Assembly: GCA_018394315.1 (NCBI GenBank)
Contig: CP074575.1
Location: forward strand, 558,001 to 622,000
DNA: 64,000 nt
Direction of reading: 5' to 3'
Source: Mycoplasmatota bacterium
GTDB lineage: Bacteria > Bacillota_I > Bacilli_A > MAG-NZ
Below the pieces are notes generated by a model. The model worked only from the letters and a program-made list of their open reading frames with translations, did not search any database and had not been told where the DNA came from. The translations under genes and the position numbers were made by a program. This document shows positions 1 to 64,000 of this stretch, piece by piece (position 1 is the stretch's first letter; each line of letters starts with the position of its first letter).

Positions 1-529
1 TATACCTATTGATAACTTAGTTGCCTTCCCTTCTATTGCGGACTATTTTGAATCAATGAATTTTAAGGATTCAGTTGTTGTTTCACCTGATCACGGAGGA
101 GCAACAAGAGCTAGACAATTGGCAGATGCACTATCAGTACCGATAGCAATTATAGATAAAAGCAGACCACTACCAAATGTTGCTGAAGTAATGGGGATTA
201 TTGGCGATGTTGAAAATAAAACGTGTATTATTATTGATGATATGATTGATACTGCAGGAACTCTAACAGTTGCAGCTAGTGCTTTAATGGAACATGGAGC
301 AAAAGAGGTATATGCTTCTTGTACTCATCCTATTTTTTCTGGACCTGCAATCGATAGAATTAATAACTCAGTTCTAAAGGAAGTTGTGGTTACTAATACA
401 ATCCAATTATCTGAAAATAAAAAAACTCGTAAAGTAAAACAATTATCTGTGTCTGACCTATTTGGTCAAGCAGTGTTGAATATCATTAATGGAGAACCAC
501 TAAGTGGATTATTCGAAAGAAGACATTAA
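1..529 (+). CDS. prs: Ribose-phosphate pyrophosphokinase, 5' part outside window
   Basis: Open frame from base 2 (IPIDNL...); VVVSPDHGG and IIDDMIDTAGT PRPP-binding motifs. Confidence 0.96.
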   Translation, partial: IPIDNLVAFPSIADYFESMNFKDSVVVSPDHGGATRARQLADALSVPIAIIDKSRPLPNVAEVMGIIGDVENKTCIIIDDMIDTAGTLTVAASALMEHGAKEVYASCTHPIFSGPAIDRINNSVLKEVVVTNTIQLSENKKTRKVKQLSVSDLFGQAVLNIINGEPLSGLFERRH

Positions 530-557
530 AGAAATATTCATCCCAAACTATTTAATT

Positions 558-591
558 AAAAAGTCTAGACAACTTAATGTTTAGACTTTTT
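558..591. terminator. Bidirectional intrinsic terminator between convergent prs and ABC-F genes
   Basis: AAAAAGTCTAGACA...TGTTTAGACTTTTT inverted repeat with A and T tails. Confidence 0.75.
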
Positions 592-2402
592 TACATCATA
601 TCTATCAATGCCTCGTACTCTTGTTCGTATAGTTCTTTTTCGTAAATTTGAGTTTCAATTAATTTGAAGTCAGGCTTTTCTTTCGTTAATTCATTGGAAA
701 TAATATCTTCACACTGTATAATTAGGTTCTCAATTTTTTCGATATCTTTTGTGTAATCCTTTTCGATATTTGTTGGTCTTATCTTTTGAATCTTCTTTAC
801 CTTACTTTTTATTTCTTTCTTTTCGAAATAGATATCATAATCACCATCATACCTGTTTATTTTTTTATCTTCAATACAAAGAATGTAGTGAGATAACTTA
901 TTAATAAAATATCTATCATGAGAAATTATAAATAGAGTTCCTGGGTAGTCTAGTAATGCCTGTTCTAACATTTCCTTTGACTCAACATCAAGATGGTTTG
1001 TAGGTTCGTCAAGTAACAGTAAGTTTGTATCACTATTAACCATTTTACATAATTCTAAACGAGATTTTTCCCCTCCAGAAATATCTCCAACTGCTTTAAA
1101 CACATCATCCCCATAGAATAAGAAGCTTGCTAATTTATTTCTTGCTTCACCAACAGTCATAGGATTTGAATTTCTAAATTCCTGTAAAATTGTCCTATTT
1201 GGGTATTGATAAACTATCTCCTGTGATAAGACTCCAATTTTTGTTTTACCTGAGAGCGTAATCTTACCTTGGTAGTCCATTTCGTTAAGAATTGATTTAA
1301 AGATAGTAGATTTACCAGTACCGTTTTTGCCAATTAGGAATGCCCTATCAGTATAGCGTACAGTGAAGTTGACATTATCCAAGAGTAGGGAATCAAAGGA
1401 TTTAGAATAATTTTCAATCTTAATAACTTCTTTACCAGTTCGACCGATGTTATTGAAATTTAAGTTGAAAGTTTTTTGAATAAGTGGTTTATCTAACTTA
1501 TGCATTTTATCTAATTTTTTCTCAATTGTTTTAGCTCTTCTAAACATTTTATCGCTATCTCTCATTCTACCCCATATGCGAAAACGTTCTATCTGATCTT
1601 CCATTTTTTTGATTTTCTTCTCTTGGTTTGCATAGGACTTCCATAAAGTATCCATTAATTTTGCTTTTTCTTTTACATAGAATGAGTAATTACCATGATA
1701 AACTTTAGCTCTCCCTAATTCAATATTGATGATCTTGTTGGTAATTCTATCTAACAAATATCTATCATGTGAAATAATTAATACAGATCCCTTGTACTTT
1801 TGTAAATACCCTTCTAACCAACTAATTGACTGTAAATCAAGATGATTACTCGGTTCATCTAGCAAAAGTATGTCAGGTTTCTCTAGTAAAATTTTTCCCA
1901 ATATAACCCTACTTTTCTCACCACCACTTAAAATAGAAAAAGGTTTATCAAGTAAGACTTTGGATATATTTAATCCCTTGATTATTTTATTGAATTCGGT
2001 TTCTATTTCATAGCCACCTATATCATTGAATTTTTCTTGTGCACGACCATATCGCATAAGCACTTTCTCATCTAGGGGATTTTCTGATAATTCTTTTTCA
2101 AGTTGATTTAGCCTTTCTTTATCGGAAAGGATTTCAGTAAAGGCCTGATATAAGACTTCGGTAACCGTCTCTTTATATTCAGGTATTTGATCTAGGTATC
2201 CGATCTTTAATCCCTTTCTGACGAATATCTCTCCTGAATCAGGGGTTTCAAATCCCTTAATAACTTTGAAAATAGTTGTCTTTCCAGAACCGTTAGCACC
2301 AACTATACCAATCTTATCACCTGTATTAATGTGAAAAGAAACGCCTTTCAATACGTCATAGATAGCAAATGATTTTGTTATGTTATTAACCGATAAATCC
2401 AT
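591..2402 (-). CDS. ABC-F family ATPase (two ABC domains, no transmembrane domain)
   Basis: Two Walker A motifs (GANGSGKT, GKNGTGKS), SGGEKSR signatures, LLLDEP(S/T)NHLD twice; start set at ATG after GAGGTG. Confidence 0.92.
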   Translation of the reverse strand: MDLSVNNITKSFAIYDVLKGVSFHINTGDKIGIVGANGSGKTTIFKVIKGFETPDSGEIFVRKGLKIGYLDQIPEYKETVTEVLYQAFTEILSDKERLNQLEKELSENPLDEKVLMRYGRAQEKFNDIGGYEIETEFNKIIKGLNISKVLLDKPFSILSGGEKSRVILGKILLEKPDILLLDEPSNHLDLQSISWLEGYLQKYKGSVLIISHDRYLLDRITNKIINIELGRAKVYHGNYSFYVKEKAKLMDTLWKSYANQEKKIKKMEDQIERFRIWGRMRDSDKMFRRAKTIEKKLDKMHKLDKPLIQKTFNLNFNNIGRTGKEVIKIENYSKSFDSLLLDNVNFTVRYTDRAFLIGKNGTGKSTIFKSILNEMDYQGKITLSGKTKIGVLSQEIVYQYPNRTILQEFRNSNPMTVGEARNKLASFLFYGDDVFKAVGDISGGEKSRLELCKMVNSDTNLLLLDEPTNHLDVESKEMLEQALLDYPGTLFIISHDRYFINKLSHYILCIEDKKINRYDGDYDIYFEKKEIKSKVKKIQKIRPTNIEKDYTKDIEKIENLIIQCEDIISNELTKEKPDFKLIETQIYEKELYEQEYEALIDMM

Positions 2403-2517
2403 ATAATACACCTCTACTATATTAATATATCATATAAACTTGCATAAGTAATACAAATAAAATATGTTATAATGTTGTTGATTAAAAAAAATAGTTGATT
2501 AAGGTTTGGTGTACACA

Positions 2518-3063
2518 ATGAAATTAATAGTTGGACTAGGCAATCCAGGAAAGAAATATAAGAATACTAAACACAATCTTGGATTTAATTCTATAGACAA
2601 GTTGAGTGAAAAACTCGGAGTTTCCCTCACTCCTAATAAGAAGATACTTGGCGATAGTGTAAAATACGAAAATATTATCTTGTTGAAACCAACAACATTT
2701 ATGAATTTATCGGGAAATAGTATAATAAAGACAATGAAGTACTATGATATTTCAAAAGATGACATCTTAATAATTTATGATGATATTGATTTACCAATAG
2801 GGAAAATTAGGATTAGGTATAAAGGGGGTTCTGGTGGACATAATGGGATTAAATCTATAATTCAGCACATTGATAATGATTTTAATCGCATTAGAATAGG
2901 TGCAGGGAGAGATGATGGTTTAGGAACGGTTAATTATGTACTCACTAGTTTCTCTAAGAAGGACCAATTGGTAATCGATGAATCAATAGATAAGGTAATA
3001 AATATTTGTATGGACTTTATTAAAGAAGAAGACATATTAACAATTATGAATAAGTATAACTAA
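2518..3063 (+). CDS. pth: Peptidyl-tRNA hydrolase
   Basis: MKLIVGLGNPG, KPTTFMNLSG, GGHNGIKSI motifs. Confidence 0.96.
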   Translation: MKLIVGLGNPGKKYKNTKHNLGFNSIDKLSEKLGVSLTPNKKILGDSVKYENIILLKPTTFMNLSGNSIIKTMKYYDISKDDILIIYDDIDLPIGKIRIRYKGGSGGHNGIKSIIQHIDNDFNRIRIGAGRDDGLGTVNYVLTSFSKKDQLVIDESIDKVINICMDFIKEEDILTIMNKYN

Positions 3064-3114
3064 CCCCTCTAGTTCTAAATTGAGGGGTAGAACTGATGTT
3101 AGAAGGAGATCAAA

Positions 3115-6100
3115 ATGAGGAACGATTTTTTAAAAGAGATACCAGTAGTTAATGATTTTTTTGAATCTTTAGCAAATAAAAAATACAATACACTGGTACT
3201 AGATACTACTAGTGATTTCAACATAATGTTAATTGCGAGTACATTCATTGAGCGAAATGAACAAATAATTGTTGTTGCTCCTAACATTTATAAAGCTCAG
3301 CAATTATATGATTCACTAATTGAAATACTAGGAGTAAATTCAGTGTCTTTTTTTCCCGCGGATGAATTTGTTACTGTAGAAATGTTAGCTTCTTCAAACG
3401 AGTTTAGGACTTCTAGAATCAATACAATTATTGATATTATTGAAGAAAAGAGAAAAATAATAGTTACTCACACGTTGGGTTATTTAAGGTATGAATTACC
3501 TAAAAATAAATGGATAAAAAATAAGTTGATTATAAATAGAAATACAGTAATCACAAAGAATGATTTTGTGAGGAAGTTAATCTCTTTTGGTTATAAAAGA
3601 GAATATCAAGTAGAAAAACCAGGTGATGTGAGTGTTAGGGGTTATATCGTTGATATATGGACATATAGTGACGAAAATCCAGTTAGAATAGAATTTTTTG
3701 ACGACGAAATTGAACAAATAAGATCTTTCAATCCAACAACGCAAAGAACTATATCTAAAATAAACGAAGTGAAAATCTATCCTTTATTTGAATTGTTCTA
3801 TGATGAAGACGAGAAGAGAGATTTGGTTAATATTGTAAAGGAAAAGGTTCCTTCTTCACAAAGAGTTCTAGATGAAATTGAAAAAATAGAGAATAATGCG
3901 GACTTAGACAGAATGCATAGATATATTCAATTTTTAGAGCATGTTAGTTTAAGTGACTACTTCGATGAAAAAATTGTTTTTTTATCAAACCCTAAAAGAA
4001 TTAAAGATACATATGAGAGTGTTATAAATGATATAACTGAATGGTATTTAACTATAGAAGGAGAGTACAGTAATCTACAATTTACTTTCTTTAGTGATTT
4101 AAACTTGAAAATTGCTGAAGATCATAGAGTTATTTATTTTCAAAATGTTTTAACAAGTGATTATAAATATGATCATGTGTTTAGGATTCCTTCGAACGAC
4201 GTAATAGAATATCATGGGAACATTAAGATGTTTGTTAATGATATTACTAAGGCTAAAGAAACAGTAATCATTCAAGGAAGTAAAGCAGTTTATAGTTTGC
4301 TTGATGATGAAGAAATCAAGTATAGAAGAGTTGGAAAAGAAGATGACATTAAGAAGAATAGAATTAATGTTATTAATGAAAGTAATGGACTGAGTTTTAG
4401 ATTGTTTGGAGAAGTTTTTTATGTTAGTGTAAATAAATTATTTCATAGAACGAAAAAAAAGAAAAAACATTTCAAACTTAAAGAAGCAATAAAACTTAAA
4501 TCTGTTGATGAGATAAAAATCAATGATTATGTTGTACATTATGATTATGGAATTGGAAGATATTTAGGTATTAAAACTGTTGAGTTAAGTGGTATAAAAA
4601 ATGACTATATACATATAGGATATCGAAATGATGAAGTTTTATATGTTCCTGTTGAGAATGTTCATTTAATACAAAAGTATTCTGCCAGTGAAGGTGCAAG
4701 ACCAAAAATCAATAGTATTGGTGGTACTTCATGGGCTAGGACAAAAGCAAAAGTAAGGAAAAAACTAAAGGACATTGCGGGGAAATTAATTAAGTTATAC
4801 GCTGAGCGAAAAGAAGCGAAAGGCTATCCTTTTCCCAAGGATGATGAAGATCAATTTAGATTTGAGGCAGATTTTGAATATAAAGAAACACCTGATCAAT
4901 TAAAAGCTATAGAAGAGATAAAAGGTGATATGGAAAGAGAAAGTCCAATGGATAGACTCCTTTGTGGGGATGTTGGATATGGAAAAACTGAAGTAGCAAT
5001 GCGAGCTGCATTTAAATCAGTCTATGCTACTAAACAAGTTGCTTATCTTTGTCCTACGACTGTTCTAAGTAAACAACATTTTAAAACATTTAAGAGCAGG
5101 TTTTCTCAATATGGTATAAAGGTCGAGTTATTAAACAGATTTGTACCATTAAGAACACAGAATGAAATTGTAAAGGATGTTGCTAAAGGAAAAGTTGATA
5201 TATTAATAGGGACTCACAGAATACTAAGTAAAGACATAGTTTTCAAGGATTTGGGTTTGCTAATAGTAGACGAAGAACAAAGATTCGGTGTGGAACACAA
5301 GGAAAGAATTAAGGAAATAAAAGTAAATGTAGATGTTATAACATTAACTGCAACACCTATTCCTAGAACATTGCAAATGGCTTTAATGGGGGTGAAGAGC
5401 ACTTCTCTACTTGAGACACCTCCTGAAAATAGATACCCAGTACAAACATATGTTCTAAAGGAAAACGATACAGTAGTAAAAGATGCAATTGAAAGAGAAT
5501 TAGCTAGGGGTGGGCAAGTATTTTTCTTATATAACAAAGTCTCTGATATTGGTAGAGTAGCAAATAAAGTTCAAAGACTTGTACCGGAAGCAAGAGTCAC
5601 TTTTGCGCACGGGCAGATGAGTAGAGAAGAATTGGATTCAACTATGAACGACTTTATTGATAAGGTTTATGATGTTTTGGTATGTACTACGATTATTGAA
5701 ACCGGAATAGACATTCCTAACGCAAATACATTAATAATTACATCAGCTGATAGACTTGGATTAGCTCAACTTTATCAAATAAGAGGTAGAGTTGGAAGAA
5801 GTGATAAGATAGCTTATGCTTATCTTATGTACAATAAATATGATTTGCTCTCTGAAAGAGCGGAGAAGCGTTTAGAAGTCATAAAGGAGTTTACTGAACT
5901 TGGTTCTGGATTCAAAATTGCTATGCGTGACTTAAGCATTCGCGGAGCAGGGGATGTTTTAGGTGCTGAGCAATCAGGTTTTATAGATACTGTAGGAATT
6001 GACTTATACATGCAAATGTTAGATGAAGAGATAAAGTTACAACAAGGTACTGAAGTTTCACGACCTAAACCAGTTAAACAATCTCCAATAAAAGTAAGTA

Positions 6101-6516
6101 AGCATATTCCTGAGGATTATGTTGATGATCAGGCTATAAAGATTGAGATACATAAAAAAATCAAACAAATTAAGAATAATCGAAATATTGAAGATTTAAT
6201 TAATGAGATGAAAGATAGATATGGAAAAATTCCAAACCATCTAATAGATTTCATGCATAAAAGTTTGTTCGATAAGTACGCTTCCATGTTTGATATTGAC
6301 TTAATTGACAATAATAAGAGTGAGATGGTAATAAGATTCAGTAGATTAATGAGTGATAACTTGAATGGAGAGAAATTGTTATTCGCCGCATTTGAAGTAG
6401 ATCGTGATTTAACATTGAAGTACAAAAATAATCGAATTACTGTTTCATTAAATAAGAAATCGGATAAGAAAGAACCACTTAAGATTTTTAACCAATTTTT
6501 TGAAAAAATTGTATAA
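3115..6516 (+). CDS. mfd: Transcription-repair coupling factor
   Basis: UvrB-like N-terminus, RID (YVVHYDYGIG), SF2 motifs GDVGYGKTEVA, DEEQRFGV, QIRGRVGRS; follows pth. Confidence 0.97.
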   Translation: MRNDFLKEIPVVNDFFESLANKKYNTLVLDTTSDFNIMLIASTFIERNEQIIVVAPNIYKAQQLYDSLIEILGVNSVSFFPADEFVTVEMLASSNEFRTSRINTIIDIIEEKRKIIVTHTLGYLRYELPKNKWIKNKLIINRNTVITKNDFVRKLISFGYKREYQVEKPGDVSVRGYIVDIWTYSDENPVRIEFFDDEIEQIRSFNPTTQRTISKINEVKIYPLFELFYDEDEKRDLVNIVKEKVPSSQRVLDEIEKIENNADLDRMHRYIQFLEHVSLSDYFDEKIVFLSNPKRIKDTYESVINDITEWYLTIEGEYSNLQFTFFSDLNLKIAEDHRVIYFQNVLTSDYKYDHVFRIPSNDVIEYHGNIKMFVNDITKAKETVIIQGSKAVYSLLDDEEIKYRRVGKEDDIKKNRINVINESNGLSFRLFGEVFYVSVNKLFHRTKKKKKHFKLKEAIKLKSVDEIKINDYVVHYDYGIGRYLGIKTVELSGIKNDYIHIGYRNDEVLYVPVENVHLIQKYSASEGARPKINSIGGTSWARTKAKVRKKLKDIAGKLIKLYAERKEAKGYPFPKDDEDQFRFEADFEYKETPDQLKAIEEIKGDMERESPMDRLLCGDVGYGKTEVAMRAAFKSVYATKQVAYLCPTTVLSKQHFKTFKSRFSQYGIKVELLNRFVPLRTQNEIVKDVAKGKVDILIGTHRILSKDIVFKDLGLLIVDEEQRFGVEHKERIKEIKVNVDVITLTATPIPRTLQMALMGVKSTSLLETPPENRYPVQTYVLKENDTVVKDAIERELARGGQVFFLYNKVSDIGRVANKVQRLVPEARVTFAHGQMSREELDSTMNDFIDKVYDVLVCTTIIETGIDIPNANTLIITSADRLGLAQLYQIRGRVGRSDKIAYAYLMYNKYDLLSERAEKRLEVIKEFTELGSGFKIAMRDLSIRGAGDVLGAEQSGFIDTVGIDLYMQMLDEEIKLQQGTEVSRPKPVKQSPIKVSKHIPEDYVDDQAIKIEIHKKIKQIKNNRNIEDLINEMKDRYGKIPNHLIDFMHKSLFDKYASMFDIDLIDNNKSEMVIRFSRLMSDNLNGEKLLFAAFEVDRDLTLKYKNNRITVSLNKKSDKKEPLKIFNQFFEKIV

Positions 6517-6573
6517 TTCGACAAGTCATATCACAAAATAATTTTACATAAAACTAGAAAGTGAGGAAGCTTT

Positions 6574-7104
6574 GTGAAAGCAACTGGTGTAGTTCGCAGA
6601 ATAGATGATTTAGGAAGAATCGTTATTCCTAAGGAAATTAGAAGAACGTTAAGAATTCGTGAAGGTGATTCATTAGAGATATTCGTTGATCAACAAGGTG
6701 AAGTAGTATTTAAAAAATACTCACCTGTAGAAGATATTTCATCTTTTGCCCAACAGTATGTTGATGCAATTCAGTCATCGAATAAACGAGATGTATTAGT
6801 AGTTGATAGAGAAGCAGTTGTTGCTGCATCCGGATCTATTAAAAAGGATGTCTTAGAAAAAAAAATATCCGATAATCTTGATGAACTATTAACAAAGAGA
6901 TTATCCACTACGACAAAAGAAAATGAAGATTTTGAAATATGCCCTGATGTTTTTATTAAACAACCAATAGCATTAAAACCAATCAATTCTCATGGAGATA
7001 TAATTGGTGGTGTACTGGTTATAGGTAAAAAAGCAATTTCTGATATTGATATAAGTATTATTGATACTGCCAGTACATTTATTGGTAAATATTTAGAGAA
7101 CTAA
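6574..7104 (+). CDS. spoVT: SpoVT / AbrB-family transcription regulator
   Basis: MKATGVVRRIDDLGRIVIPKEIRRTLRIREGD plus GAF-like C-terminus; directly after mfd as in Bacillus. Confidence 0.9.
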   Translation: MKATGVVRRIDDLGRIVIPKEIRRTLRIREGDSLEIFVDQQGEVVFKKYSPVEDISSFAQQYVDAIQSSNKRDVLVVDREAVVAASGSIKKDVLEKKISDNLDELLTKRLSTTTKENEDFEICPDVFIKQPIALKPINSHGDIIGGVLVIGKKAISDIDISIIDTASTFIGKYLEN

Positions 7105-7114
7105 AAATTAAATC

Positions 7115-7143
7115 AATACCTTAAATTTAAGGTATTTTTTTTA
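7115..7143 (+). terminator. Intrinsic terminator after spoVT
   Basis: AATACCTTAAATTTAAGGTATT followed by T run. Confidence 0.75.
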
Positions 7144-7332
7144 TGGGAAGTCTTAAGAGGATATCTAAATAAAAAAGACCATCCTTAGAGGGACAGTCAT
7201 TAAGACTTCTAAGTTATCAAGTAGAATATACTGATATATGAATTTTAAAAGCGAAATAGTCGTTAATTTTTACAATAATTACTATGTTAGCTATATTATA
7301 CACTGTATTCACTTACAAATAGGAGAATAAAC

Positions 7333-7881
7333 TCATTTTAATTCTTTACCTATAGAATATCCTTTTCCTATAATATCTCCCACGGAGTAATAAGAGTTAT
7401 CTAAACCATATAAAACTGATTTCATCTTAGATAGAGATAACTTATCATTATCTAATAAAAATTCATCAACGAATGTTCCTGTAACTTCAGTAATGTATAT
7501 AACACGCTGCTTTATTTGCACGCGTTCAATAACCTTAAGATTTAAAGAAATATTACATTCTTTTATAGAAGGAATCTCATCGTGGTATTCGTAAGTAAAT
7601 AGATTTTCTTTATCAACGTCTCTTCCTGAGTAAATCCCACAATAATCAACTTTTTTTAACAATTTTTCTTGTGGAATGTTAAGACTAAGTATTTTAACTT
7701 CGTCAACAAAATCTGTGATTAGATGTTTTTCGTTTGTAGATAAAACGATTAAAGGTGGATTTAAACCCATTATCGCAACATCACCTATTGTGGTAACATT
7801 GATTTTCTTTTCTTTTTTAGCACATGCAAGTACAATTGGGACAGGATGTAACAATGGATAATTTTTTATTTTTCTCTTCAT
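7333..7881 (-). CDS. Flavin reductase-like (flavoredoxin) protein
   Basis: PVPIVL, LSLNIP, DYCGIYSGRDVDK, PSIKEC motifs. Confidence 0.8.
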   Translation of the reverse strand: MKRKIKNYPLLHPVPIVLACAKKEKKINVTTIGDVAIMGLNPPLIVLSTNEKHLITDFVDEVKILSLNIPQEKLLKKVDYCGIYSGRDVDKENLFTYEYHDEIPSIKECNISLNLKVIERVQIKQRVIYITEVTGTFVDEFLLDNDKLSLSKMKSVLYGLDNSYYSVGDIIGKGYSIGKELK

Positions 7882-8125
7882 AACTACCTCTTTCCTTTAC
7901 TAAATTTTACCAAATTTATAAGTAAATTCAACCAATTATAAAAATATTTTTTCTTGTGAATTTAAGTTAAAATTAAAATTATGAATAAAAACTTACCAAA
8001 ATGTGTCTAACCACGAGCCTAATCTTTACTTAGAGAGTGCTATATTATGTTATAATCAGTAGAAGGAACGTTTAATAATCAATAAAATATACTGATAAAA
8101 AGACAAAAACCACAGGGGTGAAGTT

Positions 8126-8620
8126 ATGATTAAACTAGCAATAAGAGAAGAACAAATAAAAGAATTAAAGAATAAAATAAAGACTCATAAAGAAAAACCA
8201 GGACCACTTATGCCTAGTTTGCATGATGCTCAGAAGCTAATAGGATGTATACCATATGAAATACAGAAAATGATATCAAAAGAATTAAACATTCCAGTTG
8301 CGAAAATAAATGGTGTAGTAACATTCTATGCACAATTTTCACTAGAACCAAAGGGTGAGAACATAATAGGAGTATGTTTAGGAACAGCATGTTATGTAAA
8401 AGGAGCCCAAGCAATATTAGATAAAATAGGTTCTGAATTAAAAATAAAGAGTAATGAAACTACAGATGATGGAAAATTCACACTAGAAGCAACAAGATGT
8501 ATTGGAGCATGTGGATTAGCTCCGGTGATGACTGTTAATGAAGAAGTATATGGTAATTTAAATGTATCAAAATCTGTAGAAGCCTTAAATAAGCATAAAG
8601 AGGGTGCTATTAATGATTAG
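8126..8620 (+). CDS. NuoE/HydC-like [2Fe-2S] subunit
   Basis: GVVTFYAQF, VCLGTACYVKG, CIGACGLAPV. Confidence 0.92.
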   Translation: MIKLAIREEQIKELKNKIKTHKEKPGPLMPSLHDAQKLIGCIPYEIQKMISKELNIPVAKINGVVTFYAQFSLEPKGENIIGVCLGTACYVKGAQAILDKIGSELKIKSNETTDDGKFTLEATRCIGACGLAPVMTVNEEVYGNLNVSKSVEALNKHKEGAIND

Positions 8621-10472
8621 AAGTAGTGAAGAATTAGTTAAAAGATATAACGAAACAAAAGGTAAGATATTAAACCGTGCAGGTCTTGAAACTAATGGAA
8701 GAAAAGAAGTATTAGTATGTGGAGTAGCAGGATGTAAATCATTAAAGTCAGATACACTAGTAGAAAGATTAAGAGAAGCAATTAGTGACAATGGATTAGA
8801 TATAGAAGTAAAAGAAACTGGATGTTTCGGTTTTTGTGAGAAAGGTCCGATAGTAAAAGTGATGCCTGAAGATATATTTTATTCGCAAGTAAACCCAAAA
8901 GATATAAATGAAATAGTAGAAAGTCATTTAGTAAAGGGAGAAGTATATAAGAAGAAATTATATATTAACCCTGAAACTAAAAAAGCAATTGAAACAACAA
9001 AAGAAATTCCTTTTTATAAGAAACAAGTGAAGATAGCATTAAGAAACTGTGGATTTATAAATGCAGAAAGTATTGATGAATATATTGGAGCTGGAGGATA
9101 TCAAGCATTAGCAAAAGCTTTAGAGATGACACCACAAGAAGTAATAGAAGTAATAAAAGAATCTGGACTTCGTGGACGTGGTGGAGGAGGATTTCCAACA
9201 GGAATTAAATGGCAGTTTGCAAGAAACAATGAATCTCAGACAAAATATATTATCTGTAATGCAGATGAAGGGGATCCAGGAGCATTTATGGATAGAAGTA
9301 TCTTAGAAGGAGACCCGCATAGTGTAATAGAAGCAATGGCAATTGGAGCATATGCGATAGGAGCTAATTTTGGTTATGTGTATGTAAGAGCGGAATATCC
9401 ACAAGCTGTGGAGAGGCTTGAGCTAGCGATAGAAAAGGCGAAAAGAGAAGGATTACTCGGAAAAGATATATTAGCGACTGGCTTCAATTTTGATTTAGAG
9501 ATAAGACTAGGCGCAGGAGCATTTGTTTGCGGTGAGGAAACAGCATTAATAGCTTCTATTGAAGGTGAAAGAGGGATGCCAAGAACAAAACCACCATTTC
9601 CAGCGAGTAAAGGATTATGGGGAGCACCAACGATAATAAATAACGTAGAAACATTTGCAGTAATACCAGAGATTATAAAAAAAGGTTCTGAATGGTTTAA
9701 AGGAATAGGAACGAAAAAATCAAGTGGAACAAAAGTATTTGCGTTAGTTGGAAAAGTAAAAAACACAGGATTAATCGAAGTACCGATGGGAATTACATTA
9801 AGAGAGATAATCTATGATATCGGTGGAGGAATGCTAAAAGGAAGAAAATTTAAGGCAGTATTAACTGGAGGACCAAGTGGGGGATGTTTGACAGAAGAAC
9901 ATTTAGATGAAATTGTGGATTTTGATAGATTAAAAGAATTAGGAAGCATGATGGGTTCTGGAGGAATGATAGTATTAGATGATAAGAACTGTATGGTAGA
10001 TATAGCTAAGTTCTATATTGATTTTATGGTAGAAGAGTCTTGTGGTAAATGCGTTTATTGTCGTATTGGGACAAAAAGAATTTATGAAATACTAGAGCGA
10101 ATTACAAGTGGAAAGGGTAAACCAAGTGATATAGATGAACTTGAACAATTATCACAAGGTGTGATAGACGGTTCTATTTGCGGTTTAGGACAAACTGCTC
10201 CTAACCCAGTCCTTACAACTTTGAGATATTTTAAGGATGAGTATATTGAACATATAGAAGATAAGAGATGCAGCGCTAGTGTATGTAAAGACTTAATAAA
10301 TGAATATATTATCACTGACAAGTGTACAGGATGTACAATATGTGCAAAAAATTGTCCAGTTGAGTGTATAAGTGGTGAAAGAAAAGAAAAGCACACTATA
10401 AATAATGAAGAATGTATCTTATGTGGAGATTGTTTTAGTAGATGTCCATTTGATGCAATTGTGACAAGGTAG
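8613..10472 (+). CDS. NuoF/HydB-like FMN/NADH-binding subunit with N-terminal [2Fe-2S] and C-terminal 2x[4Fe-4S]
   Basis: GLRGRGGGGFPTG, CNADEGDPGAFMDR, GAGAFVCGEET, ESCGKCVYCR, two terminal CxxCxxCxxxCP motifs. Confidence 0.93.
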   Translation: MIRSSEELVKRYNETKGKILNRAGLETNGRKEVLVCGVAGCKSLKSDTLVERLREAISDNGLDIEVKETGCFGFCEKGPIVKVMPEDIFYSQVNPKDINEIVESHLVKGEVYKKKLYINPETKKAIETTKEIPFYKKQVKIALRNCGFINAESIDEYIGAGGYQALAKALEMTPQEVIEVIKESGLRGRGGGGFPTGIKWQFARNNESQTKYIICNADEGDPGAFMDRSILEGDPHSVIEAMAIGAYAIGANFGYVYVRAEYPQAVERLELAIEKAKREGLLGKDILATGFNFDLEIRLGAGAFVCGEETALIASIEGERGMPRTKPPFPASKGLWGAPTIINNVETFAVIPEIIKKGSEWFKGIGTKKSSGTKVFALVGKVKNTGLIEVPMGITLREIIYDIGGGMLKGRKFKAVLTGGPSGGCLTEEHLDEIVDFDRLKELGSMMGSGGMIVLDDKNCMVDIAKFYIDFMVEESCGKCVYCRIGTKRIYEILERITSGKGKPSDIDELEQLSQGVIDGSICGLGQTAPNPVLTTLRYFKDEYIEHIEDKRCSASVCKDLINEYIITDKCTGCTICAKNCPVECISGERKEKHTINNEECILCGDCFSRCPFDAIVTR

Positions 10473-10480
10473 GTGGAATT

Positions 10481-13279
10481 ATGGTTAAACTAGCAATCAA
10501 TGGAAAAATAATTGAATCAAGCAAAGAAAATACTATTCTTCAAGTGGCGATAGACAATAATATAGAGATACCACACATGTGCTACGATAAGAGACTAAAA
10601 TCTTACGGAGGTTGTGGGATGTGTGTTGTTGAAGTTGAAGGTTCTTCTAAATTGATGAGAGCCTGCTCAACCAATGTTTACGAAGGAATGGTAATTGAGA
10701 CTCATACTAAGAGAACCCATGATGCTAGAAAAATAGCTCTTGATTTATATGTCTCAGATCATAGAGGAGATTGTCTTCCACCGTGTACATTAGGATGTCC
10801 AGCAAGAACGGATATACAAGGATATGTTGGACTTATTGCAAATGGTCAATATATTGAAGCCGTAAAACTTATTAAACAGGCTATCCCAATACCAGCCAGT
10901 ATTGGTAGAGTTTGTCCACATCCTTGTGAAAGTGAATGTAGAAGAGATATTATAGAAGAACCAATTTCAGTTGCTACACTGAAATACTTTGCAGCTGATA
11001 TTGACTTGTTTAATGAAAAGCAATATATTCCAAATATAGCAAATGACACTAATAAAAAGATAGCTATTATTGGAGCGGGTCCAGCAGGTCTTTCAGCTGC
11101 ATACTTTTTAAGAACAAAAGGGCATAATGTTTCTATTTTTGAAGCAATGGCTAAGCCTGGTGGAATGTTAAGATACGGAATTCCGGAATACCGTTTACCA
11201 AAAGACATCATAGACCGTGAAGTTGCGATTATTGAAGATATGGGAGTAAAGATTAATTATAATATTAGACTTGGAGAAGATTTGAAAGTAAAAGAGATCC
11301 AAGATAATTTTGATGCATCCTTCATAGCTATTGGAGCTTGGAAAAGTTCTTCTATGAGATGTAAAGGAGAAGACTTAAACGGTGTAATTGGTGGAATTGA
11401 CTTCTTGCAGAAAGTAGCTAAAAAAGATCTTATAGATTTAGATGAAAGAGTTGTAGTAGTCGGTGGTGGTAATACTGCTATGGATGTTGCTAGAACTTGT
11501 GTTAGATTGGGTGTTAAAGAAGTAAGAGTATTATATAGAAGAACTGAGTCTGAAATGCCAGCTCAAGTCTTTGAGATACAGGAAGCTAAAGAAGAAGGAG
11601 TTATCTTTGATTTTTTAGTAGCTCCTATTGAAGTTACTGAAAAGAACGGAGTAGCTTCTGGAGTTATTTGTCAAAAAATGGAATTGGGTAAACCTGATGC
11701 AAGTGGAAGAAGAAGACCAATTCCAATTGAAGGAGAAACAACTTATTTTGAGACTAGTACAATTATTTCAGCAATTGGACAAAAAGTAACATTAGGTAAT
11801 ATCCAAGGAATTGAAACAACTGACTGGGGAACAATAGTTGTTGATGAATTAACTTACCAAACTAATATTGAGGGAATCTTCTCAGGTGGAGATTCAGTTA
11901 CAGGGCCAAAAGATGCAATTGATGCAATTGCTGCAGGTAAGAATGCAGCCAATGTAATAAATAGTTATTTGAATGGACATATAGTTCCTCGTTTTGAACA
12001 AAGATTAATAAGAAGAGACGATATGACAATTAGTGATTATCCTGATGTTAAGTCTAATCCAAGAGTTCAAAACAAAATAATCAATCCTGAGATAAGAAAG
12101 ACAAACTTTGATAAAGTGATACATAATTACACTGAACAAGAAGCATTATCTGAAGCTTCAAGATGTTTGGAGTGTGGTTGCAAAGATGTTTTTGAATGTG
12201 ATTTATTAAAGAATATTAAAGAACATAAAATTGATACTAATTTTGAACATGGTGAACAACATCGAAGAGTTCAAATAGATGATCATCCATTTATCCAAAG
12301 AGATTCTGATAAATGTATACAATGTGCACAATGTGTTAGAGTTTGTGATGAAGTAGTCGGAGCAACTGTTTTAGGGATTGTTGATAGAGGATTTGAGTCT
12401 TTAATTGTTCCTGAATCTTGTCTACCGTTATCTGAAACTAGTTGTGTTTCGTGTGGTGCATGTATTGACATATGTCCAACAGGAGCTTTAAAAGAAAGAC
12501 TGATTAACTCTAAGGAAATACCATTAGATTTTGACAGCACTGACTCAGTATGTACTCATTGTAGTTTAGGTTGCTTAGTTACATATCATTATAAAGACAA
12601 TAGAATATATAGAGTTACTCCTAATAATGATGATGGAGTGCTATGTGTGAAAGGTAAGTTTGAATTCGAGTACATCAATAGTGATGAAAGAATTACTGAA
12701 CCTATTATAAAGGATAGTTTTGATTCTTCTAAACTAGATAAGGTTGGATTTATCTTGTCACCTAGTTTGTTGAACGAAGATTTTATAGAAATTAAAGAAT
12801 TAGCAAATAAACTAGGAACTAATTATATTGGTACAACAGTTAAAAATATAGAAGAAGAAATAGATTTAGATAAATTATCAAGAAGAGAAAGAATAGATTT
12901 GATTACTAGTAGTTCATCTATATATAAACAAGATCTAAACAGCGGTGGAGCAAATAAAGCAAACTTGATGACTGGATCTGAAATTATATCTAAAATAAAG
13001 AGTGGTGATATTAAGAATTTAGTCTTGGTAGGAGTAACTGTTTCAAAAGAATTATTGGCATTAGTTGATGGACTTGATAATTTAATTGTTATGAGTTTAT
13101 TCTATGATGAATCATTAAAAAATGCAGATGTTATACTTCCATTAAGAACTAGTATTGAAAGAAGTGGGAATATTACTAGAATTGATGGTAAAAATGTAGA
13201 AATAACAAAGGTATTAGATTTATTATCAAGTAAAAGTAATAAAGAGGAACTAGAGAAAGTCTTTAAATTAAGTTATTAG
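10481..13279 (+). CDS. Fusion oxidoreductase: NuoG-like [2Fe-2S] + GltD/NfnB-like FAD/NAD(P) domain + ferredoxin + shortened molybdopterin-oxidoreductase domain (StnC/NfnABC-like)
   Basis: IPHMC..GGCGMCVVE, PCTLGCP, GRVCPHPCE, IIGAGPAG, VVVGGGNTAMD, CIQCAQCVRVC, CVSCGACIDICP, CTHCSLGC..LCVKG; no H-cluster motifs. Confidence 0.85.
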   Translation: MVKLAINGKIIESSKENTILQVAIDNNIEIPHMCYDKRLKSYGGCGMCVVEVEGSSKLMRACSTNVYEGMVIETHTKRTHDARKIALDLYVSDHRGDCLPPCTLGCPARTDIQGYVGLIANGQYIEAVKLIKQAIPIPASIGRVCPHPCESECRRDIIEEPISVATLKYFAADIDLFNEKQYIPNIANDTNKKIAIIGAGPAGLSAAYFLRTKGHNVSIFEAMAKPGGMLRYGIPEYRLPKDIIDREVAIIEDMGVKINYNIRLGEDLKVKEIQDNFDASFIAIGAWKSSSMRCKGEDLNGVIGGIDFLQKVAKKDLIDLDERVVVVGGGNTAMDVARTCVRLGVKEVRVLYRRTESEMPAQVFEIQEAKEEGVIFDFLVAPIEVTEKNGVASGVICQKMELGKPDASGRRRPIPIEGETTYFETSTIISAIGQKVTLGNIQGIETTDWGTIVVDELTYQTNIEGIFSGGDSVTGPKDAIDAIAAGKNAANVINSYLNGHIVPRFEQRLIRRDDMTISDYPDVKSNPRVQNKIINPEIRKTNFDKVIHNYTEQEALSEASRCLECGCKDVFECDLLKNIKEHKIDTNFEHGEQHRRVQIDDHPFIQRDSDKCIQCAQCVRVCDEVVGATVLGIVDRGFESLIVPESCLPLSETSCVSCGACIDICPTGALKERLINSKEIPLDFDSTDSVCTHCSLGCLVTYHYKDNRIYRVTPNNDDGVLCVKGKFEFEYINSDERITEPIIKDSFDSSKLDKVGFILSPSLLNEDFIEIKELANKLGTNYIGTTVKNIEEEIDLDKLSRRERIDLITSSSSIYKQDLNSGGANKANLMTGSEIISKIKSGDIKNLVLVGVTVSKELLALVDGLDNLIVMSLFYDESLKNADVILPLRTSIERSGNITRIDGKNVEITKVLDLLSSKSNKEELEKVFKLSY

Positions 13280-13437
13280 TTGGTTCTGTTTATATTTAGT
13301 TTCTATTCTAACTTACTGTTTGAAAAAGTGTGAATAGTTTGTATATAAACTAATACTGTTTTCCTTTGACTATTATTAAATTAATTGTTAAAATTTTAAG
13401 TGGATTGAAAATAAAATGATAGAAAAGAGAAAGTGAT

Positions 13438-14841
13438 ATGAAGTATGATTGTGTAATAATAGGTGCAGGGCCAGCGGGTATTTTTACTGCATACGAATTA
13501 ATGCTGAAAGCACCTGATTTAAAAGTACTATTAGTAGATAAGGGTCGGGATATATATTCAAGAAATTGTCCTATTTTGACTAAACAAATTGAGAAATGTC
13601 CACAAGGAGGTTGTAAACCTGCTTGCTCGATTACAAGTGGTTTTGGTGGAGCAGGTGCCTACTCAGATGGTAAGTTCAACATCACAAGTGAATTCGGTGG
13701 ATGGATGAACAACTATTTAGACAATGCAACTGTTGAGAAATTAATTAACTATGTAGATTCAATTAATCTTAAACATGGTGCTACTTCTTCAATCACTGAT
13801 CCATATACAGAAGAAGTAAAAGAGATCGAAAGATTGGGATATGGTCACGGACTTAAGTTATTAAGAGCGAAATTAAGACACTTAGGAACTGAACAAAATT
13901 TACAAATACTCCAAAGTATTTATGAAGAAATGAAAGGTAAAATAGATTTTAATTTCGGTAAAAAAGTAAGTGAAATTGTTGTTAAAGACGATAGAGTTAA
14001 AGGTGTCAAGTTGAATGGAGATTATATTGAAGCAAATTATGTAGTGGTTGTTACTGGAAGAGACGGCTCTGAGTGGATGAAAGACAAGTTAGACGAATTT
14101 GGAGTTGAGTTTACAAATAACCAAGTTGACATCGGAGTTAGGGTGGAAACTAATGATATTATAATGGAAAAAATCAATCAACATCTATATGAAGGTAAAT
14201 TCATCTTTAGAACTAGTGTAGGAACTACTGTGAGAACTTTTTGTTCTAACCCTAGTGGTCATGTTGTTGTAGAAAATCATAGTGGGATTATGCTTGCAAA
14301 CGGTCATGCTTATAAAGACGAAGCTTTGGGAAGCAACAATACTAATTTCGCATTGCTAGTATCACATTCTTTTGCTCATCCATTTAATCAACCAAATGAG
14401 TTTGCAAGAGAAGTTTCTAAATTAGCAAACAGGTTATCAAACGGATCAATTATTGTACAAAAGTATGGTGATATCAAAGCAGGTAGAAGAACAACCGAAA
14501 AAAGGCTAGCGGAAGGATTTGTGAATCCAACATTAGCAACAGCGGTACCAGGAGATTTGGGATTAGTATTACCTTATAATACAATGAAATCATTAATTGA
14601 AATGACAGAGGCTTTAGATTATGTGACACCGGGTATAGCTAGCGAACATACATTGTTTTATGGAGTAGAGGCTAAATTCTATTCTGCTAGACCAAAGGTA
14701 AATGAAAAATTCGAAACTAAAGTATCAGGTTTATATGTTGGCGGTGATGGAGCGGGTATAACTAGAGGTTTAGCTCAAGCAGGCGCCAATGGAATATGGA
14801 TAGCTAGAGACATTATTGACAAGACAAATAAACTAATATAA
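13438..14841 (+). CDS. Uncharacterised FAD-dependent oxidoreductase (COG2509-like)
   Basis: IIGAGPAG, GFGGAGAYSDGK, RTFCSNPSG, GDGAGITRGL. Confidence 0.82.
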   Translation: MKYDCVIIGAGPAGIFTAYELMLKAPDLKVLLVDKGRDIYSRNCPILTKQIEKCPQGGCKPACSITSGFGGAGAYSDGKFNITSEFGGWMNNYLDNATVEKLINYVDSINLKHGATSSITDPYTEEVKEIERLGYGHGLKLLRAKLRHLGTEQNLQILQSIYEEMKGKIDFNFGKKVSEIVVKDDRVKGVKLNGDYIEANYVVVVTGRDGSEWMKDKLDEFGVEFTNNQVDIGVRVETNDIIMEKINQHLYEGKFIFRTSVGTTVRTFCSNPSGHVVVENHSGIMLANGHAYKDEALGSNNTNFALLVSHSFAHPFNQPNEFAREVSKLANRLSNGSIIVQKYGDIKAGRRTTEKRLAEGFVNPTLATAVPGDLGLVLPYNTMKSLIEMTEALDYVTPGIASEHTLFYGVEAKFYSARPKVNEKFETKVSGLYVGGDGAGITRGLAQAGANGIWIARDIIDKTNKLI

Positions 14842-14877
14842 GATAATTATGTAATTGTGAAAAGGCTCAAACAACGC

Positions 14878-14916
14878 GGATCCACAATAAGTTTTTAACT
14901 TATATGGATCTTTTTT
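14878..14916 (+). terminator. Terminator-like hairpin between oxidoreductase and purA
   Basis: GGATCCA..ATAAGTT/AACTTAT..TGGATCT followed by T run. Confidence 0.55.
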
Positions 14917-14946
14917 ATTCATATAAGAAATCAAAGGAGGATTTTT

Positions 14947-16221
14947 ATGAGTAATGTTGTAGTAGTAGGTACACAATGGGGAGACGAGGGAAAAGGTAAA
15001 ATTACTGATTTTCTTGCTCAAAGAGCGGATGTTGTGGTTCGTTATCAAGGTGGTAATAATGCTGGACACACTATTGTATTTAACGGAGAAAAGTTCGCAT
15101 TACATTTATTACCAAGTGGAGTATTATCGCCAGATAAAATAAATATTATGGCAAATGGTATGGTAATTAACCCTGAAGCATTGATTTCAGAGATCGATGG
15201 ATTAAAGGAAAGAGGAATTACCGATTTTGATTTGAGAATCTCAAATAGAGCGCATATTGTATTTCCTTATCATATTGAACTTGATTCAGCGTTTGAGAAC
15301 ACAGGTTCTGATAAGATAGGAACAACTAAAAGGGGAATAGGTCCCACTTATACTGATAAAGCATTTAGAAGTGGTTTAAGAATGGGTGACTTATTAGACT
15401 TAGATTATTTTAAAAACCGTTTAAAAGCAGCTTTAGATATAAAGAACAACGTTCTTAAGATGATGAATAGAGAGACTATCAATTTTGATGATTTATATCA
15501 AAAATATTTAGGTTATAGAGAAATTATAAAAAACTATATATGTGATACATCGGTATTATTAAATGAATTACTCGAGGATAAAAAGGTTTTATTTGAGGGT
15601 GCTCAAGGTGTAATGTTATGTATTGATCATGGGACTTACCCATTTGTAACAAGTTCATCACCAACAGCAGCTTCAGTACCTTTATATACCGGTATTGCAC
15701 CAAGACATATAAATAATGTATTAGGTATTATAAAAGCATACACTACTAGAGTGGGTGAAGGGGCATTTCCTACTGAATTCAGTAATGATGTAGCAGATAA
15801 AATTCGTAAAACAGGAAATGAGTATGGTACTTCTACAGGTCGTCCACGTAGAATTGGATGGCTTGATTTAGTTGTATTAAACCACACAAAACGTGTTAGT
15901 GGAATAACAGGATTGAGTGTGATGTTATTAGATGTATTAAGCGGAATACAAACATTAAAAATTTGCGTGGCATATAAATATAAAGGTGAAATTATTAATG
16001 TTATGCCATCAATAGTAGATCACTTAAATGAGTGTGAACCTGTATATATTGAAATGCCAGGATGGCAAGAAGATATTACTGAAGTGACTAGTTTTGATGA
16101 GCTACCAATGAATGCTAAGAATTATTTAAATAAAATACAGGAGTTAACTGGTATAAATGTAAAAATGTTCTCAGTAGGACCTGATAGAAAGCAAACAATT
16201 GAGGTAGAGAAAGTTTTATAA
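14947..16221 (+). CDS. purA: Adenylosuccinate synthetase
   Basis: QWGDEGKGK, RYQGGNNAGHT, GTTKRGIGP, FEGAQG, GRPRRIGWLD. Confidence 0.98.
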   Translation: MSNVVVVGTQWGDEGKGKITDFLAQRADVVVRYQGGNNAGHTIVFNGEKFALHLLPSGVLSPDKINIMANGMVINPEALISEIDGLKERGITDFDLRISNRAHIVFPYHIELDSAFENTGSDKIGTTKRGIGPTYTDKAFRSGLRMGDLLDLDYFKNRLKAALDIKNNVLKMMNRETINFDDLYQKYLGYREIIKNYICDTSVLLNELLEDKKVLFEGAQGVMLCIDHGTYPFVTSSSPTAASVPLYTGIAPRHINNVLGIIKAYTTRVGEGAFPTEFSNDVADKIRKTGNEYGTSTGRPRRIGWLDLVVLNHTKRVSGITGLSVMLLDVLSGIQTLKICVAYKYKGEIINVMPSIVDHLNECEPVYIEMPGWQEDITEVTSFDELPMNAKNYLNKIQELTGINVKMFSVGPDRKQTIEVEKVL

Positions 16222-16261
16222 TGAGTAAAGAATGAGCTAATAAAATAGAAGGAGGACTTAT

Positions 16262-17926
16262 ATGTACAAGTCAGATTTAGAAATTGCTCAAGAAGTTACT
16301 ATGAAGCCTATTTCGGAAATAGCTAGTAAGCTAGGATTAGGAGAGGATGACTTAGAGTTATATGGTAAATATAAAGCTAAGGTAAATCCAGATGTAAAAG
16401 TAGACAGAAATGGGAAAGTAATTTTGGTAACAGCAATTAATCCTACACCAGCTGGTGAAGGAAAAACTACAGTTACTGTAGGATTAGGTCAAGCATTTGG
16501 TCAATTAGGAAAGAATTCGATAATTGCATTACGCGAACCATCATTTGGACCTGTAATGGGTATTAAGGGAGGAGCAGCAGGAGGAGGATATTCTCAAGTT
16601 GTACCAATGGAAGATTTAAATCTTCATTTCACTGGTGATATTCATGCAATCACTACTGCAAATAATGCAATTAGTGCTATTCTTGATAATCACTTACATC
16701 AAGGAAACGAATTAAACATTGACCAAAGAAGAATAGTTTGGAAGAGATGCTTAGACATGAATGATCGAGCATTGAGATTTGTAAATGTTGGGCTAGGTGG
16801 ACACACAAACGGAATTCCTAGAGAAGATGGATTTAATATTACAGTAGCAAGTGAAATTATGGCCGTACTATGCTTAGCTAGTGATATCGAAGATCTAAAA
16901 GAAAGAATTAAGAGAATGGTTGTAGCTTATACTTTTGATAGAAAACCAGTAACAGTTGGTGACTTAGGTTGCGAAGGTGCAGTGACATTAATCTTAAAAG
17001 ATGCTATAAAGCCAAACTTAGTTCAAACATTAGAACACACACCTGCATTAGTACATGGTGGACCATTTGCAAATATTGCTCATGGATGTAATAGTATCAT
17101 CGCTACTAACCTGGGTAGAAAGATGGCTGATTATGTGATTACTGAGGCAGGATTTGGTGCTGATTTAGGTGCTGAAAAATTCTTAAACATAAAGACAAGA
17201 AATGCCGGTTTTTCTCCGAGTGCAGTTGTAGTTGTTGCGACAATTAGAGCATTAAAAATGCATGGTGGTGTAAATAAAAAAGAACTACAACCTGAAAATG
17301 TAGAAGCACTAAAATCTGGTATAGAAAACTTAGCAAAACACTTGGATTCAATTTCAAAATTTAATGTTCCTTATGTTGTAGCTATTAATAAGTTTGTAAC
17401 TGACTCAGATGCTGAAATTGCTTTTATTAAAGAATGGTGCGAAGAAAATGGTCACCCAGTAGAATTAATTGAAGTATGGGCAAAAGGTGGAAGCGGTGCA
17501 GTTAATTTAGCTGAAAGAGTTTTACAAAGAATTGAAGAAGCTGATGGTGTAAACACTTTTACCCATTTGTATGAACTAGATGAATCACTAGAAGATAAAA
17601 TTAATAAAATTGCTACTAACATTTATGGAGCTGATGGAGTTGAATTTACTTCAAAAGCTAAAACTCAATTAAGAACATTTAAACGTAATGGATGGGATAA
17701 ACTAGCTGTTTGTATGGCTAAGACTCCTGCATCATTAACTGATAATCCAAAACTATATGGTAGACCGAAAGGGTTCAAAATTACTGTAAGAGAGTTAAGA
17801 CCAAGTATTGGTGCGGGATTCATAGTTGCGCTAACTGGTGATGTTATGACAATGCCAGGACTTCCAAAACAACCTGCTGCATTAAGAATGGATGTAGTTG
17901 ATGGTAAAGCGGAAGGGTTATTCTAA
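16262..17926 (+). CDS. fhs: Formate-tetrahydrofolate ligase
   Basis: [46 protein letters not shown]. Confidence 0.98.
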
Positions 17927-17953
17927 ACAAAATAAAGATAAAAAATATAAAAG

Positions 17954-17987
17954 AAACGAGGCTTTCAGATTAAAAAGTCTCGTTTTA
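17954..17987 (+). terminator. Intrinsic terminator after fhs, at the left border of the array
   Basis: AAACGAGGCTTT...AAAGTCTCGTTTT. Confidence 0.7.
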
Positions 17988-18075
17988 ATTTTAATAAAGA
18001 AAATATTAATTATTCTTAATTGAGTAGTGATTCTTAACTTCAATTTCACCATGAAAGGTGTTTTTCAGTGATACA

Positions 18076-18090
18076 CGGATTTTCAATCCG
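18076..18090 (+). repeat. Array site 1 (CGGATT-TTC-AATCCG, perfect 6-bp inverted arms)
   Basis: gatacaCGGATTTTCAATCCG; preceded by CACC-atgaaa-GGTG hairpin at 18047-18060. Confidence 0.93.
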
Positions 18091-18170
18091 AGAAATGAAA
18101 AATATTTCCCAACCCTCGTAATATGAACTATTATACATGTGTTCCAATCATTATTAAATATACGACAATA

Positions 18171-18662
18171 CTAAATAAACTTTTCATAGGAAACTGCATA
18201 TTCTTTAAAGCCATTTCGTTCATATACTTTTTTAGCATTATTGTTCCACGAATAAACATGTAGTTTAACTCTATTAATTCCTCTTTCCTTCATCCACTTA
18301 ATTGATTCATCTAGTAGTCTTTGTCCTAATCCAAACCCTCTTGCTATATCATCTACATATATTTCGTCAAGTAACCCCATCATACCAGTTCCATTATCTG
18401 AAGTATCAACCTGTTGAAATATTCTACTCAGTGTATATCCTACAGTCTTTCCCTCTAATTCTGCAATCAATATCATTGTATTTTCACTTCGATTATTAAA
18501 CGTTACTTCAGCTTTTTTTTGTACTGATTTAACAACTAAATTGTAGTCATCATTTTTAGATTTATCAGTATGATTGTCTCGACTGAATTTACTTAGTTTT
18601 ACTGCAAAGTCAACAAACGTATTTTTGTCACTACATACCGCTTTTCTTACTATTACTTCCAT
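18171..18662 (-). CDS. GNAT family N-acetyltransferase (cassette cargo)
   Basis: IYVDDIARGFGLGQRLL acetyl-CoA motif, NNNAKKVYERNGF; GGAGG RBS. Confidence 0.88.
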   Translation of the reverse strand: MEVIVRKAVCSDKNTFVDFAVKLSKFSRDNHTDKSKNDDYNLVVKSVQKKAEVTFNNRSENTMILIAELEGKTVGYTLSRIFQQVDTSDNGTGMMGLLDEIYVDDIARGFGLGQRLLDESIKWMKERGINRVKLHVYSWNNNAKKVYERNGFKEYAVSYEKFI

Positions 18663-18770
18663 GATTTTATCCTCCGATTATACTTATTTCTAAAAGAATT
18701 CAATGAATAGTATATCACAATCAGAATAAAACACCTATAGAAGGTGTTATTTCATTAATCTGGAGACATA

Positions 18771-18784
18771 CGGATTTTCAATCC
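18771..18784 (+). repeat. Array site 2
   Basis: gacataCGGATTTTCAATCC; AACACCT-atag-AAGGTGTT hairpin about 25 bp to the left. Confidence 0.93.
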
Positions 18785-18801
18785 ATAAGTACTTATTAGA
18801 T

Positions 18802-19230
18802 TTATGTCCATTTTCCAATAAAATCAGCTTCATCTAAATCACTAGTTGTTATATACTCTAATTTAATTGCTTCTTCTATTGATAACAATGAATCATTAAT
18901 ATGCACAAAAATAGGTTGTCTATTTATCCAATCTGGATTACATCCAGCACTAGTAAAATATACCCATGTAATTCCATCTTTGACATATAATGGATGTTCC
19001 ATTCCTGCTTCGCAAGGTCCCCATTCATGTTCATATATTTCATAGCCAGCCAGAGTTTTACCCTTATTAAACAATAAGTATGAATTATCTGGAATCATAA
19101 CTGTCATACAGTCATAAGTATCATCATGTATACACTCTTGAATATAGTCTGGTAATGTATTAATTTTCACACTATCAGAAACACAACCAGATAATAACAT
19201 CAAAGTTACTAATACTAAGATACTCTTCAT
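18802..19230 (-). CDS. Hypothetical lipoprotein (cassette cargo)
   Basis: Signal peptide with lipobox LSGC; GGAGGAG RBS. Confidence 0.78.
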   Translation of the reverse strand: MKSILVLVTLMLLSGCVSDSVKINTLPDYIQECIHDDTYDCMTVMIPDNSYLLFNKGKTLAGYEIYEHEWGPCEAGMEHPLYVKDGITWVYFTSAGCNPDWINRQPIFVHINDSLLSIEEAIKLEYITTSDLDEADFIGKWT

Positions 19231-19254
19231 AATTGCTCCTCCTTTATAGACACA

Positions 19255-19268
19255 CGGATTTTCAATCC
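19255..19268 (+). repeat. Array site 3
   Basis: gacacaCGGATTTTCAATCC. Confidence 0.93.
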
Positions 19269-19340
19269 AATCATTACTGTATTATATGTCATCATAAAAA
19301 TAGTTATCTAGGACATCATATATGCAAACCATGATGACAG

Positions 19341-19919
19341 TTAACGTTCAACTGGTAGTGATCCATGATTTTTATCATTTTTATAGTATGTAGTAATTTC
19401 AATCACTAGGAAACAAATAAGAACTATATCTCTAATAACAATTATTAAATTTGTACTTGCATACATAGTTACCGTAATACCTATAGCGCTTACAAAAATA
19501 AACAATAAAGTAATTATCCCGAATATACCAGATATTAATATAACATTATTTTTAGAATATTTATAATTTAATATATAAGCAACCAATACAAATAACAGAT
19601 CAAAAAACAAATATACAATACTGAAAATAGGAAGTACATCTTCAACAAAAATTTCAACAGAAAAGAAACTTGCCAAGAAAACTTTAATGACTGAAGATAG
19701 AAAAGCATAAACTAAAGGAAGCAAAAATAATAAAGCAATCCTTTTGGGATTTCCTAATTCTATAGTATAAATGGTTAATGAAATAAAAAACAACATACTT
19801 ACTAAGAATACATAAAAATAAAATTGACCCGTTGTTAATACAAAGCCATCTGTTAATGCAAAGCCATCTGATAATGCAAAGCCATCTGAGTTAAGTCGAT
19901 AAAAAAATAGAAAATTCAT
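19341..19919 (-). CDS. Hypothetical multi-pass membrane protein (cassette cargo); true start may be an in-frame ATA at 19967
   Basis: Several hydrophobic segments; AGGAGG lies 5 nt upstream of the in-frame ATA. Confidence 0.72.
   Translation of the reverse strand: MNFLFFYRLNSDGFALSDGFALTDGFVLTTGQFYFYVFLVSMLFFISLTIYTIELGNPKRIALLFLLPLVYAFLSSVIKVFLASFFSVEIFVEDVLPIFSIVYLFFDLLFVLVAYILNYKYSKNNVILISGIFGIITLLFIFVSAIGITVTMYASTNLIIVIRDIVLICFLVIEITTYYKNDKNHGSLPVER
19833..19886. repeat. Three tandem 18-bp in-frame repeats
   Basis: TGTTAATACAAAGCCATC / TGTTAATGCAAAGCCATC / TGATAATGCAAAGCCATC encoding DGFALS-DGFALT-DGFVLT. Confidence 0.9.
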
Positions 19920-20011
19920 TATAACACTGACAATAATTATCGCTAAGAAGAATAATTTACCTTTTATAAGTACCTCCTATAAATAGTATTTTAATTTTAA
20001 TGAACGACTTA

Positions 20012-20025
20012 CGGATTTTCAATCC
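20012..20025 (+). repeat. Array site 4
   Basis: gacttaCGGATTTTCAATCC. Confidence 0.93.
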
Positions 20026-20066
20026 TATTAATCCATTTTAGGTGCTTTAATACAAGGTTTAGTAAT

Positions 20067-20600
20067 TCAGCTTTCTTCCGAAATCTTTGTATAATGGTAG
20101 TTATTCGGTATTCTGATAAACCCTCTTATATGGTTGTCCTTTTTTCTCTCAACAATACCAGATACATTATTTATATTACCTTCTGCTGTGATTAAAGTGT
20201 CTATTTTGTTCTCTAAAACTATTCCTATATGGTCATGAGGTTGATTACAAAATACCTCATTATAGAGAACTATATCTCCTTTTTCAGGTGTGAATTTTCT
20301 ATTATTAGAAAAGTAAAATTTATTTTCAGGAAGGCTTGCCCATAACTCCCATGCACTACAGCCTGCAAAGTTACAAACCACTTTTTCGTCAGGATATTTT
20401 ACTGGCAAAGTAAACCCTGTTTTGATACAACAATAATAAACAAATGCAGCACACCACTTATTATCCCAGTTTTCTAAAGTCCACTTTGGGAACAAGTCTG
20501 CAATTGGTCCTATATTTGATTTAATCCCCATTACATTTCCATAAAAACTTTTCTGTGCTTCTTGTTTTGCGATTAGAGCTAATCTCTCTCTTTTTGTCAT
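20067..20600 (-). CDS. CHAP/NlpC-P60-like cysteine amidase domain protein (cassette cargo)
   Basis: WCAAFVYYC, PEKGDIVLY, DHIGIV, TAEGN; start at MTKRER after GGAGG. Confidence 0.8.
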   Translation of the reverse strand: MTKRERLALIAKQEAQKSFYGNVMGIKSNIGPIADLFPKWTLENWDNKWCAAFVYYCCIKTGFTLPVKYPDEKVVCNFAGCSAWELWASLPENKFYFSNNRKFTPEKGDIVLYNEVFCNQPHDHIGIVLENKIDTLITAEGNINNVSGIVERKKDNHIRGFIRIPNNYHYTKISEES

Positions 20601-20656
20601 TTTTCCTCCTACACTAAAATTTCGTATATTATATATAAGACTGTAACCAAGACACA

Positions 20657-20670
20657 CGGATTTTCAATCA
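20657..20670 (+). repeat. Array site 5 (1 mismatch)
   Basis: gacacaCGGATTTTCAATCA. Confidence 0.9.
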
Positions 20671-20811
20671 ATTACTTTCTATTCTTACTGACACCAAACC
20701 TTGGATTCCTATGTATAACATCATTATTGTTATAAACCCTTCTTGTTCAATAATAGCCATAATTATACAGAAAATGTAAGCTGTCTGAAAAATATTTTTA
20801 ATAACATTCAT
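20668..20811 (-). CDS. 47-aa hydrophobic small protein, not in the ORF track; sole content of the smallest unit
   Basis: AGAGGGAG RBS, ATG, MNVIKNIFQTAYIFCIIMAIIEQEGFITIMMLYIGIQGLVSVRIESN; TGA stop overlaps site 5. Confidence 0.6.
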   Translation of the reverse strand: MNVIKNIFQTAYIFCIIMAIIEQEGFITIMMLYIGIQGLVSVRIESN

Positions 20812-20828
20812 TTTCTCCCTCTAACATT

Positions 20829-20842
20829 CGGTTTTTCAATCC
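20829..20842 (+). repeat. Array site 6 (1 mismatch)
   Basis: aacattCGGTTTTTCAATCC. Confidence 0.88.
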
Positions 20843-20845
20843 CTT

Positions 20846-21151
20846 TTAGTCCTTAATGACTGCAGGTTCTTTTATAAAATACCTAATTGCCAAGTATAGA
20901 ATTATTATTATTGTATTATGCATAAACCACTGACTAATTAGGCTCCCAAAGTTCGTAACAATCACATAAACAGCATTCCACCATATTTCTTCCCTTATTA
21001 TTTCAGCATAAAAATTAATATGGTCCGTGAAGAAAAATATTAACTTTGTAATAGTTAAAACATTTACGATAGTAAAATAAACAATTAGAAACCTTTTTAA
21101 ATGTCTTTCTGAAGACAAAAATGCTTTAAAAGAAGACTTGATTCTTTCCAT
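20846..21151 (-). CDS. Small membrane protein, array paralog family
   Basis: Two hydrophobic segments; resembles ORFs at 23768, 24134 and 24597. Confidence 0.75.
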   Translation of the reverse strand: MERIKSSFKAFLSSERHLKRFLIVYFTIVNVLTITKLIFFFTDHINFYAEIIREEIWWNAVYVIVTNFGSLISQWFMHNTIIIILYLAIRYFIKEPAVIKD

Positions 21152-21252
21152 ATAACCCTCCCGTTTGAATTCTATAAATAGTATATCACAACAGTACTGT
21201 CGAATAAAGGAAGAAAAAAATTCACTGTAAGTTCAGTGAATTATATGTATAA

Positions 21253-21266
21253 GGGATTTTCAATCC
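21253..21266 (+). repeat. Array site 7 (1 mismatch)
   Basis: tatgtataaGGGATTTTCAATCC; TTCACTG-taagtt-CAGTGAA hairpin at 21221-21240. Confidence 0.9.
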
Positions 21267-21274
21267 TTAGTAAT

Positions 21275-22012
21275 TTACATATACCATAGTAATTTATTAT
21301 CCATTTTCTTTCCGATTTTACTTTTTTGTTCGATAACTTTCCATTTATCATTTTCTTTTACGACTTTGTAAACCGCATTTGTTCCATCTGATTTCTTAAA
21401 AAGTATATACGCATTATTACCATTAATAAGAGTCACAGGATTTGTAAAATTCTTATATGGCGGTTTCAAATCAGGATTCAATACATTAACTACAATGTCT
21501 AAAGCAATATCACTGAGTGAAGAATATTCTTTATGTTTTTCAGCAAGGAATAATAATTGATCAAATGAGTATTTGCTATATGTGTCTAAATCTAAGTTAA
21601 ATGACTGCTTTATATCCTTGATTATTTCAGAAGAAAATTCCAATATTAATTTTTCATACTCATCACCTAGATGGTCGTATTCTAATAGCTCTACTCCAGA
21701 TGGACTAACACTAAAAGTTATTGTCTCTATACCATATGGTGGATTATGAGCATGTTCAAAGGTACGAACCTTTACTTCTACCTCAAAGCTATAACCACTC
21801 ACTCTTTTAATATCTAAATCGACACTATATAGCATTAGTTGTTTATTGTAACCATAGTAATTAGAAATTTCTTCTCTAATATATGGATAAAGTGTAGTTA
21901 TTAAAGTATCATATACATCCTTATATTTAGGTTCTTGGTTAGTAGCATTGGTCGTTATTTGTGTTGCTATTATACTTAATATTAAAACTAAGATTACAAT
22001 TATTTTTTTCAT
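21275..22012 (-). CDS. Secreted DUF3888-like protein (cassette cargo)
   Basis: Signal peptide; LYPYIREEISNYYG...VKVRTFEHAHNPPYGIETITF resembles DUF3888 (recalled, not searched). Confidence 0.65.
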   Translation of the reverse strand: MKKIIVILVLILSIIATQITTNATNQEPKYKDVYDTLITTLYPYIREEISNYYGYNKQLMLYSVDLDIKRVSGYSFEVEVKVRTFEHAHNPPYGIETITFSVSPSGVELLEYDHLGDEYEKLILEFSSEIIKDIKQSFNLDLDTYSKYSFDQLLFLAEKHKEYSSLSDIALDIVVNVLNPDLKPPYKNFTNPVTLINGNNAYILFKKSDGTNAVYKVVKENDKWKVIEQKSKIGKKMDNKLLWYM

Positions 22013-22140
22013 TATTAATCATCCTTAATGTATTTATTAATAGTATTTTTTACTTTGATAGAAAAAACAATTCATCCAATATTCACAAAATGTCCTTCAT
22101 AAAAAAAATTCACTAAATTTACAGTGAATTATCAGCACAA

Positions 22141-22154
22141 CGGATTTTCAATCC
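22141..22154 (+). repeat. Array site 8
   Basis: gcacaaCGGATTTTCAATCC; AATTCACT...AGTGAATT hairpin at 22107-22130. Confidence 0.93.
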
Positions 22155-22166
22155 CAATATTTATAC

Positions 22167-22409
22167 TTAGGAGTTTTTTTTATTAATGGCTTTTAACAAT
22201 TCAATAATAACACCGAGAGCAATTAGTAATATTCCGCTAATGAAACCTGAAAACCAAGTTGATAATGTTACGATAAAACTCTCAGAATACAAGCCTAATA
22301 ACATCCCACCAAAAAAGGTAATAATTAATATGCCATATCCACTGGAGTTTAATATTTTTTCAATGTTATGCTTTACCTTTTCTTCAAAATTTACATCCTT
22401 GTTTTCCAT
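22167..22409 (-). CDS. Small two-TM membrane protein (cassette cargo)
   Basis: AAGGATG RBS-like site; hydrophobic; C-terminal GILLIALGVIIELLKAI. Confidence 0.72.
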   Translation of the reverse strand: MENKDVNFEEKVKHNIEKILNSSGYGILIITFFGGMLLGLYSESFIVTLSTWFSGFISGILLIALGVIIELLKAINKKNS

Positions 22410-22514
22410 AATAAATCATCCTTTCTCCTAAAAAATAGTAAACACTATAAGTATTGTAACATGACACTTTTTTTTAAAAAGAATAACCACATAGCCACTG
22501 AATTACATGTATAA

Positions 22515-22528
22515 CGGATTTTCAATCC
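22515..22528 (+). repeat. Array site 9
   Basis: catgtataaCGGATTTTCAATCC. Confidence 0.93.
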
Positions 22529-22564
22529 TATGCTATGCAATGTTTATCTGATAATCACACTCAG

Positions 22565-23176
22565 TTATTGATTCACTTCATAGTTTGAATCAACTAATAT
22601 CATGTAATCTTTATCATTCCTAAATCTTTTTTTCATAAATTTAATAAGTTCTTGTGTCCAACCTTCTTTTTCAGCCATGTCATCAATTTGAGCAACTGAA
22701 AACAAATAACGCATAACTCCATTCTCTAAGACTACTTCAAGTGCAGATGATGAAACAACTTCATAATCAGCTGGATCAAATGGAGTTTCTGTACAATCTT
22801 TAGCTATCACTTTATTATCTTTCACTGCAGTTATACAGTAAAAATTATACTGAGATCTTGCGTTATGTATAAAATTAATAATATAATTATGTGGCCACAT
22901 ACTATCATTAGTCCTGCTTGACCCATAATAAAAATAATATGTCACCTTGGTATCCTCTAGAGTCATAAAGGGATTATCATCTTCTAAATAAACAGTATTA
23001 ATAGAAACTCTCCTATATAAATCATAACTCTCAGTATCAAAATTTGATATATCATCAAAATTGGTATACTCTCTCCACATAGACTTTCCACCAGTAAATA
23101 ATGAGGGACACAGTAAAAAAATAATAGTTGTTAAAGTAAGTAAAATTCCTAAACCTAAAAGTAATACTTTTTTCAT
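22565..23176 (-). CDS. Hypothetical exported protein (cassette cargo)
   Basis: AGGAG RBS, MKKVLLLGLGILL signal/anchor. Confidence 0.72.
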   Translation of the reverse strand: MKKVLLLGLGILLTLTTIIFLLCPSLFTGGKSMWREYTNFDDISNFDTESYDLYRRVSINTVYLEDDNPFMTLEDTKVTYYFYYGSSRTNDSMWPHNYIINFIHNARSQYNFYCITAVKDNKVIAKDCTETPFDPADYEVVSSSALEVVLENGVMRYLFSVAQIDDMAEKEGWTQELIKFMKKRFRNDKDYMILVDSNYEVNQ

Positions 23177-23260
23177 GTACTCACTCTCCTTAATGACATT
23201 CTTGAAATAGTATACCATAAGTAGATAAAAACACCTATCAAAAGGTGCCTGATTGACATA

Positions 23261-23274
23261 CGGATTTTCAATCC
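23261..23274 (+). repeat. Array site 10
   Basis: gacataCGGATTTTCAATCC; CACCT-atcaaa-AGGTG hairpin to the left. Confidence 0.93.
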
Positions 23275-23294
23275 TATTACTATTCTTACTTAGT

Positions 23295-23639
23295 TTACTC
23301 CTTCAATTTTTTTTTTAGCAAGGTAAGAAAGATTATTACTGCCGGTGCTATACTGAAGATTATTCTATAATCAAGGATATTAAAATAGAAAAGTACAGCA
23401 GAAAGAACAATTAATGATATTTCTAACCTTTGTTGAAGAATCTCAAATTTAAGTCTATTAACGCTCATACTATCTAGTTGTTCTGTTTTCCAATAGCCTT
23501 TTTTATATATAAAAAATATCCAACTTACAATTAAAAACATTATAGTGAATGATCCTAATTTAGGTGCATTTAATATAATAATAATTGAAACTATATTAAG
23601 GAAAATAAAATCCAATATCCTAACAACTTTCTCATTCAT
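23295..23639 (-). CDS. Hypothetical membrane protein (cassette cargo)
   Basis: GGGGGTG RBS, four hydrophobic segments. Confidence 0.7.
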   Translation of the reverse strand: MNEKVVRILDFIFLNIVSIIIILNAPKLGSFTIMFLIVSWIFFIYKKGYWKTEQLDSMSVNRLKFEILQQRLEISLIVLSAVLFYFNILDYRIIFSIAPAVIIFLTLLKKKLKE

Positions 23640-23727
23640 AATGTTCACCCCCTGTATTCTATTAACAGTAAACATATTCAAAGAATAACACATATAAAGG
23701 TGTTATTGTCATAATTCTAGAGACACA

Positions 23728-23741
23728 CGGTTTTTTAATCC
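23728..23741 (+). repeat. Array site 11 (2 mismatches)
   Basis: gacacaCGGTTTTTTAATCC; AATAACAC...GTGTTATT hairpin to the left. Confidence 0.85.
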
Positions 23742-23767
23742 TAATCGCAATAACCACTTTTATCCTA

Positions 23768-24052
23768 TTAATCTTTGTTCCACAAAGTCAATCTAATAGA
23801 AATAAGTAAATAGACACCTATAATAGTAAATACATGTTTTATCCACGCAGATAGTAAGCCAGTAGTTGAAACTAGTAAACCATAGACTAGTACATCACTC
23901 ATATGACCTATTGATAACAATCCTTCTACAATAAAAGAAATAAAAAGCACTAGGTAGATAATGTTAATTAACCAAAAATAAATCCAGATTAACTTTATTA
24001 ATTTATGATTTGATTCTAAGAAACTAAAAAAATTTTCTCTTGCTCTTTCCAT
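23768..24052 (-). CDS. Small membrane protein, array paralog family
   Basis: GAGGAGG RBS; MERARENFFSFLESN...SAWIKHVFTIIGVYLLISIR. Confidence 0.78.
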   Translation of the reverse strand: MERARENFFSFLESNHKLIKLIWIYFWLINIIYLVLFISFIVEGLLSIGHMSDVLVYGLLVSTTGLLSAWIKHVFTIIGVYLLISIRLTLWNKD

Positions 24053-24094
24053 AGAATACCTCCTCAATAAATAAAACAAATAATTATTAAAACA

Positions 24095-24108
24095 TAGTTC
24101 GTCAATCC
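24095..24108 (+). repeat. Degenerate array site between two paralogs
   Basis: aacaTAGTTCGTCAATCC at the expected position, about 25 bp from the stop of the 24134 gene. Confidence 0.5.
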
Positions 24109-24133
24109 TAATTAGCAATAAAATTTTTTTTTA

Positions 24134-24409
24134 TTAATCTTTGTTCTTTAAATTGATTCTAATAGATATTAGTAAATAAACACCTATGATAGTTAACATA
24201 TGCTTTATCCATGCCGATAAAAAAGCTAGTATTGAATGTGCTAATTGATGACCTAAAAGAGAATCCCAAGATGAAAATCTTGCGATAAAAGAAAGAACAA
24301 AAAGTGCTAAGTATATAATAGTAATTACCAAGAAATAAATCCATACTAGTTTCAACAATTTTTCATTTGATTCCACCACGCTAAATATATACTCCTTTAC
24401 TCTTTTCAC
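24134..24409 (-). CDS. Small membrane protein, array paralog family
   Basis: GGAGTG RBS and GTG start; SAWIKHMLTIIGVYLLISIR nearly identical to the neighbouring paralog. Confidence 0.78.
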   Translation of the reverse strand: MKRVKEYIFSVVESNEKLLKLVWIYFLVITIIYLALFVLSFIARFSSWDSLLGHQLAHSILAFLSAWIKHMLTIIGVYLLISIRINLKNKD

Positions 24410-24504
24410 AAAATCACTCCCATAAATTAAGCATTCTATAAACAGTATATCATATGAAAATCATAACACCTATATAAGGTGTTATTCTATTATCTAACGA
24501 TACA

Positions 24505-24518
24505 CGGCTTTTCAATCC
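24505..24518 (+). repeat. Array site 12 (1 mismatch)
   Basis: gatacaCGGCTTTTCAATCC; ATAACACCT-atat-AAGGTGTTAT hairpin to the left. Confidence 0.9.
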
Positions 24519-24533
24519 TTAGTTATCTATACT

Positions 24534-24562
24534 TTGACTACTCCAAGTTCAAATGATACTAT
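24534..24562 (+). promoter_or_regulatory. Sigma-A-like promoter of the inverted cassette gene
   Basis: TTGACT-17 bp-TACTAT with TG upstream of the -10. Confidence 0.55.
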
Positions 24563-24596
24563 TAGAATATATATGTAAACAGAAGGGAGTTAATAA

Positions 24597-24896
24597 ATGA
24601 TGAAGTATATAATCAAGATACTTGAATCAAATGAAATTATGAAAAAAGTATTATTGTTCTATGTATTGCTTTTTCTAATGTTTTCAGCTTGGTATATTAT
24701 ACATCATTTCAGAGAATACCAAATTGTAATAGAACAAATAAATTCAAGTCCTTATAATAGTTCTCTGAGTAACCTTAATTATCATTACAAATACGATATC
24801 ATTTTGCCTCACATTAAAACATGGATATTAAATATCTTTGGTATTATAGTTGTTTACTTACTTATATCAATTAGGGAAAAGCTTAAAACAATATAA
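24597..24896 (+). CDS. Small membrane protein, distant array paralog, inverted orientation
   Basis: ILESNEIMKK and IIVVYLLISIR shared with the family; GGGAG RBS. Confidence 0.75.
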   Translation: MMKYIIKILESNEIMKKVLLFYVLLFLMFSAWYIIHHFREYQIVIEQINSSPYNSSLSNLNYHYKYDIILPHIKTWILNIFGIIVVYLLISIREKLKTI

Positions 24897-24901
24897 ATTA
24901 G

Positions 24902-24928
24902 AAATCTCCTTTGTACAGGAGATTTTTT
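24902..24928 (+). terminator. Terminator of the inverted cassette gene
   Basis: AAATCTCCT-ttgtac-AGGAGATTTTTT. Confidence 0.75.
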
Positions 24929-24937
24929 ATTAACACA

Positions 24938-24951
24938 CGGATTTTCAATCC
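24938..24951 (+). repeat. Array site 13
   Basis: aacacaCGGATTTTCAATCC. Confidence 0.93.
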
Positions 24952-25216
24952 CATGTTAGGAATAAAAACTTCAAATCTGTGTATAAAATATTTCAGGTGT
25001 TGAGGTGATGCATATGTATAAAAAAAGGACAAGTGTTCAAGAAGAACATCTAGTCCATCAGTAAAGAAATTTAGATGATTAAACAGTTATTTTATATTTC
25101 TAAAATATTATTTCTCAAAGAAACTTTCATATCCATAATCTAAATTAATAATCTTAACTTATATTATTACAACAGAACCAAGAAAAGTTGGTTCATACCA
25201 TTTTCGTTATCCTTTC

Positions 25217-25735
25217 TTATTCTTTACATCTCTCTGTTTCATAACTAAAGCCACGAGTTACTTCAGTTGTTACGCTTCTTAAAATCAATGATAGTAGCTC
25301 CTCATCATAGCTTTCAATAACAAATGATTCAGGAGAAGTTGAAACCATATGAATAGAATCATGTTCGACATTAAAATATACATAAACTCTTCTTAGACTA
25401 GAATTATATATAACATCCACTCTTATATCATATGGATTATATCCAATACGTTTTACAATTGAATTATCAAAATCTACAATGAGTGATTCTAAGAAATCCT
25501 CTACAATTCCTTTAAGTTCATAATTATATAAATTTGGATCATCAATATCTTCATTCGGTGAAACACATTCATTCATTATTACTGATTTTGAAACTTCGGG
25601 GTAATCTATAGTTACTGCAAGTATTTCCATACTCGAAAGATCTTTTATTGGATTATTGTCGTTTGAGTTTGCTTTGTACCCAATATAGACAAGTATCAAA
25701 ATTAACAATAAAGAAATCTTTAAGTTTTTTTTCAT
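25217..25735 (-). CDS. Hypothetical exported protein (cassette cargo)
   Basis: GAGG RBS, MKKNLKISLLLILILV anchor. Confidence 0.7.
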   Translation of the reverse strand: MKKNLKISLLLILILVYIGYKANSNDNNPIKDLSSMEILAVTIDYPEVSKSVIMNECVSPNEDIDDPNLYNYELKGIVEDFLESLIVDFDNSIVKRIGYNPYDIRVDVIYNSSLRRVYVYFNVEHDSIHMVSTSPESFVIESYDEELLSLILRSVTTEVTRGFSYETERCKE

Positions 25736-25869
25736 TATAGTCCTCACCTTTATAAAAGTTTATCCCCTTATGTGTCATTATAGCATAAAATAGTATTTAA
25801 CTTGATTAAATCTATGATAAAGTAAAGGAAGAAAAAATTCACTGTAAATACAGTGAACTATATGTATAA

Positions 25870-25883
25870 CGGATTTTCAATCC
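25870..25883 (+). repeat. Array site 14
   Basis: tatgtataaCGGATTTTCAATCC; TTCACTGT-aaat-ACAGTGAA hairpin to the left. Confidence 0.93.
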
Positions 25884-26158
25884 TATGCATTGCTACTAAT
25901 ATGAAAAAAATGTAGTAGTCATTATGATGCTATTTTAAGTCTTTTTCCTTACAAAGCTAAAGAACACAGAAACTTAGGAGTGAACAACTTACTAAACACT
26001 TTTAACAGTAAAAGAAAAAGACCTCCTACACTAAACAGAAGAAGATGAGAAATCTACATTACATTAGTTTATACATAAAAATTCGACAAGAGAAATTCAA
26101 CTTAACTGCTACGATAAAGGAAACCTTAGTAGTGGACAAAATTAGAAGGAGTATATAA

Positions 26159-26608
26159 ATGAGAAAATTCTTTATAATCGTTGTTGTAGGAGGAATCACT
26201 TTATATTTATTTTCTTATCTTATTTTTACTAATTATAATATATCAAATGATAATATACCTAAAAGAATTCCGTTTGAAGATGTAGAGAAAATTACTATAG
26301 TAGATTATTATGCTTACTCCAACGGTACACGAATTTATAGAGTAGAACCATCGCAAACAGATGAACTGATAAAATATCTCAAGAAACTAAAATACCCTCT
26401 TTCGTATGTGGAAGCAGGTACAGCAATAATAAGTCGGTTCCAAGTAAGATTAGATATTGGAGAAAAACATGATATACTTTTCGATCCTGTTTCAGGATTC
26501 ATACAATATCGAAATAAAAACTTGGAAGGGAAAAATTTTTACTATGCTAATTTTGATAGAGAAAAATACGATCTGCTAATTAAGGAGATTATAAATAAGG
26601 TGGAATAA
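26159..26608 (+). CDS. Hypothetical exported protein
   Basis: AAGGAG RBS; N-terminal hydrophobic anchor. Confidence 0.72.
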   Translation: MRKFFIIVVVGGITLYLFSYLIFTNYNISNDNIPKRIPFEDVEKITIVDYYAYSNGTRIYRVEPSQTDELIKYLKKLKYPLSYVEAGTAIISRFQVRLDIGEKHDILFDPVSGFIQYRNKNLEGKNFYYANFDREKYDLLIKEIINKVE

Positions 26609-26695
26609 AATGAAAAGAATGTTTTAATGATATTTACACTTCTTACATTCACCCCTCATTATTATGCATCGGGATAGTACTAAAACATTTTACAA

Positions 26696-27253
26696 CTATT
26701 TTAAGTTAAAATACTTCTTAATTCGTCTTGCTGTATCTATTGCTGATAAATTTGAATTGTCAATTCTAATATAATTTTGATAAGGGATCTCTTTTTCGTT
26801 GGACACAAGTCTATACTTATTCATTGAACTTATCAATTCTTTACTAGACCATTCAGTATTCCTTTTGGTCCATTTTTTATTTAATCGATTATCAGTAATA
26901 TTTCTTGCAAGTCTAGTCTCAACGTCCGCGTTAAGCTCAACAAAATGAATCTTGTGATTTTCAAAAATAGCACATATATGCTTAATATAATCCCAGTCTG
27001 ATTTCATGTCGAATGCCCAAACAAATGTAAATATCATTCCTTTTTGGTTGCTTTTGGACATTTTGATCATTATTTCGTCTCTAAATAGTCTTATTAATTC
27101 TTGAGCTTCCTTTGTTTCATAATCAAATATTTTAAGGACAAGATCAATCGTCATGTGATTATGAAATAATTTTAGTCCGGTTAGTTTACTTAACTCTTCT
27201 CCTACGGTCATTTTGCCTACCGCTTGAGGTCCAAATATTATTACCAAATCCAT
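26696..27253 (-). CDS. P-loop nucleotide-kinase-like (shikimate kinase-like / AAA) protein
   Basis: IIFGPQAVGKMTVG Walker A, LFHNHMTID. Confidence 0.8.
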   Translation of the reverse strand: MDLVIIFGPQAVGKMTVGEELSKLTGLKLFHNHMTIDLVLKIFDYETKEAQELIRLFRDEIMIKMSKSNQKGMIFTFVWAFDMKSDWDYIKHICAIFENHKIHFVELNADVETRLARNITDNRLNKKWTKRNTEWSSKELISSMNKYRLVSNEKEIPYQNYIRIDNSNLSAIDTARRIKKYFNLK

Positions 27254-27399
27254 CTCATCACATCCTTATTTAATCACAATTGTAATTGATTAAGAGGTTT
27301 ATGTCAATGAATCATAAGACAAACTAGCTTCACTTACTAAAGAAAACACCAATTTTCAAATTAGTGTCTTAATATACATTTTTTTCTTTTAGCAACATA

Positions 27400-27413
27400 A
27401 GATCTTTCAATCC
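27400..27413 (+). repeat. Degenerate array site
   Basis: acataAGATCTTTCAATCC, 9 bp from the stop of the 27423 gene; AAAACACC..TAGTGT hairpin remnant to the left. Confidence 0.6.
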
Positions 27414-27422
27414 GCAAACAGA

Positions 27423-28154
27423 TTATTTATTATTAAGTATCTGTTGATAATCACTAACAATATCTTTAATGTTTTGACTTTGTCCTTCTAGTGGTTTATT
27501 AATATCGTAACCACTTAGCTCGACTGATTTATAACTATAATAGAAGTTACCATCCTGATTTCTCGGATCAGTATTTCTTTCAGCCTCTTCGCTATCTACA
27601 AACCCTCCCAAAAACAAGTATACTTCATCAACCAAAATTTCCTTATCCTCAAGACATAGATCTGATACGTATACACCTGGATATTCAACACTTCGAGGTA
27701 TTTGCAACTCATTACTTAGTTTAGAATCACCTAATAAATCATTAATAAATGTAATTGAATACCTATACTTATCTATCAGTGGGCTATGATCTTCATTAAG
27801 TATGCTAAATTCCCTAATTTCTTTTAATTCATCTACTCTAGCTATAAAAATATTTTCACTCCATCCAACAACTGCCACATTATCTTCAAGACTAAATGCG
27901 CAATCACCATGCAATCCTAATCCAACATATTTTAAATATAGTGGGGTTGCGTTAATATATAATCCGGTAGTTAAAATTGTCAGTAGAAGTATATATACAT
28001 ATTGTAAGCGAAATTTTTTTTTATGTAGTAGTGTATCTCCAAATGATTTTTGTTTCTTTATAATGTCGTTTTCAAGTTTAACTCTTCTATATGTTAGATA
28101 ACTCATTATAATTATAACAGTAATCAGTAAAATCAATAAATATTTAATAATCAT
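27423..28154 (-). CDS. Hypothetical membrane-anchored protein, coupled to the LytTR gene
   Basis: Two N-terminal TM segments; starts 1 nt after the LytTR gene stop. Confidence 0.72.
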   Translation of the reverse strand: MIIKYLLILLITVIIIMSYLTYRRVKLENDIIKKQKSFGDTLLHKKKFRLQYVYILLLTILTTGLYINATPLYLKYVGLGLHGDCAFSLEDNVAVVGWSENIFIARVDELKEIREFSILNEDHSPLIDKYRYSITFINDLLGDSKLSNELQIPRSVEYPGVYVSDLCLEDKEILVDEVYLFLGGFVDSEEAERNTDPRNQDGNFYYSYKSVELSGYDINKPLEGQSQNIKDIVSDYQQILNNK

Positions 28155-28155
28155 T

Positions 28156-28488
28156 CTACTCTACCCCTTTTCTAATATATTTTTTAAACTGTTTAATGTA
28201 AGTTCTATTAACATATAAACTTATATCATTAACAACCTTCAATTTAATTCTAGAATTCCATTGTTGACTCACGCCTATTATCTTTGTAATGTTTATAATA
28301 TGTGATTTACTGATCTGTATAAATTTTGAGTCAGCAAGTGTTTTTTCAAGCTCGTATAGCTTAAAATCAGTTTTTAATTTTCCAAAAGAACCAACTAAAA
28401 AAACATCATTATTATCGGATTCAAAATATATGACATCATCTGCTTCAACTTCGTGTGATCCTCTATGTTTTTTACCTACAATGATCAT
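28156..28488 (-). CDS. Stand-alone LytTR DNA-binding domain protein
   Basis: DVIYFES, KLYELEKTL, FIQISKSHIINI, VNRTYIKQFK. Confidence 0.85.
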   Translation of the reverse strand: MIIVGKKHRGSHEVEADDVIYFESDNNDVFLVGSFGKLKTDFKLYELEKTLADSKFIQISKSHIINITKIIGVSQQWNSRIKLKVVNDISLYVNRTYIKQFKKYIRKGVE

Positions 28489-28778
28489 AAAATTCCTCCC
28501 ACTCACTTACTTATAATTAACTGTAAATATTATTTTAAAACATTATATGTATCTTTGATGATTAATAACAATCTTATTAACTAACATTATTCTACTAATA
28601 CTAAAATAGAAATACTACTATTTGATGGTATCTTACATCAAAAATATTCTCCAAAGAAAGGAAGTAGATAAATATCTACTCCCTCTATATATTAATATTC
28701 ACATGTTTTAGGTCAAATAGACTCACAGGGATTAAAAACAAAAAGTCTATGATAAGTCTTTCGCTTCATTTACTCTTG

Positions 28779-29249
28779 TCAAGAGAGTATCGTTATTAAT
28801 CGAAAGATTTGAAACAAAAAGAAAGCAATTGATATTATAAGTATAGATTTTCTGACATTTTTCTTATTACTATTTATTTTAGGGATAATCAAATAAGCAA
28901 ACATAACAAAAGATGGTATTAATATAAGGAACAATAAGATATTAGTAACTGTAAAATTAACTGTATTTGAGACTTCTCCGAACTCTAATAGAAAGCGACA
29001 GCCCATTCCAATTGCTGTTGTAAATAGTGTTAATAAAAACACTTTAATATAACTTTTTTTTAACAAACCCGTAAAAATTAATGAAATAAATGAATAACCA
29101 ATAATGATTGTAAACATATATGAATAGTCATCGGGTTTCGTAAGTATTCTAAAGGGGAACATAAAAGTACCATTAAACACTAAATATACCAATGTTATAA
29201 ACCAAAATAATTTTTCTTTTTTTCTAATTGACTCATATAAATTATCCAT
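28779..29249 (-). CDS. Hypothetical membrane protein
   Basis: AAGGAAG RBS; multiple TM segments; GCRFLLEFGEVS motif. Confidence 0.7.
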   Translation of the reverse strand: MDNLYESIRKKEKLFWFITLVYLVFNGTFMFPFRILTKPDDYSYMFTIIIGYSFISLIFTGLLKKSYIKVFLLTLFTTAIGMGCRFLLEFGEVSNTVNFTVTNILLFLILIPSFVMFAYLIIPKINSNKKNVRKSILIISIAFFLFQIFRLITILS

Positions 29250-29319
29250 TATTATTTCTTCCTTTCACCGAATACAAATTGCTACTTATCGTTCATCCAG
29301 AAAATCAATTATTAAAACA

Positions 29320-29333
29320 AAGATTTTCAAACT
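29320..29333 (+). repeat. Possible highly degenerate array site
   Basis: AAGATTTTCAAACT (10/14 to consensus), preceded by AATTATTAAAACA as at the 24095 copy. Confidence 0.35.
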
Positions 29334-29600
29334 GTCATTAGCGTTATTCTAGAAAACAACTATGACTAATTGTTAGATTTAAATGTCAGTAACTTTATAA
29401 TCACTAAAATATAAGTTTCAATTCTATTGATTAAAAAAACATCAGGTTATTTATCTAAAATATTATGCTGGAATAACTATAAAAGTAGCAAAAGCAATGA
29501 ACAGTACACCAGACAAAATCACGAGTAACTTGCTTGTTTTATTTTGGTAACTGACTATTCCATGTATCAATTGAATTAATCCAATCCCTACTAACTATAT

Positions 29601-30056
29601 TTAATTGTATAAAACCTTAGAAACGAAGAATCCTGGAACTTTTACATCTCCATAATGTTGAAGAACTGGGCATAATCCGAAGCCCATTTTCTTCCATAAT
29701 TTTAGCATTGCTGTTTTATCTTTTGAAGACCAAGATCTAATTTGATAAATTGTTACATCTTTTTCGACTCGACTTATTGCTTCTTTAATTAATTGAGACG
29801 CAACTCCCTTAGTTCTGAATGGCTCAAGAACTTCAATGTTGTCAATGTAAGCCTCCACAGTATTTTCAAATGGTTCATCCATTTTTCTATAATATACTGA
29901 AATAATCCCCATCATTTCAGTATTTTTTTCTGCTATAATTGACCAGCCGTCAGAAATCCTAATCACTTCATCATTAACTTTGTCAGTCCAATTTGAATAG
30001 TTCATCCATTCTCTCTTAATTTCTTCATTCACTTCAATAAACTTGATGTCTTTCAT
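29601..30056 (-). CDS. GNAT family N-acetyltransferase
   Basis: IEVLEPFRTKGVASQLI, LWKKMGF; GAGG RBS. Confidence 0.82.
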   Translation of the reverse strand: MKDIKFIEVNEEIKREWMNYSNWTDKVNDEVIRISDGWSIIAEKNTEMMGIISVYYRKMDEPFENTVEAYIDNIEVLEPFRTKGVASQLIKEAISRVEKDVTIYQIRSWSSKDKTAMLKLWKKMGFGLCPVLQHYGDVKVPGFFVSKVLYN

Positions 30057-30146
30057 ATTTTCCTCGCTTTTTTGTTTTTTCTCAATAGTATTTATTAAAA
30101 AACAACTAAAATGTATATCTATTACACGTAGCTCAAATGTAATCTC

Positions 30147-31262
30147 TTATTTTAGTTTGATTACCCTTTCCATCCTATCCAAAGCTTCTTTTAGTGAATC
30201 ATAATCTATGGCACATGATATTCTAATGTGATTTTCAAAATCACCAAAACAAGTTCCAGGAATAACCGCAACTTTTTCTTTTTCTAATAGATCATAGAAT
30301 AGCTTTTCGGAATGATATGGAACCTCAGGGAAAATGTAATATGTTCCGTTTGGCTTAACAACATTTAATCCCATTTTTATTAATCTATTGTATGCATACT
30401 CAACATTCTTCTTATAGTAATTTATTCTTTCTGATATATCACAATCAATTTCAGTTGCTGCATACTGAGTGATTGTATTAACTGCTACTACTACATATTG
30501 ATGAACCTTCATAATAGACTGAATGATTTCTCTTGAAGCTAACACATATCCTATTCTCCATCCAGTTAGTGAATGTGATTTTGATAATCCATTTATAATT
30601 ATTATTTTATCTTTTACACTTGGATCCACTATGGATTTAAAATCGTCAATCATTATTCTATTATATATTTCATCTAAGATAACATATATATCATGTTCTT
30701 TTAATATCTTTTTGATATCCTCAATACTTTGTGAATCTAAACTTACCCCAGTTGGGTTATTTGGGTAATTTAAGATAAGACATCTAGTCTTACTAGTTAT
30801 ATGTTTTTTTAAGTTATTATACCTAATTTGAAAATCATCGATACTTGTATCCATAAAGATACTAACTGAATTATTTAAAGTAACTAATGGTGAATATCCT
30901 GTATATGCAGGAGTAGGAATTATTACTTCATCATCTGGATTAAGCAATGCTGCTAAAGTTGATGATAGAGCTTCAGTAGAACCCACAGTAATCATTATTT
31001 CATCCATACCGTAATGTTGATTAAAATATTTTTTTACGTAATTTAAAATGCTTTTCTTAGTATCTACTCTACCCTCGCTTAGGACGTACTTATAATCGTT
31101 GTTTTCAATTGCAAATATAGCAGCGTTTTGAATATCTTTTGGTGGTGCAAAGTGAGGTTCCCCGATTGTTAGTTTGATAATGTTATCATATTTCATTGCT
31201 TCAATATTAAAATGACGAATCATAGGGAATGCAATTTTAGATAGGTTATTATTTGTTTTCAT
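30147..31262 (-). CDS. PLP-dependent class I/II aminotransferase (PatA-like, possibly N-acetyl-DAP aminotransferase)
   Basis: LTIGEPHF, PNNPTG, DEIY, GLSKSHSLTGWRIG; divergent from dap genes. Confidence 0.88.
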   Translation of the reverse strand: MKTNNNLSKIAFPMIRHFNIEAMKYDNIIKLTIGEPHFAPPKDIQNAAIFAIENNDYKYVLSEGRVDTKKSILNYVKKYFNQHYGMDEIMITVGSTEALSSTLAALLNPDDEVIIPTPAYTGYSPLVTLNNSVSIFMDTSIDDFQIRYNNLKKHITSKTRCLILNYPNNPTGVSLDSQSIEDIKKILKEHDIYVILDEIYNRIMIDDFKSIVDPSVKDKIIIINGLSKSHSLTGWRIGYVLASREIIQSIMKVHQYVVVAVNTITQYAATEIDCDISERINYYKKNVEYAYNRLIKMGLNVVKPNGTYYIFPEVPYHSEKLFYDLLEKEKVAVIPGTCFGDFENHIRISCAIDYDSLKEALDRMERVIKLK

Positions 31263-31334
31263 ATGCTCTCCTTTAAGTAAATAATAATCTGACAAGGTAA
31301 CACAAATGTTATTTAGTGCGTAAAATAATAAGAA

Positions 31335-32039
31335 ATGAAATTATATTTTAGAAAGTACAGTGCATTAGGTAACAATTTTATTATAACACACTCTTTAAAC
31401 CGTATAGACGAAGATACAATTATAAAGATGTGTGATATCAAATTAGGTATAGGCGCTGATGGACTAATCCTTGTTAAGAAAAATCCATATGAGATGGAGT
31501 ACTTTAATAAAGATGGCTCCAAGGCTAAAATATGTGGTAATGGACTTAGATGTGCAATTGACTATTTGAAACTTAAAAAGAATGGTTCAATATTAGTAGA
31601 TGGGATTAATTACGAATATTCAGTTAGTAAAGGGTTAATAACAGTATCTTTAAAGAAGGTAAAGGATATTTACTCTCATAAAGATCAAATAAATCATCTT
31701 GGTAAAGTCGTAAATTTTGAGTTTGTGGATATGATAGTCCCTCATATAGTGGTTATTGATGATATAGAGGACAAAGAAAATCTTGCATTAGCTATCCGGG
31801 GTTTAGATAAATATAAAAATGCGAATGTTAATTTTTATAGTAAAAACAAAATAAACACATATGAAAATGGTGTAGGTTTCACGAGTTCCTGTGGAACAGG
31901 TTCAGCAGCTGTAGCTTATGTTTTAGAAAAAGATATTTTAGTTGAAAATAGTTATGGAAAGATGAATGTTTTAGTAAACAAATACATTCAGTTGAGAAGT
32001 AGAGTGAATTTTGTTTTTAAGGGGGTGTATTATGTATGA
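31335..32039 (+). CDS. dapF: Diaminopimelate epimerase
   Basis: KYSALGNNF, GIGADG, ICGNGLRC, YENGVGFTSSCGTG. Confidence 0.9.
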   Translation: MKLYFRKYSALGNNFIITHSLNRIDEDTIIKMCDIKLGIGADGLILVKKNPYEMEYFNKDGSKAKICGNGLRCAIDYLKLKKNGSILVDGINYEYSVSKGLITVSLKKVKDIYSHKDQINHLGKVVNFEFVDMIVPHIVVIDDIEDKENLALAIRGLDKYKNANVNFYSKNKINTYENGVGFTSSCGTGSAAVAYVLEKDILVENSYGKMNVLVNKYIQLRSRVNFVFKGVYYV

Positions 32040-32988
32040 TATTGCGATTGTAGGTGCTAGTGGGCTAGTTGGTAGAATGTTTTTGAAAGGATTGGAAGAA
32101 TACAATATTAAAATCAGTAATTTAACTTTATATGCATCTAGAAGAAGTGCAGGGAAAAAGCTGATATTTAAAGATAAGGAATATGAAATTATTGAATTAA
32201 AAGAAGATAATATTGGAAACCACGATTTCGCATTATTTTCTGCAGGAGGGAAGATATCTGAAAGATTCGCTAAAATATTCACACAGAAGGGTACGGTAGT
32301 AATAGATAATTCAAGTTATTACAGGATGTATGATTCTGTTCCACTCTTGGTTCCAGAAGTGAATATGGATTCCTATAATGGAGAACTATTAATAGCAAAT
32401 CCAAATTGCTCAACAATTCAAACAGTAGTCTTACTTAAAGCTTTAGAGGAATTAGAAATAAACAGGGTGATTGTGAGTACTTATCAAGCAGTTAGTGGTT
32501 CTGGCAGAAACGGAATCAATGACCTAAAAAGAACTTTAAAGAGAAAGAATCCTCTATTTTATCCATACGCAATAGCTAATAATTGTATTCCACAAATAGA
32601 TAAATTTTCTAAAGACGGATATACATACGAAGAAGAGAAGATGATAAATGAAACTAAAAAGATTATGGACATCAATCTAACTGCTACCTGTGTAAGAGTA
32701 CCTATAACTAACTCTCACTCGATAAGTGTAAACATTCAATTTAATAAAGAATTTGATATCGAAGATGTTAAAAATAGACTAAAGAGGTTCCCAGGTATAA
32801 TGTATTATGAAGAATATCCAGTGAACGAAATGTCCAACGATCAGGATTATTGTTTAGTCGGTAGGGTGAGAAGAGATTACTCACAAGAAAATACACTTCA
32901 TTTATGGTGTGTTGCAGATAATATTAGAAAAGGTGCGGCAATTAATGCTGTTCAAATATTAGATAGAATTATTAAGGAAAAATTGTAA
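32032..32988 (+). CDS. asd: Aspartate-semialdehyde dehydrogenase
   Basis: VGASGLVG, IANPNCSTIQ, TYQAVSGSG, DNIRKGAA. Confidence 0.95.
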   Translation: MYDIAIVGASGLVGRMFLKGLEEYNIKISNLTLYASRRSAGKKLIFKDKEYEIIELKEDNIGNHDFALFSAGGKISERFAKIFTQKGTVVIDNSSYYRMYDSVPLLVPEVNMDSYNGELLIANPNCSTIQTVVLLKALEELEINRVIVSTYQAVSGSGRNGINDLKRTLKRKNPLFYPYAIANNCIPQIDKFSKDGYTYEEEKMINETKKIMDINLTATCVRVPITNSHSISVNIQFNKEFDIEDVKNRLKRFPGIMYYEEYPVNEMSNDQDYCLVGRVRRDYSQENTLHLWCVADNIRKGAAINAVQILDRIIKEKL

Positions 32989-33001
32989 TGGGAGGTGAAA
33001 T

Positions 33002-33871
33002 ATGTTTATAGGGTCTTTTGTGGCAATTGTCACTCCTTTCAAAGATGATTTGACTATTAACTACGATGAGTTAGAAAGATTAATAGAGTGGCAAATTGAT
33101 TCAAAAACAGACGGAATCGTTGTTTGTGGAACGACAGGTGAAGCAGCTACACTTAGCCTAGAAGAAAAATTAGAGTTAATTCAATTTATTATAAAAAAAG
33201 TAGATAAGAGAGTATTGGTTATTGCTGGTACTGGTACTAATTGTACGAAAACTTCAGTTGATTTAAGTAAGAAAGCAGAAGAACTTGGTGTAGATGGATT
33301 ACTAGTTGTAAATCCATACTACAATAAAGGAAATAATAAAGGAATATTCACACATTACAAAATGATTAATGATGCAGTTAATATACCGATAATACTTTAT
33401 AACGTTCCTTCTAGAACAGGAATGGATATGTCTGTAGAATTAATAAAGGAATTATCCAATTTAGAGAACATTATTGCGATTAAAGAAGCAAGCGGCGACT
33501 TGAAAAAGTTTAAACAGCTTGTTAAGAAAACTGACTTGATTGTTTTATCGGGAAATGATGATATTATCGTTAAGTCCATAAGGCTTGGTGGTAAAGGCGT
33601 AATTAGCGTTTTAAGTAATGTAAAACCAATAATTGTAAGGGAAATGGTTTACTACGCCATGACTGGTAAAGAGGAAATAGCTGAGAAACTTCAAAGAAGA
33701 TATATGCCTTTAGTCGATGCTTTATTTATAGAAGTTAATCCGATTCCTGTTAAGATGATTATGAATTATTTAGATCATAACGTAGGTGGATATAGATTAC
33801 CACTTGCACCAATGAGCAAGTCTCTAAAGAGAAAGGTTGTGAAAATTCTATTTGAAAAGTATGGAATTTAG
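33002..33871 (+). CDS. dapA: 4-hydroxy-tetrahydrodipicolinate synthase
   Basis: AIVTPF, GTTGEA, LYNVPSRTG, IKEASGD. Confidence 0.95.
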   Translation: MFIGSFVAIVTPFKDDLTINYDELERLIEWQIDSKTDGIVVCGTTGEAATLSLEEKLELIQFIIKKVDKRVLVIAGTGTNCTKTSVDLSKKAEELGVDGLLVVNPYYNKGNNKGIFTHYKMINDAVNIPIILYNVPSRTGMDMSVELIKELSNLENIIAIKEASGDLKKFKQLVKKTDLIVLSGNDDIIVKSIRLGGKGVISVLSNVKPIIVREMVYYAMTGKEEIAEKLQRRYMPLVDALFIEVNPIPVKMIMNYLDHNVGGYRLPLAPMSKSLKRKVVKILFEKYGI

Positions 33872-34547
33872 TACTGAAGACATAATAAGCTTAATTAAAG
33901 AGTCTCAAAAAAGAACCATAGTTGTTGCTTTAATTAAGGGAGAAATTAAAACAGATGCTAGAAATTTTTCTTATGGAGATTTAAACATTTTAATTGATGA
34001 ATATGAAAAGATAGAAGAAGTAATTAAGACACAAAAGGTTGATGATTACTTTTTCTTATCGAACCACAGAAATTCTGCAATACCGCTTTTAGATTATACT
34101 AGTATAAACGCTAGAATTGAACCGGGTGCAGTTATAAGAGATATGGTTGAGATAGGAGATAATGCAATTATTATGATGGGTGCTATCATAAATATTGGAG
34201 CAAAAATAGGAAGCGGTACGATGATTGATATGAATACAGTGGTTGGAGGAAGAGCTATAATTGGTGATAACTGTCATGTAGGTGCGGGTACAGTGATCGC
34301 TGGAGTAATTGAACCTGCTAGTGCAAAACCAGTTGTTATAGGAGATAATGTGACCATTGGAGCAAATGCTGTTATCTTAGAAGGCGTAGAAGTTCAAAAT
34401 GGTGCAGTTATAGGTGCGGGTAGTGTAGTAACTAAGGATGTACTAGAAAACACAGTTGTCGTGGGATCTCCAGCTAGAGCGATAAAGAATAGAGAAGAAG
34501 TAGTCGAGAACAAAATAAGCATAGTAAGTGAATTACGAGAAATGTAG
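33861..34547 (+). CDS. dapH: Tetrahydrodipicolinate N-acetyltransferase
   Basis: RNSAIPLLD, ARIEPGAVIRD, hexapeptide repeats, AGVIEPASAKPV. Confidence 0.92.
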   Translation: MEFSTEDIISLIKESQKRTIVVALIKGEIKTDARNFSYGDLNILIDEYEKIEEVIKTQKVDDYFFLSNHRNSAIPLLDYTSINARIEPGAVIRDMVEIGDNAIIMMGAIINIGAKIGSGTMIDMNTVVGGRAIIGDNCHVGAGTVIAGVIEPASAKPVVIGDNVTIGANAVILEGVEVQNGAVIGAGSVVTKDVLENTVVVGSPARAIKNREEVVENKISIVSELREM

Positions 34548-34595
34548 ACATAGAGTATGTTATAATTGTGTAAGAAAATTAATGGAGGTATTGTT

Positions 34596-35447
34596 ATGCC
34601 AGCTACAGTAATTAGTGGTAGAAAATTATCAAAACAGATTAGAGAAGAATTGAAAGAAAAAGTTGTTCAACTAAATGCAAAATACGGTGACGTTCCTAAG
34701 TTAGTTGTAGTTTTAGTGGGTGATGATCCAGCTAGTATTTCTTATGTTACAGCAAAAGAAAAGGGTGCTAAATATGTTGGATTTGATTCAGAGTTAATTA
34801 GAAAACCAGAATCAATTTCAGAAGAAGAATTACTAAGTTTAATCGATGAACTTAATAATGATGAATCAGTAAATGGTATTTTAGTTCAATTACCTCTACC
34901 AAAACATATTGATGTTGATAAGGTTATTGATCGTATTGCATTAGCAAAAGACGTTGATGGATTCCATCCAGAAAATGTTGGTAACCTACATGTGGGTAGA
35001 CCTGCTTTATTACCTTGTACACCTAAAGGTATTATTACAATGATTAAATCAGCAGGATTAAACATTAGTGGAATGAATGCTGTTATTGTTGGTAGAAGTA
35101 ATTTAGTTGGAAAACCAGCAGCAATGTTACTAATGAACGAAAATGCAACTGTAACAATTACACATAGCCGCACTAAAGATTTAGCAAGTCATACAAAAAA
35201 TGCTGATATTTTAGTAGCAGCAATCGGTAGAGCTAAGTTCATTACAGCTGATATGGTGAAACCTGGAGCAATTGTAATCGATGTTGGAGTTAACAAAGTT
35301 GACGGTAAATTATGTGGTGACGTTGATTATGAACCTATTAGTGAAATTGCAGGATTTATTACACCAGTACCTGGTGGAGTAGGACCTATGACTATTACAA
35401 GTTTATTAGAAAATACGTTAGAGGCATTTATAAATCAAAAGAAATAA
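34596..35447 (+). CDS. folD: Methylene-THF dehydrogenase/cyclohydrolase
   Basis: GILVQLPLP, KDVDGFHP, PCTPKG, GRSNLVGKP, TPVPGGVGPMT. Confidence 0.97.
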   Translation: MPATVISGRKLSKQIREELKEKVVQLNAKYGDVPKLVVVLVGDDPASISYVTAKEKGAKYVGFDSELIRKPESISEEELLSLIDELNNDESVNGILVQLPLPKHIDVDKVIDRIALAKDVDGFHPENVGNLHVGRPALLPCTPKGIITMIKSAGLNISGMNAVIVGRSNLVGKPAAMLLMNENATVTITHSRTKDLASHTKNADILVAAIGRAKFITADMVKPGAIVIDVGVNKVDGKLCGDVDYEPISEIAGFITPVPGGVGPMTITSLLENTLEAFINQKK

Positions 35448-35472
35448 GTAGTGCAACTTGCACTACTTTTTC
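35446..35472 (+). terminator. Terminator after folD
   Basis: AAGTAGTGC-aactt-GCACTACTTTTT. Confidence 0.78.
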
Positions 35473-35511
35473 TTATTTTTTTTACCCTACATATAGTAGA
35501 TTCTATTAGAC

Positions 35512-36768
35512 TTACGGATTATCTAAAGCAACACCCACTAAAGGGTATTTAAGCTCAAGTAGTTCTTTTAGAGTAATTCCTCCATCACTGAATAATTTGT
35601 ATACATCGTAGATATCATTATCAATTTTTATTAAGTAGTCCTGACATATGCTACTCTTATAATATGTATATTCCTCATCACTACCATACTCCATGAGTAA
35701 AGGGGTGCAGGCCACTGAGGCTCCTTCTTGTACGACTCTATATAACTCATATCCATTATACTCATTAACTTTGTTATATAAAAGTCCTTTGAATATTTGA
35801 TCATCTTCTGTGATATTTAGTTCTAATTTCTTAATGGTTAATAGTTCTTGTAAAGAATCTATGTCATCAGTGATTATTGATTCAATACCATAATATGAGG
35901 TGTCATTAATAAATAATATTTCGTTCTTTCTATTTTTGTCCATATAAATTGTCCTTGGATTAGTTTCATTTGGAAATGTGATATAAGCTAATTCGATATA
36001 AGGACTAGGATATAAGATGTTAACTCTTGCGTGGAGTTCATATATTTCATAATCCCTAAAATCACCTATCTTGTTATATGATTGATTGTTAATACATCTA
36101 TCACCATCTAGGCCGTCTGCACATTGATATAACTCCTTTTTCTTAACCGGATAACCTAATTCTATTAATTCTTCGAATGTAATCAAACCTTTTCCAATTA
36201 ATGATCCAACATCATACATTTTATCCTTGTATTTAATATATTCTAGATCTCCGGTACAAAAACTGTATTCACAACCCTCGTGTTCATTAACGATTGTTAT
36301 ACAGTCTTCTATTACAGCTCTTATACGACCCTTAGATCTCTTATAGTATATAAAATCTTTATATTCATCTACTTTTTTATAGAGTTCGCCATCATGAACG
36401 TAATCATCTTCATTTTTTTCTATTCTTGAGTAAGGGTAACCCATCTCAAGTAAATTACTATGAGAAAGATTTATATCGTTATTTTCACCTACTGAATAGG
36501 TTTTGCCTTCGTGAATTACTAAGTGTTTATGAATTGGGATTGTCATCTCATAAATGAATTCTGAGTCCATGAAATAATATAAGCCCTCTCCAAAATTTAC
36601 ATCTAACAGATCACTTTTATAAAGCTTAAATTCTTCTGATTCACCAACTCTATTGTACGAGTATCCTTCATAACAGAAATCACCACTTTCACCATCATCA
36701 CACTCTGTCTTCCCACACGCACTGAAAGTTAGAATAATAAGTAAAAATAGAAGATTTAATCTATACAC
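35512..36768 (-). CDS. Cys-containing lipoprotein with about four internal repeats
   Basis: Lipobox FSAC; repeated Y(N/K)xV...Y blocks; LLEMGYP / LIELGYP / LLELKYP. Confidence 0.75.
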   Translation of the reverse strand: MYRLNLLFLLIILTFSACGKTECDDGESGDFCYEGYSYNRVGESEEFKLYKSDLLDVNFGEGLYYFMDSEFIYEMTIPIHKHLVIHEGKTYSVGENNDINLSHSNLLEMGYPYSRIEKNEDDYVHDGELYKKVDEYKDFIYYKRSKGRIRAVIEDCITIVNEHEGCEYSFCTGDLEYIKYKDKMYDVGSLIGKGLITFEELIELGYPVKKKELYQCADGLDGDRCINNQSYNKIGDFRDYEIYELHARVNILYPSPYIELAYITFPNETNPRTIYMDKNRKNEILFINDTSYYGIESIITDDIDSLQELLTIKKLELNITEDDQIFKGLLYNKVNEYNGYELYRVVQEGASVACTPLLMEYGSDEEYTYYKSSICQDYLIKIDNDIYDVYKLFSDGGITLKELLELKYPLVGVALDNP

Positions 36769-36873
36769 ATAACCACCCCTCAATATTGAATACTATAAGT
36801 AACTATTAATAGTATACACTGTTACCGGTTATTTGCTAATAAAAAACCTCATACAAAATATGAGGTTTTACTA

Positions 36874-38103
36874 TTATGCCCAGTTACCATTTCTAAAGAT
36901 TGGTGTTACATTACCTTCAGAATCATATGCATCAATTGATAATTCTTTAGAACCAACCATAAAGTCAACGTGTGTTAAACTTATGTTTGCACCTGCTTCT
37001 AATAGTTGATCTTCGCTCATTTCAGTTCCATCTTTAAGTGTGTAAGGATAAGCCTTACCTAATGCGAAATGACAAGATGCATTTTCATCATATAGAGTGT
37101 TATAGAAAATTGTATTTAAGTTCGAGATTGGAGAATCAACTGGAACTAATGCAACTTCACCTAAATATTTTACTCCTTCATCCATTTCTAGTAATTTAGC
37201 AAGGCTTTCTTTTCCGACTTTGGCATCAAAATCAACTACCTTACCGTTCTCAAATACAAACGAGAAATCTTCAATTAAGTTCCCATTTAGATTAAGTGGC
37301 ATTGTTGAACTTAGTGTACCATTCACGCCATTTCGCTTATTTAGTGTAAATACTTCTTCTGTAGGAATATTAGGAATAAATGATTTATCATCTGTAGCAA
37401 TTTTTGGACCAGCTACCCAAATGTGATTCTTAGGTAATTCAACTGTTAAGTCAGTACCAGGAGCCTTATAATGTAACTTAACAAATTTCTTTTCATTTAG
37501 AAATTGTTTTTTATTGTTCAAATGGTCTTCATGTTCATTCCATGCTTTAATAGGATCGTCCTGATCAACTCTTGTACATGCAAAGATATATTCCCATAAC
37601 TTTTCAACAGCTTCTTCAGGTTCTACATTAGGGAATACAGTTTTTGCCCATGCCTCAGATGGCATTGCTCCAAGACTCCATCTAACTTTACCTGACATTA
37701 CTTCAGTAGAAATCGGCTTCATCTTTATTGCATTTTCTTTACTTACTTTTGCAAGTAATGATGGATCTACTCCCGCAAGTAATTTTGGATCACTTGCTAT
37801 AATTGAAAGCATAGCAGCTCCGTTATCAAGAACTTCTCTATATTTCATTATAGAGTATTCAGGTATGTTGAGTAGAACATCTTCATTTGCGTAGTCAAAT
37901 GAAATTCTAGTTAACTTACCATAATTCCAATTTATATGGACGCGACCAGATTTGATGTCTTTATAAGCTATTGTTACTATTTCTTCAACCAAGTCTTTTG
38001 CGTCTATTGGAGCACTTAATAAGAGCTCTTGACCCTCTTGTAAATTTACTCCCTTTCTTAGTAGTAAATTTGCATACTTCTTTAAATGATTTCTTAGTTT
38101 CAT
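36874..38103 (-). CDS. M29 family aminopeptidase (AmpS/PepS-like)
   Basis: PNIPTEEVFT, LGEVALV, YNTLYDENASCHFALG, THVDFMVG. Confidence 0.93.
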   Translation of the reverse strand: MKLRNHLKKYANLLLRKGVNLQEGQELLLSAPIDAKDLVEEIVTIAYKDIKSGRVHINWNYGKLTRISFDYANEDVLLNIPEYSIMKYREVLDNGAAMLSIIASDPKLLAGVDPSLLAKVSKENAIKMKPISTEVMSGKVRWSLGAMPSEAWAKTVFPNVEPEEAVEKLWEYIFACTRVDQDDPIKAWNEHEDHLNNKKQFLNEKKFVKLHYKAPGTDLTVELPKNHIWVAGPKIATDDKSFIPNIPTEEVFTLNKRNGVNGTLSSTMPLNLNGNLIEDFSFVFENGKVVDFDAKVGKESLAKLLEMDEGVKYLGEVALVPVDSPISNLNTIFYNTLYDENASCHFALGKAYPYTLKDGTEMSEDQLLEAGANISLTHVDFMVGSKELSIDAYDSEGNVTPIFRNGNWA

Positions 38104-38120
38104 TAATTCACCTCGGCTTT

Positions 38121-39224
38121 TTATTTTAAAGTTAGATACTTTAATAGAAATTCGCAAGAAGAAGTCATTATATCTAAATCAATATATTCTTCTAATGTAT
38201 GTGCTTTATACATACCAGTTGATACTATAACTGGACTAATTCCATGACTAGCGTATATATTACCGTCACTTCCTCCCCCGGTAGAAGTTAAGCAAACTTC
38301 AATGTTCATCGATCTAAATGTTTCTACAATCTCACTGACAAATTTTGAATCAGTATTAGTTTTAAGTGAAGGATATGAATTTATAACGTCTACGTCAACC
38401 TTGGCACCGTAATATTTAGCTGCTTCTTCAAAGCAATCTATCATATGATTGGTTTGTTTTTCTAATTTTTCATCGGATAAACTTCTAGCTTCACAATTTA
38501 ACGTAACCTCTGGCATAACGATGTTAGTAGCTAATCCACCCTTTACTACACCAATGTTAGCAGTAGTTTCTTCGTCAATTCGACCAATTTTCATATTGCT
38601 AATGGCTCTTGATGCAACTTGTAATGCATTAATACCATCTTCAGGTTTACCACCAGCATGAGCTGCTTTTCCGTGAACCTTTACATCGATTTTATTTTGT
38701 GCGATTGCACTAACGACAACATTTTCAAGTGACCCTCCGGTATCAAATACAATACAATTTTTAGCGGTTAATTTACTATAATCTGCGTTTTTAGCTCCGT
38801 TCAATCCACCTTCTTCATAAATTGTGAATAAAACTTCTATTGGTCTACTCCTCAACTTATTTTCTTTTATCATTGTTAGTGCTTCAATGATAATTGCGAT
38901 ACCACTTTTATCATCAGCTCCAAGAATCGTTGTTCCATCACTTGTGATAATATTGCCTTTTATTATTGGTTTTATCCCAAGTCCAGGTTGAACTGTATCC
39001 ATATGAGCTGAGAGCATTACTGGTTCACCTTCGCCAGGTATGCTGAAGTAGATATTATTTCCATTGCTGTTACACTTTGAACCTGCTGAATCCGTTTCTG
39101 GATTAAAACCTAAATCCTTTAGTTCTTTGATTAGGTATTCCATCATTTCTTTTTCGTAATGTGTTTCACTATCTATTGAAACGTATTCCATAAATTTTTT
39201 TATCATTCTATCTTTATTAATCAT
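38121..39224 (-). CDS. M20 family peptidase T-like protein
   Basis: AHMDTV, LGADDKSG, EEGG, GGGSDGN, AHTLEE. Confidence 0.9.
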   Translation of the reverse strand: MINKDRMIKKFMEYVSIDSETHYEKEMMEYLIKELKDLGFNPETDSAGSKCNSNGNNIYFSIPGEGEPVMLSAHMDTVQPGLGIKPIIKGNIITSDGTTILGADDKSGIAIIIEALTMIKENKLRSRPIEVLFTIYEEGGLNGAKNADYSKLTAKNCIVFDTGGSLENVVVSAIAQNKIDVKVHGKAAHAGGKPEDGINALQVASRAISNMKIGRIDEETTANIGVVKGGLATNIVMPEVTLNCEARSLSDEKLEKQTNHMIDCFEEAAKYYGAKVDVDVINSYPSLKTNTDSKFVSEIVETFRSMNIEVCLTSTGGGSDGNIYASHGISPVIVSTGMYKAHTLEEYIDLDIMTSSCEFLLKYLTLK

Positions 39225-39264
39225 AGGGTCTCCTTATTAAGAAAAGACTTCATTTGAAGTCTAT

Positions 39265-40704
39265 TTATCTTTTTTCCCATTTAAGTATAGGATTTCTTGC
39301 TGCAGTCGCTTCATCTAATCTTCTAACGGGAGTATTATATGGAGCATGTTTTAAATATTCTGGTTTTTCTTTTGCTTCTTTAGCAATTAATTTAAGTGCT
39401 TCAATAAATGCGTCTAATGATTGTTTACTTTCAGTTTCAGTAGGTTCGATCATCATTGCTTCTTTAACGATTAATGGGAAATACACTGTTGGTGCATGGA
39501 ACCCTAGGTCTAATAAGCGTTTAGCAATATCTAGTGTAGTTACACCAGTTGATTTATCAATTAAACCATCGAATACAAACTCATGTTTACAAACCTCATC
39601 AATAGGTAGTAAATAATCATCTTTTAACGAATGCATTAAATAGTTTGCGTTTAATACGGCCATTTTTGATACTTCTTTTAGACCGTTGTTACCCATTGTA
39701 AGGATATATGTATAAGCTCTTACTAACACGCCAAAGTTTCCGTAGAATCCAGTTATTTGTCCAATTGAATTTGGCATATCATAATTTAATTTAAACTTTT
39801 CATCTTTTTTAACTACTTCAGGAACTGGTAAGAATTGTTCTAAGTGTTTTAATACACCAACAGGGCCTGAACCTGGTCCACCTCCACCATGAGGCGTTGA
39901 GAATGTTTTATGTAAATTTAAATGAATGATGTCAAATCCCATATCTCCAGGTCTAGATTGACCCATAATAGCATTTAGATTTGCTCCATCATAGTATAAT
40001 AATCCACCTTGACCATGAACTATTTCTTTGATTTCTACGATATCCTTTTCGTAAATACCTAATGTATTTGGATTTGTTAACATAATTCCAGCAATTTCAT
40101 CGTTCATTGCTTGTTTTAAAGACTCAATATTAACTGTCCCATCCGGATTAGACTTAACTTCAACTATGCCATATCCAGCTACCGTAGCGCTTGCTGGATT
40201 TGTCCCATGAGCTGAATCCGGAACTATTACTTTTGTACGTTTAGTATCATTGTTGTGTTCATGATATGCTTTCATTATCATTAGTCCAACTAATTCACCA
40301 TGTGCTCCTGCAAATGGATTTAATGATACCTTAGACATTCCAGTAACTTCAGCCAAAGAATTACTCAAGTTATACATTAATTCTAGTGAACCCTGAGCAA
40401 AGTCTTGATTTACTAGAGGATGTGTATTCTGGAAGAAATAATTAGCTGCCATATCTTCGTTGATTTTTGGATTGTATTTCATTGTACAAGATCCTAATGG
40501 ATAGAAACCTGTATCAACACCAAAGTTTTTATTTGATAAGTTTACGTAATGTCTCATCACTTCATTTTCACTTACTTCAGGGAGAACTAACTCTGAAGTT
40601 CTTTTTAATTCTTTAGGTAATTGATATGATTCTATTTCACATTCTGGTAACGAGTAACCTACTCTATTTTCTCTTGAAAGTTCAAATATTAATTTATCGT
40701 ACAT
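39265..40704 (-). CDS. gcvPB: Glycine dehydrogenase subunit 2
   Basis: [38 protein letters not shown]. Confidence 0.97.
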
Positions 40705-40705
40705 A

Positions 40706-42022
40706 TTATAACTCCTTCAAACAGTTCAAGAATTTTTCGATTTCTTGTTTTGTTCTTTTTTCCGTTACACAGAATAGAATGTGATTGTTACCTAAATCAA
40801 TACCAGGAACGATTGAGCATGATTCTAATGCTTTTTTAACTTCAGTATATGGAACTTTCGATTCAACTACAAATTCATTAAAGAATTCACCAGTATAAAC
40901 TTTATCGAAGTTTTCCATCTTAATAATTTCATTATATACAAAGTGTGATTTTTGATAGTTTTGAGTAGCTACATCAATCATACCTTGTTTTCCCATTGTT
41001 GCTAGGTAGATAGTAGTTGCTAATACGTTTAATGATTGGTTAGAACAAATATTTGAATTTGCTTTTTCTCTCCTAATATGTTGTTCACGAGCTTGTAAAG
41101 TTAACACAAATGCTCTTTTTCCATCAACGTCTACTGTTTCTCCGCAAATTCTACCTGGCATTTTTCTCATTAATTTTTTAGTTGTGGTCATAAATCCTAA
41201 GTAAGGTCCACCATAACTCATAGGAATACCTAATACTTGGGCATCACCAACTACAATATCTGCTCCTATTTGACCTGGAGTTTTTAGTAGCGGAAGCATT
41301 AATGGATTTACACCCATAATAAGTAATGACTTATTTCCATGAATTTCTTCAACTACTGATGATGGATCTTCAATCAAACCATTATAGTTTGGAGATTGTA
41401 TAAATAACCCTGAAATTGTTTTATCTAGTTTGTCTAAGACTTCTTGATAATCAGTAATACCATCTACAGTATCAATAATTTCAACTTCAAAACCACGGAA
41501 TCTAGCGTATGTTTTAATTACACTAATATAAGATGGGTTAACTGCACCAGAAACAAGAATCTTGTTTCTTCTAGTTGCACTATTTGCCATCATAGAAGCT
41601 TCAGCTGCACCGGTATATGCGTCGTATAATGAAGCGTTAGATACTTCCATATCTGTTAAGTTACACATCATTGTTTGATACTCAAATATATATTGTAAAG
41701 TACCTTGTGAAACTTCAGGTTGATATGGAGTATAAGCAGTTATAAATTCACTTCTATCAATAATGTGTTTTGTGATACTTGGAATATAATGATCATATGC
41801 TCCAGCTCCAACGAAAGGTACCATACCGATTTTGTTTTTATGTGAAATAGAATTGATTCGTTCTATAACTTCTAATTCACTTAAACCTTTTTCTAAGTTA
41901 TAATCTTTTTTGAACTTTACACTATCTGGAATATCAATAAACAAATCATCAATCGAATTAATTCCGATAGTTTTAAGCATTTCTTTTATATCTTGTTCAG
42001 TATGTGGAATGTATTTATTCAT
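40706..42022 (-). CDS. gcvPA: Glycine dehydrogenase subunit 1
   Basis: [34 protein letters not shown]. Confidence 0.97.
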
Positions 42023-42396
42023 TATGCAGTGAACTCTTTATATGCAGTAGCGTTCATTAATGATTCTAACTCAGATTCATTGCTTAACTCGACTTTGAAA
42101 ATCCACGCATTAAATGGATCTTCGTTAACAGATTCAGGAGCATCTTCTAAATTTTCGTTAACTTCAACAATTTTACCACTAACTGGAGTCAGTACATCTG
42201 ACGCAGCTTTAACAGACTCAATTGCACCGATTGGATCGTTAGCACCAAATTCATCATCAAGATCTGGTAATTCAACGAATACAATTTCCCCAAGTTGAGA
42301 TTGTGCGAAATCAGTAATTCCAACTGTAGCTATCTTACCTTCAACTTTTATCCATTCATGATCATTTGAATAAAATAAACCTTCTACTATTTTCAT
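42022..42396 (-). CDS. gcvH: Glycine cleavage system H protein
   Basis: HEWI, GITDFAQSQLG, ESVKAASD lipoyl-lysine motif. Confidence 0.97.
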   Translation of the reverse strand: MKIVEGLFYSNDHEWIKVEGKIATVGITDFAQSQLGEIVFVELPDLDDEFGANDPIGAIESVKAASDVLTPVSGKIVEVNENLEDAPESVNEDPFNAWIFKVELSNESELESLMNATAYKEFTA

Positions 42397-42410
42397 TTCA
42401 CTTTTCTCCT

Positions 42411-43475
42411 TTATTTTTTATAGTTCTTATTCATAAATTTTCTTGAAACTATTTTAGCTTTTAGCTTACGATTTCTAACTTGAATGTAAACTATATCGCC
42501 AAGTTTATAATTAACCGGAATAAGTGCTAAAGCAACTGATCTATCTAACATATACCCAGTTGTGATTTCACCGATTTCCTCTTCATCAATATTTAAGACT
42601 TTATATCCGTGTCTAGGGATACCTTTATCGATTAATTCAATCCCTGCACTTTTAAGTTTTCTATTTTCTTTAATTTCTTTTAGCGCATCTCTACCAATAA
42701 AATCTACATCTAGTTTAACAAACATCCCTAAACTAGCTTCAATTGGATTGATTTGATCACTTATTTCGTTTCCGTATAATGGTAACGTAGCTTCAAACCT
42801 TAAGGTGTCTCTTGCACCTAAACCAATTGGCATAGCTCCTAACGCTAATAGTTTTTCCCAGATATTTATGATATCGTAAGAGTAAATTTCAAATCCATCT
42901 TCACCAGTATATCCTGTTCTTGATACTATACACTCTTTACCGTCTACGGTAATTTCTTCAAATGTGAAAAACGTAATTTTAGATAAATCATGATTAGTTA
43001 ATTTTTGCAACATTTCTTCAGCTTTAGGACCTTGAATAGCTACTTCAGACATGTCGGATTTGTCAGTTAAATTTACACCGAATGAATTGTTCTTATTTAA
43101 CCATGCGAAATCCTTGTCTTTATTCGATGCATTTACAACTAATAAGTATTTTTCATTATCATACTTATATACTAATAAATCATCTACTACGGTTCCGTTT
43201 TCATAACACATTAATCCATATAATACTTGATTGTTTGCTTGTTCAGTAATGTCGTTTGTAAAGATGTATTGAACAAATTCGGTTGCCTTATCACCTTCAA
43301 CTAATATTTCTCCCATATGCGAAACATCAAAGATACCAGCATTGCTTCTAACAGCAGCATGTTCAGCTTTAATTCCTTCATATTGGATAGGCATTTGGTA
43401 TCCTGTGAATTCAACCATCTTAGCACCTAATTTTACGTGATTATCATATAAAGCAGTCCTTTTCAAATTGCTCAA
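42411..43475 (-). CDS. gcvT: Glycine cleavage aminomethyltransferase
   Basis: FDVSHMGE, SRTGYTGEDGFEI, GLGARDTLRFEA; TTG start 8 nt after GGAGG. Confidence 0.96.
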   Translation of the reverse strand: MSNLKRTALYDNHVKLGAKMVEFTGYQMPIQYEGIKAEHAAVRSNAGIFDVSHMGEILVEGDKATEFVQYIFTNDITEQANNQVLYGLMCYENGTVVDDLLVYKYDNEKYLLVVNASNKDKDFAWLNKNNSFGVNLTDKSDMSEVAIQGPKAEEMLQKLTNHDLSKITFFTFEEITVDGKECIVSRTGYTGEDGFEIYSYDIINIWEKLLALGAMPIGLGARDTLRFEATLPLYGNEISDQINPIEASLGMFVKLDVDFIGRDALKEIKENRKLKSAGIELIDKGIPRHGYKVLNIDEEEIGEITTGYMLDRSVALALIPVNYKLGDIVYIQVRNRKLKAKIVSRKFMNKNYKK

Positions 43476-43568
43476 TGACCCCACCTCCTATTCACAATAT
43501 TATTATACATTAAATGGGCTTTTTATCAATGAATTATGCTATAATAATTTTGGTTAAGGGGTGAAATT

Positions 43569-44543
43569 ATGAGAATTATTGAAAGCGCTAATAAAAGTGG
43601 TACTTATAATTTGGTTTTTGAGAGATATTTAGTAGAAAATTATCAGGAAGATACGTTCATTATTTGGACTAATGACCCTGGAATTTATGTCGGAAAAAAT
43701 CAAAATACTTTAGAAGAAATCAATCAAACCTTTATAGATGATAATAATTTAGAAGTATTTAGAAGATTATCAGGTGGTGGAACTATTTTTCATGATCAAA
43801 ACACTGTGTATTATTCATTTATAACTAAAAATAAAAGAGAAGTTAAAGATAACTTTATACACTTTAACAATATAGTAACGGACTTCTTAAATACGGTAAA
43901 CGTAGAGGCGGTCCTTTCTGGTAGGAATGATGTATTAGTTAACGGTAGAAAGGTATCGGGTTCAGCTGAATATTATTATGAGGATATATTAGTTCACCAT
44001 GGTTCGTTACTATTTAATACTGATACAGCTTTTTTAGCACAAGCTTTAACCCCAAATAAAAAGAAATTTATCTCGAAGGCTGTTAATTCAGTAAAGGCTA
44101 GAGTAGATAATATAGTAAATTATACAAACTTAAATGTAGCTGAGTTTAAAAAAGCATTTGTGAATTATGTTCTGAATAGATTTAGTGGAGTTAAGAAGTC
44201 TATTACACCAAATGAAAACATCGAAACATTGAAAATGATTGAAAATAAATATGGAACATGGGAATGGAATTACGGGAAAAGTCCCGCTTATTCATTCACT
44301 AATGACGAGAAATATCCATTTGGAATTGTTAAAGTGGATTTGAATGTATCAAAAGGATTAATTAAAGATATTTCCATTACTGGAGACTTCTTCAGTGAGG
44401 CAGATGTTTCAGAGTTAGAGAAACAATTAATAGGAATTAAATATGATATGAAAGAAATAGAAGAAACACTAAAAGATGTAGAGGTAACTAAATATATAGT
44501 AGGTGCTGACCTAAAAAATATACTAGAATTAATGAGGAACTAA
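43569..44543 (+). CDS. lplA: Lipoate-protein ligase
   Basis: VGKNQN, RRLSGGGTIFHD, GRNDV..GRKVSGSA, HHGSLL, WEWNYG. Confidence 0.92.
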   Translation: MRIIESANKSGTYNLVFERYLVENYQEDTFIIWTNDPGIYVGKNQNTLEEINQTFIDDNNLEVFRRLSGGGTIFHDQNTVYYSFITKNKREVKDNFIHFNNIVTDFLNTVNVEAVLSGRNDVLVNGRKVSGSAEYYYEDILVHHGSLLFNTDTAFLAQALTPNKKKFISKAVNSVKARVDNIVNYTNLNVAEFKKAFVNYVLNRFSGVKKSITPNENIETLKMIENKYGTWEWNYGKSPAYSFTNDEKYPFGIVKVDLNVSKGLIKDISITGDFFSEADVSELEKQLIGIKYDMKEIEETLKDVEVTKYIVGADLKNILELMRN

Positions 44544-44544
44544 T

Positions 44545-45387
44545 ATGGAAAGAAAACCTGAATGGCTTAAGATTAAAGTTAATGCCGAGCATAAAGATGT
44601 ATCAAAGTTGTTAAGAAAGAATAATCTTCATACAGTTTGTGAGGAGGCGTTTTGTCCTAATAGAATGGAATGTTTTGCGAAGAAAACAGCGACGTTTATG
44701 ATATTAGGAGATGTTTGTACAAGAAATTGTCGTTATTGTAATGTTACATCTGGTAATCCAAAACCAGTAGTTGATGATTCTGAAAATATACTAGAAACGA
44801 TTAACAAACTTGGACTTAAATATGTAGTGGTTACATCCGTAACAAGAGATGACTTAAAAGACGGTGGTGCTAGTCAATTTGTTAAGGTGATCGAGAAAGT
44901 TAAAGATAAAGACTGTAAAATTGAAGTGTTAATTCCTGATTTTTTGGGTGATTTAAGTGCTTTAAAAAAAGTTGTAATGTCTAAGCCTGACGTCTTGAAT
45001 CACAACATTGAAACAACAAAAAATATATTTTCTAGTGTTCGACCAAAGGGAGATTATAATCAGTCACTTGAACTGATTAAGAGAGTAAAAGAAATAGACC
45101 CAAATATGACTACTAAATCCGGATTTATGGTTGGCCTAGGAGAAAGTTATGAAGATGTTGTAGAGACACTTAAGGATTTAAGAAGTGTTAATTGTGATAT
45201 CGTTACAATTGGACAGTATTTACAACCTAGTAAGGATAATATAGAAGTTGCTGAATATATTCATATAGATAAATTTGAAGAGTTCAAAAAAATTGGTTTA
45301 GAACTTGGATTTAAAAATGTATATTCTGGCCCTTTTGTAAGAAGTTCGTATAATGCTGAAGAGATTTATGAAGGCGAAGATATTTAG
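44545..45387 (+). CDS. lipA: Lipoyl synthase
   Basis: TVCEEAFCPNRMEC, CTRNCRYC, GPFVRSSY. Confidence 0.96.
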   Translation: MERKPEWLKIKVNAEHKDVSKLLRKNNLHTVCEEAFCPNRMECFAKKTATFMILGDVCTRNCRYCNVTSGNPKPVVDDSENILETINKLGLKYVVVTSVTRDDLKDGGASQFVKVIEKVKDKDCKIEVLIPDFLGDLSALKKVVMSKPDVLNHNIETTKNIFSSVRPKGDYNQSLELIKRVKEIDPNMTTKSGFMVGLGESYEDVVETLKDLRSVNCDIVTIGQYLQPSKDNIEVAEYIHIDKFEEFKKIGLELGFKNVYSGPFVRSSYNAEEIYEGEDI

Positions 45388-45484
45388 ATGTTTTATTAAA
45401 TAAAATGACAGGTATTAAAGTCCACATCCTGAATAATTTTTCTATTAAGTTATATAATAGAAATGAAACGTTAGGAGGATATAT

Positions 45485-45889
45485 ATGGATTTTTTTCCAC
45501 AAACAAGAAAAAATATTAGTGAGTTATGGGATAATCTCACAGATGACATGTTTAGTCCGTTTAAGTCTAGTGCAATGAGAACAGATATTTATGAAAAAGA
45601 TGGTAATATAGTATTAGAAACAGAGTTGCCTGGATTTCATAAAGAGAACATATCAGTAGATTATAAGAATGAATATTTAACGATTACTGCTAAAAGTAAG
45701 TATGAGGCAGAGGCTGAAACAAGAAAGTATCTAAAAAGAGAAAGAACTTACGGTGAATACGTAAGAAGATTCTATGTTGATGGTATAGATAAAGATAAGA
45801 TTAATGCTTCATTTAAAGAAGGAATATTAAAAGTGGCAGTTCCTAAACCAGAAACTAAGCAATCATTTAAAACTATTAATATCGATTAA
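45485..45889 (+). CDS. Hsp20 small heat-shock protein
   Basis: MRTDIYE, ELPGFHKE, RERTYG, ASFKEGILKVAVPK. Confidence 0.92.
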   Translation: MDFFPQTRKNISELWDNLTDDMFSPFKSSAMRTDIYEKDGNIVLETELPGFHKENISVDYKNEYLTITAKSKYEAEAETRKYLKRERTYGEYVRRFYVDGIDKDKINASFKEGILKVAVPKPETKQSFKTINID

Positions 45890-45907
45890 AATAAAAGTTA
45901 GAAATTC

Positions 45908-46588
45908 TTACTGAGTTTCTAACTTTTTTTGAAAGCGACAATCATATTTACAATTTGAACAACGCAGATTCTCGTTTGATATATCGATAAATCTTTCTGG
46001 ATGTAATGCATAGCTTATTTCCCACTCTATCAATGCGATAGCACCTAGTAAGAATAATGACCATGTTTTAAATTCAGGAATAAAGATAAATGGAGCGAAT
46101 TTTAAAAAATGATCCCAGTTATAAATTCTACATGTGTTGCAGCATCTATTTCTGATAAATATTTTATGAAATATACACCAGGTATTAATTGAAAAATAAT
46201 CTATAAAGTTAAGGATAATTACTAGTAGTATAATATGATATCTATTTATTATGTTTGTATAATAAAGCACTCCAACACATAAAAGAAACAACATATACAA
46301 ACTGAATGTAATAATAGCTCTAACATTCATTGCTTTTACGTATTCGAACAAACTTTCTTTACTGTAGTTTGCTTCTTTGAAAAATTTCTTTAAGTATTTA
46401 CCACTAGGAGAATATTTTGCAAATCTTGGTATGATTACTGATAAAATATCTAAAATAAAAATTAACCAAAATATGTTGTATACCCATTCTGGAATCTTTA
46501 CTAGAAAATCATTATAGAAGAAGAATAAAACTAGACTTACGATTAATAAAATTGTTGAGAGAAGGTATTTTATTTTGGTGTACTTCAT
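45908..46588 (-). CDS. Hypothetical membrane protein with Cys motifs
   Basis: TM segments; NRCCNTCRIYNWD and C-terminal CSNC motifs. Confidence 0.75.
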   Translation of the reverse strand: MKYTKIKYLLSTILLIVSLVLFFFYNDFLVKIPEWVYNIFWLIFILDILSVIIPRFAKYSPSGKYLKKFFKEANYSKESLFEYVKAMNVRAIITFSLYMLFLLCVGVLYYTNIINRYHIILLVIILNFIDYFSINTWCIFHKIFIRNRCCNTCRIYNWDHFLKFAPFIFIPEFKTWSLFLLGAIALIEWEISYALHPERFIDISNENLRCSNCKYDCRFQKKLETQ

Positions 46589-46769
46589 GATTTTTGCTCC
46601 TTTGTCTTTTTATCATTATATCAAATCACAGATTTTATTTCTAAAAAGTTGTGAATTATAATTTTAAAATTAGAATTGTGATACCTATGCGATTTTGATG
46701 TTTTCATAGAAATATTAGTCTTTCTTTTGAAATCTATTGTGTCTATAATTTAAGAAGGAGGTGCTTTTT

Positions 46770-48029
46770 ATGGATATAGCTGAAAGAAAAATTCTATGCG
46801 TAGATTTAAGAAGTTTTTTTGCTTCAGTTGAATGTGCAGATGCTGGGTTTGACATATATGAAGTACCTTTAGTCGTAGCTGATAGATCAAGAGGAGAGGG
46901 AGGTATTACCCTAGCTGTGACGCCATATTTAAAAGAAAAAGGAGCAACCTCTAGATGTAGAATATATGAGTTACCCAAAGGGATAGATATTATATATGCT
47001 AAGCCAAGGATGGCAAGATACGTTGAAGTATCTACAGAGATTATTTCTATCTACTTAGATTATGTATCTGAAGAGGATTTGCATATTTATTCTATCGATG
47101 AAGCATTCTTAGATGTAACTGATTATTTAGAATATCACAAGCAAAACGAATGGGAATTAGCACATACTATTCAAGCTCATATTTTAAAGCAAACTAAGAT
47201 CCATTCTACATGCGGGATTGGTCCTAATATGTTGATCGCAAAATTAGCTCTTGATCTAGATTCTAAGAAATCTAAAACGGGAATTTGTAAATGGACCTAC
47301 GATGATATAAAAACAAGACTCTGGCCTGTTAAACCCTTAAGTAAGGTATGGGGAATAGGTCCAAGATTAGAGAAAAGGTTGAATGCTTTAAAAATATATA
47401 ATGTCTATGACTTAGCTCATACTGAAATATCTATTTTAGAAAAGCATTTTGGTGTTTATGGGAAACAACTTTATTATCATTCTCATGGTATTGATCATTC
47501 ATCAATGCAATCTAAACATGAGTATGAGCCTAAATCCACTAGTATAGGTCATGGGCAAACCTTATATTTTGATCATGATGCTAGCAACGTTAAACAGATT
47601 ATTCTAGAATTAAGTGATAGAGTGGCTAAGAGACTAAGAAAAAAAGAAAAAGTTGGGACGGTTATTCATTTATCAATCGGTTATTCAAAGGCTGTCTCTG
47701 GAGGGTTTTCTAGACAATTAACAATTGATTATCCAACAGATTCACCTAATGAAATTAATAAAGTATGTTCTGAATTGTTTGATAAACATTATGATGGAAA
47801 ACCGATAAGAAAGGTGAGTATATCTGTAGGCCATTTGATGGAAAGAAATGTCGTACAAATGGATTTGTTTGGTATTCAAGCTAAGTATGATAGAGAAAGA
47901 AGATTACTAAATGCTATGGATGATATTCATGAATGGTATGGTAAAAACGCAATACTTAGAGCTAGTCACTTTAAAGATTCGTCGACAATGCGAGAAAGAA
48001 ATAAACTCATTGGAGGGCACCGTGCATGA
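46770..48029 (+). CDS. Y-family DNA polymerase (UvrX/YqjW-like)
   Basis: CVDLRSFFASVEC, YSIDEAFLD, VWGIG; QMDLF clamp motif; followed by YolD-like gene. Confidence 0.92.
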   Translation: MDIAERKILCVDLRSFFASVECADAGFDIYEVPLVVADRSRGEGGITLAVTPYLKEKGATSRCRIYELPKGIDIIYAKPRMARYVEVSTEIISIYLDYVSEEDLHIYSIDEAFLDVTDYLEYHKQNEWELAHTIQAHILKQTKIHSTCGIGPNMLIAKLALDLDSKKSKTGICKWTYDDIKTRLWPVKPLSKVWGIGPRLEKRLNALKIYNVYDLAHTEISILEKHFGVYGKQLYYHSHGIDHSSMQSKHEYEPKSTSIGHGQTLYFDHDASNVKQIILELSDRVAKRLRKKEKVGTVIHLSIGYSKAVSGGFSRQLTIDYPTDSPNEINKVCSELFDKHYDGKPIRKVSISVGHLMERNVVQMDLFGIQAKYDRERRLLNAMDDIHEWYGKNAILRASHFKDSSTMRERNKLIGGHRA

Positions 48030-48340
48030 GCGATAGAGGTATGATGAAATGGAACTCATTTAACGCACTACTTGCTCACGGATCAAATGTTCAAAAGATG
48101 ATGTTAGAAAGAAAAAAATTACCAAAACCAATTTTGTCTGTTGATCAATTAGAAGAATTAAATGATTTGCTTACTTTAGCTTATCTAGATAAATTTGAGA
48201 TTGTTATCTATTATTATAAATCGGGATATATTTTTGATCATGAGGGTGTTATTAAGAAAATCGATCAATATACTAAAGAAATCATATTTGAAGGCTTTAG
48301 GGTAAAAGTATTAGATGTAATAAAGATTATTAAAAAGTAA
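48026..48340 (+). CDS. YolD-like protein
   Basis: DRGMMKW and KPILSVDQLEELN; overlaps the polymerase stop. Confidence 0.85.
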   Translation: MSDRGMMKWNSFNALLAHGSNVQKMMLERKKLPKPILSVDQLEELNDLLTLAYLDKFEIVIYYYKSGYIFDHEGVIKKIDQYTKEIIFEGFRVKVLDVIKIIKK

Positions 48341-48360
48341 AACCGGACAATTAAGTCCGG

Positions 48361-49854
48361 TTAATTTTGTTTGTTGGGAACGCTGTGATTAAATTTACCA
48401 CTTATACTATCGAAATTTAAATCATCAAGAACAAACGATGTATCAGTATTATAGTAATCAGCATTTCCGCTTACTGTTTGGATGTCCATCCCACTTACAT
48501 ATACATTAGATAGTGAAACATCACCACTTATTGTTTCAATTGAAACTTCATTTGCATATAATTCTAGTAACGAAACATTTCCGCTTACACTATCAATATC
48601 TATTCTACTATTTTCTTGACTAGATATTGTGTTTAATTCAACATTTCCACTTATCGAATTAATTACTAAATCTTTAGTCGCCACACCGTTAATGATGATT
48701 TCTCCACTAACATTGTCAGCACTACCGTTTGTGAATTCTGAACTAATGATACTGATAGCTGAACTAACAGAGTCAATATCTAGAGTATCACCAATATAAT
48801 CGCTAATTGTAATAGGATCACTTACACTTGATAGATCTAATTCATTAAGGCTTACGTTACTTGGAACCTCTATATGTAACTCTTGAACAAGATAGTTACT
48901 GTTAATTGAAAAGTCCCAGTTAATATAATCAAGCCAATTTTCTTTTTTGGATTCATCAAACATATTTAAATATTTGCTTGTTTCTGAATAATCAATTGTG
49001 AACTCATTATCGTAATTATATGAATGAGTAACTGTTAATTTATCTGAGTCTGTTACTTCGTACGTGATTTTCATATCTTCAAAATCACCTGTTATATCAA
49101 ATGAATCACTTATATTGTAGATATAGACATCAGTTTCTAACTCATGTGTTTCAACAGATCTAGTTCCAGACGGAATAATAATTGATGAATCTTCCTGATA
49201 GAACAATATTATAGCTACTACGAATGTAGTTATTAATGATGCGCCAATTGTAATTAAGATTACTTTATTTGGAATATTAAGCTTCTTAAATAATCTGAAT
49301 ATTGATATATTATCAATTTTGTTTTTAAGTGACTTATAATTATCACCAGTAAACACATTTATATGCCAATTTAGTATTCTAGTAACAATTTTTAAACCTA
49401 ACTCCATTAGCAATATAATAACAAAGAAGTATATTACATATCCAGCTGAAACACCTATGAATCTAAGTAGAGCTGGGAAGAAGCTGTAATATTTAAATAC
49501 TGTAAACACCCAGATGTATGAGAACCAAGATGCTGCTAGAGATAGTGGTACCACTACTGAAACAGTTACTAGCCAACTTGATACTAATATATCAAACCAG
49601 ATAATTCCAAAGACAGATAATAAATCTATCCTATGTTTTTTACTTTCACCTGAGTTAATCCCATATTCATTTAATACATTTTTTGCGATTTCTGAAGGTC
49701 GTTCTAATTCATTGATTAAATCTTCTTCAGTTTTTCCTTCGAAAATCGCATTTTGGAAACGATCTTCATAAAAAGATATAATTTCGCGTCTTTCATTGTA
49801 ATTAAGTAAAGATAACTCATTTTCTAATTCTCTTAAGAATTGTTTTTTATTCAT
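48361..49854 (-). CDS. DUF1700-like membrane protein with C-terminal DUF4097-like beta-solenoid
   Basis: MNKKQFLRELENEL..ERREIISFYE..GKTEEDLINEL; repeated (S/T)(V/I)SG motifs; follows PadR gene. Confidence 0.8.
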   Translation of the reverse strand: MNKKQFLRELENELSLLNYNERREIISFYEDRFQNAIFEGKTEEDLINELERPSEIAKNVLNEYGINSGESKKHRIDLLSVFGIIWFDILVSSWLVTVSVVVPLSLAASWFSYIWVFTVFKYYSFFPALLRFIGVSAGYVIYFFVIILLMELGLKIVTRILNWHINVFTGDNYKSLKNKIDNISIFRLFKKLNIPNKVILITIGASLITTFVVAIILFYQEDSSIIIPSGTRSVETHELETDVYIYNISDSFDITGDFEDMKITYEVTDSDKLTVTHSYNYDNEFTIDYSETSKYLNMFDESKKENWLDYINWDFSINSNYLVQELHIEVPSNVSLNELDLSSVSDPITISDYIGDTLDIDSVSSAISIISSEFTNGSADNVSGEIIINGVATKDLVINSISGNVELNTISSQENSRIDIDSVSGNVSLLELYANEVSIETISGDVSLSNVYVSGMDIQTVSGNADYYNTDTSFVLDDLNFDSISGKFNHSVPNKQN

Positions 49855-50168
49855 CCTTTTTCACATCCTATCATTAAATTTACCGTTCGGCAGAAATTGA
49901 TCCAATTATTTTTTAATACATCAAGTTTCTTATTACCCATTTCCGTGGTTTTGAAGTATTTTCTTGGTGGACCTTCTGTTGATTCTTTTAAGTATGTTGT
50001 GCATAAACCCTCTTTTACTAATTTTCGTAATATTGGATATATTGTACTTTCGCTAATCATCATCTTCTCGTTTACTGCTTGGTAAATATCGTATCCATAG
50101 CTATCTTGGTTTTCAAGAATGTTTAATACACATAATTCTAACACACCTTTTTTTAATTGTGTACTCAT
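49851..50168 (-). CDS. PadR family regulator
   Basis: QLKKGVLELCVL, YGYDI, STIYPILRKL, GPPRKYF. Confidence 0.92.
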   Translation of the reverse strand: MSTQLKKGVLELCVLNILENQDSYGYDIYQAVNEKMMISESTIYPILRKLVKEGLCTTYLKESTEGPPRKYFKTTEMGNKKLDVLKNNWINFCRTVNLMIGCEKG

Positions 50169-50335
50169 TGTTTTTCACCCCTCATATATATTGTATGATA
50201 TTATACATAATATAGTACTGAACATAGTATAAATTGTTTTCCATAATTTGTCAACAATTAAATTAAAATTTTTTTTGAATTATATTTTGTTACAAAAAGT
50301 GGAATACTTACTTTGTAGTAATGGTAGGTGATTGA

Positions 50336-51153
50336 ATGAAAAAAATAATAATTATTGGGTTTTCTATTATAGGAATAATCGTGGTTTTAACTAGTAAAAT
50401 TCCTGAAAATACATTGGAAAATTATTTTGATATTATTTATGATATGAAGAGTTATGATGTTAGTAAAATTCAATCTGGTACTGAACTGGATTTGATTATT
50501 TCTCAAACTTCGGTAAAAAATAAATGCAAAGAATATTTTTCTAGCGACTTAACTCAGAATGTAAATGCTGTTAAATCTCATATCCAATTATTAACTAACG
50601 CCATATCTAATGGATATACATTTTCCTTGGATAATCTAGATTATACATATTATACAAATAGTAGTAAGAGGAACATAAGAAACTTAAACTATAACATTAA
50701 GGTTGTTTTTATTGATGAGGAAATGAATGAGCAGTTACTTGAAGTAAAAGGTTATTTACAACTTGTATTAAGGGATTCTAAATGGGTTATTAATACTGAT
50801 CAAGTAGTAGTCTTTCCAAAGGAAGAACTAGGGATGATAGAAACTATAGAAGATATAGAAAGAGAAGTTATTAATCAAGACTTGATAGATGATAAAAGCA
50901 TTCAAGAGGAAATGCTAAAAGATTATTTTGATGTTATTTATGATATAGAAAATTATGATGTTGTTTCAATAAAAAATGGCTCTAAAATGGAAGCCTTTCT
51001 AGTTCAAGATTCGGTTATAAAAAAATGCAGTCAGTATTTTACTGAAGAGTTATCAAGATATTTATAGAGATGGTACAGAAAAATCAATTATTAATAGAAG
51101 CAATATCAACTGGATATACTTTTAATCTTAATGATATAGAAGATTTAGGTTAA
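50336..51153 (+). pseudogene. Exported protein with a duplicated domain; second copy frameshifted and truncated
   Basis: ORF stops at 51067, but a shifted frame continues QLLIEAISTGYTFNLND, matching first-copy QLLTNAISNGYTFSLDN. Confidence 0.6.
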
Positions 51154-51401
51154 TGAAGTAAATAATAAGGAATAGAACTTATGCAAAAGAAGAGTGACAA
51201 TATGTTTAATGATGTTGTAGTTCTTATTGCGTTATCCAATCTTATTTCAAATAGTTTATAAGTCAAAGGAAGAATTATTAGTAGTACAGAAATATATGAG
51301 ATGTAATAATTGAAGAATATATCTATTTTTATATTTGAAACAAGAGAAATTATTAGCGTGAACAGTGTTATAAGTGAGTTTATTCTTAAGTTATTTGTCA
51401 T
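51150..51401 (-). CDS. Small hydrophobic protein
   Basis: GGGGAGG RBS; three hydrophobic segments. Confidence 0.6.
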   Translation of the reverse strand: MTNNLRINSLITLFTLIISLVSNIKIDIFFNYYISYISVLLIILPLTYKLFEIRLDNAIRTTTSLNILSLFFCISSIPYYLLH

Positions 51402-51584
51402 TTTATTTTCCTCCCCTATACTATTTTTATAGGATGTAGTTTACGAAGTTTGTTCTTTTTTGAAATTGGTTAGTGAATTGGGAATCTACGAGTATGAAAA
51501 AAAGAGTAATTCAAGTTGATTTAAGTAGATATTTTGTAGTAAAATGTTATAATGTTTAATGTAAGAAAATAGTAGGAGGAAAAT

Positions 51585-52817
51585 ATGGAAAGTACTTTAG
51601 AAAATGTTTTCGATATTATTAACGAAGAGCAAGAACGTCAAGAGAACAATATTGAACTAATTGCTTCGGAAAATTTTGTTTCAAAAGCTGTTTTAGAAGC
51701 ACAAGGTAGTGTACTAACAAATAAGTATGCTGAAGGATATCCAGGAAAGAGATATTATGGTGGATGTGAAGTTGTAGATAAAGTAGAAAACATCGCTAGA
51801 AACACTTTGAAGAAAATATTCAACGTTAAGTATACTAATGTACAACCTCATTCGGGTTCAACTGCAAATATGGGTGCATATAGAGCGGTGATTAAGCCAG
51901 GTGATACAATCTTAGGAATGGCACTGGATCACGGTGGACATTTAACTCATGGATTTTGGTTAAACTTTTCTGGTAAAGATTACAACGTTGTAGCTTATCA
52001 ATTAGACAAAAAATCTGAGAGAATAGACTATGATGAAGTGAGAAAGTTAGCTCTTGAACATAAGCCAGCATTAATCGTTGCGGGTGCTAGTGCTTATCCA
52101 AGAGAGATAGATTTTAAAGAGTTTAGAGAAATTGCTGATGAAGTTGGAGCTAAATTGATGGTTGATATGGCTCATATTGCTGGATTAGTAGCGGCTGGGG
52201 TACACATGAATCCATGCGAGTATGCACATATAGTTACTTCGACTACTCATAAAACGTTAAGAGGACCACGAGGTGGAATTATATTAACTAATGATGAAGA
52301 AATTGCTAAACAAATTGATCGAGTAATTTTCCCTGGTATACAAGGTGGACCGTTAATGCATGTTATTGCGGCTAAAGCTGTGTCTTTCTTAGAAGCTTTA
52401 CAACCTGACTATATTGAGTATCAAAAGCAAGTTGTTAAGAATGCAAAAGTATTAGGGGAAGAGTTAATAAAAGAAGGATTCAGGCTAGTTTCTGGAGGAA
52501 CTGATAATCATTTACTTTTAGTAGACGTTAAGGGTTCAATTGGAATTACTGGTAAAAAGGCAGAAAATATTTTAGATGAAGTGAAAATAACTTGTAATAA
52601 AAATACTATTCCATTTGATAAAGAAAAACCATTTATTTCTAGTGGTATTAGATTAGGGACTCCTGCAGTAACCACTAGAGGATTTAAAGAAGAAGAAATT
52701 AAAGAAGTTGCAAGACTAATTAGTTTAGCACTTAAAAACTATGATAACGAAGAAATTCTCGACAGTGTAAGAGAAGGAGTTACTAAGTTAACTAGTAAGT
52801 ATCCAATTTATAAGTAG
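51585..52817 (+). CDS. glyA: Serine hydroxymethyltransferase
   Basis: [44 protein letters not shown]. Confidence 0.98.
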
Positions 52818-52825
52818 GTGATGAT

Positions 52826-54124
52826 ATGATAAGAAAAACAAATCAAATTAAGACTTTAGAAGAGTTACCAAAATCCTTGCCTACTGTACAAATTACAGTA
52901 CCTGAGAAAGTATATATAACCTTAATGGAGATGAGAACTAGGAAATATACTTTATCAGTAGTAGAAGGAGATTATGTAAAAATCGGACAAATTATTGGTG
53001 AAAGAGATGGCGGATATTTCACTCAACCAATATTCTCAACTGTAAGTGGGACAGTAGGAAAAGTGATAAAGAAATTTACCTATACAGGAAAGAAAACAGA
53101 ATGTTTAGAGATTATTAATGACTTTAAAGAAGAGTACGCTGAAAGAGTTTTAGAAAGAACTGATGAAGCGATTAGTAAGTTATCTAAAGCAGAGATTATC
53201 GAGATTATAAAAGAGAATGGTGTTAAAGGTTTAGGCGGAGGAGGGTTTCCATCTTATGTGAAAATGGATACCGATAAACCAATTGATGTTATTATCTTAA
53301 ACGGTGTTGAGTGCGAACCTTATTTGACTGCTGATTATCAAGCTATAACTAAGGATGCATATCAAATGTTCAAAGGTTTAGAATATGTTATGCAGGCAAT
53401 GGGTACTAAAAGAGGGATAATCGGAGTTAAAAGAACAAAACATGCGTTATTAAAAGCACTTACCGAAGTGAAAGAGTCAGATTTTAAAGATTTAAATTGT
53501 GACATTATTCCAGTTAGTAATTATTATCCTCAAGGTTGGGAAATAGAGCTTATTAAAAATACCACAGGTATAAAAGTTAAACCAGGTACGTTATTAAGTG
53601 AATATGGAATAATTGAATATAATGTAACAACTGCTGCGGCTATTTATCAAGCTATTAAATTTAATTTACCAGTTCTAAATAGATACTTTACTGTTACTGG
53701 TGATGCAATAAATAATCCTTGTGAAATGACAGTAAGAGTTGGAACACCTATTCCGCATATTGTTGAAGCGGCAGGTGGTTATTCCATTGATGGTGATAAG
53801 GTGATGGTATTAGGTGGACCTATGATGGGTTCTAACCTAATGATGGATGATGCAATTGTGTCAATTACTGTTTCATCACTGTTACTGTTTAAACCACAAG
53901 AGTATAAAGAAGAACCTTGTGTCAGATGTGGTTCGTGTGTTTATAGTTGTCCAGCGAATTTACAACCTGTTCAACTTATGTATGCTGCTAAGACCAAAGA
54001 TGGTGATGCAGCAAAAGCACTTAATATACAAAACTGTATTGAGTGTGGGTTATGTAGTTATGTGTGTACATCAAAAATTCATCTAACAGACTTTATGCGA
54101 AAAGCTAAGAAGTTAGTGAAGTAG
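52826..54124 (+). CDS. rnfC: Rnf complex subunit C
   Basis: GLGGGGFP, NGVECEPYLTAD, YPQGWE, GGPMMG, CVRCGSC and CIECGLC. Confidence 0.92.
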   Translation: MIRKTNQIKTLEELPKSLPTVQITVPEKVYITLMEMRTRKYTLSVVEGDYVKIGQIIGERDGGYFTQPIFSTVSGTVGKVIKKFTYTGKKTECLEIINDFKEEYAERVLERTDEAISKLSKAEIIEIIKENGVKGLGGGGFPSYVKMDTDKPIDVIILNGVECEPYLTADYQAITKDAYQMFKGLEYVMQAMGTKRGIIGVKRTKHALLKALTEVKESDFKDLNCDIIPVSNYYPQGWEIELIKNTTGIKVKPGTLLSEYGIIEYNVTTAAAIYQAIKFNLPVLNRYFTVTGDAINNPCEMTVRVGTPIPHIVEAAGGYSIDGDKVMVLGGPMMGSNLMMDDAIVSITVSSLLLFKPQEYKEEPCVRCGSCVYSCPANLQPVQLMYAAKTKDGDAAKALNIQNCIECGLCSYVCTSKIHLTDFMRKAKKLVK

Positions 54125-54132
54125 GAGGAATT

Positions 54133-55155
54133 ATGGCTAGTAAAACAGGATTTTTAAGAAAAACTTCTCCTTATGTAAGAGAACCAAAAGCAAAAGTTGA
54201 AAAGATGATGTACGATGTATTAATAGCATTAATTCCAGTTATAATTTTCACAATATATAAATATGAGTTCACTGCAGTATGGATTATACTAGTATCTATC
54301 GTGTCAATGGTTGGAACAGAATTTTTATATTATAAGTTAAGAAAAGAGCCATTCACTATGAAGAATGGAACTGCACTTATAAGCGCATTAATTTACGCAC
54401 TTATAATGCCTGATGTTACACCGTTATGGATTGTATTTATTGGTGGAGTGTTTGGTATGTATTTTGGTAAATTGGTCTTTGGTGGAATGGGAGCGAACAT
54501 TTTCAATGTCGCTGGATTCGCTAGAGTGTTCATAGTTATCAGTTTCGGAGCATTTTTAGTTTATGATGTTGATACCGTTGCAGGCGCTACTGCACTTGGA
54601 GTTGTAAAAGCAAACCCATTCGATATGATGATTCTTGGTGATTTTAATTTATGGAATATGTTCACAGGAGTTGGTGAAGCAGGAAGTATTGGTGAGTTAA
54701 GTGGTATTGCTATCTTGTTGGGTGGTCTATATCTAGCATTTAGAAAATCACTTGATTGGCGAATTCCTGTATCATACATTGGAACAGTTTTAGGATTATC
54801 AACAATTGCTGCGTTAATTGTTGGAGCGGAAATGACTTATCCATTATTTACGATTTTATCGGGAGGAATATTATTTGGTGCTATCTTCATGGCAACTGAT
54901 CCAATTACTTCTCCAGTAACTGGACCTGGAAGAATCTATTATGGATTTGGACTAGGTGTTATTACTTTCTTTATTAGAATATTCGGTGCATTACCTGAAG
55001 GGGTAGTGTTCGCTATACTAATTATGAATATGTTTGTACCTGCATTAGATTATTATAAATGGGCTAACTCAAAATTCACTATAAAAAGTACATTAGTATT
55101 CAGTGTAGTAGTGCTAGTAACAGTTGGTCTATTAGTAGTAGGAGTGTGGCAATAA
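54133..55155 (+). CDS. rnfD: Rnf complex subunit D
   Basis: KLVFGGMGANIFN, AGATAL FMN site, GSIGE, FMATDPITSP. Confidence 0.92.
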   Translation: MASKTGFLRKTSPYVREPKAKVEKMMYDVLIALIPVIIFTIYKYEFTAVWIILVSIVSMVGTEFLYYKLRKEPFTMKNGTALISALIYALIMPDVTPLWIVFIGGVFGMYFGKLVFGGMGANIFNVAGFARVFIVISFGAFLVYDVDTVAGATALGVVKANPFDMMILGDFNLWNMFTGVGEAGSIGELSGIAILLGGLYLAFRKSLDWRIPVSYIGTVLGLSTIAALIVGAEMTYPLFTILSGGILFGAIFMATDPITSPVTGPGRIYYGFGLGVITFFIRIFGALPEGVVFAILIMNMFVPALDYYKWANSKFTIKSTLVFSVVVLVTVGLLVVGVWQ

Positions 55156-55667
55156 TGAAGAATAAACTATTAATAGGACTAAAATTATTTGTAATTGCTG
55201 CTTTAAGTGGATTAGCGTTATACGGTGTTAATGAACTTACTGAAGATACTATCATTGAAAACAGAATCAAACGTGAGGAAGCGAAGTATGCATTAATATT
55301 CCCAGATTATTATAGAAATGAAAAAACGCCTGATGAAGGTATTACACAAATAGCTATTTATGATGAAGAGGACAATTTATTAGGATATATTTATAGTGCT
55401 GGTGCTAATAACGATTATGGTTCAATAACCGTATTAGTTGGTGTTAATGATATGAATGAGATTGTCAAAGTTGAATTTGCATCATTAAATCAAACACCAT
55501 CATATGCGTCTAAAGTAAACAACGATTCATTCTTAGGACGATTTGTTGGGAATAGTACTAGTGATTCATATTTAGATTTTGATGTCAAAGTTGGAGCTAC
55601 ATATTCAGCTACTACTACTCGTGATTTAGTAGAGTTTATAAGCAAGTATCATGAGGGGGTAGAATAA
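55155..55667 (+). CDS. rnfG: Rnf complex subunit G
   Basis: N-terminal TM, QTPSY, GATYSA FMN-attachment motif; position in cluster. Confidence 0.85.
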   Translation: MKNKLLIGLKLFVIAALSGLALYGVNELTEDTIIENRIKREEAKYALIFPDYYRNEKTPDEGITQIAIYDEEDNLLGYIYSAGANNDYGSITVLVGVNDMNEIVKVEFASLNQTPSYASKVNNDSFLGRFVGNSTSDSYLDFDVKVGATYSATTTRDLVEFISKYHEGVE

Positions 55668-56323
55668 TGAAGAGAAAACAATTATTAACTAGAGGTTTTT
55701 TTAAAGAAAATCCAATATTCGTCTTCTTATTAGGAATGTGTCCAGCATTAGCAGTAACTAGTACATTCGAAACATCACTTGGTATGGGTGTGTTAGTTAT
55801 ATTCGTACTAACTTGCTCAAATATTGTTATTTCATTAGTAAAAGGCTTTATTCCGGAGCAAATTAAAATTCCATCGTTTATAGTAATTATAGCTACGTTT
55901 GTAACCTTAGTTGCGATGTTTACTGAAGCATATGCGTTTGAACTGTATGAGAGTTTAGGAGTGTTTATTCCTTTAATTGTAGTTAACTGTTTAATATTGG
56001 GTAGAGCTGAAGCGTTTGCATCTAAGAACTCAGTGGCCGATTCAGCAATTGATGGGTTCGGTATGGGGGTTGGATTTACAATCGGATTATCAATCATCGG
56101 TATTGTAAGAGAACTACTAGCAACTGGTCAAATTGCTTATGGTGTATACTTACCACTAGGAGAACCAGGATTCTTGTTTAATTTAAATTGGTTTATTGGT
56201 GGAGACTTTAATATTGCTGATTATGGAATAAGTGTATTTGCATTACCAGCTGGAGCATTTATCACTTTAGGATTCTTGTTGGCTATGAAAAATATATTAG
56301 AATCTAAGAGAGGTGAAGCTTAA
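55667..56323 (+). CDS. rnfE: Rnf complex subunit E
   Basis: LGMCPALAVT, FIPLIVVNCLILGRAEAFASKN. Confidence 0.93.
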   Translation: MKRKQLLTRGFFKENPIFVFLLGMCPALAVTSTFETSLGMGVLVIFVLTCSNIVISLVKGFIPEQIKIPSFIVIIATFVTLVAMFTEAYAFELYESLGVFIPLIVVNCLILGRAEAFASKNSVADSAIDGFGMGVGFTIGLSIIGIVRELLATGQIAYGVYLPLGEPGFLFNLNWFIGGDFNIADYGISVFALPAGAFITLGFLLAMKNILESKRGEA

Positions 56324-56928
56324 TGAGTGTAGCAGTATTTTTTACCGCACTTGCCAGTGCGATGTTGATTAACAATGTTATCTTAATGAGATTCTTGGGT
56401 ATTTGTCCTTTCTTAGGAGTATCTAAAAAAATTGAATCAAGTATTGGTATGAGTTTTGCGGTTGCATTTGTTATGTTAGTAGCGACACTGTTCACATATA
56501 TTATTTATTACACATTACTTGAACCATTTGACATTGAGTACTTACGAATAATAGCATTTATTTTAGTAATAGCTTCTTTAGTTCAATTTGTTGAGATGTT
56601 TATTAAAAAGTTTTCTAAAGGTTTATATAAATCCTTAGGAATATACTTACCATTAATCACTACAAATTGTGCAATATTAGGTGTTGCTGAAGGAAATATT
56701 ATTATAGACTTTAATTCTTCATATAACTTCTTTGGTGGTTTAGCATTGAGCTTAACAAACGCTTTAGGAGCTGCATTAGGATTTGGATTAATTATGTTTG
56801 CGTTTAGTGCGATTAGAGTTAGACTTGACGCACAAAATGTTCCTAAAGAATATAAGGGTGTTCCCATTTCTTTAGTAGTGGCTGGTATTATGTCACTAGC
56901 ATTCTTTGGATTACAGGGGTTGATATAA
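56323..56928 (+). CDS. rnfA: Rnf complex subunit A
   Basis: FLGICPFLGVS, LGIYLPLITTNCAILG. Confidence 0.93.
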   Translation: MSVAVFFTALASAMLINNVILMRFLGICPFLGVSKKIESSIGMSFAVAFVMLVATLFTYIIYYTLLEPFDIEYLRIIAFILVIASLVQFVEMFIKKFSKGLYKSLGIYLPLITTNCAILGVAEGNIIIDFNSSYNFFGGLALSLTNALGAALGFGLIMFAFSAIRVRLDAQNVPKEYKGVPISLVVAGIMSLAFFGLQGLI

Positions 56929-56929
56929 C

Positions 56930-57238
56930 ATGGAAGCGTTTATTATATTAGGAGCAATTGGTCTAGTGTTAGGATTAGGACTTGCGATTGCTAGTGAGAA
57001 ATTTTATGTTGAAGAAGATTTAAGGTTAGAGAAAATTAACCAATTGTTACCAGGAGTAAATTGTGGGGCATGTGGTTATCCAGGCTGTGGTGGATTTGCT
57101 GAAGGGATCATTAGCGGGGAAGTTAAAGCTCTATCAAATTGTAAACCTGGTTCAAAAGGAACTGGTTTAGAAGAGATTAAAAAGTATTTAGCTGAAACGC
57201 CTGGACCTGAAGGCGATATTATTAAAGTTAATTTATAA
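56930..57238 (+). CDS. rnfB: Short RnfB (TM plus single FeS domain only)
   Basis: LPGVNCGACGYPGC...C; lacks downstream 2x[4Fe-4S] ferredoxin domains. Confidence 0.85.
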   Translation: MEAFIILGAIGLVLGLGLAIASEKFYVEEDLRLEKINQLLPGVNCGACGYPGCGGFAEGIISGEVKALSNCKPGSKGTGLEEIKKYLAETPGPEGDIIKVNL

Positions 57239-57243
57239 TTGAT

Positions 57244-57273
57244 AAAGGATTATGCGAATAGCATAATCCTTTT
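57244..57273 (+). terminator. Terminator after the rnf cluster
   Basis: AAAGGATTATGC-gaata-GCATAATCCTTTT. Confidence 0.8.
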
Positions 57274-57436
57274 ATCTCTAAAAATACGGTGTATAAGAGA
57301 ATCCTAAAATGAAATACCAACTATTATTGCTTTTTAAAAAAATAACAAGTGCATAGGAAATTTGTATTATAAGTAACGAATTTGTTCGGTAACACATTTA
57401 TGATATACTTTTCATATATTTTACTGGAGGTAGTAA

Positions 57437-57976
57437 ATGAAACTTTATCATATTAGTGATAATAAAAATATCGAAATATTTGAACCAAGGAGCGTAAATA
57501 AGTCATGGCCTGGATTATATAAACAATATGTATGGGCAATATCTAGTGAAATGGTTCATAATTATTACTTTCCAAGAAATTGTCCAAGGGTATGTTGGAT
57601 GATAGGACCAAATACAAGTGAAGATGACAAAAACTACTTTAAATCATTCGGGGAGTTTAAAAGTTTAATATTCGTGGAAAAGGCCTGGGAGAAAACTATT
57701 GAAGATACTATAATTTACAGATATGAGTTTGATAATAAGAATTTTTATCCGGTAGACTATAGTGCAGGTTATTATGTTAGCGAAAGAGAAGAAATACCTA
57801 AGCTAGTAGAGATCATTGACTTAAAAGAAGAGCTTAAGAAGAGCAATGTGAAACTCATTTTTGTAGAAGATTTATCTAAATATCAATGTGAGTCAACAGA
57901 GAGAACTTTTAGGTTTTCGAATATTAGAATGAAGTTTTTGGAAACTAGCAAAAATGAAATTATTAGGAGAAGGTGA
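57437..57976 (+). CDS. Conserved hypothetical protein
   Basis: MKLYHISD..FEPR, NYYFPRNCPRV, AGYYVS, FSNIRM; GGAGG RBS. Confidence 0.75.
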   Translation: MKLYHISDNKNIEIFEPRSVNKSWPGLYKQYVWAISSEMVHNYYFPRNCPRVCWMIGPNTSEDDKNYFKSFGEFKSLIFVEKAWEKTIEDTIIYRYEFDNKNFYPVDYSAGYYVSEREEIPKLVEIIDLKEELKKSNVKLIFVEDLSKYQCESTERTFRFSNIRMKFLETSKNEIIRRR

Positions 57977-58323
57977 TGGCTATGCAACCGTTTAGAAGAG
58001 ATAGAAGAACTCCAGATTTTATATTACTTTTTTTACTTCAGCAACCATTACATGGGTTTGATTTATACAAAAAGATAAATAAAGTTATAAAAACCAATAA
58101 GGTAGATACGGCTGGTATATATAGAACACTTGATAAATTAGAAAAGGAAAACATGGTTTCTTTTAGTTGGGTTAAGGGGGATAAGGGTCCTGACAAAAAA
58201 CTATACTCAATCACCAAGGATGGAGAAATTTTCTTGAAGGAAGCGCACGAGAACGCCCAGAAGACTCTTTTTGACCTAATGATTTTCACGGAAACTTATA
58301 AAGGCATTATGTCAAAAAGATAA
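57973..58323 (+). CDS. PadR family regulator
   Basis: LHGFDL, GIYRTLDKLE, GPDKKLYSIT. Confidence 0.85.
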   Translation: MMAMQPFRRDRRTPDFILLFLLQQPLHGFDLYKKINKVIKTNKVDTAGIYRTLDKLEKENMVSFSWVKGDKGPDKKLYSITKDGEIFLKEAHENAQKTLFDLMIFTETYKGIMSKR

Positions 58324-58488
58324 CTATAAAGTAATCGAGCTGAGATATTTGTTGAAATATGTGAAAAACTATATGTTAATAGCATATAGTTTTTTGATTT
58401 TGTAAGCGAATTCATTAGCAAAACGGCATCCAAATCTATATAATGATAATATAATGAACTTTAAAATAATATAATGGAGGAATAAATA

Positions 58489-59829
58489 ATGGATAGTGGA
58501 AAAACCAAGGCTGAAATACTTAAGCACGCTAAAGAAGAAAATGTAAGGTATATTAGACTTCAGTTTACTGATATGTTAGGGGTATTAAAAAACGTTGAGA
58601 TTCCTTTAAGTGGATTAGAAGATGCTCTAGAAGGAAAAACAATGTTTGATGGTTCAAGTATTGAGGGGTTTGTACGTATTCAAGAAGCGGATATGTTTTT
58701 AGTTCCTGATTTAAGAACCTGGTTAATATTGTCTTATGAGAATACAAAGTATGGTAAAGTAGCAAGATTAATTTGTGATGTATATAAAACAGACGGAACT
58801 CCATTTGAAGGGTGTCCTAGATATGTTTTGAAAAAGAACTTAGCAAGAATGGGAGAGTTAGGTTTTGAATCTTTTAACATTGGTGTTGAACCGGAGTTCT
58901 TTTTGTTCAAGATAATAAATGGTGAAGTTACATTAGAATACTCTGATCATGGAGGATACTTTGACTTAGCGCCGGTAGATCAAGCTGAGGACTGCCGCAG
59001 AGATATAGTGTTGGAATTGGAAAAATTAGGTTTTAATATTGAAGCAGCTCACCATGAGGTTGCGAAGGGTCAAAATGAAATTAATTTTACTTTTGCCAAT
59101 GCACTAGAAGCGAGTGACAATCTACAAACTTTTAAGCTGGTTGTTAAAAATGTAGCTAAGAGACATAATCTACATGCAACATTTATGCCTAAGCCTGTAG
59201 CTAAAATTAATGGTTCTGGAATGCACGTGAACTGTTCGATAACAGATAAAGAAGGTAACAATGTTTTCTATGATGAGAATGACTCAATGGAATTAAGTAG
59301 TATATGTAGAAATTGGGTTGGTGGACTTATGCAGTATGCTAGATGTTATACAGCAATTACTAATCCAACTGTTAATTCATATAAACGATTAGTTCCAGGT
59401 TATGAGGCTCCATGCTATATTTCTTGGAGTGATGCTAATAGAAGTGCATTAATTAGAATTCCTGCAGCAAGAGGCTTAGCTACTAGAACTGAACTACGTT
59501 CTGTAGATCCAGCTGCCAATCCATATCTTGCTTTCGCAGTAGTTTTAGCTGCAGGATTAGATGGTATTATTAATAAAACAGTTCCAGTTGATCCTACATA
59601 TCTTAATTTATATAAAATGACACGTGAGGAACGTGAAGAGTTGGGAATACTAAACTTACCAGAAAATCTTAAGGATGCATTAAAAGAACTTAAACAATGT
59701 AAAATTACAAGTGAGGCTTTAGGGCAAGAAGTAGTTGATAAATTTATTCTATCGAAAACAAGAGAATGGGATGAATTTAGATTGGCCGTTACAAAGTGGG
59801 AGTTGGACAGGTACTTATTTAGACTATAA
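58489..59829 (+). CDS. glnA: Glutamine synthetase type I
   Basis: [44 protein letters not shown]. Confidence 0.97.
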
Positions 59830-59884
59830 TTGAAGTTTTAAATTCAATTATGATATAATTTTAAAAAATTAGTTCGGAGGTATT

Positions 59885-60361
59885 ATGAAAATACATGAGA
59901 CTGTATTTATAGCTGAAGGAGCAAAAGTAGTTGGAGATGTTACGATAGGGAAAGACTCGAGTGTATGGTTTAATGTCGTGATAAGATCTGATATGAGTTA
60001 TGTTCAAATTGGTAAAGGTACGAATATTCAGGATTTAACATGTATCCATGATAATAATAATATGCCCACAATTATTGGTGACAATGTTACGATTGGTCAT
60101 AGTGCTATAATACATTCAGCAACTATTAAGAATAGTGCTTTAATTGGTATGGGTGCTATAGTTTTAGATGGAGCGGTTGTTGAAGAGGAAGCACTGGTAG
60201 GAGCAGGTACAGTTGTTCCACCTGGAAAAGTTGTGCCAAAAAGACATTTAGCTATCGGTAATCCTATGAAGATTTTAAGAGAGTTAAGTGACTCAGAATT
60301 AGATGATATTGTATCGAATAAAGATCATTATATTAGACTGACTAATTTATATAAAAAATAG
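59885..60361 (+). CDS. Gamma carbonic anhydrase family protein
   Basis: VVGDVTIG, NIQD, TIGHSAIIH hexapeptide motifs. Confidence 0.9.
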   Translation: MKIHETVFIAEGAKVVGDVTIGKDSSVWFNVVIRSDMSYVQIGKGTNIQDLTCIHDNNNMPTIIGDNVTIGHSAIIHSATIKNSALIGMGAIVLDGAVVEEEALVGAGTVVPPGKVVPKRHLAIGNPMKILRELSDSELDDIVSNKDHYIRLTNLYKK

Positions 60362-60370
60362 CCACAGGGG

Positions 60371-60913
60371 CTATTTTTTATATTTATTAATTTCATCTTT
60401 AATTAAGTCATTTCCATATATGTCGTACGTAACAAATACAGGAAAATCTTCAACAGTTAATTCTCTGATAGCTTCACTCTGAAGTTCGGGAAAAGCAATA
60501 AGCTTAGAACTCTTCACAAATTTACTTAAGTATGCTGCAGTTCCACCGATTGCCTGAAAGTAGACAGAGTTATATTTGTTAAGTAATTCCTTAATGTTTT
60601 CACTTCTTGCTCCTTTCCCGATGCTACCTCTAAGTCCTAGTTTTAAAAGTGGCTCTAGAAATGGATCCATTCTGTAACTAGTAGTTGGTCCGCATGAACC
60701 AATTGGCTCATTAGGTTTTGCTGGTGTTGGTCCTACATAGTAAATAATTGAATCCTTTATTGGAATTGGAAGTGGTTGGTTGTTGTTTATCATATCAACC
60801 ATTTTTTTATGTGCCGCATCTCTAGCGGTATAAATTGTACCAGTAATATAAACTAAATCTCCAGCTTTTAGACTCTTTAATTGATCTTGGGTAAGTGGTG
60901 TTAATATTTTCAT
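60371..60913 (-). CDS. Class I fumarate hydratase / tartrate dehydratase beta subunit
   Basis: TARDAAHK, GPTTSYRMD, IGKG. Confidence 0.92.
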   Translation of the reverse strand: MKILTPLTQDQLKSLKAGDLVYITGTIYTARDAAHKKMVDMINNNQPLPIPIKDSIIYYVGPTPAKPNEPIGSCGPTTSYRMDPFLEPLLKLGLRGSIGKGARSENIKELLNKYNSVYFQAIGGTAAYLSKFVKSSKLIAFPELQSEAIRELTVEDFPVFVTYDIYGNDLIKDEINKYKK

Positions 60914-61746
60914 AGTATCACGCTCTTATGTCTTGCTGAATGACATTGTAAGTTTACTGCTACTGGTAAAGCAGCTATATGACAAGGATAGGTATTTACT
61001 TTCACTGCAAGAGCAGTAGTAGATCCACCAAATCCCATTGGCCCAATTCCTATGTTATTTATTTCAGTTAGTAATTCTTTTTCGAGTTTTTTAGCTATTT
61101 CATCATTAGATGAATCATCAATATCGCGCATCAAAGCTTCCTTGGCTAAAATTGCAGATTTTTCGAAGTTACCACCAATACCTACGCCTACAATAATAGG
61201 AGGGCAAGTTTTACCTTCTGCTATAGTTACGGTTTCTAAAACAAAATCTTTCACACCTTGATAACCTTCTGCTGGAGTAAGCATTTTTAGTCTGCTCATG
61301 TTCTCGCTACCTCCACCTTTAGGAGCAACGGTAATCTTTATGTGGTCTGCATTAATAAGTTTTGTGTGGACTACGGCTGGAGTATTGTCTCCGGTATTTT
61401 CTCTGTTTAAGGGGTGCTTCAATGTTGAGTTTCTTAAGTAACCTTCTTTATACGCTCTTCTTACCCCTTCGTTTATTGCATCGTAAATGTCAAAATCTAC
61501 TATGACTTTACCCATTTCTAAGAATACTACTACTAAGCCAGTATCCTGACATAGAGGTTTTTTTTCTGTGTTTGCGATACTTGAATTTTCTTCTATCTGA
61601 GAAAGAATTTTTTTTCCGATTGGACTCTCTTCAGTGTGCTTAAATGAGCTAATCTTTTTAAGTATATTACCATTTAACGTGAAGTTAGCATCCAAACAAA
61701 GTCTTTTTACGGACTCGATTACTTTCATTTTTTCTAATTTACGCAT
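60910..61746 (-). CDS. Class I fumarate hydratase / tartrate dehydratase alpha subunit
   Basis: PLCQDTG, KGGGSEN, CPPIIVGVGIGG, HIAALPVAVNLQCH. Confidence 0.92.
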   Translation of the reverse strand: MRKLEKMKVIESVKRLCLDANFTLNGNILKKISSFKHTEESPIGKKILSQIEENSSIANTEKKPLCQDTGLVVVFLEMGKVIVDFDIYDAINEGVRRAYKEGYLRNSTLKHPLNRENTGDNTPAVVHTKLINADHIKITVAPKGGGSENMSRLKMLTPAEGYQGVKDFVLETVTIAEGKTCPPIIVGVGIGGNFEKSAILAKEALMRDIDDSSNDEIAKKLEKELLTEINNIGIGPMGFGGSTTALAVKVNTYPCHIAALPVAVNLQCHSARHKSVIL

Positions 61747-61848
61747 TATAATCACCAATATTATTATAATCTTCTTGTTGCAAAATTAAAAGATAAACAT
61801 ATTATAAAAAGAAAAAAAATATAATGTTTTGTAAAGGATTGTGATTAT

Positions 61849-63072
61849 TTGAAGTCTTTGAAGATAATTGGTGGAAACCATTTGTCTGGTGATGTAATAA
61901 TCGATGGTGCTAAAAACAGTGCTTTACCAATTATCGCTGCATCACTTCTATGTGAAGAGAGTGTGTTAAGTAATATACCTAATATAACTGATGTTTTAAA
62001 AATGTTAGATATTCTAAAAATCATTGGTTGTGAGTATAAGATTAAGAATAAGAAGGTAATCATTAATTCATCTGGATTAAAAAGTAATGTTCTAGATAAC
62101 TCGCTTATTTCTGATATCCGAGGCTCTTATTATTTAATGGGTGTACTAATAAATATATTTGATTCGCTCACGATAAATTATCCTGGAGGATGTAAAATTG
62201 GTGATAGACCAATTAACTTTCATTTAGATGGATTTAAGCAGCTAGGAATTGAAGTTAAGGAAGAAGAGAATCAGATACAGATATCGAAAAAGGAAATTCT
62301 AGGTGGAAAAATTACTTTACCTAAATCCTCAGTTGGCGCAACGATTAACTTAATTTTCGCGAGTGTTAAGTGTAAAGGTGTTACTGTTATAGAAAATGCA
62401 TCTATTGAGCCTGAGGTAGAAGATGTTATCAGTTTCCTTAATTTAATGGGGGCAAAAATTTCATGGATAGATAATAAGGTAGTTGAAATAAGAGGAGTTA
62501 CTAAGCTAAATAATGTAGAATTCAAAATTAAACCTGATCGTATCGAAGCTGGTACATATGCAGTAATAGGAGCACTATTTGGTGAAGTTAGATTATTTAA
62601 TGTTAATATTCACGATATGAAAAGTACTCTTAATGTTCTTGAAGAATTAGGGTGTGAGATATCTTATAATGATAATATATTAAAGATTAAAAGAAAGGAA
62701 CTAAAAAAAGTTGATATAGTGACAAATCCATACCCAGGGTTTCCAACAGATTTGCAACAACCATTTACTGTTGTGCTCACCAAAGTAGGTGGCAGTGTTA
62801 CCGATAATATCTTTAATAATAGATTTAGTAATTGCCTTGAAATTAATAAGATGAATGGTGATATTGCGATTAGTGATGATTCTATTAGTATAAAGCCTAC
62901 CAAGTTAAAAGGCACCAAAGTGAAAGCAAATAATTTAAGAGGTGGAATGTCTTTAGTGCTAGCTGGACTAATAGCTGAAGGTGAAACCACTGTAGAGAAT
63001 ATTGAAATCATCGAAAGAGGATATCCAAACTTCATTAATAAACTTCTTAAATTAGGCGCAAAGATTATTTAA
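61849..63072 (+). CDS. murA: UDP-N-acetylglucosamine 1-carboxyvinyltransferase (MurAB/MurZ-type position)
   Basis: GAKNSALP, PGGCKIGDRP catalytic Cys, SVGAT, PDRIEAGT, YPGFPTDLQ. Confidence 0.93.
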   Translation: MKSLKIIGGNHLSGDVIIDGAKNSALPIIAASLLCEESVLSNIPNITDVLKMLDILKIIGCEYKIKNKKVIINSSGLKSNVLDNSLISDIRGSYYLMGVLINIFDSLTINYPGGCKIGDRPINFHLDGFKQLGIEVKEEENQIQISKKEILGGKITLPKSSVGATINLIFASVKCKGVTVIENASIEPEVEDVISFLNLMGAKISWIDNKVVEIRGVTKLNNVEFKIKPDRIEAGTYAVIGALFGEVRLFNVNIHDMKSTLNVLEELGCEISYNDNILKIKRKELKKVDIVTNPYPGFPTDLQQPFTVVLTKVGGSVTDNIFNNRFSNCLEINKMNGDIAISDDSISIKPTKLKGTKVKANNLRGGMSLVLAGLIAEGETTVENIEIIERGYPNFINKLLKLGAKII

Positions 63073-63239
63073 CCATCATTCGAAACCCTCTTCTAAAATG
63101 AAGAGGGATTTTTTCTTTTAAACATTATACAGAGATTTATATTGTTAATTCTCTCAAGTTAATCATTTAGTTAATAAATTACTGATACTATACTATAAAT
63201 TTCGCTTATGTTATTATCTTTTCTTTATAAAGAAAACAC

Positions 63240-63268
63240 TTGAAAATATAGCTAATAATTGTTATAAT
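63240..63268 (+). promoter_or_regulatory. Sigma-A promoter of rpmE
   Basis: TTGAAA-17 bp-TATAAT with TG upstream of the -10. Confidence 0.7.
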
Positions 63269-63323
63269 AATTGAGCAAAAACTTACTATGGTCCAAGGGA
63301 CTATGGCGGAAGGAGAAAATTTA

Positions 63324-63614
63324 ATGAGAGAGAGTATTCATCCTAAGTATAATACGGTTACAGTTACTTGTACTACTTGTGGTGCAGAATTTGAGACTGG
63401 TTCAGTTTTAGATTCAATCAAGGTAGATACATGTTCTAATTGTCATCCTTTCTATACAGGAAAACAAAACGCAATTCAAGCAGATGGTCGTGTTGATAGA
63501 TTTAACAAGCGTTTCGAAACAGCTCAAAAAGTCAAAGCTGAACATGATCAAATTGTGACAGAAAGAGCCAAGAGAGCTGCTGAAAGAGCTGCACTAGAAG
63601 AAGAAAATAATTAA
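63324..63614 (+). CDS. rpmE: 50S ribosomal protein L31 (Zn-binding type, charged C-terminal extension)
   Basis: [39 protein letters not shown]. Confidence 0.95.
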
Positions 63615-63616
63615 TG

Positions 63617-63640
63617 AAAAGTCACTAAGTGACTTTTTTC
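63617..63640 (+). terminator. Terminator after rpmE
   Basis: AAAAGTCAC-taa-GTGACTTTTTT. Confidence 0.75.
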
Positions 63641-63730
63641 TTTTTATGTAAATCAAAGAGTTGTAGACTATTGTCATTTGGAATTTCTTTTTTATGTAAA
63701 ATAATATAAAATAACTATGGAGGGGATACT

Positions 63731-64000
63731 ATGTATATTACACCAAGAGAAGGTTGGGTAGAAGTGATTTGTGGGAGCATGTTTGCAGGAAAAACAGAAG
63801 AATTGATTCGTAGAATTAAAAGAATAGATTATGCTAAAAAGAAGGTCTTGGTTTTTAGACCTGCCATAGATAATAGATATAGTGATACTGAGGTTGTTTC
63901 TCACAGTAATTTTAGATATACGGCTAATGTCATTGAGAAAGCGAGAGAAATTATGGATTTTGTAACAACGGAGACTTATGCAGTAGCTATTGATGAAGCT
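63731..64000 (+). CDS. tdk: Thymidine kinase, runs off the window end
   Basis: ATG after GGAGG; GWVEVICGSMFAGKTEELIRR, AIDE; rpmE-tdk gene order. Confidence 0.93.
   Translation, partial: MYITPREGWVEVICGSMFAGKTEELIRRIKRIDYAKKKVLVFRPAIDNRYSDTEVVSHSNFRYTANVIEKAREIMDFVTTETYAVAIDEA

Follow-up and report, generated by a model that had tools for sequence, protein, structure and literature searches.

What the short repeat between fhs and an aminotransferase gene does, and whether the genes that it separates can move, is the question raised by this locus in the 2.17-Mb genome of a Mycoplasmatota bacterium. Within the window, the 64,000-nucleotide stretch that was analyzed, the 14-mer CGGATTTTCAATCC occurs exactly nine times, always on the plus strand, and never in 100 dinucleotide-preserving shuffles. 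With up to two mismatches, there were 15 matches against 0.47 expected. Fourteen of these form an array at 18076-25883, with nine exact and five near-exact co-oriented copies where none would be expected by chance; the other is a stray at 56083. An earlier note on this DNA had listed these nine perfect copies and five with one or two mismatches, all of which were recovered at its positions. Its three degenerate copies did not hold up: under a 22-position weight matrix built solely from the sites of a relative, the sequences at 24095, 27400, and 29320 scored 5.2, 9.8, and 5.5 bits, values equaled or exceeded at 136, 40, and 118 genome positions, respectively, and each is at or near the chance level for a 12-kb region. 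Genome-wide, 13 of the 18 copies with at most one mismatch lie within the array, and the remaining five include the tRNA-Phe gene itself. The motif is confined to the array, that gene, and a few islet-like places, unlike the scatter of an operator that the note had considered.

The identity of the site was overlooked in the earlier note. Read on the gene strand, the motif is GGATTGAAAATCCG(TRTGTC); followed by TGTGTC, it equals positions 29-48 of tRNA-Phe(GAA), comprising the anticodon stem-loop and variable loop of a gene that is single in the window's genome. Across 132 sites, a conserved block with sharp edges runs from -1 to +20, yielding a 21-bp core, A-GGA-TTGAAAA-TCC-GTRTGTC. Conservation within the 14-mer is partly circular, as sites were gathered by likeness to it, and the unbiased measure is given by flanking positions: A at -1 in 94/132 sites, T at +15 in 126/132, and C at +20 in 109/132. 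Among 401 genomes of the class, only the window's genome (10 copies) and WC44 (55 copies), a Mycoplasmatota bacterium of another genus, carry more than three exact copies; in 201 genomes, the GGACTG variant of the anticodon arm never exceeded one copy per genome. Taken with the comparisons below, these sequence features lead us to regard the array as probably a stack of small, mostly one-gene mobile cassettes, integron-like and moved by site-specific recombination at a tRNA-Phe-derived core.

The island begins beyond a conserved left flank, fhs (formate-tetrahydrofolate ligase; 16262..17926, plus strand; Pfam FTHFS, E = 2.6e-267), whose orthologues in genomes of the family are 81-92% identical and whose terminator-like hairpin lies at 17953-17986 (terminator scan). 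The 14 robust sites delimit 13 intervals of 172-932 bp. The earlier note had assigned one ORF to each interval, usually on the minus strand, which stood for 11 intervals with one minus-strand ORF apiece and for 24505-24938, with a single plus-strand ORF, but not for 23728-24505, which has two paralogous ORFs. The GNAT, CHAP, and DUF3888 cargo that it named was borne out by Pfam, and neither the note nor our search located an integrase in the window. Unless stated otherwise, the features below are on the minus strand. After the last site in gene orientation, S14 (18076..18089, exact, 31.3 bits), lies a terminal leader (17990..18075; TGTATC, then an AACACC...GGTG hairpin) with no cassette gene behind it. 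A 163-aa GNAT acetyltransferase gene (18171..18662; PF00583, E = 6.4e-17) is bounded by S13 (18771..18784, exact), which is followed by TATGTC, a hairpin, and the promoter-like box TGATATACT. Next is a 142-aa putative lipoprotein gene (18802..19230; LSGC motif, no Pfam match), which lacks a leader of its own and has its ribosome-binding site (RBS) 10 nt past S12 (19255..19268, exact); S12 continues with TGTGTC and so matches the same 20 bases as the tRNA. The 192-aa membrane protein of family F (19341..19919) has homologues in WC44 arrays with 44-59% amino acid identity, the whole cassette being 73% identical in nucleotides, and precedes S11 (20012..20025, exact). A CHAP-domain amidase gene (20067..20657; PF05257, E = 1.3e-7) overlaps S10 (20657..20670, one mismatch, TGATTG...) through its listed GTG start; the true start is probably an ATG near 20600 behind GGAGG. 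The first three bases of S10, TGA, are the stop codon of a 47-aa ORF (20668-20811) in a 172-bp cassette bounded by S9 (20829..20842, one mismatch, 18.9 bits).

Beyond S9 lie a 101-aa membrane protein gene with no Pfam match (20846..21151) and S8 (21253..21266, one mismatch), whose type-B leader comprises TTATAC, a ATTCACTG...CAGTGAAT hairpin, and a T-run. The 245-aa secreted DUF3888-domain protein (21275..22012; PF13027, E = 3.6e-18), the C-terminal part of which is 67% identical to one on an array contig of the same genus, adjoins S7 (22141..22154, exact). An 80-aa membrane protein gene of family M (22167..22409), with 69% amino acid identity to a cassette of WC44 array c6, is separated by S6 (22515..22528, exact) from a gene for a 217-aa secreted or membrane-anchored protein of family B (22565..23218). 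S5 (23261..23274, exact; then TATGTC, a hairpin, and the box TGGTATACT) and S4 (23728..23741, two mismatches, 27.9 bits) enclose a 132-aa membrane protein gene (23295..23693). The two paralogous small membrane-protein genes (23768..24409; 23768-24118 and 24134-24409) have a common C-terminal IIGVYLLISIR, with the weak sequence at 24095 between them, and a third paralogue at 981.6 kb of the genome adjoins another site. Between S3 (24505..24518, one mismatch, T to G at position 11) and S2 (24938..24951, exact) is the opposite-strand gene for a 99-aa membrane protein (24597..24896, plus strand). By eye only, this protein also ends in LLISIR, as in the 23768-24409 proteins. The 176-aa secreted protein of family C (25217..25747), with 71-72% amino acid identity to genes in WC44 arrays c1 and c6, precedes S1 (25870..25883, exact, type-B leader), the first robust site in gene orientation.

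From 25884 to 30146 (minus strand), the island holds only the weak sequences at 27400 and 29320, and we regard this part as older or less certain. Its ORFs are 26159-26608 (plus strand), 26696-27253 (AAA_18-like), 27423-28154, 28156-28506 (LytTR, an additional Pfam match), 28779-29249, and 29601-30056 (GNAT, as the note had named it). Genes at 26-30 kb have homologues inside or beside arrays elsewhere; in WC44 array c4, a site directly borders the homologue of 27423-28154, and a second copy of the pair 27423-28506, with 81-83% amino acid identity, lies 3.5 kb downstream of tRNA-Phe in the window's genome. The conserved right flank is a class I/II aminotransferase gene (30147..31295, minus strand; PF00155, E = 8.2e-57).

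Evidence for mobility comes from relatives. Roughly seven arrays of WC44 contain ~90 further one-gene units bounded by the same site. Thirteen cassette families recur between arrays or genomes, each time with other neighbors, and three cassette pairs are 98-99% identical internally while lying in different arrays with unrelated flanks. The family B cassette (22515-23274) is 84-89% identical in nucleotides to three WC44 cassettes in two other arrays; in the four-way alignment, homology begins at the left site and ends within the right site. Homology boundaries fall inside the 14-mer, where the variant base at position 1 goes with the upstream unit and those at positions 11-14 with the downstream unit, placing the exchange within positions 2-10. 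At the fhs locus of two relatives, the array is absent, no motif occurs in the stretch from fhs to the aminotransferase gene or immediately past fhs, and an unrelated 416/446-aa gene is present instead; in WC44, the aminotransferase orthologue lies 1.5 kb from fhs with the unrelated 416-aa gene between. The comparisons reached genomes with at most 92% fhs identity, and at that distance no excised circle, empty site, or strain-level polymorphism was seen. Gene content and order differ among relatives, and homologous cassettes are reordered elsewhere with breakpoints at the motif, as the earlier note had anticipated for one-gene cassettes joined at a short recombination site. The note's three grounds for rejection were each checked, and none of them applied. 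Discrete units stand in new contexts, with junctions chimeric within a 14-mer that is identical to the tRNA, and from these comparisons we infer excision and insertion.

The same cassettes share an anatomy that could suggest a different role for the site. We extracted 116 inter-site units from three genomes (G000, the window's genome; G001; and G004, WC44). Of those up to 1.2 kb (n = 96), 84 contain a single ORF of 45 aa or more, and 87 have their largest ORF in the tRNA-sense orientation. The order is half-site, TRTGTC, an optional leader of ~70-90 nt, RBS, ORF, a ~30-nt tail, and half-site. Leaders consist of a terminator-like hairpin (8 found in the terminator scan versus 1.6 expected) and an extended -10 box, TGnTATACT, and are common to many cassettes at 70-90% identity. 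Families E and K have the ORF in common but not the leader, so a second process also reshuffles parts, probably homologous recombination in the conserved leaders. With leaders sometimes swapped relative to ORFs, and with the site always in sense and just past stop codons (median 28 nt to the next site in the small units), the motif could act mainly in RNA or transcription, as an anticodon-stem-loop mimic in 3' UTRs that serves, for example, processing or stability or as a decoy, with leader recombination doing the shuffling. We consider this quite unlikely. No compensatory changes occur at the three stem pairs in 132 sites, and pair 31-39 is non-pairing in 28 of them and a G-T wobble in one more; the DNA hairpin is predicted to be weak (-2.6 kcal/mol), there was no Rfam match, the chimeric junctions lie upstream of the leader, and an integrase-bearing element attaches at this very site in the tRNA gene. 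An RNA-level role may nonetheless be added to recombination, given the sense orientation of the site in presumptive 3' UTRs.

That integrase-bearing element provides a candidate recombinase. The WC44 tRNA-Phe gene is succeeded in turn by Int287 (PF00589), an ORF with a weak Rep_trans-like match (PF02486, 28.2 bits, under the 29.6 cut-off), an HTH gene, two cassettes, and displaced tRNA 3' halves; the Int-Rep-HTH element spans 3.6 kb, and the block of identity that the tRNA gene shares with the displaced copy begins exactly at G29. Int287 is an Xer-like tyrosine integrase in size and best family matches. The window's genome has no integrase adjoining tRNA-Phe and yielded no Int287 orthologue, the best match being 37-40% identical; the nearest homologue, at 37% identity, is the integrase of a 7.2-kb element at tRNA-Trp, whose Rep belongs to PF02407 (E = 5.7e-13). 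The tRNA-Phe identity of the site places the system among tRNA-targeting tyrosine-integrase elements, and Int287 or a relative is the putative recombinase, a link to the cassettes drawn from one genome, WC44.

The existence of such full elements allows for fossil accretion, in which the units are decayed Int-Rep elements that integrated serially at anticodon-arm sites and lost Int and Rep, with no cassette mobility. Genuine tandem accretion is seen at WC44 locus c2, where the decayed 3' end of an integrase lies behind a displaced tRNA half, and for streptococcal elements accretion and decay to cis-mobilizable elements, CIMEs, are documented (PMC5704250). This account is nevertheless unlikely for the arrays. 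Small units carry one ORF with great regularity; the 98-99% identical cassettes with unrelated flanks would require repeated exact deletion to one gene and then duplication elsewhere; and cassettes carry only tRNA positions 29-48, whereas full elements carry the whole 3' half. By tblastn, no Int or Rep remnants occurred inside the window array or WC44 arrays c3, c5, and c6; at c4, the only matches lie >16 kb past the last site, and others are beside tRNA genes or outside arrays. The Reps of both elements and a 5-bp palindrome within the site also raise single-strand rolling-circle capture, with HUH-type Reps (Rep_trans-like, Viral_Rep) nicking a site hairpin and moving cassettes. This seems highly improbable: the arrays have no Rep nearby, the integrases are homologous whereas the Reps come from two separate families, and anticodon targeting with an identity block is a known tyrosine-integrase signature (PMC4383910).

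Under site-specific cassette recombination, the preferred reading, an Xer-like "simple" tyrosine integrase whose normal target is the tRNA-Phe anticodon region would bind the short inverted repeat GGA/TCC, equivalent to the anticodon stem, and exchange strands inside the 7-bp equivalent of the anticodon loop. With all sites in direct repeat, any unit could leave as a circle bearing one site and insert again at any of the other copies, so that cassettes would be shuffled within and between arrays by a recombinase acting in trans. Since cassettes end at tRNA position 48, insertion would not rebuild the single-copy tRNA-Phe gene; cassettes would survive only at displaced or secondary site copies, which would explain why arrays lie away from that gene. 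The circular intermediates and the seeding of arrays at non-tRNA loci are, like the recombinase, presumed. As no cognate integrase lies beside tRNA-Phe in the window's genome, its array may be served by the tRNA-Trp-associated integrase, may depend on an incoming element, or may now be immobile.

Among known systems, integrons, including sedentary chromosomal arrays and integrase-less attC clusters, share the long, co-oriented, mostly single-gene arrays; cargo of mainly unknowns, GNAT acetyltransferases, and small enzymes; cassettes recurring in other arrays; some arrays without a nearby recombinase; and, as in WC44, an integrase divergent from the cassettes. The integron attC is a folded site of 57-141 bp. 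The site here is instead a duplex-type core of 21 bp whose sequence is that of a tRNA anticodon arm; it is not attC-like, in agreement with the earlier note, and tests of integron membership were negative, the integrase scoring far under the integron-integrase cut-offs (74.7 versus 265 bits and 39.7 versus 435 bits). In addition, many cassettes have their own promoter-like leader, and the conserved site part lies at the cassette 5' end rather than behind the ORF. Islander class A tRNA islands, in the portion of that account considered, likewise have the crossover in the anticodon region, and the integrase-bearing element resembles them in its identity block from G29 3'-ward and the displaced tRNA 3' half at the island end (PMC4383910). 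Islander units, however, are at least 2 kb with an integrase required in each, and tandems of three or more number 4 among 3919 islands (PMC4383910), whereas the present units span 172-1200 bp, lack an integrase, carry tRNA positions 29-48 only, and stack to as many as 43 sites away from the tRNA. CIMEs and accretion with ICEs/IMEs in Firmicutes, as partly described, also involve stacked att-flanked units without recombination genes, beside and dependent on a small integrase plus RCR-Rep/relaxase-type element (PMC5704250). CIMEs are described there as decayed elements of multi-kb size at a single target gene, in contrast to ~100 single-gene units without decay remnants at many loci. Prochlorococcus tycheposons and Alteromonas additive flexible genomic islands, in the available portions of their accounts, share tyrosine-recombinase and replication-module elements at tRNA genes, partial tRNAs scattered through islands, plug-in cassette cargo, and near-identical cassettes in divergent genomes, including at tRNA-Phe (10.1101/2020.12.28.424599; PMC4898812). 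Unlike the units here, theirs have the size of operons and are anchored at the tRNA gene, and these portions describe no single-gene cassettes with a minimal 21-bp site in off-tRNA arrays. Bacteroidales rAID-1 clusters belong to another phylum and have another repeat, immunity-gene cargo, and a recombinase heading each cluster (10.1101/471110), whereas in the present system the site mimics a tRNA, a recombinase is missing from most arrays, and any immunity role of the cargo is hypothetical. Both nonetheless associate an Xer-like (XerD-family) recombinase with small genes that stand in long, co-oriented arrays and have a repeated motif in the intergenic spaces, and the rAID-1 clusters are called integron-like by their authors (10.1101/471110).

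The 14-nt repeat CGGATTTTCAATCC occurs nine times without mismatch in the window (18076, 18771, 19255, 20012, 22141, 22515, 23261, 24938, and 25870), always on the plus strand, and had no match in 100 shuffles. When up to two mismatches were allowed, 15 matches were found against 0.47 expected, comprising a co-oriented series of 14 sites at 18076-25883 and one stray at 56083. These searches bear out the nine exact and five near-exact copies reported in the earlier note; its three degenerate copies (24095, 27400, and ~29320) are not sustained, scoring 5.2, 9.8, and 5.5 bits, respectively, with a weight matrix built from the sites of a relative, values no better, or little better, than chance would produce over such a length. 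The whole genome, a single 2,165,257-bp contig with ~30% G+C, carries 18 copies with one mismatch or fewer, 13 of which belong to the window array. The 14 sites delimit 13 intervals of 172-932 bp, situated 110 kb from tRNA-Phe. A single minus-strand ORF occupies 11 intervals and a single plus-strand ORF another, such that the proposal of one ORF per interval holds for 12 of the 13 and fails for the last, which encodes two paralogues. Pfam backs the GNAT (two copies), CHAP, and DUF3888 cargo already named from the sequence and adds LytTR. Among the small proteins that are membrane-bound or secreted, the majority match no Pfam family.

Read on the gene strand, the repeat is GGATTGAAAATCCG, usually followed by TRTGTC. 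Outside the array, an exact copy is found only once, within the genome's sole tRNA-Phe(GAA) gene (genome 696172-696247), where GGATTGAAAATCCGTGTGTC spans positions 29-48, that is, the anticodon stem-loop and the variable loop. A k-mer profile along all tRNAs of the genome placed this anticodon segment at 14 copies. Smaller excesses, which have the appearance of ordinary island scars, are seen at the anticodon arms of tRNA-Trp (six copies) and tRNA-Gln (four) and at the 3′ ends of tRNA-Ser and tRNA-Arg. The block conserved across 132 sites reads A-GGATTGAAAATCCG-T-RTGTC, and conservation drops abruptly on both sides. Positions outside the search 14-mer, which are unbiased by the search, are likewise conserved (A at -1 in 94 of the 132 sites, T at +15 in 126, and C at +20 in 109). 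No compensatory double change was found at any of the three stem pairs in these sites; pair 31-39 is disrupted in 28 sites and forms a G-T wobble in one other. The predicted DNA hairpin is weak (-2.6 kcal/mol), with a palindrome of 3-5 bp in a block of 21 bp, and an Rfam search of window positions 17500-30500 gave no match at E-values up to 1. Together, the lack of compensatory change, the weak hairpin, and the Rfam result favor a duplex core over a selected RNA or single-strand fold, and the site would best be described as short inverted repeats (GGA/TCC) flanking a 7-bp overlap, TTGAAAA. Elsewhere in this genome, two degenerate tRNA-Phe 3′ halves running from anticodon arm to acceptor stem, with identical downstream sequence, are found at C1:667305 and 668472. 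They lie 28 kb upstream of tRNA-Phe in the same orientation, an unusual layout for displaced 3′ fragments, and the surrounding 657-700 kb region also contains tRNA-Ser and tRNA-Trp fragments and an integrase.

Arrays of this kind have a narrow distribution. The order comprises eight species genomes in one family. Within it, a same-genus draft genome (55% complete) carries six copies with at most one mismatch on two small contigs, and Mycoplasmatota bacterium WC44, from another genus, carries 91 (55 exact) in approximately seven co-oriented arrays, the largest having 43 sites with at most two mismatches. Among 401 genomes sampled from the class, only the window genome and WC44 have more than three exact copies, and no genome among 201 has more than a single copy of the common GGACTG anticodon-arm variant. 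A metagenome scan with the array-specific pattern GGATTGAAAATCCGTHDKWC matched 102 stretches, of which 94 had one copy of the 14-mer (≤1 mismatch); for that pattern, none of the 102 contained a co-oriented, cassette-spaced array. Two metagenome loci (L118, 1347-2798; L055, 1151-2278) contain 14-mer clusters at ~29-nt spacing in both orientations, unlike cassette arrays, and possibly represent an unrelated short tandem or inverted repeat family. Blastn of window positions 18000-25900 against plasmid and phage collections returned no match, and literature searches outside subscription journals found no description of these arrays.

Cutting the window genome, the same-genus draft, and WC44 at their sites gave 116 units. 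Among the 96 units no longer than 1.2 kb, a lone ORF of ≥45 aa is present in 84, and in 87 the largest ORF runs in the tRNA-sense orientation. The stop codon precedes the next site by a median of 28 nt. In five units, the stop is the site's own TGA: cassette ORFs end on TGA within GGATTGA or on a TGATTG variant, the latter at window 20668-20670, and four or more WC44 units end on one or the other, so that the recombination site itself supplies the stop codon. All-against-all blastn grouped units into 13 families recurring across different arrays or genomes, and four of them (B, C, F, and M) are shared by the window and WC44, where they stand in another order and have different neighbors. Family B, represented by window 22515-23274 and three WC44 copies, is 84-98% identical in a four-way alignment; homology starts at the left site and stops within the right site, and the flanks are unalignable. 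Searched against genome contigs, its protein was found at only two loci, both in WC44. Three further comparisons, each of a cassette pair, show 98-99% identity inside and unrelated flanks; flank identity is a noisy measure (random 100-mers give 48 ± 13%) and was used only alongside direct views of the junctions. Reordering of units at the motif, a check suggested in the earlier note, would account for the site-bounded homology of family B and the rearranged shared families. Variant bases at the junctions place position 1 with the upstream unit and positions 11-14 plus TRTGTC with the downstream unit, which locates the exchange within positions 2-10, equivalent to the anticodon loop. Leaders are at times exchanged independently of ORFs. 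Content at the fhs-to-aminotransferase interval also differs among relatives: in WC44, an unrelated 416-aa gene separates fhs from the aminotransferase gene and no site is present, and in the same-genus draft fhs is followed by a 446-aa gene, indicating that the 12-kb array is specific to this locus in the window genome. From these three genomes, we infer that the cassettes are, or have been, mobile.

Many cassettes share a leader of 70-90 nt after the site, consisting of a hairpin and T-run followed by TGnTATACTATTTATAGAAT; in other cassettes, the site leads directly to a ribosome-binding site. Terminator-like hairpins number eight against 1.6 expected. Leaders in the window (e.g., 18690-18770, 21160-21252, and 23180-23260) and at the WC44 array loci also carry an extended -10-like box and then the near-palindrome TATACTATTTATAG. 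The window genome has only three exact instances of this box and near-palindrome (one each in the window, behind tRNA-Phe, and near tRNA-Ser fragments), compared with 20 across 297 kb of WC44 array sequence, and the element may serve as a common operator for cassette expression. Leader hairpins are also occupied by transposable elements in WC44. At C1:1736-1750 kb and 988 kb, near-identical (~99%) IS3-family copies with two ORFs, as well as near-identical copies of an element encoding a 460-aa transposase, split the AACACC...GGTGTT leader stems.

The window contains no tyrosine recombinase, in agreement with the earlier note's report of no integrase in view, and no serine recombinase was found in the whole genome. 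A candidate is encoded in WC44, where tRNA-Phe is followed by a 287-aa tyrosine integrase on the opposite strand (Int287). The next genes are a 308-aa ORF weakly matching Rep_trans, an HTH gene, and a 254-aa ORF; beyond them come two site-bounded cassettes and then two displaced tRNA-Phe 3′ halves, the first of which is followed by the decayed 3′ end of an integrase. Identity between the tRNA-Phe gene and its displaced copy begins exactly at G29, which assigns this integration to the anticodon-centred class set out in PMC4383910. By its best NCBIfam matches, which are to XerA/XerC/XerD-type models and fall below their cut-offs, Int287 is Xer-like; on integron-integrase models, it scores 74.7 bits (TIGR02249, cut-off 265) and 39.7 bits (NF011946, cut-off 435). 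Pfam detects only the catalytic domain (residues 108-270), and homologues have SAM-like N-terminal domains. Integrases with 60-63% identity were found as well, for example in the zrk1 genome. The size of Int287 suggests that a simple core site would suffice. Int287 is assigned as the candidate cassette recombinase from this one locus. The window genome lacks an orthologue, and its closest integrase (Int301, 301 aa) is 37% identical and encoded outside the window in a 7.2-kb tRNA-Trp island (C1:718-7982) with a complete tRNA 3′ half at its boundary. The island also encodes a Viral_Rep-type Rep, an HTH_3 regulator, a DJ-1/PfpI protein, and a ubiquitin-like module (Multi_ubiq, ThiF/DUF6791 E1-like, and DUF6527). 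Another integrase, which is truncated, is present at C1:19-600. Int/Rep remnants were absent from the window array and from WC44 arrays c3, c5, and c6; at c4, the sole matches lie more than 16 kb beyond the last site, and remnants were found only at c2, c8, and near tRNA-Trp.

Integrase-bearing elements carry the full tRNA 3′ half and thereby restore the tRNA gene; cassettes carry only positions 29-48. Because tRNA-Phe is single-copy, a cassette inserted there would destroy the gene, and cassettes would consequently persist only at displaced or secondary sites. Directly behind tRNA-Phe, the window genome has a small integrase-less stack (genome 696.2-700.8 kb) with sites at 697368 and 697590. 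This stack includes a two-gene module (a LytTR DNA-binding protein and a membrane protein of ~242-243 aa; C1:699704-700769, 3.5 kb downstream of tRNA-Phe) that recurs at window 27423-28506 with 81-83% amino acid identity.

A second site type was found in WC44, where the tRNA-Trp anticodon arm, GGTCTCCAACACC, recurs 70 times (≤1 mismatch), interleaved and co-oriented with the Phe-type sites, for example in the arrays at C1:124-146 kb, 833-860 kb, 1514-1559 kb, and 1619-1628 kb. Their left arm, TATGTGTCGTTTC, is conserved, does not match tRNA-Trp, and contains GTGTCG, as does the right arm of the Phe site. Several 2-3-kb units open with a composite of a Phe site, ~37 nt, and a Trp site, and the leader hairpin, AACACC...GGTGTT, may be linked to the Trp site (…CAACACC…). 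The two anticodon stems are nearly the same (CGG-N/N-CCGT), whereas the loops differ, which suggests that the 7-bp overlap may set cassette type. With 91 Phe-type and 70 Trp-type copies (≤1 mismatch), WC44 has ~160 sites, spanning by a rough estimate from coordinates ~150 kb, or ~6% of the genome.

Single-gene capture is classically exemplified by integrons, which, to our knowledge, are essentially confined to Gram-negative bacteria. We put at somewhat below an even chance the reading that a cell-walled Mycoplasmatota lineage possesses a second, independently evolved integron-type capture system, in which Xer-like integrases on small Int-Rep elements use 21-bp anticodon-arm mimics as universal cassette sites, the overlap rather than the enzyme sets the type, and self-promoted single-gene cassettes hop among many chromosomal arrays. 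In this poorly known, free-living mycoplasma relative, several per cent of the genome and much of its strain-specific gene content may be due to the system. It also offers a natural recombination site of very small size (~21 bp) and a candidate simple recombinase, for which the notion that the 7-bp loop alone sets specificity is directly testable, and would give integrase-less cassette stacks at tRNA genes a concrete, minimal mechanism.

Related architectures appear in reports on CIME accretion beside small integrase/Rep elements of Firmicutes (PMC5704250), tycheposons (10.1101/2020.12.28.424599), additive genomic islands (PMC4898812), and rAID-1 arrays with XerD-like recombinases (10.1101/471110). 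The system shares its chemistry with Islander-type tRNA islands, and the integrase-bearing WC44 element has the displaced, co-oriented tRNA fragment of the anticodon-centred class, with identity from the anticodon region. The cassette sites, in contrast, are internal tRNA fragments only (positions 29-48), and Islander units carry their own integrase, measure at least 2 kb, and reside at a tRNA gene, unlike the 172-932-bp, integrase-less units found here far from tRNA-Phe. WC44 locus c2 reproduces the CIME layout, in which att-flanked units devoid of integration and transfer genes adjoin an element that shares their att specificity (here an Int element followed by site, cassette, site, cassette, and displaced tRNA half). 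With regard to an origin by decay of a full ICE or IME, the window cassettes and large WC44 arrays hold no Int/Rep remnants, and such remnants do occur at c2, c8, and near tRNA-Trp. Tycheposons, which combine a tyrosine recombinase of the tycheposon clade, a replication module, and cargo at one of the island tRNAs, are similar in architecture (Int, Rep, HTH, and cargo). A XerD-family recombinase heads rAID-1 arrays; here, a Xer-like integrase and a repeated motif both occur, and most arrays lack a recombinase. As to immunity cargo of the rAID-1 type, 49 of 68 WC44 cassette ORFs have no Pfam hit. With integrons, the arrays share co-oriented, mostly single-ORF cassettes that recur in other arrays. 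They depart from them in lacking an adjacent IntI-type integrase, Int287 itself falling far below integron cut-offs, and in lacking, by inspection, attC sites, the imperfect palindromes of tens of bases that lie behind each ORF and recombine as a folded single strand. The array is functionally integron-like, as first proposed together with a non-attC site and a recombinase encoded elsewhere, yet it falls outside integrons on both integrase and attC. The comparison suggests the same outcome by another route: an ordinary tRNA-targeting integrase, a minimal site derived from the anticodon arm, and self-promoted cassettes.

Follow-up and report, generated by a model that had tools for sequence, protein, structure and literature searches.

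Single-gene units bounded by copies of the tRNA-Phe anticodon arm in a Mycoplasmatota genome: probable att junctions in an orphan cassette array

The DNA analysed here (the window, 64,000 nucleotides, C1:558001-622000 of the host genome, G000) carries, between positions 18070 and 25883, 14 core sites, every one on the minus strand, that delimit 13 units, most of them with a single gene. Each site resembles the anticodon arm of a tRNA, and the question raised by the locus is where these fragments come from and whether an integrase uses them. The putative att cores, with their identity to positions 29-48 of the host tRNA-Phe(GAA), are as follows.

18070-18089, minus: core 1, 19/20, last in the cassette direction, then a hairpin arm without a gene and the fhs terminator
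18765-18784, minus: core 2, 19/20, then an ACACCT/AGGTGT hairpin (18730-18748) and an extended -10-like motif
19249-19268, minus: core 3, 20/20, exact copy of tRNA-Phe 29-48
20006-20025, minus: core 4, 18/20
20651-20670, minus: core 5, 19/20
20823-20842, minus: core 6, 16/20
21247-21266, minus: core 7, 15/20, then a terminator-like hairpin TTCACTG/CAGTGAA (21219-21242)
22135-22154, minus: core 8, 16/20
22509-22528, minus: core 9, 16/20
23255-23274, minus: core 10, 19/20
23722-23741, minus: core 11, 18/20
24499-24518, minus: core 12, 18/20, then a hairpin (24463-24485)
24932-24951, minus: core 13, 19/20
25864-25883, minus: core 14, first intact site, 16/20, then a terminator-like hairpin (25836-25859)
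27394-27413, minus: probable decayed 15th site, 14/20, below the threshold of the profile trained on G004 sites and proposed from its position

The host genome has 34 tRNA genes (ARAGORN) with a single tRNA-Phe (C1:696172-696247), 112 kb from the nearest window site and on the opposite strand. This gene holds the repeat exactly, in agreement with the earlier note, which had recognised the anticodon arm of tRNA-Phe(GAA); the CGGA/TCCG stem described at site 1 is present, and ARAGORN finds no intact tRNA in the window, as had also been claimed. Identity to the tRNA ends with the core: the 28 nt past each window site match the tRNA at only 4-10 positions, GTTCG occurs within the next 50 nt at 0/14 sites, and none of the 14 extends beyond tRNA position 48 as the displaced 3′ fragment of a tRNA island would. 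The statement that no T-arm follows any copy thus holds for the window and fails for the genome, in which the copies at C1:667306 and 668473 are followed by one.

A profile built from the window sites gives 21 genome matches above 20 bits versus 0-1 in three shuffles, a comparison that is circular as far as the 14 sites used for training are concerned. A profile built only from sites of G004, a related genome, recovers all 14 window sites (17.8-34.7 bits) and, within window positions 14001-34000, one additional match that is weak and gapped; no clear extra site is found by profile at 25.9-30.1 kb. The candidate at 27394-27413, beyond the range given in the earlier note, lies directly past the stop codon of a 243-aa gene (27423-28154), and in G004 the homologue of this gene (74%) has an intact site behind it.

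The units and the genes that flank the island are listed below.

16262-17926, plus: fhs, formate-tetrahydrofolate ligase (PF01268), left island flank
18171-18662, minus: GNAT acetyltransferase, 163 aa (PF00583, E 6.4e-17), unit 18090-18784, 695 bp
18802-19230, minus: 142-aa gene, no Pfam match, N-terminus lipoprotein-like by eye, weak G004 homologue (30%), unit 484 bp
19341-19919, minus: membrane-like 192-aa gene, no Pfam match, 60% and 44% aa identity to G004 array genes, unit 757 bp
20067-20657, minus: CHAP-domain gene, 196 aa (PF05257, E 1.3e-7), unit 645 bp
20689-20811, minus: 41-aa ORF, no Pfam match, smallest unit, 172 bp
20846-21151, minus: 101-aa gene, no Pfam match, 33% aa identity to one G004 array gene, unit 424 bp
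21275-22012, minus: DUF3888 gene, 245 aa (PF13027, E 3.6e-18), unit 888 bp
22167-22409, minus: 80-aa gene, matched end to end by a G004 array gene (69% aa identity), unit 374 bp
22529-23274, minus: 746-bp unit with gene 22565-23218, core-to-core match to two 743-bp G004 units
23295-23693, minus: 132-aa gene, no Pfam match, unit 467 bp
23768-24409, minus: two paralogous small membrane-like ORFs (23768-24118 and 24134-24409; 53% aa mutual identity; DNA repeat D4) in one 777-bp unit
24597-24896, plus: inverted 99-aa gene, unit 433 bp
25217-25747, minus: 176-aa gene, two G004 homologues at 71-72% aa, unit 932 bp
30147-31295, minus: aminotransferase, right flank

The distance from fhs to the aminotransferase is 12.2 kb here versus 1.5 kb in G004, and no site within 3 mismatches lies in the 1.5 kb on either side of fhs in G001, G002, G004 and G005. 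The arm at the last array site near fhs is of cassette type, not plain chromosome. The longest ORF is co-oriented with the array in 11/13 window units, 71/75 G004 units (up to 1.2 kb) and 50/53 units of G151 and G207, two further relatives. Most of the G004 ORFs (78/98) have no Pfam match, and 6 encode GNAT proteins. None of the proteins encoded by the window units is recognised as a recombinase by Pfam, and PADLOC returns no match for 18 window proteins and so lends no support to a defence island.

The placement of a copy 5′ of almost every gene, together with the dyad GGATT-GAA-AATCC, might suggest a regulator operator or a tRNA-mimic RNA element. This explanation is extremely unlikely. The stem pair A2:T10 is broken in 27/122 sites with no compensatory change, a terminator-like hairpin often stands between site and promoter, homology between unit copies ends at the site, and site expansions occur in only two of the families searched. 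The pattern of substitution indicates that the core is a DNA site and not a conserved RNA stem. An extended -10-like motif follows the core on its right at 45/108 G004 and 8/14 window sites and precedes it on the left at 5 and 1 (pattern match only), which argues for promoters carried by the units themselves. Scans give 8 terminators versus 1.6 ± 1.0 in shuffled sequence and 78 sigma-70 matches versus 59.5 ± 5.8, a weak excess; hairpin and promoter motifs as defined here are missing at about half of the sites.

The integrase expected beside tRNA-Phe is found in relatives. A clade of 287-aa tyrosine integrases (support 100/99; the tree does not resolve its link to the tRNA-Trp integrases) adjoins tRNA-Phe in G004, G151, G207 and G193. 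In a search of 300 genomes of the class with P0004, the four best-matching genomes are those with the integrase beside tRNA-Phe; weaker matches lie by tRNA-Arg, Trp, Thr or no tRNA. In G004 the integrase, which contains the catalytic motifs TGLR, HKWRH, LGH and TQRY, is directly 3′ of tRNA-Phe and is followed by a Rep_trans gene (E 1.8e-6, just under the cut-off), an HTH gene and array-type sites. In G151 the order is tRNA-Phe, integrase and at least 11 sites spaced ~0.4-0.9 kb, with five other arrays of at least three sites elsewhere. An integrase adjacent to tRNA-Phe and a similar array there, for either of which the earlier note proposed to look, are present together in both genomes. The DNA examined in G004 holds 108 sites and G151 holds 39 exact ones; each genome has six or more arrays, most of them away from tRNA-Phe. 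The prediction of an integrase associated with tRNA-Phe or the motif is borne out in these four relatives and not in the host: the tRNA-Phe locus of G000 has no integrase, and the genome as searched (93.6% complete, with a contig that begins within an island) has no tRNA-Phe integrase, an absence that is provisional given this completeness and contig start. Its best matches to the Phe integrase (37-46%) are all in tRNA-Trp elements. Wider searches returned little: a genome-collection scan with a single integrase sequence returned only its own record, scans of viruses gave no site and one distant integrase match (31%, no site), and in metagenomes the array-type pattern matched at 2 loci, each of them an ordinary tRNA-Phe gene.

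The letters of the sites follow those of the host tRNA. When positions 3 and 13 of the search pattern are unconstrained, the loop base is T in 84/87 sites of family f1 versus C in 44/44 G151 sites, and position 13 is G in 80/87 versus A in 41/44, in each case as in the tRNA of the own host; the sites are kin, so P values for this comparison are not valid tests. Family f19 holds the C-loop arrays. The T-arm follows the site in 2/79 cases in G004 and 7/44 in G151, where a series of sites records stepwise decay of the tRNA 3′ half while the core is kept. Displaced tRNA 3′ fragments starting in the anticodon stem are found at G004 328688 and 329662 and at several G151 sites. The decay series suggests that the sites derive from att junctions and are not mimics.

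These observations point to the reading that we prefer, with a probability of about three in four: the sites are att junctions, trimmed to a minimum, of an integrative element specific for tRNA-Phe, a visiting integrase uses them as a cassette system, and the window holds an orphan array. As much of the earlier proposal as concerned derivation from the att core thus appears sound, while the repurposing of an integrase for stacking single genes off-locus, or its residence in G000, does not find support in this genome. None of the three outcomes named in the earlier note as refuting it was observed.

Alternatively, the array may be a passive fossil, in which decayed elements (CIMEs) stacked at tRNA-Phe were later moved as blocks and the sites are scars, with no shuffling of single genes by an integrase. 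Accretion of decayed elements is on record in the available text of PMC5704250, G000 has stacks of decayed elements at tRNA-Ser, Arg, His and Gln, the helper is missing from G000, and the stretch next to the array (27423-28644) shares 82% identity with the sequence that directly follows tRNA-Phe, which hints at block transfer. We regard this account as unlikely, since single units, bounded by the core, recur in separate arrays with new neighbours: in G151, units of 567 bp (100%) and 607 bp (99.4%); in G004, units of 743 bp (98%), 487 bp (98.5%) and 341 bp (94%). The retention of cores beside decaying T-arms and the number of arrays in G004 and G151 also speak against it. Between genomes, the 746-bp window unit matches two 743-bp G004 units end to end (88-89% DNA, 81-82% aa) in different surroundings, and the 757-bp unit is 73% identical to G004 DNA from the core onward. 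G000 contains no second complete copy of any window unit, so current activity there is unsupported. In several duplicated pairs the similarity covers the gene and one arm but not the rest of the unit, which indicates that other recombination acts too.

The junctions of duplicated units place the exchange within the core. Variants at position 0 travel with the upstream unit and those at position 10 with the downstream unit, so that the exchange falls between these two positions, in the 9 bp GA-TTGAAAA; a separate analysis gives the same left bound. Many integrases that act in the anticodon loop follow a 7-bp overlap rule, and the earlier note placed the crossover in that loop. The natural junctions are consistent with this in that they bracket the loop (positions 1-9); the exact 7 bp are not resolved. 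The accessible part of the SNJ2 paper (PMC5861418) contains nothing on anticodon-loop crossover. In G151 the left half-site, TGCATGAAAC-GA, hardly varies between sites. In f1 it is only GGA (the logo includes some chance matches among 28 G000 matches), which is weaker than expected of a working core and counts against the integrase reading.

tRNA-Trp-type sites share the arrays. Phe and Trp cores have the common frame GG(A/T)-7 nt-(T/A)CCGT and are interleaved, and both G004 homologues of the gene at 25217-25747 stand behind a Trp-type site (132219 and 1731287). G000 has an intact tRNA-Trp integrase and no Phe integrase, so with the common frame one may ask whether units move by another route, namely the resident Trp integrase or XerC/D acting on Phe cores, or exchange between the 15-20-bp repeats without any recombinase. 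This is very unlikely: in G004, G151 and G207 the element with the Phe integrase is immediately followed by an array, the near-uniform G151 left half-site is as predicted for the binding site of one protein, and junctions cluster in 9 bp.

With the sites read as att junctions, a mechanism can be proposed. An element consisting of the 287-aa recombinase, a Rep-like gene and an HTH repressor would integrate across the anticodon loop, and deletion derivatives keeping both ends and one gene would accumulate behind it. The 974-bp unit at G004 328688-329662, which combines 244 bp of the element right arm, including the tail of the integrase gene, with one GNAT gene, looks like a birth intermediate of a cassette. 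The tRNA 3′ half would decay once rebuilding a tRNA is no longer needed, leaving a ~20-bp core (GA, the 7-nt anticodon loop and TCC(G/A)TNTGTC). DNA between two cores would be a mobile cassette, usually of one gene. A recombinase of Xer/Cre size probably needs only the core half-sites, so that a unit between direct sites could be excised as a circle and reinserted at any other site. New arrays may be founded at cryptic sites that resemble a tRNA, or at sites that other islands bring with them; at G151 573971 the array head has a tRNA-like left flank that is not element-derived. Many units would bring a hairpin or terminator together with a promoter of their own and could therefore be expressed at any place in the array. 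As the helper element was not found in G000, the array there counts as an orphan; it probably stays dormant unless a helper arrives or the related tRNA-Trp integrase acts in trans.

How does this compare with known systems? Integrons were considered and rejected. In the TIGR02249 search for IntI the Phe integrase scores 74.7 bits against a cut-off of 265, exceeded by no protein in three genomes (G000, G001, G004). attC sites have the frame RYYYAAC...GTTRRRY; it occurs in 0/14 window sites, which have no common long hairpin and no compensatory pairs. The arrays do resemble integrons and CALINs in their co-oriented single-gene cassettes, mostly encoding unknown proteins and GNATs, their shuffled order and their integrase-less orphans, but here the sites are conserved in sequence, not structure, and many cassettes may have promoters of their own, whereas integron cassettes mostly lack one and are transcribed from a promoter close to attI. 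The available part of the IntegronFinder 2 paper (bioRxiv 10.1101/2022.02.28.482270) reports no integrons in 400 Tenericutes genomes.

Like Islander islands with an anticodon-loop subsite, as far as the accessible text of PMC4383910 describes them, the system has a tyrosine integrase beside a tRNA and a displaced 3′ fragment; unlike them, most sites are internal tRNA fragments (29-48), units lack an integrase and are shorter than 2 kb, and arrays lie far from the tRNA. The same text states that the Islander filter rejects internal tRNA fragments, excludes candidates under 2 kb, and that 4 tandems of at least three were found among 3919 islands; the present arrays comprise 13 to ~100 units per genome. 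The closest known system is tandem accretion and CIMEs: by analogy with the portion of PMC5704250 available, integration and transfer genes would be lost, att ends kept and stacked, and the integrase of another element would serve. The 974-bp G004 unit fits the definition given there. The present units differ from those CIMEs in being reduced to one gene and a 20-bp core, off the target locus, in several arrays with two tRNA specificities interleaved, and in recurring singly between arrays and genera. In the accessible part of bioRxiv 10.1101/2020.12.28.424599, Prochlorococcus tycheposon islands are likewise built by transient tRNA-targeting elements and contain scattered partial tRNAs, seen as targets of new jumps; there, unlike here, integrases are carried, att spans ~40 nt and most islands adjoin the tRNA, and that text does not describe regular one-gene units with minimal sites. 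A literature search of listings and abstracts, with most subscription literature outside its reach, found no description of such arrays.

A wider proposition, for and against which the odds seem to us even, is that this is a second, independently evolved integron-like system, in which arm-independent tyrosine recombinases of small tRNA-targeting elements serve genome-wide libraries of tens to more than 100 single-gene, self-expressed cassettes. The only signal would be the host anticodon arm, Phe and Trp systems would share arrays and be coupled by 55-57-bp Phe-to-Trp adapter modules, and integron-style shuffling would take place where integrons are not found. The compact 287-aa enzyme and its 20-bp sites could serve iterative gene stacking. 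If this is true, searches based on attC would miss the system, as would Islander, the formation of hypervariable islands at a distance from tRNA genes would have an explanation, and shuffling at the level of cassettes would have arisen a second time, in Bacilli without a cell wall and with an ordinary tRNA-island integrase as its starting point.

The array in the window consists of 14 copies of a 20-bp motif, all on one strand, and the motif is found exactly at positions 29–48 of the only tRNA-Phe(GAA) gene of the source genome, G000 (C1:696172–696247). This confirms the observation of an earlier note that the repeat resembles the anticodon arm of this tRNA. The window copies share 15–20 of 20 letters with the host gene and the likeness is gone after position 48, so that, as the note had stated, no tRNA 3' remainder follows them; ARAGORN agrees with it that the window has no intact tRNA gene. 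A profile trained solely on sites of another genome recovers all 14 sites. Among the 27 distinct anticodon arms of G000 compared, there are 10 exact copies of the Phe arm and 28 near ones (≤2 mismatches), the Gln and Trp arms have three exact copies each, and the remaining arms one or two. ARAGORN also calls a tRNA-SeC(TCA) in G000 (C1:712683–712779).

Window 18070–25883, one strand: array of 14 sites
Window 27394–27413: probably a decayed fifteenth site

The sites delimit 13 units of 172–932 bp. A typical unit carries one minus-strand gene; one unit has two paralogues and another an inverted gene. Good Pfam scores are obtained for three of 14 unit ORFs (GNAT, CHAP and DUF3888), and PADLOC assigns a defence name to none of 18 proteins tested. 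To the right of the core (GA, the 7-nt anticodon loop and the right half-site) lies one of two hairpin types at 8 of 14 window sites, and an extended −10-like motif is also found there at 8 of 14, compared to 1 of 14 on the left. That the repeat is a regulatory site is highly improbable, as compensatory base pairs are absent in 122 sites. GC content is 28% in the island and 32–33% in its flanks. The fhs and aminotransferase genes that flank it are separated by 12.2 kb in G000 versus 1.5 kb in the relative G004, and the 1.5 kb on either side of fhs is free of sites in four relatives; the island is therefore lineage-specific.

Several other features of the window can be described. A LytTR gene and a 243-aa gene at 27423–28644 recur at C1:699596–700775, 3.4 kb downstream of tRNA-Phe, with 82% DNA identity over 1.2 kb; in G004 a cassette carries the 243-aa gene. 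A 38-nt repeat (families D7, D13) occurs three times within ORFs at 50336–52817, spaced by 501 and 682 bp, possibly a repeat protein split over two ORFs. A large hydrogenase/NADH-oxidoreductase-like cluster, named by eye only, occupies 8126–13279.

An exact 15-mer is present 13 times in G000 and 6 and 56 times in its family f1 relatives G001 and G004, respectively; of the 401 class genomes searched, the remaining 398 have two at most each. Around the matches, about 408 kb of the 2,449 kb of G004 was examined; allowing up to 2 mismatches and counting the tRNA, this DNA contains 108 sites, arranged in at least six arrays. A 287-aa tyrosine integrase lies at the tRNA-Phe of G004 and is oriented toward it, followed by a Rep_trans-like gene, an HTH gene, cargo, and two array-type sites together with two full 3'-half sites. 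The 974-bp unit at G004 328688 combines one GNAT gene with 244 bp from the right arm of this element, including the integrase tail; it is a deletion derivative and probably illustrates how a cassette arises. Near-identical (98–99%) segments of 1.2–1.6 kb directly behind several cores of the G004 arrays (L012, L017, L018, L020, L024) are probably IS copies.

We searched 300 class genomes with P0004, a protein of this integrase clade, and examined 13 loci. The best matches (G004, G207, G151, G193) all adjoin tRNA-Phe; weaker matches are located next to tRNA-Arg, Trp or Thr, or have no neighbouring tRNA. The expectation of an integrase next to tRNA-Phe thus holds in these four genomes and fails in G000, where none of ten tyrosine recombinase matches is within the window or adjoins tRNA-Phe. 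The G000 assembly is 93.6% complete and begins inside a tRNA-Trp island, so a helper, i.e. an element bearing such an integrase, may have been missed.

In G151, a single-contig genome of family f19 of which about 117 kb was examined, tRNA-Phe is followed by an IS, the integrase and, among the matches listed, 11 sites. The intervening transposase (L085 3678–4148), named by eye, is IS200-like. Five additional arrays have at least three sites, and three of these lie directly downstream of tRNA-Lys, Trp and Leu genes. The site consensus, TGCATGAAAC-GA-CTGAAAA-TCCATGTGTC, combines a constant element-side left half, the C-loop of the host and a tRNA-derived right half, the latter graded from the full tRNA 3' half down to the bare core. 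At least five exact copies occur in 12 of 71 f19 genomes; in the phylum sample of 401 genomes, more than two are found only in G000 and G151. When positions 3 and 13 are allowed to vary, the sites carry the letters of their host tRNA at both: T in 84 of 87 f1 sites and C in 44 of 44 G151 sites at position 3, and G in 80 of 87 and A in 41 of 44 at position 13, which amounts to two lineage-level observations outside statistical testing, since sites of one genome are kin. Tracing the sites to the att core of a tRNA-Phe integrase, as the earlier note proposed, is supported by the tRNA identity, the four integrase loci and the decay series of the right half, and can be extended to the movement of units.

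Whole units are shared between arrays. A 567-bp G151 unit is 100% identical in two arrays, from position +1 into the next core, and a 607-bp pair is 99.4% identical (two pairs among 53 units). In G004 (93 units compared), pairs of 743 bp (98%), 487 bp (98.5%), 341 bp (94%) and 683/696 bp (86%) are found, and the 746-bp window unit is 88–89% identical, core to core, to the 743-bp pair. Window units have no whole-unit duplicates inside G000. In each pair the neighbouring units differ. Position-0 variants track the upstream unit and position-10 variants the downstream unit, which brackets the exchange to GA-TTGAAAA, in agreement with the predicted crossover at the anticodon loop. Some duplicated pairs have in common just a gene and one arm, so further kinds of recombination also act; that another enzyme, or exchange between repeats, moves the units altogether is improbable.

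We favor, with a probability of about three in four, a model in which a short tRNA-Phe integrase, supplied by a transient helper, shuffles units through bare cores. Such a recombinase presumably has no room for a lambda-type arm-binding domain, judging from its size, and would recombine bare cores in both directions, so that a unit could be released as a circle and inserted at any other site. Arrays would begin at cryptic or imported sites, as suggested by the array head at G151 573971 with its tRNA-like, non-element left flank. Counting against this model, no helper is found in G000 and the left half-site is weak in f1. It is unlikely, though less so than movement by another enzyme, that the arrays are a fossil stack of elements moved in blocks.

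A parallel system uses tRNA-Trp. Exact copies of its anticodon arm number 39 in G004, 4 in G001 and 7 in G000 when counted across these three genomes. They occupy the same arrays as Phe sites, in the same direction (for example G004 L019 15157–15225 and L016; G001 L026 2141–2179), and their conserved left flank resembles the end of the G000 Trp element. Behind 12 Phe cores in G004, and at none of the window sites, a Trp core follows at 55–57 bp. By their sequences, the Trp sites appear to be a second, interleaved cassette system in which this spacing is like a fixed adapter. The gene at window 25217–25747 follows a Phe site here, but each of its two G004 copies is preceded by a Trp site; thus, cargo can switch site type. 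Three Trp-type sites, 0.8–1.7 kb apart and far from tRNA-Trp, lie at C1:1430867–1433420 in G000, one keeping most of the 3' half, and probably form a Trp cassette array.

Elsewhere in G000, two further Phe sites lie 1.2–1.4 kb downstream of tRNA-Phe. Within a tRNA-Ser island, a single NUDIX gene (C1:667306–668560; L001 7307–8560) has on each side a tRNA-Phe 3' half that includes the T-arm; the two halves are nearly identical, share a tail of about 90 bp and bear the CCAT allele of tRNA-Phe in other genera versus CCGT in the host. G000 builds up islands by accretion at many tRNA genes, and stacks of tRNA 3' fragments lie behind tRNA-Glu, Ser(GCT), His, Gln, Ser(TGA) and Arg(TCT):

C1:369691–390026: tRNA 3' fragment stack
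C1:253447–266546: tRNA 3' fragment stack
C1:638139–639680: tRNA 3' fragment stack
C1:673916–685505: tRNA 3' fragment stack
C1:1435327–1470391: tRNA 3' fragment stack

The system descends from tRNA-island integration and accretion of CIMEs (decayed elements that keep att ends). Unlike in tRNA-island integration, the displaced fragment does not extend to the tRNA end, and unlike CIMEs, which stack at the target, the arrays lie away from it. A precedent for the use of scattered partial tRNAs as targets is given by Tycheposon islands. No published description of such arrays was found in the literature searched, whose coverage is incomplete. The array resembles an integron in how it works, yet it is not an integron: it has no IntI above the cut-off and no attC sites. 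We put at even odds that it is a functioning integron analogue that evolved independently.
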